Below are positions 1 through 64,000 of a stretch of DNA of 64,000 nt, piece after piece. The notes under the pieces were generated by a model that was not told the DNA's origin, made no database searches, and worked only from the letters and a program-made list of their open reading frames with translations. This stretch comes from Sphyrna mokarran (Eukaryota): NCBI GenBank assembly GCA_024679065.1, contig JAGIQG010000006.1, forward strand, positions 125,116,001 through 125,180,000, read 5' to 3'. The first letter of the stretch is position 1. Each line of letters starts with the position of its first letter. The translations under genes were made by a program, and so were the position numbers.

Positions 1-299
1 TCTGAAATAACGTATTTCAGATGCCATTCACATGAGATATCTGTCCAGTCCTTTGGGATAACATTTATCCCTCTAACAATGTTACTAAAACAGATTATTT
101 CTCCAACTGCGATTTGCAGAAGCTTACTGCTGTGTTTCCTCCTATTACCATGGTGACCAATTCTTCAAAAACAATTCATTGCCTATAAAATGCTTTAGAC
201 CATCCAGAAATTGTGAAAAGTTCTACAAAAATATACATCTTTTTTTTTTCCCACCATTGATGCTTCTTGTTTTTAAGAAGAGTTCCAGAATAGAACTTT

Positions 300-790
300 C
301 ATTGAAGGGAGTTCAGAAAAGGTTCACTAGGATGATGCCTGGTATGGAAGGATTGTCTTACGATGAAGGGTTAAACAGGTGGGGATTCTACTCGATGGAA
401 TTTAAAGAATGAGGAGTGATCTCATTGAAACATACAGGATTCTTAAGGGGCTTGATATAGAGTAAATAAATGCTGAAAGGATGTTTCTCCTCATGGGACC
501 ATTTAGGCATAGTCTCAGAAAAAAGAGGCACCAATTTAAAACAGATGAGGATGAATTTCTTCTCTCAGAGAATGAGTGTCTTTGGAACTCCTTGCCACAG
601 AGAGCTACGGCAGCAGTGTTCTTGTGTATATTTAAGACTGAGATCAATAGATTTTTGACCAGTAAGGAGAACAAGAATTACGGGGAAAAGTCAGCCAAAT
701 GGACATGAGGATTGTCAGATCAGCCACGATCCTATTGAATGGTGATGCAAGCTCAAGGGGTCGAACAGCCTATTCCTATTTCTTATGGTT
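300..790 (+). mobile_element. CR1-type LINE 3' fragment (RT C-terminus and 3' UTR)
   Basis: ORF track shows LKGVQKRFTRMMPGMEGLSYDEGLNRWGFYSME, the CR1 ORF2 C-terminal signature, with frameshifts. Confidence 0.85.
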
Positions 791-1031
791 TTTATACATC
801 TGGAGAGTTCAAGTTATAATCAAGAGGCCAATTAATTAGTCCATGAGGCCACAGAAGCTCTTTTCATTGGTGTTTATATTGTTTTCTTCATTAGTTCCTT
901 GCTGGTTACATTTTCTGGGAAATTACAATGGTCTGGTCTCATCTCTACTTCCAGGTAAGCCTTCATTAACGTGCAAATTAATGATGAATGCTCTATCAAT
1001 GTAAAAAATATAACTCCTAGATTAGTGCAAT

Positions 1032-1550
1032 AGGGGAGGCCGTTGCGCAGTGTTTTTTTAGTAATCCAGAGATCCAGGGCAGTGCTCACCATCACAGATA
1101 GTGAAATTTGAATTTAATAAAAGTATTTGGTGTTAAAAGTCTCATGATGATCATCAGACCATTACTGATTGTCATAAAAAACCATCTGGTTCACTAATGG
1201 TTTTTAGGGAATGAAATCTGCCTCCCTTACTTTGCAGCTTTGACAAAGGATGATCTGGACTCGAAACATTAGCTCTTTTCTCTCCTTACAGATGCTGCCA
1301 GACCTGCTACGATTTTCCAGTATTTTCTCTATTGATTTCAGATTCCAGCATCTGCAGTAATTTGATATATATGTCTTTGTTACCTGATCTGACCTACATG
1401 TGACTCCAGACCCACAGCAATGCAGTTAATTCTTACCTGCTCCTCTGTAATGGTCCAGCGAGCCACTCAGTTCAAAGGCAATTAGGGCTGGGTGACAAAT
1501 GCTGCCCTTGTCATTGATGCCTACACCCAATGAATGATATAAAAAAAAAT
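1032..1550 (+). mobile_element. tRNA-derived SINE (second family), interrupted by a Penelope-like fragment at ~1232-1375
   Basis: Shares the body (catctggttcactaatg...tacatgtgactccaga...gggcaattaggg...aaatgctg, A-rich tail) with copies at ~15868-16245, ~59720-60070 and ~60610-60955. Confidence 0.75.
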
Positions 1551-1852
1551 GAACACTACAATTTTAATGTTCTGCCCAAAAGGACGTTGGAAGCAGATGC
1601 AATTATGGCTTTCAGAAATGAATGGAATAAATGTTTGAAGGGGAGAACATTTGCTGCCGCTGGGGAGAAAAGATCGAGCCAGCATAGGTATCGTGGGCTC
1701 AATGGCCTTCTTCTGTAGATTCTACGATTTGGTACACAACAGTACTTTAGCAGTATGTACACCTTCTCTATTAAAATAAGGTTTGTAAATAGGTAGCAAT
1801 ATATCCAGATTATTGCAATGTGCATTTTAAAAATTAGTTTCCACATTCATAC

Positions 1853-2024
1853 CAGTTTGTTCCAGGTACTTTATGCTTATTTTGTCAACAGGAAAGAAAG
1901 CTGCCGTTGCTCCATACTCCGGACACATGTTGGAAATGGTTGCTCGATCAGCGATGGATAGTTGCATCACACCCGGGCCGAAGAATTCAACAAATTTTCC
2001 CACAACCCCAACCTGGCGAAGATG
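1853..2024 (-). CDS. ACO1: ACO1/IRP1 coding exon (exon 8 equivalent): [57 protein letters not shown]
   Basis: Near-identical to vertebrate IRP1. Acceptor AG at 2026-2025, donor GT at 1852-1851, 172 nt. The next exon was not found in the window. Confidence 0.97.
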
Positions 2025-2104
2025 CTTTAAAGGAAACAAAAACTGTTTGACTACTTAATTTAATGAGTTTGGTTTACAATTTTTTAATTGCTCTGAAATT
2101 GATG

Positions 2105-2380
2105 TTTAAGTTTATTTAGTGTCACAAATAGGCTCACATTAACACAGCAGAAAATCCCTGAGTCATCACACTCTGGCGTCTGTTCACATACACCGAGGCA
2201 GAATTCAGCATGGTCAATGCACCCTAAACAGTATGTCTTTCGGATTGTGGGAAGAAACTGGAGCACCCAGAAGAAATCCATGCAGACATGGGGAAACATG
2301 CAGATTCCGCCCAATGACCCAAACCTGGAATTGAACCCAGGTTCCTGGCTCTGTGAGGCAGCAGTACTAACCACCGTGCT
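2105..2380 (-). mobile_element. V-SINE/HE1-like tRNA SINE (tail type B)
   Basis: tRNA-like head (tggttagtactgctgcctcacag...gggttcaattcc), V-domain, and the ...cagtgttaatgtaagcctacttgtgacactaataaa type of tail. Confidence 0.85.
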
Positions 2381-2567
2381 GACAGTGTGAAGCGTCAGAG
2401 TAAGAATTTATTGGGGGGGGGGGGCGTTAAAAAAATATAAAACACAACTTTAATTTTATAGAAATACATTGCAAGGGAGTCGAATTCTAACATTGAACTT
2501 GAAATATCTTATACCAAAATAGCAATTCAACAAACCTCAACAATTTTCAAGTATATTGTGTACTTAC

Positions 2568-2707
2568 CTTTGTGATTGTGAGGACTATATCTGTTGATGT
2601 TACCAAGGAGTCTGGAGTTCCTACCAACTTATAGCCAACTACTTCTGGAAGAACCATGCTGATGGGCTGACCCAGCATCACTGCCTCAGCCTCAATGCCA
2701 CCCACAC
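2568..2707 (-). CDS. ACO1: ACO1 coding exon (exon 7 equivalent): [47 protein letters not shown]
   Basis: Aconitase motif [15 protein letters not shown]. Acceptor cag at 2710-2708, donor AAG|GTAAGT, 140 nt, phases fit neighbours. Confidence 0.97.
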
Positions 2708-2779
2708 CTGCAAAGGAAGGAGTAGAACATAGAACACTAGAGCACAAACAGACCCTTCGGCCCACAAGTTGGGCCAATC

Positions 2780-3232
2780 ATATCTATATCTACTAGGCCA
2801 TAGAACTATCTGTAACTCCCAATCCCATTAAATCCCATGTACTTATCCAGAAGTCTCCTAAAAGACCCCAGCGAGTTCACTTCTATCACCACTGATGGCA
2901 ACCGATTCCATTCACTCACCACCCTCTGAGTGAAAAACTTACCTCTAACATCTCCTCTGTATTTGCCCCCAGCACCTTAAACCTGTGTCCTCTCATAGCG
3001 ACCATTTCAGCCCTGGGAAATAGCCTCCGAGAATCACCCTATCTATTCCTCTCAACATGTTATAAACCTTTATCAGGTCACTTCTCAACCTTCGTCCCTC
3101 CAGGGAGAAGAGACCTAGCTCTCTCAATCTATCTTCATAAGGCATGCCCCCCAATCCAGGCAACATCCTTGTAAATCTCCTCTGCACCCTCTCAATAGCT
3201 TCCACATCCTTCCTATAGTGAGGCGACCAGAA
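2780..3232 (-). mobile_element. CR1-type LINE 3' fragment
   Basis: ORF EAIERVQRRFTRMLPGLGGMPYEDRLRELGLFSLEGRRLRSDLIKVYNMLRGIDRV is the canonical CR1 ORF2 tail. Confidence 0.9.
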
Positions 3233-5748
3233 TAATTGGGAGTTATGAACTCTTGCAAAAAAAATTAAAGCACAAATGAGCTGTCAATTCATAAATGCTG
3301 GCTACACTTTTCATAGAATCCCTATAGAAGCAGGCCATTCATCCTATTGAATCTGCACTGACTACAATCCCACCCAGATCCTTTTTCTGAAATCCCACAT
3401 ACTTATCTTTCTAATCCCCCTAGCACTAGTGTGAATTTAGTATGGCCAATCCACCTAACCTGCATATCTTTGGACTGTGAGAAGAAACCGGAGAATCCGG
3501 GGTATACCCACAGACACGGAGAATATGCAAACTCCGCACAGACAGTAACCCAAGTCCCTGGTGCTGAGAGGCCCATTTTGGTAACCAGAAATTTGAAGTA
3601 CACAGAATACAATCCATTGAACCCCTACGCTGCAGAAGGACAGCGTTCAGCATATCAAGTTTGCGCTGACAACAATGTCACCCAGGCCCTATCCCCGTAA
3701 CCCCACATAAATGTCCTGCTCATCCCTCTAACCTACATATCCGAGGACATTATGGGGCAATTTATCATGGCCAATCAACTTAACCCACACATCTTGGATA
3801 TGAAGAATGTGCAAATTCCACATATTCCCCATACCTAAGTATTTGAGATTTTACATCAAAGAACATAGGCTCATAAGAAAACTAAATACTTAACCAACAA
3901 CCAAGCATGAGGTACATTTTAAGCCTGTGTAAAAACCATGTCACGACATTTGTATACATGCAAATTGAAGTTTCATTTTCACAGGTTTTGAGGTTTACTT
4001 CTTTTCAGCGTAGCAATCTTAGTCTATGCCTCTTTCATTCAGGTGTGCACCTGCATCTGATATTTACTTTTTTTAAACTTGGAATTTTACAGCATAGGAA
4101 CAGATCATTTGGCCCAACGAGTTACTTCTGCTGTTCACGTGGCACATCAACCTCTTCTAACACTACTTTCTCTATGCCTCACTCCCTCACACGTCATCCA
4201 ATTTCTCCATAAATGCATCTATAACATTCACCTTGGCACTTAAAGCAGTTCTAACACAGTGAATCCCATGAGTTCATAGAAAAAGTGTCATTGAACAAAA
4301 TTTGACAGAGTCACATGAGCTACTAGGATAGAGGGAGGAGGGAGGTTTTTGGGGAACATCTTAAAGGAATCATAGAACCCTGCAGTGCAGGCAGCCATTT
4401 AGCCTATCGTGTCTGCACTGACTAACATCCCACCCAACTCCTATCCCTGCAGCCCCACATATTCACCCTGCTAGTACTCCTGATACTAAGTGGCAATCTT
4501 GCATAGCCATTAACCTAACTGCACATGTCCGGACTGTGGAAGGAAACTGGAACACCCAGAAGAAACCCTCGCAGACCCGGGGAGAATGAGCAAACTCCAC
4601 AGGCACTGAGCCAAACCAGGAATCGAACCCAGGTCCCTGGTTCTACGTAACAGCAGTGCTAACCATATGTTACCACGCCATCCAAGGAGGAGTGAGAGGT
4701 AGAGATGCAGAGTTTAGGGAAGAAATTCCAGAGCTTAGGCATTGAAGGCATAGCTACAAATAGTGGGGCAAAGAAAATCAGGAATAATGTGCAAATAAAC
4801 ATTAGTATTCCAGCCACTGTGATCTGAACTGGGTATTATATTTCTCATGCATGCTTTAGTGTGCAATTTTTCTCTCTTTAATCTTGCCTCATAGAATCCC
4901 AAGTGCAACAGGTACTTTGGTCCATTGAGTTTGCATGACTCTCTGACAAGACTATCTTACCTAGGCCCTATCAATGTCACCCACACATTTACCATGACCA
5001 ATCTACCTAACCCGCATATCTTTGAATGTGACAGAAAACTGGAGGAAACCCACACAGACTTCACACGGACACCCAACGCCAAAACTGTATCCCTGGCGCT
5101 GAGAGACAGCAGTACTAACCACTGTCCCGCTGTTGAGCATTACTAGTGTTTATTTTACAGACACCAGTAAGGCGAACAGCTGCAAACAAACCTTTCTCAC
5201 TTTACTCAAACTCAGATTCTTTCCTTGACGAATGAATCACGTAGTCTATGCATTCAGTGAGCTGTTTGTTTGGTATTCTCAGTCTTTCTGGATAATTAGA
5301 CTCAGCAAGAAATGAGCTGTAGCTTTGCTTCCAGCTCAGGTCTAAACCTCACGGTTTCCACTTTCAAAGCCTATTTGCCTGCCAATGTGGCCCTTTTTTC
5401 TTACTCTCTTTGCTCCCAAAGTCATCAGGCCATCAATAAAACTGGTGACCTCCCTCATTCAAATAGAACGTCTCAGCAGATGTTACAATGAATAGGTCAT
5501 CCCCATAACACTCACAGCAACATCTAAACAAACTGGCTCAAATGCATTGTCTGAATCCCAATCTAAAATTTTCCAGCTCTCCTATGAACTTATCTCTCGA
5601 GAGTTACAATTAACTTAATAATGGTGCTTTTAAGTAACTGCACATATCTAGATCCTCCCATGAAAGATGTCATAAATCCTAAAAGATATTCGGTGACATT
5701 CTCTGACTCCCCTCTGTGTTTTTCTCAGCGACAGAAGGCACTTAGCTG

Positions 5749-5870
5749 GTGGCTGAATCTTTTAGTCCCATTGAAACCATCCCATGCCGCTGGGAAACCC
5801 AAGACAGGCTGTACACTGCCAGTGTGACCAATATATCCCATCAACATTAACAGCTGGAAAATACCAGCCA
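5749..5870. mobile_element. Short MITE-like element with terminal inverted repeats
   Basis: Ends tggctgaatctttt...ggaaaataccagcca. Related elements at ~52708-52880, ~60418-60552 and ~61020-61157 (ggctggaatt...aattcctgccc). Confidence 0.55.
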
Positions 5871-6211
5871 GTGTCATGAAGTTTTACAGCACAGAAAGAG
5901 GCCCTTTGGCTATCATGTCTGCTCTGGCCATCAGAAGACAGGAGTGTCTAACATTTTTCAGGATTGTTCTCTGTAAAACATTTAACGTCCAAGACATTTA
6001 ATGTAAATGGCTTTGAGCCATAACTGATTGAATTTAGATTAAATTACTCTTAAATGTTCAGATTTCTTTTCAGAAAATGGTGAAGACTTAAAACATTTTT
6101 TAAACAACATTAAATCTGAACAACCGTTAGACGAACATGGAGACTTAATCACTTTCCTGGAAGAAGAATAATTAAATCCCAAGAATAATCCTTCAATGAG
6201 GCAAGTGTCTA

Positions 6212-6457
<246 letters not shown>

Positions 6458-7326
6458 TCATACAAAAAAAGAGCTAAATAAATGCTTACAACCTTATCCC
6501 TTTAAATTTACAACTTAAGTTCTCTTGTGGGACATTTAGAGATTCAAATTACTGTTACTCAAGCATTGTTCTGTTGGTGAATTTCCTTCTAGTTATCATC
6601 TCTTGCTGAGTAGATACCCCTTCAGTTATGAGCACCAACACAGATTGGGGAAGCCACTCGACTATGAGAAGGCATCTCAGCTGCACCCAATTCTTTCCTC
6701 GTTGATAACCACACGCACATTCCCAACTGACACTGATGGATAGCAAGAGCGAGCAGGAATCGTGTCAGATTTTCTCCCACATGCTCCCAGCACAAGAAGG
6801 CGGCTCAAGGCAATTATAGCCTCCTGAATGTCAAATTGGCTGAGATTTTACCAAATCAAAAGACTAAGAACTGACTCTGGTGCTTCCTGGCTTGTACAGT
6901 TCAGCTGCATGTTGCCAGTTAAGCCACTATGCAAGCAGACAGCATGTTGCAAAAGTACTTTATCAAATGTCAGTATCGACTATTTGACCCAAACGCTGGG
7001 AAGCAGGAAGGAAATTCTAATATTACTGAAGATTATCAAAAAATTATAAGATAGGTCTTTTTCCCAAGCTTTTACATTCTGATGTAAACACACTTGAGCA
7101 CAGTTCATGAGATTTTTTGTTATCTCTGCTTACTCTCCATTGTGGGTGGAACTGGAAGTGTTTCAGAACTCCAGTTCTCTCCCCTCCCTTTCATGGAGGA
7201 ATCTTTATATTTCAGGTCATAAGGTCAAGACCAAACTCACTGGAACTTTCCTCCCCAGCACACAAAACAGTAAACATACAGGTTATTTCAGAACAGCTTG
7301 ATGAAACCCCACACAAATTGTGATAC

Positions 7327-7396
7327 CTTCAAAAATTCAAATCTTTCTTTGTTTCTTTCAAATTCAATTTCTTGGTTTTTTTGCAAGCTGTCTGGC
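7327..7396 (-). CDS. ACO1: ACO1 coding exon (exon 5 equivalent): (W)[23 protein letters not shown]
   Basis: Manual translation. ttccttgcag acceptor, AAG|GTATCA donor, 70 nt. Confidence 0.96.
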
Positions 7397-7899
7397 CTGC
7401 AAGGAAAACAAAATCAGAACTCGATGAGGGTTCAGCAACAAACCATTTACTTCACAGTATCAGAGTGAGCACAGCACTGAATATATCCAATGTTACCAAA
7501 ATAGGAGGGAGGAAACATTTATTACAATGATCTAAAGAGTGCAAGAAATAGTCACCAATTATCACTGGTAGACTGCCTTCTATGTGGTTTCATAGCACAA
7601 AAATGAAGGTCAAAGATTGATTCCATCTAGCCCAGATGCAGCACCATCTTCAACACTCCATTCTGAGAACCTCAACAGAGTGTGGCAACTAGGGAAATTT
7701 CACAGTAACTTCATTGCAGTGTTAATGTAAGCCTTACTTGTAACTAATGAATAAACTTTTACTTTATTTTATGGCATTCTAATAAAAAAAATTAAAGTAC
7801 TCAATTTCATACCATGAATCTCAAGCAACAATCTACTATGGTTTTTAAAAAAATCAATTTAACCATACAAATACTTAATATTCTGTTAAAATTATCACA

Positions 7900-8640
7900 A
7901 CTAAAAGGGTTAAATTATCAGGACAAGTCACACAGATTAGGCCTTTAACCTCTGAATGAAGATTGAGATTTATAAACATGGAGCAGATGCTTCCTCTTGT
8001 GGGGCATTGTAGGACAAGGTCATAGTCTTAGGATAAGGGATAGTAAATTTAAAAGAGTTGAGGAGAAACTATTTCTCCCAAAGGGCTGTAAATCTGTGGA
8101 ATTTGTTACCCCAAAGTGTGGTGGATGCTGGAACAGAGAGTAAATTTGAGGAGATAAGACAGATTTTTAATTGGTAATGAATTGAAGGGTTATGGGAAAA
8201 GGCAAGAGGAGCATATCAACCATCAAATGGCGGCAGACTCGATGGGCTGAATGGCCAAATTCTGCTTCTTTATCTGATGAATATATGTTAATTAAAGGAT
8301 TTGGTAGGCTTGAAAGAACAAATAAAGAGAAACTATTTCCTCTGCTGGGTAACTGTCCAGAACAAGACAGCGTGACTTTAAAAATTAAGCCAGGTTGTTC
8401 ACTGGTGATAGGAGAAACACTTTCTTGTACAAAAGGTGGTGGAAATCTGGAACACACTTCCTCCAGAAACCATCTGAGGCTGAAGGTTAAATGAAATAAC
8501 TCACATTGGTAAAATTGTTAGGCATGGGTAGTAAAGATTTCAGAACCAAGGCACGTAGGAAGGAGTTAAGATCAAGCCCATAACCTGATTGAATGGCAGA
8601 ACAGACTCAAGGATCTGAATCACCTACTCTGGTCCTGAGG
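7900..8640 (+). mobile_element. Two degenerate CR1-type LINE 3' fragments
   Basis: CR1 tail motifs (atgcttcctcttgtggg...ggtcatagtctta...gggctgtaaatctgtggaat...gatgggctgaatggcc). Confidence 0.7.
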
Positions 8641-9349
8641 CGGACAATTGAAGTTACAAAAAGATAATGCAATAGAAATGTGTATAGGTCCCTAGAAAAA
8701 TAAGTGCACTCTCAGTGGCTTAATATCAGAAAACAAATTCCACTGTTTTATGCTGGGTATGTAGTCCTTTAAGGGAGTGGGTCATGTGACCCTGGAGTTT
8801 TGAAGATCTGCCCAGGGACCACTCTGGAGGAATCGAAGGAAAAGAGCATGGAATAAGTGAGGCCTGCAATCGAATGCCTGTGTTCCCTGATGTCAGTCAG
8901 TGGACTCAATTCTTGGAACATATCACAGCAACAGGATATACAACACAAGACACTGGATACCTCTCCTGCAACTTGCACCTTGAGGAAATAGTGCAGGGGA
9001 CAAAATGACTTCATTTCCAGAATTCCAATGTTTTTGGAAAACTGGATTTTCCTGAGCTTGAAATGTGCTGTCAGATTATGCATTCCCTCCTCTAGCCCTT
9101 CGAGCACACAGACCAGTTCGTAGCACCAACAGCTTGTGTACACAATGCTACCTCATGTGATGATGCAAGCATACTAGTGTACAGAACCGATACCTTGTCC
9201 ATTCCTAAACAAACTTGATGTATGATTTTATTGATATAATTGAGTGAGCAGGAATAAATACTAAAATGAAAATCAAGTTCTGTTCTTTTGCCTGATACTT
9301 ACTGCGTTCCTGCTGATCTGGCTCGGTCTCACTGTGAAATCTCTATCAT

Positions 9350-9640
9350 AAGTTTATTAGTTTCACAAATAGGCTTATATTAACACTGCAATGAATTTAC
9401 TGAAAATCCCCTTGTCACCACACTCCAGGACCTGTTTGGATACAGTGAGGGAGAACTAGCATGGCCGATGCACCTAACAGCACGTCTTTCGGAATGTGGG
9501 AGAAAACCAGAGCACCTGGAGGAAATCCAAGTAGATACAGGGAGAACTTGCAGAATCCGCCCTGACAGTGACCCAAGCTGGGAATCGAACCCGAGTCCCA
9601 GGTGCTGAGAGGCAGCAGTGCTAACCACTGTGCCACCACA
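9350..9640 (-). mobile_element. V-SINE/HE1-like SINE (tail type B)
   Basis: Same consensus as the 2105-2380 copy. Confidence 0.85.
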
Positions 9641-10621
9641 TCTTTCTTTGATGGTCTAGCACTTATGGCATTCAATCCAAGCTACACATGCACTGTCAGA
9701 ATGGTTTAGCTAACCTACTGCCAGCTTTGATGGTTTCCATTCAAATGCAATTCCATCCTTTTCCTCTGCTGTCACATGATGCTGTCTTTGATCCTTCACA
9801 GAATACAACATCTTGATGTAAACAGTAAAAGGCCTTTGTCCACAAGCCCACTTTTTAAGCTTTTTATTAATATTTAACAGTTCATTTTAGCACATCAAAA
9901 TCTGGGATTCAAGAGAGGCTGCATAATTTCCACATCACAAGAATTGGTCCTTCAATAGGTACCCAAACCAGCAGAGCGCTTTTTGTGCACAAACCACGTG
10001 AAAACTACATGCAAACACTAAATCATTTAAAACAGAGAGAAGAAAAACTTTGATTTCAGAAAAAAGGCTGCATACATCATTCAAATAAGTTCTCGCATGT
10101 GATCATAAATATAGAATAACAGCATTCAATTTAGCCTATCAGCAGCATTCCACTGCTAAATATACACATCATCCTACTTTTCCGCTTCCTAAAAAGCCAT
10201 TTGTACTTCAATACATCAAAACGAGCCCGTTATCTGAAAAAAACTCAGCAAGTGCACAGATCAAGTCTATATTAAAAAAAAGCAAAACAAGTCACGCAAA
10301 CCCAAACTTAAAACCACTATAAATAGATTAATGGTTTTAGGAAACTAGCCACATTTACATGAACTCAAAACAGATGGCCTTTTTCTGAAAATAAAGAAAA
10401 CAAAGAGCACGGGTTGGAAGAGGACAAGTGTTCAATTAATCTTCAATAAAGAGGTAATGCCCTGGACTACTTTAAAAACAGGGTGCTAACCCTCTGGCAA
10501 CCACCAGTATAGAATCATCAGATTAACAGACAACTGGAGCAAAAGTACCTCAAAAATCAAACGACATTTCTTCCATGGGTTATACATACAGCAAATAACT
10601 TGCCGCCCCTTAGAAACATGT

Positions 10622-10930
10622 TTAGAATCATAGAATCCTTATAGTGCAGGAGGAGTCCATTTGGCCATTGAGCCTGCACCAACCAGAATATCATCCAGGT
10701 CCTAATCCCCATAACCCCACATATTTGCTGTGCTAATCTCCATGAGACTAAGGGGCAATTTATCATGGCCAATCAATGTAACCTTCACCTCTTTGGAGTG
10801 TAGGCTGACCTGGAGGAAAGCCATGCAGACACGAGGAGAACATGCAAACTCCACACAGACAGCGACCCAAGGCCAGAATCAAACCCAGGTCCCTGGCGCT
10901 GTGAGGTAGCAGTGCTAACTACTGTGCCAT
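10622..10930 (-). mobile_element. V-SINE/HE1-like SINE (tail type A, CR1-like ending in attctatg repeats)
   Basis: Head and V-domain, then ...aatggactcctcctgcactataaggattctatgattcta. Confidence 0.85.
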
Positions 10931-11527
10931 CAAGCTTCTGGAACTCCTTATGCAAATCTGCAACTCTCAGCTGAAAAACTAATGGTACACGCAGCAACTA
11001 CAATAATTGCTGCAAGATACAATGACATACCAAATTGCTCTGAAAATATTCAAGTTTTTTTCCTACACTGATTCATAAGCAGGGCACCTAGATTTCAATT
11101 CAATGTAAAGTTAGCTATCTGCAGGTATTGAGCATGCAATGGGCAACTGAGTTATATAACTGCTGTCATTTATTGTCAGTAACTTGAAATACAACACAAG
11201 ATTTGAAATTTTAAAATCTCCTCCCAAACCGGAATTAAGTAATCATTTTCCATCTACAGCAGAATCTTGCTCTATGCACTCAACACACACAAAGTACAAC
11301 TTGTAATGTGATTGCTGAATTGCAAGGAAAAGAAAGGAGAATTATTCCCACCATAAATACCAACATTTCATCAAAATGGGAACCAAACTAATAAAATTAG
11401 ACAATTAAAATCACTTTCACCCACTTGGGTTAACATATCTTGCTATTTGGAAGTTGGCAAAGTAATTCAAAATCCTTTATAAACCGCTCTGGAACAGGTG
11501 GTGCTAGATTCTGAGCATTGTAGCTTA

Positions 11528-11725
<198 letters not shown>

Positions 11726-12266
11726 TCAAAAGGGCTATGAACCTTTGGGATTCTCCACAGCAGGGAGCTGCAGATGCTCAGGTTTCTCAGCGTATTCAAG
11801 TCCAAGGGATGAACAGAATTTTAGATACCATGGGGATGGTGCAGAAAGGTAAATGATCAGCTACGATCTTCTGAACAACAGAGCAGGTTTGAAAGTCTGA
11901 ATGGCCTATTGATGCTGCCCATAATGTTAACTATTGCTCAACCTTTCCTTTCTCTTCAAAATTGGGAAATAAATTAATTGCCATTTAGAATGTCTCTAAG
12001 GTCCAGAGTTCAGGGCCTGCTTTTACAATGCAGTTTCTGCAAAATAAATCATCATAAAGATCACAGGGCTTAGAGGGAAAAGGAATTGCCAAAGCGCTCT
12101 TTATAGATAGGGCTTTACTTGAGGCTCACTGCTGTCTTTTAGTAGCAGAAGCTAATTAGCTCATTATTGGGATGTCAAATGGACAGAAGAATAGTACAAA
12201 AAACTTCTTTTACTTCTGGAACCTGGTCCAAATCCAACTCAGACTGAAGGAATGAATTTCCCTGGT

Positions 12267-12800
12267 GATATGGTGGTTAGCACTGCAGCCCCGCAGCAGC
12301 AGGAACCTGGGTTCAATTCCAGCTTCGGGACACTGTCCATGTGGAGTCTGCACATTCTCCCCGTATCTGTGTGGGTTTCCTCCCACAGTCCAAAAAACAT
12401 GCTATTTAGATACACTGGCCATGCTAAATTATCTGTCAGTGTACCCGAACAGACGCCAGAGTGTGGCAACTAGGGAATTTTCACAGTAACTTCATTGCAG
12501 TGTTAATATAAGCATACATCATAGAATCGCTAGATTGCAGGAGGCCACCATTTGGCCCACTGAATCTGCACCAACCACAATCCTAGCCAGGCCCTTTCCC
12601 CATAACCCCACTTACTTACCCTAATACGAAGGGGCAACTTAGCATGGCCCATCAACCTAATCTGTGGACTGTGGGAGGAAACTGGAGCACCTGGAGGAAA
12701 CCCAAGCAGACATGGGAAGAACGTGCAGATTCCACACAGACAGTGACCCGAAGTCGAAACTGAACTCAAGTCCACCACTCAAGCTAACCACTGTGCCACC
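12267..12800. mobile_element. Two adjacent V-SINE copies in opposite orientation (+ ~12267-12515, - ~12518-12800)
   Basis: Both carry head and V-domain and are arranged tail to tail. Confidence 0.8.
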
Positions 12801-14592
12801 CAAGATTTGGCACTAATAAATACATTTTTAAAAATTAAAATTTGTTCAGCTTGATGGCCAGCACTGATGCGATGGGTCAAAGGGTCTCTTGTTCAGCTGT
12901 AAAACTCTATGACACTATACATGATTTATCTCCAAATATTGGTTGTTATGCTCTCAAGCATCTTGTGTGTTTCAGGTAATCAGCATTCAGAAGCTCCCTG
13001 CCCAGAGTTAGACACGAGTCAATATGGATTCCCCAGCCTCAGACAAACCCTGCATCTCAAATTCCTTACAGAGGCTTGGATTCCTGACAAGTCTTTTTCG
13101 GCTCACCCCACTCCACATTAGCTTGGTAAATAGACTGCTTCCTAGCAAACTAGATTATGTGCCCATGACCTCATTCTGGATGACTGCATCCAAATTCTAC
13201 ACCTTACTGAAACTTAGAGCACTAACAGCAACGATATCTTTCCCTAAAGTCATTCCAGGCTGCATATTTCACCACGCCTTCCACTTGGATTTTGCTGCTT
13301 TCTCACCATGGCTCATTTTATGCACCTAGCAATTTCCCACCCAATGCATAATTGCAGATGAGTACATCTGAAAGAGAACTAGACACTGAGGGAAGACTGA
13401 TCTACAGTACTACCTACACCCCGCCCCCACTCATGCTGAAAATAAAACTGTGGGTCTCTTATCTTTTACTTACATTTTATTTAAATTTATGCTCAAAACA
13501 ATATAAACCACCCAGCATACAAAACCATCCAGAAAACACAATGAACAAGCCAACACATCAATGACTTAACTTATAGGCAGCGCATTGCTGCTTCACACCG
13601 CCAGGGACCTAGGTTCAATTTCTGGCTTGGATCACTGTCTGTGCGGAGTTTGCACATTCTTTCCCTGTCAGTATAGGTTTCCTCTAGGTGCTCCAGTTTC
13701 CTCAAAGTCCAAAAGATATGCTGGTTAGATGCATTGGCTGTGCTAAATTCTCCCTCAATGTACTTGCACAGGCGCCAAAATGTGGCAACCAGAAGATTTT
13801 CACAGTTACTTAATTGCACTGTTAATATAAGCCTAATTGTGTCACTAATAGAGGAACTTAAATCTATAAACTTAAGCTTTACATTTGTGAACTGGAACAC
13901 TCCAAGCATTAGAGAAAAGCCTTGTTACATTAGGAAGTGATTAGACAGAGAAGGATTGATTAGTTATAAAGAAAGGTATATAAAATAGGGCTTCAGTCAA
14001 TTGTAGATACAACTGAGACTAACACAAACATAGGAAAGTCTTGCCAGGTAGGATCCTCACAGTGCAAAAAGCAGCCATTTGGCCCATCAAGTCTGTACCA
14101 ACTGTCCGAAACAACATTCCATTCAGGCTTTCCCTTCTGTCCCATCACCGTAACCCCATGGCGCTACCGTCGTTAATCCACCTATCCTGCACATCTTTAC
14201 AGCGTGGGATGAAACACCCAGAGGAAGATATCTTGGGAACATGCAAACTCCACATAGACAGTCACCCAAGGCTGAAATCGAGCTTGGGCCCCTAATGTTG
14301 TGAGGCAGCAGTGTTGGTGCTAACCAGTGCTGAACAACTTAATCTTTTAACGTCATTTTCTTCTTTATCATTTTAATCTGTAGCTTATCAGAGCAAAGTT
14401 ATGATACATTTTAGTCCTGAAGAAGTAGACTTGACTCTCTCCACAGACCTGCTGAATTTTTCCACCACTTTTTGCTTTTATTTAAAATGACTGAAAACTC
14501 GAGTTGGATTTTATGCTCCATCCTTGTTCTTTTTGCAAGCTATATTCTGTGTGTTTCAGGGGTGGGTTGTTTGATGATGAAGTCACACTTAC

Positions 14593-14761
14593 GTGAAGTC
14601 CTGCAAGATGACTCGAGCAGGTTTAAAAGGCACTTCAACATTTTGGTGTTGTGTCACCTTCCAGTTCAGTATGTTTTCAACATCATCTTTTTTCACAAGG
14701 AAACAGTCACAGTTTCTGATTGCTGCTTCCAGGAGCACTCGGATGGAGAATGGTAAACGTG
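14593..14761 (-). CDS. ACO1: ACO1 coding exon (exon 3 equivalent): (A)[55 protein letters not shown](T)
   Basis: Manual translation, with [11 protein letters not shown] and [10 protein letters not shown] motifs. Acceptor tag at 14764-14762, donor GTAAGT, 169 nt. Confidence 0.97.
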
Positions 14762-15867
14762 CTATTGAAGCAAAGAGAAAAATAACTTAACAATCATCAC
14801 AGGCTATAAGTTACATGAGCAGAAGAATAAGCTTTTGAGAAACTGATGATGGTTAGGCACTTAGCAGCAGAATTAGTAAAGAAATAGTGAGATAGGAAAC
14901 AGTGGAAGAGTAACTTGTATTCATATAGCACCTTTACCTAAATAAAAGATTTGATTGGATTTATTAATGTTGCACATATTAGATACAGTGAAAAGTATTG
15001 TTTCTTGCATGGTATGCAGACAAAGTATACCACTCAGAGAAGGAAAGGAGACAGTGCAGAATGTAGTGTTACAGTCATAGCTAGGTTGTAGAGAAAGGTC
15101 AATTTAGAGTGGGGTAGGCCCATTCAAAAGTCTAATGGCAGAAGGAAATATTCCAGAGGTAAAAGGAGTTGTGTTCAATTCTTGGATACATCCCATGTCC
15201 CCAGAAACAAAGTTTAACGCTAAGTTACATAAGGAGATGATAGGACACATAACCAAAATAATGTTTGAAAAGGTAAATTTTCACCGCATTTTAATGGAAG
15301 AGAGATGAGTGTGGATACAGAAAGCTTTAGGGAGGGAATTCCAAAGCTGAGGGCCTTGACAGTTGAACCATATTGAAATGGTGAGGGTTGAACAGCCAAT
15401 GTGCTGATGCATCAAAAAGAGCATGCTGGCAATTACATTAAAGCTAATTCTTCATTGATGCTATTGGCTCAATCTCCAACAGATTATAAACAGACGCAGC
15501 TAGAGTCAGAAAATAATAATGAGTTTGTATCTCTGCAAAGCTAGGTGGAGAATAAACTTGCTGAATGTAAAAGACAAGTTCCCTCAATCATACACTAACT
15601 GTTAATATTAAGAGAGTTCCATAAAAAATATGTTTGCATTCACCAGATTTGTCATCAGACTACCAACCAGCAGATGCAGGAAAACCATTCTAATTAATAT
15701 ATTTTCTCAGGTCTGCCAACAGCTTTTTCTTGCATTTGCGACTGATGTAACTTGCGAAAAACAGGCAGATTAGGAAATTGCATATCATAGATAGTGGACG
15801 CTCCTTTTCCACGCAATAAAAATATTTTTACTACTTTGCACCACCATGCATCACTATTTAACTTTAG

Positions 15868-16245
15868 GGGAGGCATTGGCTTAGTGATTTTATCTCTGAA
15901 CTATTAATTCAAAAACTCAGCTGATGTTCTGGGAGACCCAAACTCGAATCCCACTGCGGCAGACAGTGGAATTTGAAAAAAAATCTGGCAGAATTTACAG
16001 AATACAAAATACAACAGAAGAATCCACTGATGAACATGAAACCAATGTTGATTGTCGGGAAAACCCATTTGGTTTATTAATGTCCTTTACAGAGTAAATC
16101 TGTTGTCTTTACCCAGTCTGGCCTACGTGACTCCAGAACTGCAACAGTGTGGCTTACTCCCAACTGGCCCTCAGGCAATTAGGGATGGGCAATAAATGCT
16201 GGCCAGCCAGAAATGTACATATTCCGTGAATAAATAGAAAAAAAA
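15868..16245 (+). mobile_element. tRNA-derived SINE (second family), near full length
   Basis: B-box-like aactcgaatccc, shared body, and ...gggcaataaatgctggccagcc...A-tail. Confidence 0.8.
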
Positions 16246-17349
16246 ATTGTTTTCCCGTTTTATATTTTGCTTTTATTTTGTACAGTGGTACAAAATCAAA
16301 TATGAATATTGAAACCAGCTTCTGGCGAATTCAGTCCTGACATCTGCACAAAGCCAAGCAGAATTCAAAATAAACCATATTATAGCAAATTATTGTTAAC
16401 GGTCTGTTGGTTGAGGATTTACTTGTACTCAGGTGGTGGGCATAAACTAGGGATTCACGTGTGTTCCTAGAAATAGGAACAGACTGAAACTTGCTGTTGG
16501 GTTTGCAGATGCACGCTTGTAATGTGCATCTTTGTGAATAATATCTTATGTGTGTAGAGACTGGGCTCCAGTTCCATCCTTCACTGCCTGCTTTTCTTAA
16601 CTAGAACCAATAGTGCCATCCTGCTATTACACAGTGGGCACAGTGGTAGCATTGCTGCCTCACAGCATCAGGGACCCTGGTTCGATTCCCAGCGCTGAGA
16701 GGCAGCAATGCTAACCACTTGCCCACTGTATGGAATCTACACATTTCCCCTGTGTCTATGTGGGTTTCCCCCGGGCGCTCCATTTCCTGCCACAGTCCAA
16801 AGATGTGCAGGTTAGGTGAATTGGCCAAGCTAAATTCTCCCTCAATGTACCCAAACAGGCGCCAGAGTACAGCGACTAGGGAATTTTCACAGAAACTTCT
16901 TTGCAGTGTGAATGTAACTGACTAATAAATAATATTTACTTTAACTTTAGCAATTTACACTTCTTAATCTCAAAAAATGCAAAAAAGATCCTAGAAGCAC
17001 TATCGAACAACATTTCGGTTTAAAAGGACAATACTGCCAGTTCATTTACTTATCTTCATATAAAAACACTGCAATCTTTTCACCGTCACAAGTTGCAAAG
17101 TGCACAGCAGAAGCATCATAATTCCTCAGATGTCAAGACTAATACTTAAGGGCAGCACTGCCTCCTTTATGCAATCTTAAGAGGGGCCTGTACCATTAGT
17201 CCCCAAAGCGTATATCTAGTGACAATCCAATTTAAAATTGCTGAATTCACCAAGATTGTTCAGTCGTCTCATGCCAATCTAAATATCTCCTCCACTCAAT
17301 GGATAAATTGTGATACACCTTCATGGAACGTTCAATGAGTTTTCCTCAC

Positions 17350-17449
17350 CATATCTCTCATCTTCTAATTTGGTCAGATTGTAGAACTTCTTTTCTTTCC
17401 AATCAGGATCAAGGGGTTCCAAGAGGTTGACGTAGGGATTTTTCACCAT
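17350..17449 (-). CDS. ACO1: ACO1 first coding exon: MVKNPYVNLLEPLDPDWKEKKFYNLTKLEDERY (whole exon 17350-17481)
   Basis: Aligns to the IRP1 N-terminus (MSNPFAHLAEPLDP...KKFFNLNKLEDSRY). The ATG at 17449 has a strong Kozak context (ACGATGG); a weaker in-frame ATG lies at 17458. Acceptor ttttag, donor G|GTGAGG. Confidence 0.93.
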
Positions 17450-19364
17450 CGTTAACATACCCAATGGACAAAACAGATCACCTAAAATATACAAACATTC
17501 CACACATTACAAAGTGACAACTGGGTTGGAGGACTTAGCGATTTACATAATGATTTGGTTTAGGCCGATTTTTGCGACAGAAATACTGTTAAATAGGTGT
17601 TACGCAATGCCAAATATTGTTTAACAATACTTTTGATGGTAAAGTGGATAAGATGAAAATTAGTCAACAGTATAGCTGACTTTGTCAGGAGAAAATAAAG
17701 GAATTAAAATGTAAACAAAACTGGTTATAAATCGAAGCCACCATCAATACAAAAGGCCATCAAGTTCTGCCCAGTGTTCAGTTCCACTCCTCAGATAGTG
17801 AAACAACCTGTGTATACATGCAGCAAGGAGGCCTGGACAATATCCAATCCAAGGCTGATAGCTGATCTGTACCTGTGACACTGTCAACCCACCTCAGTTT
17901 CACAACTCTCAGTATCCTTGCCTGCCAAACATCTGTTAATAAAAAACAGAAAGCACTGAAAAAATTCAGTTGGTCTGGCAGCAATTGTGGGGAGAGAAAC
18001 AAAAGTTAAGGGCCTAAATGTTTCAGATGGCATCCTTTCCTAGCATCAAAAGAGGCAGTGAGGATATCAGCCCCTTCCTCAAGAGGATGTCCCACCTTAG
18101 CGAGCTGCCAGCCAATCAACAAGAGCTCCAGTGGACAGATGAGGAGGCATTTGAAGATATCTTAATCTAAACCCTGGCACAGAGGACAAGGTAAGTTTTG
18201 GGGAGGGTGGTCCCAAGGTGGAGAAGGTAAGAAAGTCTTGGGGGGGGCCGGAAAGAGGCAAGTGGGCTGTCTGGAGATAGGCCAGTGGCAGGGTAGGGGA
18301 AGGTGGAGCAAGGTTCAGCAGCCACTGGTCTTGAAGTGCCCCGTCAGATGGGGGCTTCTGATAGAGAAGCATCAGGTGCACATGTTGCTTCCCCACCCTT
18401 CCCCGAAATCTGGGACTAGTCTTTTTCAGAATTCTCAGTTAAATCCTCCTGTCAGTCTAAAAATTGAAGTTGTAAGGGAGACGGCCCTTGAGTGTCCAGT
18501 TAAGTGCGAGAACAGGCTTCTTACGCAAAGCCTTGCTCACCCCAATGTAAGATCACTTGGTGACTTTCAACAAGATATCCCAACTAACTAACTGCAATGG
18601 ACCATGGTTATGTTAGCCTTGTACAGAATCTCAGACCACACTAGGTAAATCAAGTTTATATAGAATTTCATGTAGACAACACTAGTTAAATCAATTTGTG
18701 TAGCATCTCAAACTACACTAGTGAAGTCAAACTTATGCAGAATCTTAATTAGACCACACTTAGGAATACTATGAATATTTCTGTACATTACAAAAAGACG
18801 TGGAGATGCCGACATTGGTTGGGGTAAACACAGTAAGAAATCTCAATGCCAGGTTGGACTTTAACCTGGTGTTGTGAGACTTCCTACTGTTATTACATTA
18901 TAGAAAGGACAGAGAGACACTGGAGAAGGTGAAAACTAGATTTACAGAATGATCCCAAAAGTGAGGTTAAACTGATTAGGAAAAATTGAATTGGCTGAGG
19001 TAAAGATTGAGTGGTCAGTCAGAAGTCTTAGAGATTATAAAGGAGTTTGACACAATAAGCAGAAGGAAGATATTTGATTTATGGATGACCAGGACTATCA
19101 ATCTACAATAATCTCAATAAATCCAGCAGAGAATTCTGGAGAAACCTCAGTACACTGGGAGTATTTAGAATATGGAACTTGCTATCACTTGAATACCTGT
19201 GGCAAAATCATGGATACCTGTTTAACACAAAACTAGATAGGTACATGAGATAGAAAGGGATAGAAGGATATGCCTTCTATGAGACGAAAAGGGAGGGAAG
19301 AGGCTTGTATGGGACATAAATTGTCAGAATACACCAGGTGGGTCTGTTTGCTCTTTTCCCCTCA

Positions 19365-19500
19365 GCTCTGATGAAGGATCATCTAGACTCAAAACGTTGG
19401 CTTTATTCTCTCTCCATAAAGATGCTGTAAGACCTGCTGAGATTTTCCAACATTTTTCTGTTTTTGTTTCAGATTCCAGCATCTGCAGTATTTTGTGTTT
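19365..19500 (+). mobile_element. Penelope-like element 3' fragment
   Basis: ctctgatgaaggatcatctagactcaaaacgtt...agatgctgtaagacctgctgagattttcc motif. Also at ~1232, ~14415, ~29110-29340 (inverted pair), ~32530, ~41120 and ~56370. Confidence 0.7.
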
Positions 19501-21729
19501 ATCTGGATCTATTTCTGAGCTAAATCCTAAAGAATTCAATACCTCATCAACTTCTTCATTAACTTAAACAATTCAAGTTATAATCGTCTTAATACTCTCC
19601 TCAAGGGAGGCCTAGTTAATGAAATATCTACTTCCTTTTTTCATACTACCATCCAAATATACTCATTAGGAGCTGACTATGCATCAAACCTCAAATATAG
19701 ATACTGACTGGGGTCAGGGATGGAACTAAAATTTAAAATTTTAACCTGCCTTGCACAGCCAGGGTCTGTTGCTTCACACTACCAGGTTCGCATCCTGGCT
19801 TGGGTCACTGTCTCTGTAGAGTCAAAACATTATCTCCGTGTCTGTGTGTGTGTTTCCACTGGTTGTTCCAGTTTCCTCCTACAGTCTGAATACTGTCCAA
19901 TGCTGGTTAGGTGCATTGGTCATGTTAAATTCTCCCTCAGTGTACCCGAACAGGCACCGGAATGTGATGATTAGGGGATTTTCACAGCAAGTTCATTGCA
20001 GTGAAAATGTAAACCTACTTGTGACAGTCATAAATAAACTTACGAATCAATTCAAAGAAAAGCAGAACTTCTCCAAGTCAGGCCAGAAAGTTAACAATGA
20101 ATATGTACTGCACTAAACTTTCATAAACCGCTAAGCTGCACTAAATTCCAATTCCCTGAAAGAAAATAATGGAAGGAAAGAAACTAAAACATCAAAAATC
20201 ATTGCAAAATTTTCAATAATCTGTGCTGTACCAAAACAAAAAGTTGATAACTTTAGCATCACAATACTTTCCAAACTGATGCCCATGAGATCTGCAGTTA
20301 TATTGGTGTGTCTCGAGCCAGACACAACACACACTTCCAACAGCGTCTCAAGATCTGTGCAGCACATTTGTCAACTTATTCACATTAAACAACTTGCATT
20401 GATATTGTGCCTTATCACCAGCTAAAAATATGTTCAAGGCATTTCACAAGCCAATGACATACTTTTTTCTGTGTAATCACCTTTTACTAAGCAACCCAAA
20501 TGCACTCAACACATTCCCGAAAACAGCAAGTGAAGCTAATTACTTTTTGCTGCCTTTTGAAAAAAAATATTTAAGGGACAAAGGCATCACTGGCAAAGCC
20601 AGCTTTTATCATCCATTGCAAAGTGTCCTTGAGAAGGCAGCAATGAGTCACTTTCTTTAACTATAACAAGTCTGTGTGCGGGTGTGCCCACAGTGCTGTC
20701 AGGGAGGAAGTTTCAGAGTTTCACCCACAACACTGGTTGAGATGATTAGGAAAACTCTTTTTTTGAGGAGCACAATGCCTGCAGAAGGGCAGCACCCCCT
20801 GGGTACAACATTTCAAATGTGACTTTCCATAATGTGAACAGTGAGACTTTGAACAAACATACAGGAGAGAACGTACCAATCAACAGTTTTCCAATGAGTT
20901 CCCCACACACCAAGAAAGCAGAATCCTGCACCACTAAAGCTTATTTATTTATTTGTGTCACAAGTAGACTTACATTAACATCGCAATGAAGTTACCATGA
21001 AAATCTCCTAGTTACCACACTCCAGTGTCTGTTCGGGTACGCTGAAGAATTGAGTATGCCCAATGCACCTAACCAGCACATCTTTCAGACTGTGAGGAAA
21101 CTCACGCAGACAAGAAGAGAACTTGCAATCTCTGCACAGATTGTGACCCAAGCCGAGAATTGAACTCAGTTCCTTGGTGCTGAGAACCAGCAATGCTAAC
21201 CACTGCACCACAAAACAATTTGTTTGTGGCCAACTGATTTCAAATTCTTAGCATCACTGCACGTTTCAAATGAAGAAAATGTAAAAAGCAATGATTGGGA
21301 GACAGAAGTTCAAATTCCATGACATCAGCTAGGCAACTTAAATTTAGATAATGAAATAAATCTGGAATAAAAATTGCATTAGTAGTGATTACCATGAAAC
21401 TATTTGATTATCATACAGAAACCTAGTTCACTAATGCTCTTTAGGGAACAGAATGCTGTTCTTGCATGGTCTGAACTAACGCTTGAGATTGATAGCATGG
21501 TTGGCTATTTAAGTGCCTTCTAAAATGGCCTAGCAAGCCACTCAGTCACGCCAAGCGGCAATAACAAATTATAATAAGCAATGCACAAACAGCAGTTCAG
21601 GAAGGCTAACTTGTCATGAGCAACCTATGACAAGCAACAAATTCCAGTCTCGCCAGCGATGCCCACATTCCACGAACAAATATAACAAGAGAGACAGCCA
21701 CAAATTCAAAGCACACTTTGAATGTTTTC

Positions 21730-22340
21730 TTCAGAGCTTCAAGTTTCTCGGTGTTCAGATCACCAACAACCAGCCCAGGTCCCTGCATGCCAGCACTACA
21801 GTGAAGAAAGCCCACCAACGCCTCTACCTTCCCAGGTGGCTAAGGAAATTTGGCATGTCCACTACGACTCTTACCAACTTTTACAGATGCACCATAGAAA
21901 GTATTCTTTTTGGCTATATCACACCTTGGAATGGCTCCTGCTCTACTCAAGACTGCAAGGAACTAGCAAAGGTCATGAATGTAGCCCAATCCATCACACA
22001 AAACCAACCTCCCATTGATTCTGTCTAACTTCCCGCTGCTTCAGAAAAGCAGCCAAAGTAATCAAGGACCCCATACACCTCGACATAATCTCTTCCACTT
22101 TATTCCATCGGGAAAAAGATACAAGAGTCTGAGGTCACATATCAACTCACTAAAAAGCAACTTCTTCCTTCCTGCCGTCAGACTTTTGAATGGACCTACC
22201 TTGCACTAAGTTGATCTTTCTCCACTCCTTGCACTCTCTCCTTTCCTTCTCTATGAACCGTATGTTTTGTTTCTATAGCAGGCAAGAAACAATACTTTTC
22301 ACTGTGTACTAACATATGTAGCAATAATAAACCAAATATG
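21730..22340 (+). mobile_element. Rex1/Babar-type LINE 3' fragment
   Basis: SFKFLGVQITNN...VKKAHQRLY...LRKFGMSTTTLTNFYRCTIESIL...W.GSCS.QD, then F..IPSGKRYKSLRS, typical of the Rex1-clade C-terminus; degenerate. Confidence 0.85.
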
Positions 22341-23479
22341 GTTTATACATATAAACTTGCACCACGCGAATCATAACACTTAAAAAAAAATTTAGCAATC
22401 ACCTCTCAATCTGTTGGAATGACAAACCAGAAATTAATGGAATCTGTATCATCTACTGCTCCACAATGCTATTACAGAACTCTGATGATTTGTTTGTTTA
22501 AGAAAGTGAGATCTCAGATTTACTATACTGCAAGGTATCAAAAAGCATAGCTAGTTTATCGCCAGCTTAAACTTGTGGGTGTGTTGCTGATTCCTAACAC
22601 ATTCCTGTGCTTTATCATATACACAGACATTAAAGATTACTTTGTCAACTGTTTACATTTTTCACAGCAGAGGTGTCAATGTAGGCAAGTGATTCAGTCA
22701 AACTAAGCAAACATGGTATTGTACTGAACTCTGAGTAGCAATTAAAACAAGTCTGTACATTAACAACAGGTAGGCAGATTTCTTTTCACATTTCAGTATG
22801 TGAAAACCAAATTGAGAAAACTGACATAACACTTGATAAGCAGGTTGCACAACGATTTCCATTTAATTGGTAAAACTTGTTCTGGAGGTTCTAGCAAGGC
22901 TGAGTAACTTTACGGTGCAATACATACCTTAACTGTTGAAATCTTGACAAAGTGCATGCACTTTATTAATGTTGTTCTGAACTCTTAAGTAATGTCTAAA
23001 CCAGCAGTAAATACCCTTTATTAGATGTCAGAGTTTAGCAAGCAATCATTCCCAGTCATGTTTTACTATTTAAATATATAGCTAACAGCTATATCTATCA
23101 ACTGAAGATAGTCAATTGAACTCATAACATGACTAATTTACACTGCCTGAAGTGACATATATTCAAATACAGGAATTCGTTCTTTACACAAGTAACAGGT
23201 TTTAGCCTGTCACCTTTTTAGTTATTTGGGAGCCTATAGTTCCCTATTACACTCTGACCAAAGCATCACCATGCAGAAAGTATATCAAAACAATCAACAC
23301 CCTTTTCTCCTGTCATATAACTTGTTGTAATAGTTTGAAATTTGTTTTTCTTGTATTTGCCCTGATGAGCCCCAGGCGAAAAATTTCAGCAGCACATCTC
23401 TCTTCTCAGTAATATTTAAACATGAGTAAAATAAGATCAGTAAAAATTAGTCATTGCCCTCTCCCCTCTCCTGCTCCCA

Positions 23480-24200
23480 GGGAGCATATCTCAATGTCAA
23501 CAAAACAAAGGTGAGGGTCATCAAATTCAGGAAGCGTAGTAGACATGTCTTGTCTACATCAATTGGGACAAAGTAGAAACGGTCACAAACGACAAGTTTC
23601 TAGGTGTCCAGATAGCCAACAACCTATCCTCATCCCTCCATGCTGCAGTTAAGAAAGCCCATCAACGCTTCTACTTTCTCAGTATGTCTGCTACAACTCT
23701 CACCAACTTTTACAGATGCACCATAGAAAGCATTTTTTCTGGTTGTATTACAGCCTGGTATGACGTCTGCTCTGCCCAAGACTGCAAAAAAAAAACTACA
23801 AAGGGTCGTGAACAAAACCCAGTACATTATGTCACTCAGCCTCTCCTTCACTGAATCTGTGTGCACTTACTACGACCTTGGAAAAGCACCCAGCATAATC
23901 AAGGAGCCCATACACCTTGGGAATAATCTTTTCCATCTTCTTCCACCAAGAAAAAGATACAAAAGTGAGGTCATGTACCAACAATAGCTTCTTCCCTGTT
24001 GCCATCAGACTTTTGAATAGACTTACCTTGCATTAAGTCGATCTTTCTCTACACCCTAGTTATGACCGTAACACTACATTCTGCACTCTCTCATTTCCTT
24101 CACTATGTATGGTGTGCTTTGTCTGCAATAGCTCATAAGAAACAATGCATGTGACAATATATTCCAATATATGTGATCCTAATAAATCAAATCCAAAATA
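23480..24200 (+). mobile_element. Second Rex1/Babar-type LINE 3' fragment
   Basis: Same family as 21730-22340 (caccaacttttacagatgcaccatagaaag...ttccatcttcttccacc...aaaagatacaaaagt). Confidence 0.8.
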
Positions 24201-24539
24201 AGGTATTAATAAACAAGAAATGCTCCACCTGCATACCAATCGGCATAGGACTGATTATACAAACTCAATGGAATATGACTGAAACAAACCAACAAACTTG
24301 ATCCACCTAGCCAATGCTCCCTGGCAGGAAGGTTTGATTTACATAGAACTAACATTTGGAACTAACACCATCACAACACTGGCACTTTCCCAAAGCTCCA
24401 TCGAACGAAGGTCACAACACAACCCTCATACACATGCAGTTTGGCCAGTCCCCTGAACTGTTCCTGCATCATGACTCAAAATTTGCCTGTAATATTGCCA
24501 TTATACAGGAATATGCACTCTCTATGCCCTCCTGCAGGG

Positions 24540-25822
24540 CTGTCTACATAGCTGCCATTATACAGGGCTTTACTCCCAGCCCTGTGTGCACTGCTGCCAT
24601 TGTACAGGATCCTGCACTTTACCCCCAGACCTGATTGCATTGTTGCCATTGTACAAGACCCTGCAATTTACCCCAGCCCTGTCTGTATTGCTGCCATTGT
24701 ACAGGGCCCTGCACTTTACCCCCAGTCCTGTCTGCACTGCTGTCATCGCACAAGACCCTGCACTTTACCCCCAGTCCTGACTGCACTGCTGTCATTGTAC
24801 AGGACCCTGCACTTTACCCCCAGCCCTGTCTGCATTGCCATCATAGCACAGGACCCTGCACTTTACCCCCAGTCCTGTCTGCATTGCCGTCAGTGTACAG
24901 GACCCTGTACTTTACCCCCAGCCCTGTCTGCACTGCTATCATTGCACAGGACCCTGCACTTTACCCCCAGCCCTGTCTGCACTACTGTCATTGCACAGGA
25001 CCCTGCGCTTTTCCCCCAGCCCTGTCTGCACTGCTGTCATTGCACAGGACCCTGTACTTTACCCCCAGTCCTGTCTGCACTGCTGTCATTGCACAGGACC
25101 CTGTACTTTACCCCCAGCCCTGTCTGCACTGCTGTCATTGCACAGGACCCTGCACTTTACCCCCAGCCCTGTCTGCACTGCTGTCATTGCACAGGACCCT
25201 GCACTTTACCCCCAGCCCTGTCTGCACTGCTGTCATTACACAGGACCCTGTACCTTATCCCCCAGCCCTGTCTGCACTGCTGTCATTGCGGACCCTGTAC
25301 TTTATCCCCCCAGCCCTGTCTGCACTGCTATCATTGCACAGGACCCTGTACTTTATCCCCAGCCTGTCTGCACTGCTGTCATTGCACAGGACCCTGTACT
25401 TTATCCCCCAGCCCTGTCTGCACTGCATCATTGCACAGGACCCTGTACTTTTCCCCAGCCCTGTCTGCCTGCTATTCATTGCACAGGACCCTGTACTTTA
25501 CCCCCAGCCCTGTCTGCACTGCTGTCATTACACAGGACCCTGTACTTTCCCCCCAGCCCTGTCTGCATTGCTGTCATTGCACAGGACCCTGTACTTCCCC
25601 CCACCCTGTCTGCACTGCTATCATTGCACAGGACCCTGTACTTTATCCCCCAGCCCTGTCTGCACTGCTGTCATTGCACAGGACCCTGTACTTTATCCCC
25701 CCAGCCCTGTCTGCACTGCTATCATTGCACAGGACCCTGTACTTTATCCCCCAGCCCTGTCTGCATTGCTGTCATTACACAGGACCCTGTACTTTACCCC
25801 CCAGCCCTGTCTGCACTGCTAC
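24540..25822. repeat. 49-bp minisatellite, ~26 copies, in ACO1 intron 1; unit cctgtctgcactgctgtcattgcacaggaccctgtactttacccccagc
   Basis: Periodicity read directly (unit starts at 25021 and 25070). Degenerate copies extend left to ~24490. Confidence 0.97.
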
Positions 25823-25829
25823 CTTTGCC

Positions 25830-26150
25830 CGGAATCTTTCCTGCCGCCCCGCGAGCGGGCTCGGAAGAACAGAAAGAAAGATGTAAAAGGAGTATTGCTC
25901 GACGCGCCCAGCCCCGAGGGCAGTCAGTGTCACCGGTTCATTACCTTTTGCGGTGCGGGAGCACCGGCCGCAGCTTCACCAACAGCTGTCCCTCACCCAG
26001 CCGGCCCCCTGCGCGCATGCGTCCCGGCGGTGGCCCCCCCCCTCCCCCGCAGGCGCCGCGCGCATAGGCCCCGCCCACTCTCCGGCGTGATCGCGTCACG
26101 AGCCTGGATCAGCGTTTCCAACTGTCCCGGATTGTTCGGGGAGCCTCCAG
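25830..26150 (-). promoter_or_regulatory. ACO1: CpG island / probable ACO1 promoter and non-coding exon 1
   Basis: CpG-dense block in a CpG-poor background. GC box (ccccgccc ~26069), NRF1-like GCGCATGCG (~26013-26021), minus-strand donor CAAAAG|GTAATG at 25945/25944 (alternative TGG|GTGAGG at ~25997). Vertebrate ACO1 has a non-coding first exon. Confidence 0.8.
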
Positions 26151-28007
26151 CTGTTTCCTATAACATCGTCAGTTCTGGCAGTGATCGCCAAGGGAGGTAG
26201 TGCCGTAGTGGTATTTATCACTGAGCTAGTAATCCAGAGACCCAGGTCAATGCTGTGGAGCGGGTTCAAATCCCACCATGGCAGCTGGTGAAATTTGAAC
26301 CCTCCATAAACAGGAGTTCATCCAAACCATCCATTACCCTGACTTACAAAAGCTTTCAATGAAGCAGCACCCTGTTTAAAAATTCTCGACCTGGATTTCA
26401 AATCCGTCAACACTCCCTATCTTTATAATTTCCTCCAGTCCCACAAACCCCCTGCAATAGATGTTCATCTAATTCAGGTATACTGCTGATCTTAATTGCT
26501 CCATCATTGGTGGTTCTGCCTTCGGAGTTTGTGGTGGTTTTTGTTTTCCCAGTATTTAGTTGGCGGAAATACTTGCTCATCCAGTAGAGGACTTCGGACG
26601 GAAGTCTGACAAGGATTGGGAAAAGATTTGGGAGTAGACTACTTGAGAGGCATGATAGGGAGAGAATGAGTTCAATGGAGGATAAAGAGAAAAGAAAGTG
26701 TGAAAGGGAGAAGAAGTGGAATGATCAAAGGCTGCGAACCCTGAGGCGAGTAACTCATCGCCTGACCACCCCCAAATTTGTCCAACATCTACAAGGCACA
26801 AGTCAAGAGTGTGATGAAATACCCTCCAGTTGCCTAGATAAGTGCAGCTCTGACAACACTCAAGAAACTCAAGACCATCCAGGACAAAGCTGCCCATATG
26901 ATCAGTGTACCATTGGCTACATTCAACCTTTTCAGTCTCTACCACTGATGCCCAGTAACTGCAGAATGTACCATCTACATTGCAATAACTCACCCTTCCT
27001 TCAACAGCATCTTCCAAGCCCATAACCTCAACGAGCTAGAAGGACAAGGGTAGTAGACACATGGGAACACCAACGCCGACAAGTTCCTTTCCAAGTCACT
27101 CACCATCTTGATTTGGATGTATATTGCCATTCCTTTACAGATGATGAGTTAAAATCCTTGAATTTCCTACACCATATGGGGAGCAGTGATTCAAGAAGGA
27201 AGCTTGCTATCACTTTCTCAGGGGAAATTAGGGATGAGTAAGAAATGCTGCCCTGGGCAGCAATGCTCCCAAGAATGAAGAGAAAAATTAGACATGCTGG
27301 GCTTGGATCCAGAGCAGCCATCAAAATGCATACATGCAGTCAAATGCTATCATGTGCACCGCCCAGGCTACACACATGCATGCCTGTAAAAGCACAGACC
27401 TGCTGGGTTTGTGCAGAATAACTCTGCTTTATTTCTCAAATTCCCCACCACCCCCATCAATGATACTGATGCTAATTGTGGTGCTTATGTGGCCACCTTG
27501 ATTGTGAGATTTGCATGTTGTGCAGGTGAATTGGTCCTTGTAAAATTGCCCCTTAGTGTCCAAAGATGAGTAACTTAGATGATTATCAGGTTTAATGTGT
27601 GGTGTTACTGGGATGGAGCAGGGCTGGGTCTGGGGAAAATAGTTTGTCAAAGAGTCGGTGCAGACCCAATGGGCTGAATGGCTTCCTTCTGCAATATATG
27701 ATTAAACAAGAGATTCCAGAACAGGACCAAAAATGTCACCGTAGTCTAAATGGTTCAACTGTAGACTGCTTACGGCGGAGGAGAAAGGATTTGACAACAT
27801 TATTACAGATACGCTTTCTCTGCCATTCAGTAATTTCAGTTTGACTTGATTTGATTTAATTTATTAGCATGCAGTGAAAAGTATTGTTTTTTTGTGTGCT
27901 ATACAGACCATTCAAAGAGCAGGAAACAAGAGTAGTATTACTGTCATGGCTAGGGTGTAGAGAAAGATAGACTTAACATGAGATAGATCCATTCAAATGT
28001 CTGACAT

Positions 28008-28625
28008 TGGCATGGTGGCACAGTGGTTAGCAGTGCTGCCTCACAGAGTCAGGGACTCAGGCTCAATTCCAAACTCGAGTCACTGCCTGTGTGGAGTTTG
28101 CCTTTTTTTCCCTGTGTCCGTGTGGGATTCCTCCACATCAACCTAATCCAAAGGTGTGTGGGTTAGGTTGCACCGACCACAATCCCACCTGGGTCCTATT
28201 CCCATGACGTCATGCATTTACCCTGCTAGCCCTCCTGAAACTAAGAGACAATTGTGCACAGCCAATCCACCTAACCCTCACATCATTGGACTCTGGAAGG
28301 AAACTGGAGCATCCAGAAGAAACCTATACAGACACGGGGAGAAAGTGCAAACTTGACAACGACAGCAACCTAAGCTGGGAATCAAACCCAGGTCCCTGGC
28401 ACTGTGAGGTAGTAATGCTAACCACTGTGCCACCGTGCCACAGTGAGAGTGGGTTTGGTTAGAAGAATACAATAGCAGACATCCAGAACCTTGGGATCAC
28501 ACTAAATTACCCTAGTGTCAGGGGGTAAATATGTGAGGTTATGGGGATCGGGCCTTGGTGGGATTATAGTCAGTACTGACTTAATGGGCTCAATGGCCTC
28601 CTTCTACACTGTTGGGATTCTATGT
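28008..28625. mobile_element. Nested V-SINEs: a minus-strand copy (~28172-28440) inside a plus-strand copy
   Basis: The plus copy breaks at ...gggttaggttg and its tail resumes at ~28500 (ctaaattaccctagtgtcagg). Confidence 0.7.
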
Positions 28626-29909
28626 ACAAGAGCAATGCACCTTTAAATCAGGAAAGGAATGCCTGTTTGAGTTATTTCTTACATGAAGTCATTAGTCTTG
28701 GCAAGCGGCCAACATAGAAAGCACAATACGTGCAGTCTGGAAGCTGTGTGTCCTGAGATTTCAAAACATATCTAAAAAAAAATCCCACTGGCTGCTTCTT
28801 ATCGGTGATATTTATTTAAGTTCTGCTTGTTTGTGTCACAATCGGATTTCATTTCAAGATTCAGAGTTGGAAAGTGTCAAATCATTTTGGAAATTTTTAT
28901 CCTGACATTTCACAGAAAGGGTGAGACGCAGGAATCTTTGAAAAATAAATATCCATCACCTGACAGCACAATTCTTTTGTTCCTTTCAACCCACAGACAT
29001 TTCTTACCACCTAAATCATCCAGTCTTCCTTCAGGTCAGGCTATTGGACTTGTCTCCTGCCTCGCCTAACACAAGCCAAGGGAAGCAATCTGTTCATATC
29101 CATCAAATAACAAAATACAGCGGAAATCTGAAATAAAATTAGAAAATGCTGGATAAACCCAGCAGGTCTGGTGGCATCTGTGGAGCAAAGAACAGAATTA
29201 ATGCTTCAAGTCCAGTCTGATGCTCCATCAGAACCGCCCTTTAGAAGGATCGTACTGACTCAAAAAATTAACACAGTTTCTCTCCACAAGTAATGCCAGA
29301 CCCACTGAGTTTATCCAGCATTTTCCATTTTTTATTTTTGTTCATATGCCTCAGATGGAAAGCATGACCCCAAGATTCTGGATGTCTGCCATTATAATTC
29401 TCCAAGCCAAATCCACATTCACTGCAGCATGGTAGCACAGTGGTTAGCAATGCTGCCTCACAGTGCCAGGGACCTGGGTTTGATTCCCAGCTTGGGTCGC
29501 TGTCTATGTGGAGTTTGCACATTCCCCCTCCTGTCTGCATGGGTTTCCTTCGGGTGCTCCAGTTTCTTCCCATAGTCTGAAGATGTGCAGTTTAGGTGGA
29601 TTGGCCATGCTAAATTCCCCTTAGTGTCAGAGGGTCTAGCCAGGTAAAAACATAGGGTTATAGGGATAGAGTCTGAGTAGTATTGTGGTCGGTGCAGACC
29701 TGATGGGCAAAATTGACATGTTTTGCACTGTAGGATTCTATGATTCTTTGTCCTCAGCCTCCCATGTCCCTCCAATGAAGCTCTAAGAAACAACACCACT
29801 TTTTTTGATTCCGTACTGTATAGCCTTCAGACTCAAAATTGAGTTAACAATTTCACACCATAACCAGTTTTCATTTAGCAGTTGTTGGTGGTGATTCCAT
29901 TGTCGTCAT

Positions 29910-30929
29910 TGTTAATGTCCCGGACCAAAACCCCATGTTATATAATGAAGCCAGACTAGACCCTGATAATTCTTTTAATTGGCATAAACATGAGGAGAGG
30001 CCTTTTCACCCCAGGAGTAATTCCACTGACAAATTGGGGATGTTTTATAGTGAAACAAACTTAATAACAATTTAACCATAATGCTAATAAGTAAAGCAGT
30101 TTAATCATCAACAGTTGAACTATATTTAAAATGAAAGGAAGCAACTTTAGTTTCTAGCTTATTTTATTTATTTAACTAGTCACAAGTAGGCTTACATTAA
30201 CACTGCAATGAAGTTACTGTGAAAATTCCTTAGTCACCACATTCCAGTGCCTGTTTAGGTCAATGCATCTAATCAGCATATCTTTCAGACTGTGGGAGTA
30301 AAAACTGGAACACATGGAGAAACCTGCACCAACATAGGGAGGATTGCAAACTCCACATAGACAGTGACCCAAGCCAGGAATTGAACCCATGTCCCTGCAC
30401 TGTGAGGCAGCAGTGCTAACCTCTGTGCCATTATACAGCCCCATGACTGTTCTAGTTCCAAATAAACCCCATTCATGATTAGGTCAAAACAATTTTCAAA
30501 TAAATACAGTTAGCAAACCCAGGCATATTTGCTATAAATCATGTTAACAGTCTCGAATCTGTCAGAGAGAGATCAGGTATTAGAAGCCTAAAAAAACCTT
30601 CAAACTTCAAACAGGCTTCAGCTGCAAGTAACTACTTTCTGCAAAAGTTTTTTTCCCCTCTGCTATGGACCCAGCACTTCGTTTTAACCACATCATTACA
30701 TGACGCTGCCAGCCACTATAATCAGAATTCCCAGGGGAAGTTAAGTAAATGAAAGTCCATTAACTCTAATTAAAATAGCCACTTGAAAACTTAAAGTAAG
30801 TAATTATCCTATTTCCCAGCCTCTGAATTGCATTTCTCCCAGACATACTGACTACTTGTAGAATAAAGATGAATTTTTAAACATTCCCCTTAAACATAAA
30901 TATAAATATATATATATATCTCTGTAACA
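29910..30929 (-). mobile_element. Probable solo LTR with a V-SINE inserted at ~30160-30432
   Basis: TG...CA ends (tgttaatgtccc...ctctgtaaca) and similarity to 33420-34116. No clear target-site duplication. Confidence 0.5.
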
Positions 30930-31079
30930 ATTACACTATTATCACCTCTTCTAAACTCATGTTTTATTCCTTTACTTGCCTCATTGTCATCCCCTTGCAT
31001 CTTGCACCAACATCCTTTTTGTCTTTCAATCTCTGTGACAAGCTACATAAAATGTTATCATTCATTCTGAGGTGAATTG

Positions 31080-31800
31080 AAAACAAAAGTAGAGAGGTTA
31101 TCTTTCAGTTATACAGGAAATTGTTGAGTGCTATGCATAGTATTGCTTATTAAATGCAGGATGTAAATACATTAGAAGAAGTTTAAAGAAAGTTTACTAG
31201 ACTCTTAACTGGAATGTTATGAGAAAAGATTGGATAACTAGACTTACTGGTGTTTAGAAGGTGATTTCATTGAAATAAATAAGATCCTATGAAGGTCTTG
31301 GCAAAGCGGATGTGGAGAGGATGTTTCCTCTTGTGGGAGAATCTAGAACAAGAAGTCATTGTTTCAAAATAAGGGGTTGCCCATTTAGGACAGAAACGAT
31401 GAGAATCTTTTTCTTTCCGAGGCTTGTGAGTCTTTGGAATTCTCTGCCAATGTATTTTTAAGCACAGTGTGTAGCAATTACCTTGTGAAGGGAATTGCTA
31501 GATAAACATATAGTCCTAAAAAGAGACTGCTGGAAAACTTTAGGGGAAGAGCTTCTTGTAGGTTAGTAGCGCTGAGGAAATGTCTTATAATAAATTGGCT
31601 TGAACCTAAAAGACCAGTCTGGATTGATTCTTCCATCACAGCCATTGCAAGTAACACTCTCTTCCTTAAAAGGCAGTGGAAACAGAGCACTTGAATTCTC
31701 TTGGGATAGAGCCAGATGGCTTCTTGATAAGCAAGGGGATGAAAGTTATTGGGGTATGCGGGAATGTGTAGCTGAAGTTACAATCAGATCCATTCAAGCT
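31080..31800 (+). mobile_element. Degenerate CR1-type LINE fragment
   Basis: gatgtggagaggatgtttcctcttgtgggagaatctagaac...aataaggggttgcccatttaggacaga CR1 tail. Confidence 0.75.
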
Positions 31801-33419
31801 TGACCTGAGCTTCTGGTCTGCAGCCATTTTAATTTTTTCACTCTGCTCTTTCTATCCTTGACCTGTTGCACTTCTCCTGTGAAGCTCACAGTGTGCCCAG
31901 GGAATGTCACTTCACCTTTAGACTTGGCACTTTGCAACTTTTCGTATTGAACCCTGAGTTCAATAACTACAGAACATAACCTCTGCCCCAGTTTTTTGGT
32001 TGGCAACTGTTTGTCATTATACTGCTTTTTCTACTTACACCTCATAGAATCATAGAATCCTACAGTGCAGAAGAAGGCCATTTGGCCCATTGGGTCTGCA
32101 CTGACCACAATCCCACCCAGATCCTATCTCCATAATCCCATGCATTTACTCTAGTCACTCCCTCTGAAGCTAAGGGGCAATTTATCATGGCCAATCCACC
32201 TAACCTGCACTTCTTTGGACTGTGGGAGGAAACAAGAGCACCGAAGGAAATCCAAATGAACACAGGGAGAACATCCAAACTCCACATAGACAGTTACCCA
32301 AGTCTGGAATCGAACCTGGGTCCCTGGTGTTATGAGGAGCCACCGTGTTGCCCTAGACTTAACTTTTCTTCTTGTCCCACCATCATTCCCCTCTGCCTTA
32401 CACCTTTTAACATTTAATCTCTCTTGGCGTCCACCCTATCACCCTTTTCTTTTGCTCTTTCCTTCCCTCCCCCCTTCTGCTATCTCTGTATTTGTTTCAA
32501 ACCTGCTACACCTCTAACTTACCCGATTTCTGATGAAAGATCATCACCTTGAAACATTAGCTCTGCTTCTTCTTCTACAGAAGCTGTCTGGCCTGTTGAA
32601 TATTTGCTGCCCATACCATGTATGCACAGTTGGATGCTGATGATAAACCCAGATTAGCAGCCACCGTTTTTCTAGGGACTATATGTACTGGGACTCATTC
32701 ATGGTCATATAAGTTATTCATTCTACATTTTCCATTTTGTTTGTTTCATTGTTAAGCTTTCAGTGTTACAATCAGATTCATCATGAAATTCAAAGCTTTT
32801 TTTGTGTCATTGGTTTTATCATCATCAGAGCCTGTGGAGGAAGCTCATAACACCTTCAGGTTTTTGCTGGCACTGTGTCTGCTGTCAATAATATGACTGG
32901 TTTCTGCACATGCATGATAAGTGCACAGACCGGCAAGAGTGGCCATCTTGTTTTGACATGTTAAATATGTCCAACACTTCCTATTTTCATTTCACCGAAA
33001 CAAATTTTCTGAGCATTACTCCATTACTGCTTGTGGGATCTTATTGTGAACAAGTTGGCTGCTACATTTCTTGCATTAAAACAGTGACTACACTTCAACA
33101 GTACTTCATTGACTATAAGATATATTTGGACCTCCTGAGTTTGTGAAAGGTGTGATAGAAATGTAAGTCTTTCTTTTTCAATTAGATGTTATTTGTTATC
33201 TGATAAAGTGGTTGTGTAAGAGTGGGATTAAACTAGATTCTAATTTCTTAAAGGAAAACTTCTCTTTTATATATGATTTCCAACATTCTTTCCATCCAAT
33301 ACTGCTGCCATTGTTTGAGAGATTGTGTGAGATCTATGTTTGTGTTGGGGAGGGGAGTACAAGGTCAGAAATTCCAAGATATATTGTGAAGTTACATGAA
33401 ATCAACTATTTTCTATTTT

Positions 33420-34116
33420 GACATGAGGATATGGTGTTTCACTCTGGGTGTGATTCCATTGACACAGTCAGAAGCTTTATCAAAACAAACTTTATTTAAC
33501 AATACAGTTTAATTATTAAAGAAATGAATTAGCTTAACATTTAGCAATTGAACAATACTTAAGCATGACAAGATACAGTTCTTAACTGCTAACCATTTCA
33601 ATTGGTTCCAATTCAAGCAACATTCCTTTTATAGACTTAAACACCTCTTCAAAATGAGATAGTAACACACAGGCTTATATGCTTGGACTTGTTAACAGTC
33701 CTAGAGCCTTTTGAACACGTCTGGAGAGACAGAGAAAGAGAGACAGACCTGTTTTCTGAGAGCTCAAAATAGAAGTCTCCAGAGAGAGACACATCCTGCC
33801 TTATTCAGAACTAGCCAGTAACTGCCGCATTTCCATAAAAGCTTGGCACCTCCCTTTATCACAATAACTATCTCTATCAATCAACCTAATCAAAACTTAC
33901 ACTGAAACCTCTGGGGATAAACAAATAAACAACAAATGCATTAACTCAGATTAAAACAAACACACCTCTGGCTAAAATCAATTATTAACCTGAATTCTCA
34001 GTATATGAGCTGCCTGGTTTGCAGACAAATCAGCACCATGTAAAACTGAGCTGAATTTTAAACATACCCCTCACACGAAACAAGATATGAATACATTCCT
34101 TAAAAGTATCATCACA
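33420..34116 (-). mobile_element. Second copy of the probable LTR family
   Basis: acatgagga...ttcac...attcca.tgaca...aaacaaactt block shared with ~29988-30065; ends ...atcatcaca. Confidence 0.5.
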
Positions 34117-35977
34117 TTTGTTGCATTCATTTTGGTCTATTTTTTAAAAGTATTTGTTATCTCATTATCATGCACCATTCTCTAGCCAAGAAAGCTCAGC
34201 AACGTGACTCATCTTGTGGTCTCTGCCAACAATATTTAATAGAATTGTTAAAAATTGAGAGATATCGATAGCACAATTAAGGAAAAACTGTTTACAGTGA
34301 TGGGGAAGTAGGGAGTTGTGTGGGCGGTAGCAGAGTCGGGGGAGAGATGGCAGCAAGGCTATGTAGTCACCAGAAGATACTAATTAAAGAAAATAGATAA
34401 AAAGAATCAGTGAGTGAAAAAAGTGAGAATTTTTCTTACACGGCGAATTGTGATCTGGTGCATGCTACCTGAAAGGACGCTGGAGACTGATTCAATAGGA
34501 TCTTGAAAAACAGAACTGGGTCTCTACTTAAAAAAGGAATGCTTTGAGGGACTTTGGAGAACAGGCAGGGGAATAAGCAGCTAACTCATTCAAACGTGAC
34601 ACAGGAGCAATGGGCTGAATGCCCACTTGCAACGCTGTCTTATTCTATGAATCAAATGTCAAGATTAGTAGGGAGGGACAGAAAATCAGAATAACAGTCG
34701 TGTTGCCTTATCTTCAAGGCTCCTTATAATCCTTGGCTAAGACTCAGAGGTTAATTATCTGTCCTCTCCAGCAGAGAAGTTTATGACAAAGAGTCCAAAC
34801 TTGGAAGAAGAGATTAACTGAGAGAAAAATAAATACATCCTATAAAAAGAACATTCTAATAATATCTGATAAATATAGGCACGTAAATCACAGTTTCTCA
34901 GAGTGAATTTGGAACTCAAACATTTTAAGGGTTATGATGGAACAAAAGTACTTATGGTTAAAAAAAGATATTAAACTCAGTTTTCCTACTGTGTGAGAAC
35001 ATATTGAAGCTGTGTACATAAAGACCACCCACCCAGTGTCCAAATTCCTGCTGGAGTTAGTTTAAAATTGTGAAGACTTTGCAGCAAATAAACTGGTCAT
35101 TCGGCCCACAGATCTGCATTGGTGTGATGTACGTCTGAAGTAGTGCAAAGATATAGATTTTTCCTGGTTGAGATGGCACTGTGGCACAGTGTTTAGCACT
35201 GCTGCCTCACAGCCCCAGGGTTTGATTCCTGGCTTGGATCACTGTCTGTATGCATTCTGTTCTGCATTTGGATGCGTTTCCTCTGGGTGCTCCGGTTTCC
35301 TCTCACAATCTGAAAAATATGCTGGTCAAGTGGATTGACTATGCTAAATTCTCCCTCAGTATACCTGAACAGGCGCTGGAGTGTGGCGACCATGGGATTT
35401 TCACAGTAACTTCATTGCAGTGTTAATGTAAGCCTACTTGTGACATCAATAAATAAACTTTAACTTTGATGTTTATGTTCCACACATTTTTCCCACCCCA
35501 TTTCATCTCACTCCATCAACGATCTTTTTCTATTTTCCCTCATACATTTATCTAGTTTCCTTCTAAACACATCTCTGCTATTCTCTGCGATAGTGAGTTC
35601 CACATTCCAACTATTCTCTAGATAAAGAGATTTCTGCAGAATTCTAGTCCCCTATCTTAATATCTTTCCATGTGGCCCAGTGTCAAATTCTGTCTCTGAA
35701 GTCGCCTGGGACGTTTTGTTAAATGTTGTATGAATGCAAGTTAGAACATAGATCAGTACAGCACAAATACCACAGGCCAATGATGATGTGCCAAACATGA
35801 TGCCAAATTCAACTAATCCCTTCTGCCTATATAGGGGTCATATCCCTATATTCCTTGCACATTTGTGCGCTTATCTAAAAGCCCCTTAAAGACCCTTATT
35901 GTATCTGCCTGCATTACCACCCCTGTCCAGTGTATTCCAGATATCTACCACTCGCTGTGTAAAAAAATTTGGTAAAA

Positions 35978-36300
35978 GTCTCACAACACCAGGTTAAAGT
36001 CCAACAGATTTATTTGGTAGCAAATGCCACTAGCTTTGCCCCTTCGCTACATGAGTGGGGAGTTCTAATCACAAACAGGGCATATAAAGACATACACGCA
36101 GTTTACAGAATATTGTAAATACTCAGTATTCTGTAAAGTGTGTGTGCCTTTATATGCCCTATTTGTGATCAGAACTCCCCACTTATCTGACAAAGGGGCA
36201 AAGCCGCGAAAGCTAGTGGTGTTTGCTACCAAATAAACCTATTGGACTTTAACCTGGTGTTGTGAGACGTCTTACTGTGTTTACCCCAGTCCAACATCAT
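35978..36300. mobile_element. Penelope-like fold-back element (~135-bp inverted arms) inserted in a LINE fragment
   Basis: gtctcacaacaccaggttaaagtccaac... is mirrored by ...ttggactttaacctggtgttgtgagac, with a 14-nt spacer at ~36113-36126. Confidence 0.85.
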
Positions 36301-39300
36301 CATCTCAATATTAAAAAAACTTGCCTCTCACATCTCCTTTGAACTTTCCCCCTCTCACCTTATGTCCATTGCCCCCGAGTATTAGACATTTTAACTCTGG
36401 GAAAAAGGTTCTGACTATCAACCATACCTATGCCTCTCATAATTGAACAGACTTCTATGTTGTTGTAATGCTATAACTCATTTGATAAGTTTACTGAGGT
36501 GGTGAAGCAAAATAGTCCAAGTCTTCTAATTTAGTAAACAGAATTAGTATCTAGCATGGGACCAAGAAAAGCACGTATTAGGTTAGAAATTCACTTTTGG
36601 CAGGAATATGGAATGGGCTTGTATTGATCTTCTATCTGAAGTATTTTGTGTCAAACCACAACTGCTGCCTTCATGGGATGTGGGCATTTCTGGCAAGGCC
36701 AGCATTTGCTTCTCATCCCTAATTGCTCTTGAACTAAGTGACTTGCTGGGCTATTTCAGAGGGTGATTGAGAGTCATCCATATTGCTGTAGCTCTGGAGG
36801 TACATGTAGGCCAGAGCAGGTAAGGATGGCAGATTTCTTTCCCTGAAGGGAAACAGTGAACCAGATGCATTTTTACGACAATCAATTACAGTTTCATGGT
36901 CATCATTAAATCCTACAGTGCAGAAGGAGGCCATTCAGCCCATCAAGTCTGCAACGACTCTGAGCATTTTATCCAGCCTCTATCCCCGTAACCTCATATA
37001 TTTATCCACATATTTACCCCGCTAACCTCTTCTCCCTTCATATTACTAGATTTATACCCAGAATTATTTATTTAAATTTTACCAGCTTCCATGGAGGTCT
37101 CAGAGGATTAACTGCAGGATCTGTGTGCAGTTAACCAGTTTCCTCCAGTTTCTCATAATCTTTTCTTTAAAAAAAGTGCCAATTTTGAGTCAGAATCTAA
37201 ACCAATTTAATTGTAAAGCTCTGAAACATATTTATAAATTTAGCAGTGGGACTAATCCTTGAGTCAATTGAATACAAATGCTGAGACTTGTACCCATTTT
37301 ATGCCCTCACAGATGGTGCATAAGTGCACCAGTTTCCACACCTGAACCTGAAATGGGGGATAAACTCAAAGATCCTCTAAATGCATTTACTGATGTAGCC
37401 TCTGCAACATACAATTTCATTCTTTGAATTTGAAACACTATAAAGAACGCACCTTAAATTGTTGTCAAATGGAGGAGCAGACTGGGACCCAGAGTGTGCA
37501 GTCCTGTGTTAGTGGCACATACACTTTTTATAAAGTCAGCTCAGAAGAATTAGGTGCTTTCTTAACAAATTGGTGATAGTGCCATCAGCTCACGTCACTG
37601 GAGCTTTGCTTAGATTGGCTATGAGCTAAACAGGACATAGTCAGACGAGTTGACCATTCTGTCAGCCTCTTCCTGTATGAATGAACAGAAGTACTTTTAG
37701 AGCAGGCTGCCTGGACCACAGCCAATGGTATGATTGCAGCTTTTCACATACAAACAACACTACAGCAGATACCTTTCTTGTTCACAGTCTGGGGAGGTTG
37801 AAGAACTCTTGTGTTGCAGTTTTTTTCTGCACTTAAAGGGAGCTATGTATACAGGAGCAGCCAATTAAATCCTTAAAGGACCTTCATTAAACTTTTTCGT
37901 TTAATCGCTTCTGTATGTTTGCGAAAGCATGTGTGGAGCACAAACTGAAGTAAAGTTTACTTATTTGTCATAAGTAAGGCTTATATTTCCACTGCAATGA
38001 AATTACTGTGAAATTCCCCTAGTCACGACACTCCGGCACCTGTTCAGGTCAATGCACTCAACCAGCACATCCTTCAGACTGTGGCAGGGAACCACAGCAC
38101 CCAGAGGAAACCCACACTGACATGGGGAGAACGCGCAAACTCCACACAGACAGTGACCCAACCTGGGAATCAAACCCAGCTTCCTGATGCTGTGAGGCAG
38201 CAATGTGAACCACTGTGCTGCCCTCATGTGATTTTGTGGTTCCTCATCCACAACAAGAAAAGGAAGGAAAATAGGAAAGACAAAAGGAGAGAGGGACGGG
38301 GTGACTGGCTCACATTTCCACAGTACCATGCACAACCTTAGATCCTTACAGTCAATGCAGCAGTTTTGAACTGTAGTCACTGTTGGAATGTAGGGAGTGG
38401 GGCAGCTGATTTGCACACAACGAATTCTTACAAACAACAAAAAAGAATATAATAATATAAGAACTAGGAGCTGGAATAGACCATCTGGCCCTTCGAGACT
38501 CCTTTGCTGATCCTCTATCGTAACTCCACCTTCCCATGCTATACTGTATCCTTCAATTCCCTGTATATCCAAAAATCCAACCACCTGACTTTTTTTGCCT
38601 GTTGGGGGTGGTACTCTGTGAGTGCTGAAGTGGGCGCAAAATGCACTCCAGGTTGTGGTTGGCCCTGGCACATGATTTCAGCCTGATACACGCAGTGTGA
38701 AGATCTGAGCACTGCCAGAGAGGGCAGGAAGACGGCATATGCCAAGGAAAAGGGAGGATGTGGGCTGATGTTTTCGATTTGCTTCCTCAGGGGCGATGCT
38801 GTCTCAATGAGCTGTGTCCTGTGAAAAGTAAATATCAAAGGGAAAAACTACGTCATGTGTGTCTGGGCTGCACAGTCATAGACAGACTTCAATCCTCAGA
38901 CACATTCATTAATTTTAATCCACAATGGATCAAGGTTGCGGCTTAAACATAAAGGCCACCTGGCAAGCCAGCTCCACCATTCAGTAAGATCATGGCTGAT
39001 CTGATTGTGGTCTCAGCTGCACTTACCTGTCTGTTCCTCACATAATTCTTGACTCCTGTGTCGATTAAAAATTTGTCTAATACAACCTATAAGAGAGAAA
39101 AAAAAAATCTCCTCATCTCCATCTTCAGGGAGCCTTCTTATTATTAAAATCTGTAAATCCCCTAGTTTTGGTCTCCCCATAGTAGGAAACATTCTCCACC
39201 CTATCAAACCCCCTCAGGTTCTTATATGTTTCAATAAGATCCATCTCATTCTTCTAACCTCCAGTGGATATTGGCCCAACTTGTTCAACTTTTCTTCATA

Positions 39301-39351
39301 AACATTTCAGGAATGAAGTGGCTCAACTTTCTCTGAACATTTTCTCTTGAA

Positions 39352-39975
39352 TCATAGAATTCCTACAGTGCAGAAGGAGGCCATTAAGCCCATTGAGCCT
39401 GCACTGACCACAATCCCACCCAAGCTTTATCGCCAAAACCTCATGCATTTACCCTAGCTAGTCCCCCTGATTTAGCATTTTAGCATGATCAATTCCACTT
39501 AACCTGCACGTCTTTCAATTGTGGAAGGAACCCGAAGCACTTGGAGAAAACCACACAGACACGAGGAGAATGTGCAAACTCCACACAGACAGTGGCCCAA
39601 CCCGGGTCCCTGGCATTGTGAGTCAGCAATGCTAACTACTGCACCACCATGTCATCCTATCATAATTATGACCTTTTTCAAAAAAAAGAGAGCAAAACTC
39701 AACCAGCATAATAGCACAGTGGTTCGCATTGCTGTTTCACAGTGTTAGGTACCCAGGTTTGATTCCTGACTTGGGTCACTGTCTGTGTGGAGTTTCTATG
39801 TTTTTCCTGTGACTGCGTGGCTTTCCTTCAGATGCTCCAGTTTCCTCCCACATTTTGAAAACATGCTGATTGGGTGCATTGAACAGGCTCCGTACTTTGG
39901 TGACTAGGGGAATTTCACAGTAACTTCATTGCAGTGTTAATGTAAACCTTACACGTGACTAATAAATAAATAAAG
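39352..39975. mobile_element. Head-to-head V-SINE pair (- type A, + type B)
   Basis: SINE consensus on both strands. Confidence 0.8.
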
Positions 39976-41787
39976 TTTAATACGCAGTATTCCAGTTTCA
40001 ATTATCTCATTCTTCTAACCTCCAGGGAAAACAGATCAGATTTTCTCAATCTCTCCTCAAAGGACATACCAGGAGCCAGTCTAATGAACCTTCACAGCTC
40101 TCACAATCTCTTAGTATGTCCTGCCTTAGGTAAGAGGACCAAAACTGCACAGTGTTCCAGACATAGTCTCACCAACACTATCTATAAATGTAATAAAACT
40201 TCTTTACATATTTATTTTCATCCTGTTGTAAGAATAGCCAACTCACAATTTGCCTTCCTAATTGCTTTCTGCAATTACAGGTTAAGTGTCTGAGATTCAA
40301 CTGTCTCAGAACACAAATGGTTTGATAATGATGAGACGAGCAGGGATCAGTTCTGTTGGTTAAGGAATAAATGTAGCACCAAACATGAAGGGAAATACTG
40401 GCTCTGGGATCTTTTACATCCACCTGAAATGATAGATGATGCCTCAGATTAACGTCTCATCTGAAAGGGGGCTCCTCTGACAATGCAGCATTCCCTCCCG
40501 CTTATGCATTTTTAATTATCCAGAAAGAGCTATAAGTTGCGAGATTTTACTGCTGGGTTTGTTGCTACTTTATTCATGCTATTGGCAGAATTATTTTTGA
40601 TTGAAGGTCAATAACTTGTACATTATTTAGAGAAGATTTGTGCAAGATATTTAGAAAATCACTTTGTGTTCCCAAACCTTTTTGACCTGGATTCTTCTGT
40701 GTGTAACAACATTTAATCCTTCTGATTTAGACAGACTATTTGTGTTATTATTTGTCATCATGCATTTCTGATTAGTGACAATACCTACACTAGCATTTGT
40801 TTAACAGAGCAGATAGTTTATAAACCTAACTCTTTTCAAATCTAAAAGATAAGCAAACATGTTGGTATATTGTCAAAAAGGAATTATACACATAAAGAAA
40901 GATTGAACAAGTTGAGATTCTCGTCCCTAAAGAAGAAAAGAACTTGTATCTATATAAGCACCTTTCACAACATCAGGACTTTCCATAGTGTTTCACAGTG
41001 CGCAGAACATTGAAGCAAGGGTAGGCCATTTGGCTCATCGAGCCCATTCAGCCCGTGTAACATAGGAAACTGGCACACCGCAAGCTCCCACAAACAGCAA
41101 TGTGATAATGACGCAGACTATCTGAAGAAGAGTTACGCAGACTCAAAACATTAACTGTGTTTCTCTTTCCACAAATGCTGATCTGCTGAGTCTTCCCGGC
41201 ATTTCCTGTTTTTTATTTTAGAACATCAGTCCATTAGTTGAGGGACAAATTTTGGGTAGTAAACAAGGAAAACCTCTGCAGCTATTTGTGAATTATTTAG
41301 GTCCACCTGAAAGGAGCAGACATCTCAATTTAGTTCATAAGATACAGAAGTAGAATTAAGCCATTCGGCCCATTGAGTCCACTTCACCATTCAATCATGG
41401 CTGATATGCTCCTCATTCCCATTTTCCTGCCTCTCCCCATTACCAATTAAAAATCTGTCTAACTCCTCCCTAAATTTACTCACTGCCACAGCAGCCACTG
41501 CACTTGGAGAAGTGAATTCCAGAGGTTCACAACCCTTTGGGAAGAGTAATTTCTCCTCAACTCTGTTTTAAATTTGCTACCCCTTATCCTAAGAAGATGA
41601 CCTCTCACCCTAGAATGCCTCACAAGAGGAAACATCCAGTCCATGCCTACTTTATCCATATCTTTTGTCATCTTGTATACTTCAATTTGATCTCCCCTCA
41701 TTCTTCTAAATTCCAGAGGAATGAGAAGGGGTTCATTGAAATATATAAAATTCTGACTGGGCTGGATAGGCAGAATGCAGAGATGAT

Positions 41788-42631
41788 AGCTCCTGTTTTA
41801 CCATTTTGATTCTAAATGTTAAGCGGACTTTAAACTGTGAGTGTTTCAGATCCGACTTTTAGACCCATTCTCAGGCACCCCCATATGCAATCTGCCTGAA
41901 AAATTATCAGCAATTCCAAATCGCACTGCAGAAGCCTGTGGGCAGGCCATAACGCGCCAGAAATCCTGCAGCTCCGATCGGCGCCACGAATTGCACATGC
42001 GTAGAAAAACAAAATGATAGAATGCAGCTTCCCTTCCACATAGCTCTGGGCCGGATAATGCCTCCCCCACAGACATTGACCTAGCCCCACAACATTCCTG
42101 ACCCACTTATTTGCGCCCCCCCCCCACTCCCCAAACTGATTACAGGCCCCTCCCCCCGATTTATCTCTCAGGCAGAGTGGCAGTGGATCCCCCGCTTCCC
42201 CCTCATTGATTATAGGCAGATGATAGTGGATCCTCCCTTCCATTCCTTCCCCCTACTGTTCTCAAGCAGAGAGACGTCAGACTTACCTTCCCCTCTTTCC
42301 CTCCTTAACCATTGATCTCAAGCAGAAAGCCGTCAGATGCTCAGCAGTTACCTCCTCATCAACTGGAGCCCCTAATCGGACTTTTGTAGAGCATGTCCAA
42401 TCTGCACCAATTCTGGATGAGTGAACGTGGTGGTAAAAGGAGAAGTACCAGTAAGGTTAGCCATGCCACCCAAAAGTCAATTTAAATGCATGCAAATGAG
42501 GCCATTTTCGGGCCTTGGTAAAGGGGGAACAGGCACCAAGGCGGGCATGAATCATGCCTCTTGCCTCATGCTTGACTTTACTAAATTTTCGCAGCCAAAA
42601 ACGAGGGCAACTTGATGGTAAATTTGAGCTC
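41788..42631. mobile_element. Non-autonomous DNA transposon (PIF/Harbinger-like) inserted in a CR1 fragment
   Basis: Imperfect TIRs agctcctgttttaccat / atggtaaatttgagctc. The flanks rejoin as the CR1 motif gcagagatg|atgtttcctctg. Superfamily is inferred. Confidence 0.65.
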
Positions 42632-43298
42632 AATGTTTCCTCTGACTTGGATGGGGTCACAGTCTCAGGATATGGGGTAGGCCATTTAGGACTGAGATGA
42701 GAGTGGTGAATCTGTGGGATTCTCTATCTTAGAAGGCTGAGGAGGCCAAGTCACTCAATATATTTAAGAACGAAATGGATAGATTTCTCAACTTTAAAGG
42801 CATCAAGGGTTTCGGGGAAAAGCATTGGAGTGTGGAGTTGAGATAAAGGATCAGATATGGTCATATTGATTGGCAAAGAATGCTTGACAGGCTGAATGGC
42901 TTACTCCTGCTCTTATTTTCTATGTTTCTGTGAGTTAAAATAGCAATCTGTAATAATTCCTGTTTATCAGTTAGGTAAATAGCAACTGCATTATGTTTTT
43001 ACATATAAAGAGTTACAGCCTCTCGGCTGCCAGTCAGCTCCAAAGAAGGTTCTGGAACAAAAACCGGAACTCATTGAGATGATCCCCCATCTTGTCCTCC
43101 AATTGTTTCCCCAGGGCATGTGACACTTATTCTGATGATGGATCCTTTGAAGGGATAATCACCACAATGTGATTGTGGTGAAGGAACACAGCATTAGCTT
43201 GGAAGGATAAATTTTCAGTGGCCGAATATTCCAACATTCCTGGTTTGAGGATTGTAAGTTTTTGGACTATTTGATGACGAGTTTGGAGAATGCATATG

Positions 43299-43464
43299 CT
43301 ATGCATTATACACATTGGAAATGTTCTCCTTAGGTGCTTTACTTTTTGATGTACTCTTTGGATATTTGAGTCGATAGATTCGTTCTGCCTCCATTCGCTC
43401 CTCGTGCATTATTTCTTTGTCATCCAGCACTTTCAGTGTAGGTATTTGGCTAATAACATAATGC
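43299..43464 (-). CDS. LRMDA-like LRR gene, last coding exon: (R)HYVISQIPTLKVLDDKEIMHEERMEAERIYRLKYPKSTSKSKAPKENISNVYNA*
   Basis: Completes an LRRcap motif (YRxxVIxxIPxLxVLD). Acceptor ctttattcag at 43465, phase 2 matches the previous exon, TAG stop at 43301-43299. Confidence 0.88.
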
Positions 43465-45129
43465 CTGAATAAAGCAAGAAGTACAATGTTAACTGATTGT
43501 ACATTGATGGGCCCTTGCCTTGCAATGTGCAACATCTGAGAACCTTTTACTATTATCATTTGAACTGACTGATGTTTAAACAATTTTATATTTTTCAGAA
43601 GGTACAACTTCAATTTCAAAACAAGAGCAACACTTGAGTTTACTCAACCTCACAAATGCAATAAGAACAGAAAATTTCCTTGGAGTGCTCAACATACTTG
43701 ATCAAGCCCTGGATTCAGATACATACACACACACCTACACGAGGCATACAAGTTCCAGTGAGCATTTACAGGCTTGTTTGAAGTGGGGATGTGCATTTTG
43801 GAAGTAGACATAATCACGCAGTTTAGAAATCACATAGGTTGCTTTGAGGGAAATCAGAGGTCTTTATTAAAGTCAATCCAGATAAACATCAAAGCCTAGT
43901 TACAAGGGAGGAAATGATAGAAAATAAATTCAGTTATTTAACAAAGGCCTTGGTCTGAGAGAATTCTGGACATAGAAGGGGTGATTGAAATCCACAAACC
44001 CAGACATAAGCTAGGATGTCAAGGATACTTGTAACAATAACGAATTAAGGCAGCTAATATGACTAAGTTTTCATGCTGACTGGATATTATGATTAAGCAA
44101 ACACGTGATGGTAGTGATTGGGGTTTAACATTTGTATGTTATGTATGATGTAACCTGAATCAATAATTGTGAGTGGTTAAAGATAACTCCTGTACCTTGA
44201 TTGGCACATTGCTTATAATCAAATTTGAAACTATAGCTACTTGTCCATTCCTGAATTCTGGACACTGACAGTCCGCTAGCTGGCTCCCCAGAATCCTGTA
44301 GTTATAGCTCAAATAAACAGCTGTTATGAAAACACCATGACTTGATCCGGTATGCCTTATATGGCTTAACATATAAGGGAGAGGAGAGAACCAAGACCAA
44401 GGAGGAGTAGCTAATATTATATTGGTCATAGCAGAGGTAAGAAGCCCTGATTAATAGTTCAAGCATAGCCAAAAGCTTTGGAGAAGGTGAGGTTCACAGC
44501 TATCTGCATTTTATCTTTAGCCCATTATTCATCTCAGCAAGTATTCAGTAATTTCAATCTTAAGATGCATTCATGAGATTGTCACTCACTCAATGCTGAC
44601 CTGATTCCTGTCCCTAAACTCTTTTCTCTATTCCCTTTCTGACTCCAGAAGCTGCTACATGAGGCATCTCAGAAGAGGACAATCCTCGAGGGTGTACTGA
44701 CACACTCCTCCATGTAACAGCAGGACCACTGGCACTCTGCAGGAGACCAAAGATCTTTGTGCTCTGAGATACCCAGGGTGAGTGAGCAGTACAGGTGGTG
44801 GCAGGCACAGCCTGGGAGAGAAAGCTCACTATAGAGAAGGCCGTTTCAAACTCTGCAAGTTGAGACAAAGATGAAAACCTACAGATTATAGCCAAAAAAA
44901 GGATACTCTGAGGAACTTAAGCACGATAGAAAGAAAGAAAGAAACGTTTCAAAAACTTATATTTATGTAGCATCTTTAATAAAATGTCTCAAGGCATTTC
45001 ACAAAAGCATTAAAAAACAAATATGGCACTGAGTACATTCCAAAGATGTGTGGTTAGGTAAATTGGCCATGCTAAATTATCCCTTAGTGTCAAGGGGACT
45101 AGCAGATAAATGCACGGGGTTGTGGGGAT

Positions 45130-45990
45130 AGGGACTGGGTGGAATTGTGGTCAGTGAAGGTGCAATGGGCTGAATGGCCTTCTTCTGCACTGCAGGGTTC
45201 TATGATCTATAAAGAGATATTCGATCAAAAACTTGGTCAAACAGTTGGGATTTAAGAGGCATCTTATAGGAGGAAAGCAAGGTTGGGAGGTAAGAGGTTT
45301 CAGAAGGGACATCCAGAGCTTCTCCCTCCAGAGCTTCAGGCTGAGGTAAATGAAACCATGGCCACAATTATAATTATGAATGCTCAAGAGTTCAAAATTA
45401 AAGGGGCGCAGATATCTAGAAGTGTTGTGAGACTGGAGAAGATGACAAAGGTAAGGAGCTGATCTATGGAGCAATTTGAAAAGGATAATTTTAAAGTAAA
45501 CATGCTGCTTTACTTGGAGCCAGTGTGGGTCGGCAAGCAGAGGGGTGATAGGGGAATGGGACTTGCTGCGAGTTATGACAGGGTGTTTTCAGTGATTTCA
45601 AGTTTACTGGGTGTAGCATGTGGAACAGCAGACAGTCACTGGAATAGTTCAACAGGTAACAAAGGCAGAGATGAGGCTTTCGGCACTAGATGAGTTGAGA
45701 CAGGTGCAAAGTTAGATGATGTTACGGGGGCGTACAGTCTTTGTAATGGCAGTGATATGAAGTCAGAAGCTCATCCCGGGATTAAATGAGACAGTAAGGT
45801 TTTGAACTAACTGCTTAATCTCAAACTGTTGCTCGGGAGAGGAATGGAGTCAGTAGCTACGAAGCAGAGCTTAGAGTGGGGTCCAAAAGCAATGGCTTCA
45901 GTCTTTGCAATATTTGATTGTAGTAAATTTCTGTTCAACCAGCATTGAAAGCTGGATAAGCATCAAATAATTTAACAGCTTGAATATATG
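45130..45990 (-). mobile_element. L2-type LINE fragment with a SINE tail at its edge
   Basis: L2 3' motifs (...YLCHLLQSHNTSRYLR...); degenerate. Confidence 0.65.
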
Positions 45991-46186
45991 GTGACCCAAG
46001 GTACATTCCAAAGCACTTTACAGCCATTGAAGTACTTTTGCAGTATAGTCACTGTTGTAATGCTCTAGCTGAAATCTTGAGGGAGTCAGAATGAAAACAT
46101 GGCCAAAACGATTGCACTGTGAGTACAGGTTTTCTAGGATTCCCTTGCTTATAATGTGGAGATGCGTGCATTGCACTGAAATGGGC

Positions 46187-46362
46187 ACAATAAGAAGTCT
46201 CAAAACATCAGATTAAAGTTCAACAGGTTTATTTGGAATCATAAGCTTTTGGACCACTGCTCCTTCATCAGAATCACCTGATGAAGGAGCAGCGCTCTGA
46301 AAGCTCATGATTCCAAATAAACCAGTCGAACTTTAATCTGGTGTTGTGAGACTTCTTATTGT
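46187..46362. mobile_element. Penelope-like fold-back (~85-bp arms)
   Basis: acaataagaagtctc...ctccttcatcag / ctgatgaaggag...gagacttcttattgt inverted repeat. Confidence 0.85.
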
Positions 46363-46997
46363 CCTTTGTTTAAGGAAGATTTTGAAGGGGTGATTTAATT
46401 GATGTGTTTAAAATGATTGAAGGAGTTGTTAGGATAGATAGAGGGACTCTATTTATTTTAACAGAGAGGGATCAGGACAAGGGGGAGTAACCTTAGAACT
46501 AGATTACTTAGGGTGATGTCAAGAAGCACATGTTCATACAAAAGGTAGGGAAATCTGGAATTCTCTTCCCAAAAAAACAACTGAGGTTGTGGGGGGTGAA
46601 AATATCAAAACTGGGATTGATAGATTTTTGCTAGGTATGGGGGACATTGAACTGAGGTAAGATGCAGATCAGCCATGACTTAACTGTGATGGAACAAGTA
46701 TGAGGGGCTGAATGGCCTCCATCTGTTCCCAAGGAACTTCTGAGTAATTGCTCAGCCACTCCAGAGGTATCCTTCCAGTCTCTTCTTCTTCTGAAAGTAA
46801 TCTGATTTTACACATTGGGATATTAAGCATGAAGCTATGACGATTCTTCAGATAGATTACAAGGTTCCAACAGATTTATCCCCAAAAATCTAAAATCGGA
46901 GATTCAAAATTTGTAAATTCTGCTTCACCACACCTATTATGGTTGTACACGTCTCATTCTTTTCATTGTCCTTGCCTAATGAAGGGTTACTACTCAC

Positions 46998-47075
46998 CTA
47001 TAATCCATGTAGTCCTGTAGGCTTCCGCCATTAAAATAACTCGGTGCCGCCCCGTTGTTCATCATGCTCAGAATC
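46998..47075 (-). CDS. LRMDA-like LRR gene exon: (R)[25 protein letters not shown](R)
   Basis: 78 nt, phase 2-2, cgttag acceptor (weak pyrimidine tract), AG|GTGAGT donor. Corresponds to LRMDA YLSLLGNVACPN...EDYKRYR. Confidence 0.88.
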
Positions 47076-49065
47076 CTAACGTTCCATGTGCAAAATAACG
47101 AGTCATTAAACTAGTTGCGCCCCATATCCAAATACTCAGCAAGCAGACAGCTAAAGAAATACACAACAAAGCAATCATAAAAAGACAACTATAATATTTG
47201 TCCTGCTATTGAAACTGACCGCAAATTGACATAATCCGATATCTTTTTGTCTTCTGTATTTTATATTCCTCTTCAGGTAAATCTTTAATATTTAGGAGCC
47301 TGCAACAACTGCATTGCTCCCAGCTTCATTTACAAAACGCTGCTATGGTCCTGAATGACATAATTAATCATTCAGACTATTTTAATAATGTTAGCCTCAT
47401 GGCAAAAGATTGGTCGGGGAAAAGGAGGATTCTGTTCTAGCAATTTGACACCAGCTCTTTGTACACTTGCTTGCAGGCAATGCAAAGCTGCATACTGAAG
47501 ATGTTTAAAGGATTGCTCTTTTTTTCAGCACAATGCTCAGGAGTTTCTTATCTCAAAAGGTACAGTGAAGCACTCTCCCTAACATGACAATGGTGACTAC
47601 TCTTCAACATCGCATCATTGGCTGGCAAGGGCTTTTGAGACGTCCTGAGGTCATGAAAGGCACCATAGATATTTTCTCTTCTCTCCTTTCTTGCTTCCTT
47701 CAATTCGTCCAGGCACTTTGAGTATGATTAAAAAATAATTTTTCCTCATGTTGCTTTCAGCCCTTTACTCTGACGTTTGGTTTTATTATGTTTCAGTTAT
47801 ATCTTCTAAATTCCAGAGAATTTAGACCCACTAGGGAACAATTTTAAATCAATTGCACTCATCAGATCTGACGGGTGTAAAATCGAGGTTCGATCAAACC
47901 CACGGATTTTCATGTAGTTTAAAACTCCACTATGCAGCAAATTACGGCAAAAACTCTTTTCTGGCTTCAACATTGCGAGAGATTGGATTGAAAGAATCAT
48001 TTAGATGAGCACTTTAAGGGCCATATTATTCATAGAATCATAGAAACACTCTTGTGCAAATGGAGGCCATTCAGCCCACCGAGTCTGCACCAACAACAAT
48101 GCCACCGTATTCCCAGAATACCACATAGTTATCCTGTTAATCCCTCTAACCTACACATCCTGGGACACTAAGGGGCAATTTAGCTTGGGCAATCAACCTA
48201 ACTCACACATCTTTGGACTGTGGAAAGAAACCGGAACACCCTGAGGAAACCGACGCAAACATGTACAAACTCTGCAAAGACCTGAGCCAGAAATCCAACT
48301 CAGGTCCCTGGAGGTGTGAGGTAGCAGTGCTAACTACTGTGCCACTGTGCTGCCCTCGATGCTACCATGCCGCCCTCAAGATTACAGACCTAGTGCTAGA
48401 AAATGGGATTAAATGGATAGGTGCTTGATGGCTGGTGCAGGCATGGTGGGCTAAAGGGCCTCTTTCCGTGCTGTAAAACTCTATATCTATGACTGATGAT
48501 CCCGAGTGCTGGTTAATGGTTGTCTAAATCACTGGGCAACAAGGGCAGTTAACAACAGCAAACGACCAGTAGGAATTGACACAATCTTCAAAGGATACTT
48601 GAAGGAAAGTTAGAGACAACAGTAATACTTAGACTTTTATAGCACAGAAGCAGGCTAATTGTCACTTTGCCATATGAGCCTCCTTGCACCACATTTCATC
48701 TCACCCAATCAAACAGATTGTCCCATTCCAGTGTAAACGGCTAAAATCATTCACTCCCTGACCAGTGATCTGAGGGTAATTTTCCATAAGATCTGGAGTC
48801 TGCTGACACCTGCTGGTTTGTTTTAGTTTTGCACCAGAATCTGTGAAAATGCAACTCACAACATTGCAGCAGTGATTTAGATGTGAGCTAGAACCAGAGA
48901 TGCAAATTATCCAACTCAATTGTATATATATTTCTGTGGGCAATCACAGAATAGTAACAGTGTTAAAGCGTTTTTGGGGTGGGGGACAGACTCCATAAGG
49001 TATAACCCCTGTGGTTGTTGCTCTCATGACATTCCACCCCTTGTGTCTTAACAAAAATAAACCAT

Positions 49066-49455
49066 GGGTTGGCTGTGACAGTGGGTACCACTTCTGCCTT
49101 CGGGTCAGAAAGCTGTGGCCTCAAGTCCTAGTGTGGAGACTTGTGTGCTAACATCTGAGCTGACATACCAGTGCACTGCTGGAGGACTGCTACAGTAGTA
49201 GAGCCATGACTTAATGAAAATCTTTTAAATGAAAAGTTAAATCAGGGACCCACCTGACCTCTCAAATGTATGTCAAAGCTCCATTTTAACAAAAAACAAA
49301 AGAGTTCTCTTTGAGGTGCTGACCAATATTTATCCCTCAAATCAATATCACTGAAAAACAGATTATCTCGTCATTATTTTGGTGCTGTTTGTGAGGTTTT
49401 GTTGTGCAGAAATTGGGTGTCGTGTTTGTAGCGTAACAACAATGATTCCACTTTA
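49066..49455 (+). mobile_element. Old DeuSINE/SacSINE1-like SINE
   Basis: tRNA-like head, Deu-domain-like core and ...ccaatatttatccctca...acagattatct...gctgtttgtg tail. Other copies at ~1-220, ~40370-40500 (-) and ~57975-58200. Confidence 0.65.
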
Positions 49456-51154
49456 GTCAGATTTTTAATTGCTGGTGAAGGGTGACTTCGGCAGCAATTT
49501 AAAAATTACATTCTTGGAGATCATCTTGACGCCTTCAAGAGGCACCATGATTTTCATATGGAGGGCGGTGGAATGGGAGGCAGAACTTGTGCCTTCAGTT
49601 AATGGCTCATTAAGTTCTTTAAGAAGTTTATTTACAGGCCATGCCAGGGTGGGGGGGGGGGGGGGGGTGGCGGTGGTGGTTGGGATTTTGTGGACAAACT
49701 GGAACAGTTTGGTATACATTAATGTCTGGGGCTCATTGTTGATAGAACCAAAAGTTCATTTCTAATAGATTGTTTGTTTATGCAACATCTTGCACTAGAT
49801 CAAGAGCATTATTTTCATCTTGGTGGCACAGTCATTTTCCTTGGCTTAAAGCTATCTGCTCTATCCTAAAAGACAGCAGAAGGCTCCATCATGGCACATG
49901 CTTTGCAGACAGCTCCTGCCTCCTGGTATTGTGTGCCAGGTTTGCCTCTTGCCTAATTAGAGTATTCGCATTTCAAAATGCTATGGAGTTAGCCCCCAGA
50001 ATGTATTTGAGCATCACATTCCCAATCCCGCAAGTTTGGCACTATATAAATGCAAGTCTTTCTTTTGTTTACAATTCTCAGTTTTGAAATTTTCAAATTG
50101 ACCTCTGTGAATGTCTTTCGCCCAGAAGTGTTGCAAAAAGGATAATGTAGTTTTCTTTTTGAAAAGTCTGTAGAATCTGTAATTGTTTTAAAGGATGTTT
50201 GAAAAGAATTTATAAGGGTTTACATCAGTTATAAAGGGAACAATTGTGGTCTTCTTGAATTGTAAGGATTACTGGTTCATTAGGCTTGGCAACCTTTAAC
50301 TTGGAAGCTGTGCCAGAGGATGGAACTTTGAGAAAGAAGCTGAGAGGTTGGCTGATACAAAGGAGAGCTGCAGGCACAAAGGAGTGAGAGGGTAAAGGTG
50401 ACCAACACACAGATGCAGATAGAAAGATAAAGCAGACAGGGACAGAAAGAGGGACCAGAGAATTTTTATGAGCAGAAGAAGCAAATCACTCTCAGGAAGA
50501 GTTCGGCTTTTCTGTTTGGCAGGAAAGGAGAAAGAAGTTCTTAGAGAGAATTGCAGGGGAGTGGGGGGGTGGAGGGGAGGGGTGCAGTGGCAGCGGTCCC
50601 AGGGCTGGCCAGCAATCAGGAGGCCAGCAGTGCGGTACTACTGTGCATGTGCCAATCTCGGCACGGACTGATCAGTGCATAAGCAATGGCCCATTCAGCA
50701 CTATGCTACCACCCTCTCCAGGGGGCAATAGACCTAACCCATTGATTATTGTTTCATGCTACTGCACTCTGCGGTGCACCGAGTGTGGGAGATTCATTTT
50801 AAAACTCTGGCTCAAAAAAACCAGTGTGATTTACTCCAGTTTTTACATGAATTCGATACTTAGAATTTTTTTGAGAATCCATCCTCTAGTATCACATCTG
50901 TGTATGGAGTGACATGAATGCTTGAGATTGGTGAAGACGTATCTTTGTCGTATGGACAATTTAAAGTGAAATTTACCTCTTTTTTATTTGAAGTATCATT
51001 TGCCTGTTAAATGTGATTTGCATTGGTTTTGCTTCATGTTAAAGTAACATCTACAAAAAGCGTAATCTTCATGTGACTGAAATTCAAGTTGCCACAAACA
51101 GGACATCAAAATGTCCGAAAAAAAAATAGCTCTTTCAATATACGTATACCTTAC

Positions 51155-51337
51155 CTGATTTGAGGAAGGTTTTTAGCTATCTCTGCAATGAAAATAGCCA
51201 AATTAGTAATTTTGTTCTTATTTATCCACAAGATGGTGAGATTTGGCATGTAAGCAAACTTAACATGAGAGGTGAAATTGTTGCCATCCAAAATCAATGT
51301 AGTTAATTTTCTCAGCTCCCCAAGCTGTGAAAGGTTT
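51155..51337 (-). CDS. LRMDA-like LRR gene exon: (E)[60 protein letters not shown](R)
   Basis: Not in the ORF track; translated by hand. Two LxxLxLxxNxL/I repeats, 183 nt, phase 2-2, AG|GTAAGG donor. Confidence 0.9.
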
Positions 51338-53709
51338 CTGAAATACTAGAGCTAAGGAAGACAATTGCCACTGGTGGATAAGCTGAATAAGAGAAACTGA
51401 CCAACTGACAATGCAAGACATGGATACATAATAATGAAATCCCGTTGTCCTGAACTAGTCACAGTATCATCAATATTCTGGCAGGTTCCATGTCAACACT
51501 GGGATATGGAAAGACAATTAAAGCTTCAGAAAATGCTTTTCCTTTCTCAATTTAGGATAAGAGGAACATCCATTATTATAAAATCACTCTCCCTTTCCAG
51601 TTATTAGAGTTTATATATAAACATCAAAGAGTGGACAATTTGACTAATATCTTAAGGGGTAAGACTAAATTGCTATGGCAATACAGTGGCACAGTGGGTA
51701 GCACTGCTGCCTTAAGTGCCAAAGACCTGGCTTCAATTCTAGCTGTTGTGGAATTTGTACATTCTTGCACATGTCAGCATGGTTTCATCAGGGTGCTCCA
51801 ATTTCCTCCCACAGTCCAAAGATGTGCAGGTTAGGTAGATTGGCCATGCTAAATTGTCCCTCCATATCCCAAGATGTGTGGTTTGGGGGGATTAATGGGG
51901 TAAATATGTGGGGATATGGTAAGACAACATGGATGGGATTCTCTGTTGGAGAGTCAGTAATGATTTGATGGACTGAATGGCCTCCTTCTATTCTGTAAGG
52001 ATTCAATGATTCTATGAAATCTGCCTTGTGGGGTGAATCCAATACTGCCCAATTATTATGCTTTACGCATGTCTTTAACACATGTTTTCTCTTTTGGGTC
52101 ATCAAGTGAATTATCCCAGTATCCTGGGTCAGAAATTTACTGTATACATAGCAATCCATGCCATCACTGTCATTGGGCTAGTAAATCTGAGGGCACTAGT
52201 ACCTCAACACAGGAAAAAATTAAAAGGGTAGAACATTAAAACAGAAATGGGAGCAGGAGTAGGTACCAGTAGATAAGATGGTCTCTTGAGCCCGCTCCAC
52301 CACTTAGTAAAATCATGGCAGTACCTCCACTCAATGCCACATTCCTATCCTAGCCCCATATCTCCTGATTTCATTAACACCCAGAAGGTTATTAATCTCA
52401 GTCTTGAACATACTAAATGACAAAGCATCCACCGCCCTCTGTGGAACAAAATTCCAAATATTCAAAACTCCCTGCAAAGAGATTCCTCCTCATCTCTGTC
52501 CTAAATGACCCCTTCTCCTGAGACTATCATTCCCTGGCTGGGACTTTCCAGTCCTGTTCACTACAGGGCTGGATAGTCCTGTTTAATGTCAACGGATCTT
52601 TGTCTGATCCGTTAAATTTTCTATCCTGCCTGTGACAATTCCTTTCAGTTTCATCGTTCTGGACTCTCTAGCCAGAGGAGTCATAAACATCAAAGATTTG
52701 AAATTCAGTGGGCATGTTTCCCACCAGCGGGAGGTGGTATGTTATTTGCGACCAGCAGGATTCTCTTGTCATGCCTCTGTCAATGGGAATTCCCATTGAC
52801 ATCACTGCTTACCAGCAAGAAATTCATGGATGATGGTACGCTGCTGGAGAATCCTCCGGATTAACAATCGGAGAATTCCAACAGTTTCTTTGGTATAGGT
52901 CTGCATAAGAGATTAAGTAGAGGTCTAGAACCATGACATGTTTGGCAGGCTAACCCTTGGAAGTGGAGGTAACCAAGGCGGACAGAACAGAATTGCATTT
53001 ACTCAAATCTAATTTACCATCAAATTTTATTGACAGGGAGATATAGCTTAAATGGAAGAGTATTTGTTCTTTTCCTCCCATTTTAATGCTGATTTTGTCT
53101 TTCCTTTGTATTTTTTCTCCTCCCCCCTCCTTTTCACATGCATTTTTTTAAGAGTTACAAGCAATTCCCCTAGAGTTGTTGTGAGGTCCCCACTCTTGAA
53201 GCTGCAGCTGAGTGGTGCATTTTTGTTCCTATGTTCTGAATGCTGCTTCATAATTGGCAGTGAGAAAATCATTTTGACCATAAAGTTCTCACCTATTACT
53301 CTGGGAAAATCTCTAGGTTCTCTCCGCTGATATCATAACAGGAATCAGTATCCCCTATCCAAACTCTCCACAGGGCAATAACTTGCTGCAGTTTCAAGCA
53401 GAGAACTTTACAGCAAGAAACAGGCCATTTGGCCGACTGGCCAGTGCTGGTGTTTTTTGTTGCAACTAGCCTCCTCCAGTCAACCTCATTTCATTCTATC
53501 AGAATATATTTCTATTCCTTTCTCTCTTATGTGTTTACTCAGCTTCCCCTTAAATGCATTATTAACAGAGAAGATATGCTCTAAGAGATATCACACAACT
53601 TAATAAATCAAGGAGAAAAAAGTATTTTCACAAATCTACAAGTTTTGCAGTTACCGCCTTTGTAATGGTTAACAGTCAAAATAATAAACAAAAAATAGTT
53701 AAAGGATAC
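51338..53709 (-). other. U12-type (minor spliceosome) GT-AG intron
   Basis: 5' splice site GTATCCTTT at 53709-53701. Branch-site-like TTCCTTAGC at 51359-51351, 13 nt from the exon. No long pyrimidine tract. The reading frame is preserved (GA|A = Glu). Confidence 0.88.
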
Positions 53710-53828
53710 TCATCAAGACAGTTGTGGCTGAGGTCAAGTTCTTCAAGACTTGAAGAATGTAGGAGTATTTTGATGAAAGGCATTTCTTGGAGATTTAGAT
53801 GGGCGAAAGACAATCTTCTTATTTGCAT
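53710..53828 (-). CDS. LRMDA-like LRR gene, first recognisable coding exon: MQIRRLSFAHLNLQEMPFIKILLHSSSLEELDLSHNCLD(E)
   Basis: LEELDLSHNCL LRR. The ATG has A at -3. A candidate acceptor ttttgtgacag lies at 53855, so an upstream exon probably exists; the true start codon is less certain. Confidence 0.85.
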
Positions 53829-53989
53829 TATTAAAAATATTGGGATAGGGGTACCTGTCACAAAATTACTTTCTATCAATGCCTTTAATCTGGTTCCGCA
53901 ATCACCCCAAGCAGGGAAAGAAGTTCAGAATCACAGAGTGCAAAAGAGGCCCTTCAGCCCATTGAGTCTGTACTGACATGTGAGAAACA

Positions 53990-54820
53990 TCTGACTACCT
54001 ATCTAATCCCATTTACCAGTACTTAGTCCATAACCTTGAATGCTATGCTAGGGCAAATGCTTATCCAGGTACTTTTTAAAGGATATAAGACAACTCGCCT
54101 CCACCACCCTTCCAGCAGCACATTCCAGATCATCACCACCCTCTGTATAAAATAATCTTTCCTCATATCCCCCTAAACTTGAACTTGAATTGTCTTATAA
54201 CTGACCTTTCAGCTGAGAATAACAGCTGCTCCCTATCCACTCTGTCTGTCCATGCCCTTATTATCTTGAACACCTCAATCAGGTTGCCCTCAGTCGTCTC
54301 TGCTCCAACAAAAACAACCCAAGTCTATCCAACCTCTCTTCATAACTTTAATGTTCTATTCCAGGCAACATTCCAGTGAATCTCTTCTGCACCCCCTCCA
54401 GTGCAATCACATCCATCCTATAGTATGTGACCAGAACTGCATATAGTACTCCACCGTAGCCTCATCAAAGTTCTATACAATCCAACTAACCTCTCTGCTT
54501 TTGTAATCTACGTCTTGATTGATAAAGACAAGTGCATCATCTATCTTTTTAACAACTCCACTAACTTTTAGTTAGTGAGCTAGTTAGTGGGGTAGCTTTC
54601 AGAGATCAATGGACAAACATTCCATGGCCCCTTTGTTCCTTAGAATTTCCTGGTATCATGATGTTCATTGAATATTTCCTTATCAAATTACTCCTTCCAA
54701 AGTATATCCCCTCATACTTTTCAGGGTTAAATTCCATCAGCTACTTATCTGTTCATTTGGCCACATGTCTTCCTGTAGCCAAAGACACTCAACCTGTTAA
54801 TCACCGAGTCATTCTTTGTG
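53990..54820 (-). mobile_element. CR1-type LINE fragment
   Basis: Reverse-complement CR1 RT and tail motifs (ctcttctgcaccccctccagtgcaatcacatcc...gaccagaactgc). Confidence 0.8.
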
Positions 54821-57800
54821 TCATGACGAGTTCTTGAAACATTGCAACAAATGAGGTAGATCATCAAACCATTTCAAAAAATTATTGATTGCAAAGTAAT
54901 CTAGTTTGATGATTCAAATGAAAAGCATTGGAAAATGCATACAGAAACTGAGCAGAAAACCAAAGAAAACAGAGGCCAGGGAATCGTATACCATTTTGCA
55001 GGAAATGTGGCAGGGACTTTGTTCCAGAGTGGATTGCTGAACCCCGCCAGGTGATGTTTGACACAGAGGTGACCCATCGTGTAAACTGTAACTTACAAGG
55101 TGGGCAACCAAATGATAATTAAGGCAAAATCATTATCAAAAAGCCCCTAAAAACTAAGTTGTACCTTTTGCTGCAGCTGCTGAAATGTTTCCGGATGAAG
55201 GGCCAGTTGTATATCAGTGAAAACAGATTACTCTCATGTGCTTTTGCAATCTCTCACACTGCTTTTCAGCAGAAAACATCACGTGATTCCTACCCTCCAG
55301 ACTCAATCAAGTGTCACAAGACTGGCAGAGGAGAAATTATCTAGCAAATTGTGTGAGTGACAGTCAACTCACAGCATCGTGACAGCTAAAGTGCATCCAG
55401 AACTCTACATTCCAAGCTTTATACTCCAATATAATGGGGAAAAATTTAACAGTGTGGGGCTCCTTTCCCTGGAAAAACGAAATCTGAGAGGTGGACAATA
55501 AGAGGTCTTTAAAATGATGAAAAGATTTGATTGGGTAGACACAGGGAGGATGTTTCTGAATGTTGAGAGAGTCCAAATTAGTGTCATCAGTATAAGATAA
55601 TCACTAATACATCCAATAAGGAATTCAGGAGAGAGAATTCACTACCATGTGGAGGAGCTGTGCCTACTATGTTTGATACATTTAAGAGGAAGCTCCGTAA
55701 ATGCATGAGAATAAGAGAAATGGGGGATGCTCATAGGATGAGATGAAGGAAATGGAGGAGGTCATGTCTCCTACCATGAGCCTCATGGCTCATACCATAA
55801 TCACTGGTATACAGACAAGTTGAGCCAAATGGCCCATTTCTGTGCAGTAAAAGTCTTTGTAATTTGATGTAATTATATTTCCTAGCTAATGCATATGTAT
55901 GAAATGTTTTCATCTGTGAGGATTGTGGTCCTTAAACTTTACTACAATAAAAATCAAATAGTGGTAGAAGTCTCTGATGTAGTTCTGTCGCTTCACCATC
56001 AGTTTTCCAATTGCTACTGACCCACCTTCATCTCCTAAAAGCAGAAATCCATACCCCTATACATGGTGTGCCAAAAAATTATTAATTGCATTTTTACTGA
56101 GAAGCCATTTTACTCCTTCATCTGTCTCCCATTTTGATCTCAGTGGTCGCCTATACTGTTCCAGTAAAGCCCATCATGAGCTCAAGGAAAATCTTGACTA
56201 CATTCATCCTGAAACTGGAAAATCCCACCTGAGGTCAATGGACCTTTCTATGGTCTGCCTATCGCCTGCTATGATCCCCATGGTGGGCGCAATGGGAAAA
56301 TTCACCCTCTCATTTTTCAGTTAGCCACTTAACGGTTTTCTGGTGTCAGCACTGAGTTCAACAAGTAAAAGAAAAGCAAAATACTGTGGATGCTGGAAAT
56401 CTGAAATAAAGATAGAAAATGCTGGAAAATCTTAGCAGGTCTGGCAACGTTTGTGGAAAGAGAAAGGGAGTTATGTTTTGAGTCTGAGTGACTCTCCAGA
56501 GTTAAACAGAAGGAGAAATGTGATAGATTTTATTGGATAAGGGGGTGGAGGAGGTTGGGTAAAATAAAGGGTCAGGGATAGGTGAGAGCTCAGAATAGAT
56601 TTGATAAAGATGTAAGGAGCACAAGACAAAGGGAGTGTTAATAGTAGTGTTAAAAACTAAAGAAAGTGTTGATAGTGGCATAAAGATAAGAGCAGTATAT
56701 GTTGATCACTTACCTGATGAAGGTGCAGCACTCTGAAAACTCATGCTTTCAAATAAATCTGTTGGGCTTTAACCTGATGTTGTGAGACTTTTTACTGTGC
56801 CCACCCGAATCCAATGCCAGCATCTCCACACCATGTTAATAATAGATCAAGGGTCAGTGATTTCTGAAAGCAAGGCTTAAGAACAAATGACAGATGGTCC
56901 TATGTGAGGAATGTTGGAAGAGGTGTTAGGACAAAAAATTGAATTTAAAAAGGGAGTTAAGGTGGAGGATGTTCTTAAATGTCGCTTAAGAGTAGGAAAG
57001 ACTCTTGCAGAGCATACTATTTCAAACGATCTGTTTCAGTCCTGAGTATTCTACATTATTTTAAAATGTGCTTTGCAATTTTAAATATTATTATTGTCAC
57101 ATGAGAAAAATGGCAAACCTTGATGAGTGATAGGTTAAATGCTGAATAGCCAAACATTATATTCACTTGTAAAGCTTATTAACAAAAAAAAATCTATTAA
57201 AGCAGTTTATGTTCTAGGTTCTAGTTTTAATCTAGATTCTTGTGGAGGAGTTGGGCTGAAAGGCCAGTTTCTATGCTGTAGTTTCTATATAATTATGTGT
57301 AATTTATTTTCCTGCTGCACTGGAATTTCATAACCCTTTCTCCCTTGTACTATGTAAAAATGCAGCTCAATCCTTTCCATTTGCCTTGAGTTGGCTGATT
57401 ATGACATTTCAATATGTGGTCTCTTGTTTTGGATACAATGCATGATCTAATGACATTTTTTGATAGTTCTCATTTCCTATCTTTTAAATGGCCCTGATTT
57501 AATAGTGCTGGTCGTTTTAGTGACAAAATTGAATAGGTTAATAATTCATCCAATTTTTTTTAATGCCAAGGGCAAAAAGATTTTCACCAAGAATTTTTTA
57601 AGAGCTGCTCCCCTGTCACTGCTGTAACTTTGCTAGAAGCTAGAGTGGGAATTTTATATTTGGCACTTCTAAGGAAGTTACAGCTATGAAGTGAGAGAAC
57701 TCTGAAGGAATTTCTAAGTTGTTTTTATTTCCTTTTGCTTGACTATTAGGACTTGAGACCAAGTGGCCCCTTTAGTAAGGCAGTCTCAGAAGGCACAGGA

Positions 57801-58479
57801 TAATTAAATCAGGCCACATGGAGTCATGGCCTCAATTTAAAATCATTGGGAAGGCTTCTGCTAGTCATCTGCCATAACCCCTGAAGATGATCAAATTCTT
57901 CAACTTATCCCTGTCTTCAATATTTGTCCTGCTTCATGAAACATTCTGGATTTTTCAACATGGACTTACAATGTCAGTGTCACAATAACTTAGTGGGCAG
58001 CAGTCTTGCCTCAAATCCTACTCTAGAAGCTTGAGTGCATAATCTAGGCTGACATGCCCTGTGCCGCGCTGAGGATGTGCAGTACTTTTGGAAGTGTCTT
58101 CTTTTGGATGAGTCATTAAAATGAATCCCTCTGCATGGAAGCAGAAGATCGGATGAAGAAAAATAGGAGCATTTCTCCTGCTATGCAAAGTCACTAATTA
58201 TCAAACATTGGAAATCAGGGTGTCAGTTTCAATATGTACATTATTGACAAAGAATTCTATTTGCTCTCCAGCTCAGTTGACCCCTGCTCTGTATATGAAA
58301 AAAAGAACAACTTGTCCAACTTCCTATACTGATAAGCAAAAATTGCTTGGGAAGACCAAAACTATTGTCTTCTGTCCCCGATTCTGAGACAGAACCAGAC
58401 TCTTTGCAACATTGTTTGGTATTATATTTGACTCCAAGGTGAGTCAAATATACTACAGCATTGCTAAGATGATATATTG

Positions 58480-59050
58480 CCACCTCCATAACATTTCCTG
58501 ACTGCATCCTTGCCTCAGTTTATCTACTGCCAAAACCCTCACTCTCGCCTTCATTGCCTCTAGACTTGACTGTTTCCAATGAATACCTGGCCAGTCTCCC
58601 ACACTGTACCCCCTTCCCATACACTAGATTTCATCTAAACCTCTACTGACCCTAACTCACACTAGATCCTATTTATTTAGTCCTCCTGTACTCACTGGTC
58701 TACATTGGTTTCTGGATATACAATGCTCCTCGTATCCCCCAAATCCCTCCATAACTTTATGCTCCCTAATTTCCTTCATCCCATAACCTTCTAAGATCTC
58801 TGTGCTCTGTCACTTCTGGCCTCTTGAGCATTCCCTGTTTTAATCACTCCATCATTGACTGTCAATTTTTCAATTGTCTAATCCCCAAACTCTGGAATTC
58901 ATTCCTATATCTCTCCACTTCACATTCCTTCTTTAAGACACACCTTAAAACCTATCTCTTTGACCATGCTTTTGTCACTTGCCCTAATATTTCCTTTTAA
59001 AGCTTGTGTAAAGTTTTGCTCCATAATGATCCTCTGAGCTGCCTTGAGAC
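58480..59050 (+). mobile_element. L2-type LINE 3' fragment
   Basis: cctctagacttgactgtttccaat...ctcactggtctacattgg...ctttaagacacaccttaaaacctatctctttgacc is a typical L2 end. Confidence 0.7.
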
Positions 59051-61574
59051 ATTTTATTATGTTTTGTGACCAATGTTTATCCCGCAACCAACGTTACTAA
59101 AAATAGAGTATCTGGTCATTATTGCTTTGCTGTTTGTGGAAACTTGCTGTGCATAAATAGGCTGCTATGTTTATGAGGGTGCTGTATTTTACAATTATTT
59201 AATTAGATATAAAGTGCTTCAGAACAACCGGAGGTCATGCTGGCCATGCAACAAAAATGCTGCTTTTAAGAGATAGAATAGACAGCTGTTAAACTTAATC
59301 AAAATCAGGCAACATGTTGGGTGATTTGATTAAGTTCAAAAGCTTTCATGTTATTGCTCTGGATTGTTGTCGACTAAGCAAAACTTCATATATCTTTGTA
59401 GAGATTAGGGACAAGGTTAAAGATAATTACTCTGCCTAGCTAGACCGAGTAATATTGTGAGAAAACATCAAAAACATAAAATCTGTCTTTGCATTGGTAA
59501 GAGGCAGTAGTATTGTCACTGGATGAATAATCCAGAGGCTCATGGCAAGATCTAGGGATCCAGATTCAAATCCCACCATGACAGATTTCAATCAAAAATC
59601 TAATAATGAAATCGTTTATCATAAAAACCCACCCTTAAGGGGAGAAAATTTGCCATCCTTACCTTGTCTGGCCTACATGTGACAGCAATGTGATTGATTC
59701 TGAAATGGAGGAGAGTTAGGAAGGTGAGGGCCTAGTGCTATTATCGCTATACTATTAATCCAAAAACTCAGCTGATGATCTGAGGACCTGGATTTGAATC
59801 CCACTATGGAATTTAAGTTCAATAAAAAAAACCTGGAAATAAGAATTTATTGATGATCATGAAACCATTGTTGATTGTCAGAAAAACCCCATCTGGTTCA
59901 CTAATGCCCTTTAGGCAAAGAAATCTGCCATCCTGACCTGATTTGACCTACATGTGACTCCAGAGCCACAGCATTGTGCTTGACTCTCAACTGCCCTCTA
60001 AGGGCAATTAGGGATGGGCAATAAAAGCTGGCCCAGCTAGCAACGCCTGTGTCCCATTAATTAACTTTTTAAAACCTCATGGAAAATGATCAGAAGCAGA
60101 CACCAAGAGAGATGTCAATAGAAAATTAACCCCTCAGTATCCCAAAGCAGAAGAATTTGACCATTCTGAGTTTTGAATGGACTAAGTTTGAAAGCATTTC
60201 TTCTCCCTTAACAAAACTGTTGTGTTTTAATGTCTGTAAAGACAATTATTTAGACAGGTTTTCAGTCTCCCTGATCCTAAAGCAATAGGACACAGTCAAA
60301 AAATCTTACAACCTAACCTATCATTCAGGCAGCCAAGTCCTTTTCACTGTGCAGATATCAAGTATGAGGGACATCAAATAAAAATAGAAAATAAGCAGAG
60401 AAATAGATTTAATATTCAGGGCAGAATCTCATCATCGTTCACACCAGTGGGATTTTCTGATCCCATTACAGTGAATGGAGATTTGGCTGGGTACCAAATT
60501 GTCCATCCTTGCTGCAGTAGCAGCAGGATATGAAAGGCCAGCAAAATTCTACTCTGAGGGTCCATTGGGACCGTTCAGAATTGAATACTCAAGCAATTTT
60601 TCAATTCATTTTTGGGACATGGGTTTTGCAGGTCAATTGGCATTTATTGCCCATCCCTATTCACCTTTGGAGAGCAGTTGAGAGTCTATCACATTGCTGT
60701 GGCTCTAGAGCCACACGTAGGCCAGGCCAGGTAAGGACAACAGATTTCTTTCCCACAAGGACATTAGTGAGCCAAATGGGTTTTTCCAACAATCGATAAT
60801 GGTTTCATGGTTATCACTAGATTCTTAATTCTAGATTTTATTGAATTCAAATTCCACCATCTGCCATCTGGCAGGATTCAAACCCAGATTCCCAGAGCAT
60901 TAGCTGAGCTTGTGGCTTAATATAGTCTAGCAACCGTACCACTAGGTCATCCCTTCCTCTTACCTTTAATGATATAATTTCCTTAAATTTATTCAATAGC
61001 TGTTCCCCTCTAACATAGTGGCTGGAATTTTATTGCCCCGGCCACACAGGAATCATAGTGGGCAGGCAGGCAGGCAGGGGGGAGACATACAAAAGGTCCG
61101 TTGACCTCAGGTGGGATTTTAGGGTTTTGGGCCAAGTGCAGCCAGTAATTCCTGCCCATTATCTTCCCTATGACCTATTTTGAAATAGCTACATTGGACG
61201 TGGGTAGTTGTGGTTTAGACATGGATGATCTTTATTATTCAAGTTCCCTCTGTTTTATGCTTTGGTGTAATTACTTCATAAGTAATAAGGAGGGGAGAGG
61301 GGTTGGGGACTTTTTTTTTCTTTTGGGTGCCTTTCTGGCCTTATAGGAGGCACATGGGGTGAAGTAAAGAGGGAAGGAAGGAAAGGTGGGTCCTCTCCCC
61401 AGGTGTTGGGGGGAGTCAGAAGAAAAATGACAAGAGAGTGGGGTGGGGCCTCTGGTGCTCTCTCCTTGGTTTCAGAGAGGGGGAGATTGGGGACATTGTT
61501 AAGGGACAGTACAACCAGCAAAAACAATATCTCTCTCCCTTAATGGGTTCACTCATTGCAGGTATATAATCCTC

Positions 61575-61900
61575 TTCATTAATTGGTTGGAGAGCTCACT
61601 TCCGGAATGGAAGGCCTCACTTACCCCGGAAGTAGATGATTGGAGGAGACCGGAAGCAGGCTGGGCTGGAGCTGTGGGGCCCTCGAAGAGGAGCTGAGGG
61701 TGTTTTTTGGCAGAATTTGTTTTCTTCTCTGTTTCCTTTGGTGGTCGGTGAAGTGAGCGGGCGGCCGACATGTCGATCGAGATCGAATCGGCGGAGTAAG
61801 CGGAGCCGTTAGAATTCAAACCGTGCGGGACCGTTAATGGAACGCGGGGCGGTTGGCGGCTCGAGCCTTGGAGCGCGCGGCGGCAGCGACGACAGCTCTG
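61575..61900. promoter_or_regulatory. CpG island, probable bidirectional promoter (SMU1 on +, LRR gene on -)
   Basis: CpG-rich. ETS/GABP sites ACTTCCGG 61598-61605, CCGGAAGT 61626-61633 and CCGGAAGC 61650-61657. CCAAT boxes (ATTGG) at 61582 and 61639. Minus-strand donor GGG|GTAAGT at 61625/61624. Confidence 0.8.
61770..61795 (+). CDS. SMU1: SMU1 (WD40 spliceosomal B-complex protein) first coding exon: MSIEIESA(D)
   Basis: ATG TCG ATC GAG ATC GAA TCG GCG GA|GTAAGC matches the SMU1 N-terminus (human MSIEIESSDVIRL...). It is a 26-nt coding exon in a CpG island, and SMU1 is linked to ACO1 on human 9p. Exon 2 was not found in the window. Confidence 0.9.
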
Positions 61901-64000
61901 CAATCAGAAAGCAAAGCCCAGTTCTTTAGTTTAATATAGATCCCAGAGTAGAGAGTTCGAGCAGTAAATTCATTCTTTGCATTATTTGCGGTATAGGCTG
62001 GGCTTGGCAATGCAATGACTCCGGGGTTGAATTGAAAATAAACATCCGGCCCTTTAAAGATGGAATTCACTACCACAGAAAGTAAAGGCCAAAACCTTGT
62101 CTAGACCGCAGGGATTCTATGATTACGGAGGAAAGGAGATCAGGATATTAAATTGGATGATCATACTGAACGGCAGACCAGTCTCAAAGAGCTGAATGAC
62201 CTACTCATAGCTCCTACGTTTCTGTGATGAAGGCTGATGTGTAAAGGTCTGTCCCTTCGATGGAGTCCCCACTGATGGCTGGGACCCAAACCCAAGGGGC
62301 TTGGTAATATGAGATGGTCACTAATATGCTGGTAAAACACTGGTTTAGCTTCAACTGGAGCATTGAACAACAAAAACAAAAAAGTGGACAGCACAAGAAT
62401 CCTAACCCTTTGCTCCTCCAAGCCCATATTGATCATGGTGCCCTAATTAAATTACAAAAAAAACCCCATCTGCCTTTACTTGGTCCACTTCCCTCTCTAT
62501 TCATGTACCCATTCAGATACCTCTTAAATGTTGCTAAAGTGCTTGCTTCCACCACCATTTCAGGCAGTATGTTCCAGGCACCCACTACTCTGAAAAAGTT
62601 CCCACCACACATCATAGGACCCCTAAAGTATAGAACGAGGCCATTTGGCCCATCAAGTCTGTATTGACCACAATCCCACCTGGGCCCAAATCCCTTGGAT
62701 TTGCCCTGCTAATACTCCTGACATTGGGTCAGTTTAGTTTGGCCACTCCATCTAACCTGCACTGTGATTGGGAGAAAACCCACGCAGGCACAGAGAAAGT
62801 GTTTGAGGCAAGGATTGAAGCTAGGTCACTGATACTGAAGCAACAGTGCTAACCATTCTGCCACTGCCACCTCCCTTAAATTTGGTAACCCCCCCAACAT
62901 GGGGAATAATTAGAACTAGGGAGATGCTTTAAAAATAATGCAGTGTCTCCCTTAAGTCGGAGACACAAAGGCATTTTTTTTTCCAATGCAGGTCTTGAAT
63001 CTTTGCAACTTCATTTCCCTGCAGTGCGGTGGAAACTGGACCAATTTTTTTTTTTTATGGCCAAAATGGACACACTTGACTAACAGTGGAGTTTGGGGTT
63101 ATTGGTGGGACTGGGTACGCTGAAAGTAGAGTCAAGACCAAAATGGGATCAGCTGTCATCTTATTGAATGGTGGAGGAGGCTTGAGGGGCTGAACAGCTG
63201 AGTCCTGTTCTTAATTTGTATTGTCTGCACTTCAGGGTGTTGGGCAGCCCTGTGGAAAAATTATCAGGACGTTCAAAAAGGATTTTTTGTTTGTCATTTT
63301 CTTCGTGTTTTTATGTCAAAATGTTGACAATGGGGGTGGGGGAGCATGGGTTGGGAGGTAGAACAACTGTTGCCTTAACAGTTCAGCTTCAGCCAAGTGG
63401 ATAATGAGTCCTTTTGCTTTCCAATTAGCATAGTAAGTCACAAGGATTGATGTGGTTGACGAATGGCTGAAGTGTGAGGGCAATTCCTATGATCAAACTT
63501 CCAGATATACATTTAATCACATTGGCAACCTTAATTACAGAAGTTCAGAAGGATGGCTCCCAGGCTGAGGAATGGCAGTTACAAAGATAATATAGGAGAA
63601 GTTGGGATATTTTTCCTTGGGGAGAAGATTGTGAGGACCAGCTGTTGTGACAACTGGGATGTTGTAACTGTCAGAAGTGACTCAATAAGCTTCTCTATTC
63701 ATGGAGAGGACTGATGGGCAATTTGATTTAGTTCTTTGAATATGAAGGGTTCAATAAGGTAGATATAGAGAAGGTGTTTCTGCTTGTGGAGGGAATTCAA
63801 AACCATAAATATAAGAAAATCAGCAATAAATCCAATGGAGGAATTTAAGGGAGACGACAATGCATTAAGAGAAGGCAGTAGGAGTGTGTGTTAATGGAGT
63901 TAAGTGAAGAGAGTGTGAAGAAGAATGTGGAGCACAGTCATCAGTATAGAAAGGCATTTTTTAAGTGATTTCCATTTGCCCGGGTATTACAGATAGGAAG

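Follow-up and report, generated by a model that had tools for sequence, protein, structure and literature searches.

An intact four-exon gene of a probable ancient LRMDA sister subfamily, lacking the Retriever-binding tail, in Sphyrna mokarran

Results and Discussion

The stretch of Sphyrna mokarran DNA analysed here (64 kb, referred to as the window) carries an intact single-copy gene that probably belongs to an ancient sister subfamily of LRMDA and encodes a small U2A'-type LRR/LRRcap protein without a Retriever-binding tail. The reading that we favour, at a probability of roughly 0.4, is that this protein is an effector of active RAB32/RAB38-family GTPases uncoupled from Retriever/Commander.

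Gene structure and coding capacity

Four exons of 119, 183, 78 and 166 nt on the minus strand splice to a frame of 546 nt, which comprises 181 codons and the TAG and is free of internal stops, over a coding span of 10.5 kb. Coding exon 1 (53710..53828) supplies the start ATG, the N-terminal strand and helix, and the first LRR. Exon 2 (51155..51337) encodes LRR2, LRR3 and a helix, and holds N79 and K80, which correspond to N83 and K84 of human LRMDA. The final LRR strand and the subfamily signature lie in exon 3 (46998..47075), and the LRRcap, a short basic tail and the TAG stop, without a Retriever motif, in exon 4 (43299..43464). The three introns (2372, 4079 and 3533 nt) are all GT..AG and in phase 2. 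When the great white shark orthologue P0002 was used as query against the genome, these exons were its only matches (four, E 5.6e-29 to 4.1e-8). Exon 1 was matched by P0002 at E 1.4e-13, with LRR_6 and LRR_4 matches under the Pfam cut-off, and in exon 4 the C-terminal part of LRR_9 was matched at E 0.0019. The earlier note on this DNA had described an intact four-exon gene of 181 aa, two exons of which are hidden from the open-frame track. Both claims are confirmed: our translation is identical to its protein, the independent P0002 search returns the same exons, and at the listing cut-off of 80 aa the listed frames hold exons 1 and 4 only. Searched with teleost N-terminal extensions, the window showed a scatter of short matches only and no upstream coding exon, the ten other long frames of the window gave a single, repeat-associated Pfam match, and a tRNA search of the window found none.

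Orthologues in fishes

Sharks, a chimaera and ray-finned fish have orthologues that are 52-88% identical (76% for the chimaera orthologue P0005), and orthology across jawed fishes is shown. Among the best 120 of 280 matches, on which the fish conservation figures rest, 79 positions are conserved in at least 95% of sequences, the window protein deviating at nine of them, and the exon 3 signature is present in 113/120. No lobe-finned fish or tetrapod was found among these best 120 of 280 matches; rays and several other sharks are likewise missing, although their proteins are in the database, and the absence of tetrapods therefore does not establish loss. The gene is neither shark-specific nor undiscovered as a gene model, being already predicted by RefSeq and UniRef in many fishes under misleading names. 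The fish orthologues are called LRMDA (as is the zebrafish orthologue XP_068078894 in RefSeq), LRRC72, U2A' or uncharacterised; the labels U2A' and LRRC72 are automatic.

Relationship to LRMDA

The exons of the true LRMDA of the same genome are located on another contig (C905), in agreement with the earlier statement that the window gene is away from the LRMDA locus. That gene ends in IRDDQL, described as the C-terminal motif of human LRMDA (10.1101/2025.02.04.636395), and its exons found on C905 span more than 260 kb, compared with 10.5 kb here. The two proteins share an N-terminal LRR domain, an LRRcap and an N-x-A-x-P loop, with 39 of 129 aligned residues identical (30%). In the phylogenetic trees, the LRMDA of this genome joins insect and protist LRMDA and pairs with whitefly LRMDA (support 99/97), whereas the window protein falls in a separate clade (100/100). 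Besides fishes, the window-side sister group contains insects, a rotifer, a nemertean and a choanoflagellate, and a 96/91 branch groups these invertebrate and choanoflagellate rows with the window protein. A vertebrate-only duplication, including a copy from vertebrate genome duplication, was rejected by the AU test (p 2e-54). The sequence comparison thus shows paralogy to LRMDA, as the earlier note had proposed in calling the gene an uncharacterised LRMDA paralogue, and indicates that the window gene is far older than any vertebrate duplicate. Support for that description comes from the separate true LRMDA, from the trees that split the two, and from the literature, in which a search by title and abstract opening found no study of this paralogue.

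The nearest relatives beyond fishes are 'LRMDA-like' proteins of invertebrates (Spodoptera, Ischnura), together with unnamed eukaryotic ACPN/NGG proteins, with 35-51% identity over the domain and a similar loop, AAPS[YF][FL]NGG or ACPN[YF]FNGG. Many of them have long proline-rich or acidic-tryptophan tails, which the jawed-fish proteins lack. Acidic tryptophan motifs occur in the long tails of ACPN/NGG proteins (20 of 41; shuffle mean 0.065), and no acidic tail was found in 20 jawed-fish proteins. These acidic-tryptophan tails presumably resemble the Arp2/3-binding acidic motif. No characterised member of this group of relatives was found; one is named in passing as a hub gene of Anopheles (PMC11223346).

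Intron 1 and the upstream region

U12-type introns have the consensus RTATCCTTT at the 5' splice site and TTCCTTRAY at a branch site 10-25 nt before the acceptor. In intron 1, the 5' splice site (53701..53709, minus strand) reads GTATCCTTT and matches the consensus at 9/9 positions; this 9-mer occurs three times among the 3633 GT of the minus strand of the window. The candidate branch site (51351..51359, minus strand) reads TTCCTTAGC, matches at 8/9 positions and starts 22 nt from the acceptor, while the branch-site scores of introns 2 and 3 are only 5/9 and 6/9. By such simple consensus matching, intron 1 appears to fit the U12-type (minor) class, GT-AG subtype. LRMDA also has an intron with U12-type signals, but at a different site; one intron position is common to both genes (phase 2, in the Y-x-x-Y-R helix). 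Two sequence patterns for an upstream LRMDA exon gave no match on contig C905, and we found no literature linking a minor intron with LRMDA.

A candidate splice acceptor lies at 53855..53870 (minus strand), 26 nt upstream of the ATG; if it is used, coding exon 1 would be the second exon. A candidate promoter with a non-coding first exon is located at 61599..61660 (minus strand), at the margin of the CpG island of SMU1. All three CCGGAAG-type sites of the 64-kb window fall there, together with a minus-strand donor at 61624, besides which the interval 53860-61800 holds seven further donor-like sites. This arrangement would place the window gene head-to-head with SMU1. The U12-type signals and the possible 5'-UTR exon are additions to the earlier note.

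Predicted fold

Three of three full-length orthologues scored above the cut-off of Pfam LRR_9 (PF14580), at 44-48 bits versus 30.5, and the protein is predicted to have the LRR strands (four to five in this fold class) and the closing LRRcap of the U2A'-type fold. A structure model of P0005 built from 88 sequences reached pLDDT 92.9 and predicts this fold for the window protein; an earlier model from 25 close sequences reached only pLDDT 66.8, and its Foldseek search serves as a pointer only. The P0005 model shares its fold with U2A' (SNRPA1), SDS22, ANP32, DNAL1, CFAP410 and LRRC23 (Z 14-18 over 125-152 residues) at structural-alignment identities of only 20-29%, the fold matches to axonemal proteins being at 19-28%. 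Axonemal, spliceosomal and other LRR proteins tie for the best match. Because U2A' (Z 17.4, rmsd 2.0, 139 aligned) and Nischarin (Z 17.1) tie with ciliary chains, the fold is to be regarded as generic. No LRMDA chain was among the PDB matches listed.

The tail and the RAB32-contact face

LRMDA bridges RAB32 to Retriever/Commander in albinism, as LRMDA/C10orf11 (OCA7) (10.1101/2025.02.04.636395), and in gut immunity (PMC12338710); as far as their accessible text goes, both papers treat LRMDA without a paralogue. The Retriever motif was taken as [IL]-x-[DE]-x-x-[IL] at the extreme C-terminus, after G-N-R-F-I. In this strict form it is present in the C905 gene and absent from the window protein and from all 120 fish matches (the best 120 of 280 matches). 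The missing tail reported earlier is therefore verified, no tail exon being found in the window: four of four LRMDA-type queries matched LRR exons only at E<=1. A tail pattern search gave a single chance match, outside a gene, with an in-frame TGA. Where LRMDA ends in the Retriever motif, the window protein has a short basic tail, and tail net charge is positive in 117 of 119 fish matches from the best 120 of 280.

The RAB32-binding part of LRMDA is the LRR domain, and binding persists without the tail (10.1101/2025.02.04.636395); tail-less LRMDA is described as a stronger RAB32 binder than the full-length protein (PMC12338710), and N117K as abolishing the binding of human LRMDA to RAB32. With human residue numbers anchored through spacing in the C905 gene, two of the six RAB32-contact residues examined by mutation are identical in the window protein (N83 as N79, K84 as K80, each in 19/20 gnathostome rows with one gap), three are other hydrophobics (Y106 to I102, L119 to F115, F145 to V139), and N117 is replaced by S113. 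The N117 position is S in 20/20 gnathostome rows and in 45/48 other rows on the window's side of the tree. The concave-face residues D61, N83, K84, S108, P116 and D147 are common to LRMDA and the window protein, D61 and S108 being kept in 20/20 gnathostome rows and T79 in 19/20. The alignment thus shows partial conservation of the RAB32-contact face; alternatively, conservation on the concave side may reflect a structural role or a different partner.

Three RAB32/38-family genes were found in the genome; a Rab pattern search gave one chance match, outside a gene. The predicted complex of P0005 with chimaera RAB32 (P0346), GTP and Mg scored 0.58, 0.51 and 0.58, against 0.01 for the best control in a set that included no other Rab; near relatives of a true partner can also pass by this score. 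At least 94% of contacts agree between runs, and partner pLDDT is at least 90. The pass mark was reached by 51/78 solved and 2/108 mismatched pairs (39/65 and 2/126 for eukaryotes), but only 5/78 solved pairs passed with scores up to 0.60, the band in which all four passing mismatches lie. The modelling thus points weakly to RAB32 binding by the chimaera orthologue.

Alternative explanations

A ciliary or flagellar LRR protein of the axoneme, central pair or basal body, acting like DNAL1, CFAP410 or LRRC23, would account for the presence of chains from doublet microtubules and the central pair among the top structural matches (Z 18.1, rmsd 3.4, 152 aligned; Z 17.4, rmsd 2.3, 144 aligned) and for the named holders of the subfamily, since fish, rotifers, nemerteans, insects and choanoflagellates all have cilia or flagella. 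DNAL1 and CFAP410 clusters also have feature scores of 0.93-0.94; LRMDA-named clusters, however, score higher (0.96-0.97), and the tie of U2A' and Nischarin with the ciliary chains weakens the structural argument, so that we hold this role to be unlikely, if the strongest competitor together with a change of partner. For the latter, a cytosolic adaptor would have lost RAB32 binding and would contact another small GTPase or an actin/trafficking factor through the AAPSYFNGG loop. The uniform serine at N117 and the loss of F145 speak for such a change, and the acidic tryptophan tails of ACPN/NGG relatives hint at another partner class; the retained N83/K84, the weak pass of the modelled RAB32 complex and the lack of an acidic tail in the jawed-fish protein count against it, leaving it no better placed than the ciliary role.

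A nuclear protein, with the basic tail serving as nuclear localisation signal and a domain that acts in RNA processing as U2A' or ANP32 does, co-expressed with the neighbouring splicing factor SMU1, is decidedly improbable. The tail is basic, U2A' matches in fold and a head-to-head promoter with SMU1 is conceivable, but in sequence U2A' is only remotely similar (E about 1e-5) beside the close kinship to LRMDA, the shared promoter is itself putative, and adjacency is not function. Least probable by far is that the gene is orthologous to LRMDA, arose by recent duplication in vertebrates or is decaying. RefSeq names do point to LRMDA, the matches listed include none from rays or several other sharks, and the window protein has E109G where 112/114 rows have E. 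Orthology is rejected by the true LRMDA elsewhere, the separate clade and the AU test, and a pseudogene by the open frame and a gene tree of fish rows that follows the species tree; moreover, Mustelus has the same E109G change.

Possible mechanism and significance

Under the favoured RAB32/RAB38 effector reading, GTP-bound RAB32/38 on lysosome-related organelles would recruit the window protein through its concave LRR face, and the short basic tail may aid its hold on acidic membrane. Lacking the LRMDA-type tail, the protein could not bring Retriever; we therefore propose that it would either act as a competitor of LRMDA for the Rab or tie the Rab to another partner via the invariant AAPSYFNGG loop. 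A broader and rather doubtful speculation is that LRMDA belongs to a pair of RAB32-binding LRR adaptors, dating from early eukaryotes, that has gone unrecognised, one branch ending in the Retriever motif and the other ancestrally bearing an acidic-tryptophan tail through which the Rab was coupled directly to actin nucleation. In jawed fishes the second branch would have persisted without its tail, as a natural competitor of LRMDA tuning melanosome and phagosome maturation, and it would have been lost toward land vertebrates.

Databases already contain predictions of the gene, and there is nothing unusual about its fold. The name LRMDA on the zebrafish and shark copies can mislead orthology and OCA7 fish models. 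A sister of LRMDA with a partial RAB32 face and without the Retriever tail would offer a natural test of RAB32 effector choice, and it is present in zebrafish.

Structure and surroundings of the LRR gene

The LRR gene lies on the minus strand, and the joined-exon translation places its coding exons 1 to 4 at 53710-53828, 51155-51337, 46998-47075 and 43299-43464, in agreement with the span, exon count and in-frame length of 546 nt given in the earlier note. The coding sequence comprises 181 codons plus a stop, and the three introns are all GT..AG and all phase 2. When the great white shark orthologue (P0002) was compared with the whole genome, the four window exons were matched and no other locus. 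Public annotations already predict this gene, which is therefore no new gene model; a description of it as a distinct ancient subfamily was not found in the literature searched.

Downstream of the gene there is an exon of ACO1 (Aconitase in Pfam, E 3.7e-21), and a plus-strand frame within a CpG island begins at 61770 with MSIEIES, an SMU1-like start. The stretch 6209-26250 contains minus-strand ACO1 exons (Aconitase match at 6209-6454, a further exon near 11500-11700) and a CpG island at 25751-26250, which is likely the ACO1 promoter. A C-rich tandem repeat at 24500-25900, probably a minisatellite, keeps several long open frames of up to 521 aa, which gave no match in a Pfam search. The open frame at 21534-22025 has an ALKBH8_N match (E 7e-8), a match typical of fish LINE remnants, and a similar copy lies near 23543-23987. 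Between the LRR gene and SMU1, a plus-strand frame of 113 aa (55983-56321), without Pfam match at E<=1, is probably non-coding.

Intron 1 starts GTATCCTTT, and TTCCTTAGC begins 22 nt before its end; by match to the U12 donor and branch consensus, these are putative U12 signals. Database protein models differ greatly among orthologues at this junction. E-Y-P, which reading through a GTATCC donor would yield, occurs there in three of the best 120 of 280 matches and in a further protein, P0007; at the level of protein models, the minor intron may therefore be kept in bony fish. A candidate acceptor, 26 nt before the ATG, and a candidate donor, on the margin of the CpG island of SMU1, allow a putative non-coding first exon and a putative head-to-head promoter with SMU1. 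The window has three CCGGAAG-type sites, all within this island (61599-62000) together with the SMU1-like ATG, and the island is a possible bidirectional promoter of the two genes.

True LRMDA and the orthologues of the LRR gene

The whitefly LRMDA (P0250) matched three exons at 13.20-13.22 Mb of another contig of the same genome (C905), and its tail matched a final exon some 240 kb beyond these, ending in IRDDQL plus a stop. IRDDQL is reported as the terminal motif of human LRMDA in 10.1101/2025.02.04.636395. In the C905 protein, Y, N, L and F reproduce the spacing of human Y106, N117, L119 and F145, and of 129 residues aligned with the window protein 39 are identical. The C905 gene contains an AT-AC intron (G000:C905:13201734-13202843; L008, L005) with an ATATCCT donor and a perfect branch site, TCCTTAAC, which by these signals is U12-type and lies at a different site from intron 1 of the window gene; no mention of a U12-type intron in LRMDA was found in the literature searched. 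The claim that the window gene is not at the LRMDA locus is thus borne out.

With exon 2 as query, seven of 47 candidate proteins matched, six of them from chondrichthyans and one from a catfish, and P0002 gave 280 matches among 330 candidates. The best 120 of these comprise six chondrichthyan, 109 named ray-finned fish and five unnamed proteins, the last sorting among teleosts in a tree; the names of the 120 vary (LRMDA, LRRC72, U2A', uncharacterised). Identity to the window protein is 88% in Mustelus, 76% in chimaera and 52-60% in four ray-finned fish. Among the best 120, 79 positions are conserved in at least 95%, and a 16-residue signature loop is present in 113. The strict Retriever motif occurs in none of them, in agreement with the missing LRMDA tail noticed earlier; the tails of fish orthologues have a median of 27 aa and are net positive in 117 of 119. 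Coelacanth, lungfish and tetrapods are absent from the best 120, though the database has proteins from these groups. Among the best 120 of 280 matches this suggests a possible loss in land vertebrates, but the same set also lacks any ray, catshark or carpet shark.

Phylogenetic analyses

Against 1.84 billion representatives, HMMER gave 673 matches at E<=1e-10, of which the best 150 were considered. The large tree had 134 rows (window protein, C905 LRMDA, 13 fish and 119 of 149 other representatives, with 30 fragments or giant repeat proteins left out), and a careful tree was built from 38 hand-picked rows. The window protein falls inside a 100/100 jawed-fish clade tracking the species tree, and C905 LRMDA groups with whitefly LRMDA (99/97) and, at 100/99, with four more rows including Anaeramoeba, three of these rows having the LRMDA tail. 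A tree constrained to unite the fish rows with C905 LRMDA is worse by 82 log-likelihood units (p-AU 2e-54). The gene therefore stands as a paralogue of LRMDA, as the earlier note had supposed; its identity with LRMDA is rejected by the true LRMDA on C905, the missing tail motif and the separation in the trees.

Moth, damselfly, rotifer, nemertean and choanoflagellate proteins lie on the window side of a 96/91 branch. Both types are present in insects, and the split is therefore older than the insect-vertebrate ancestor. In Drosophila, CG31076 is named the single LRMDA orthologue by 10.64898/2026.05.27.728351. Two metamonads, Anaeramoeba with an LRMDA-type and Trimastix with an NGG-type protein, suggest a still earlier split, in unrooted trees with weak deep branches and mostly unnamed rows.

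The unnamed eukaryotic relatives with an ACPN or NGG loop (P0133-P0267) are apparently a family without a name, and have long tails with proline runs and a repeated acidic tryptophan motif with a possible likeness to the Arp2/3-binding acidic motif. Of 41 long tails, 20 have the tryptophan motif (mean of the shuffles 0.065, maximum 2 in 1000) and 11 have an acidic end with tryptophan (shuffle mean 0.94; 11 reached in 0 of 2000), counts for motifs that are shared among kin and were defined post hoc from the same sequences.

Possible binding of RAB32

According to 10.1101/2025.02.04.636395, human LRMDA binds GTP-RAB32 by its LRR domain and Retriever by its tail, and tail-less LRMDA still binds RAB32, more strongly according to PMC12338710; mutation at N83, K84, Y106, N117, L119 or F145 is reported in these sources to abolish binding. 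The window protein has N79, K80, I102, S113, F115 and V139 at these positions, so that two contact residues are kept and four changed. The genome has three RAB32/38-family genes (L013, L014, L015), and L015 matches a shark 'Rab-38-like' group separate from RAB32a rows in the same listing.

For the complex predicted between the chimaera orthologue (P0005) and RAB32 of chimaera, in the presence of GTP and Mg, the scores were 0.58, 0.51 and 0.58 (best control 0.01), contact agreement was at least 94% and partner pLDDT at least 90. This result is rated weak: the mark is passed by 51 of the 78 solved pairs and by 2 of the 108 mismatched ones, only 5 of 78 solved pairs pass at 0.60 or less, all four passing mismatches lie there, and a cousin of a true partner can also pass. 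The complex shifts the odds only modestly, since the guess was plausible beforehand and PDB searches gave no LRMDA structure.

Our preferred reading, with a probability of about 0.4, is a RAB32/38 effector uncoupled from Retriever. A changed partner is rather unlikely, and a ciliary role equally so; a nuclear role is improbable. By structural comparison, the chimaera orthologue model (88-sequence alignment, pLDDT 92.9, low-confidence tail) is a match to the U2A'/SDS22/axonemal LRR-LRRcap class, several members of which tie at Z 17-18. As a RAB32/38 effector, the window protein would act uncoupled from Retriever; it falls outside LRMDA by tail and by tree, and may work like the RAB32-binding half of LRMDA.
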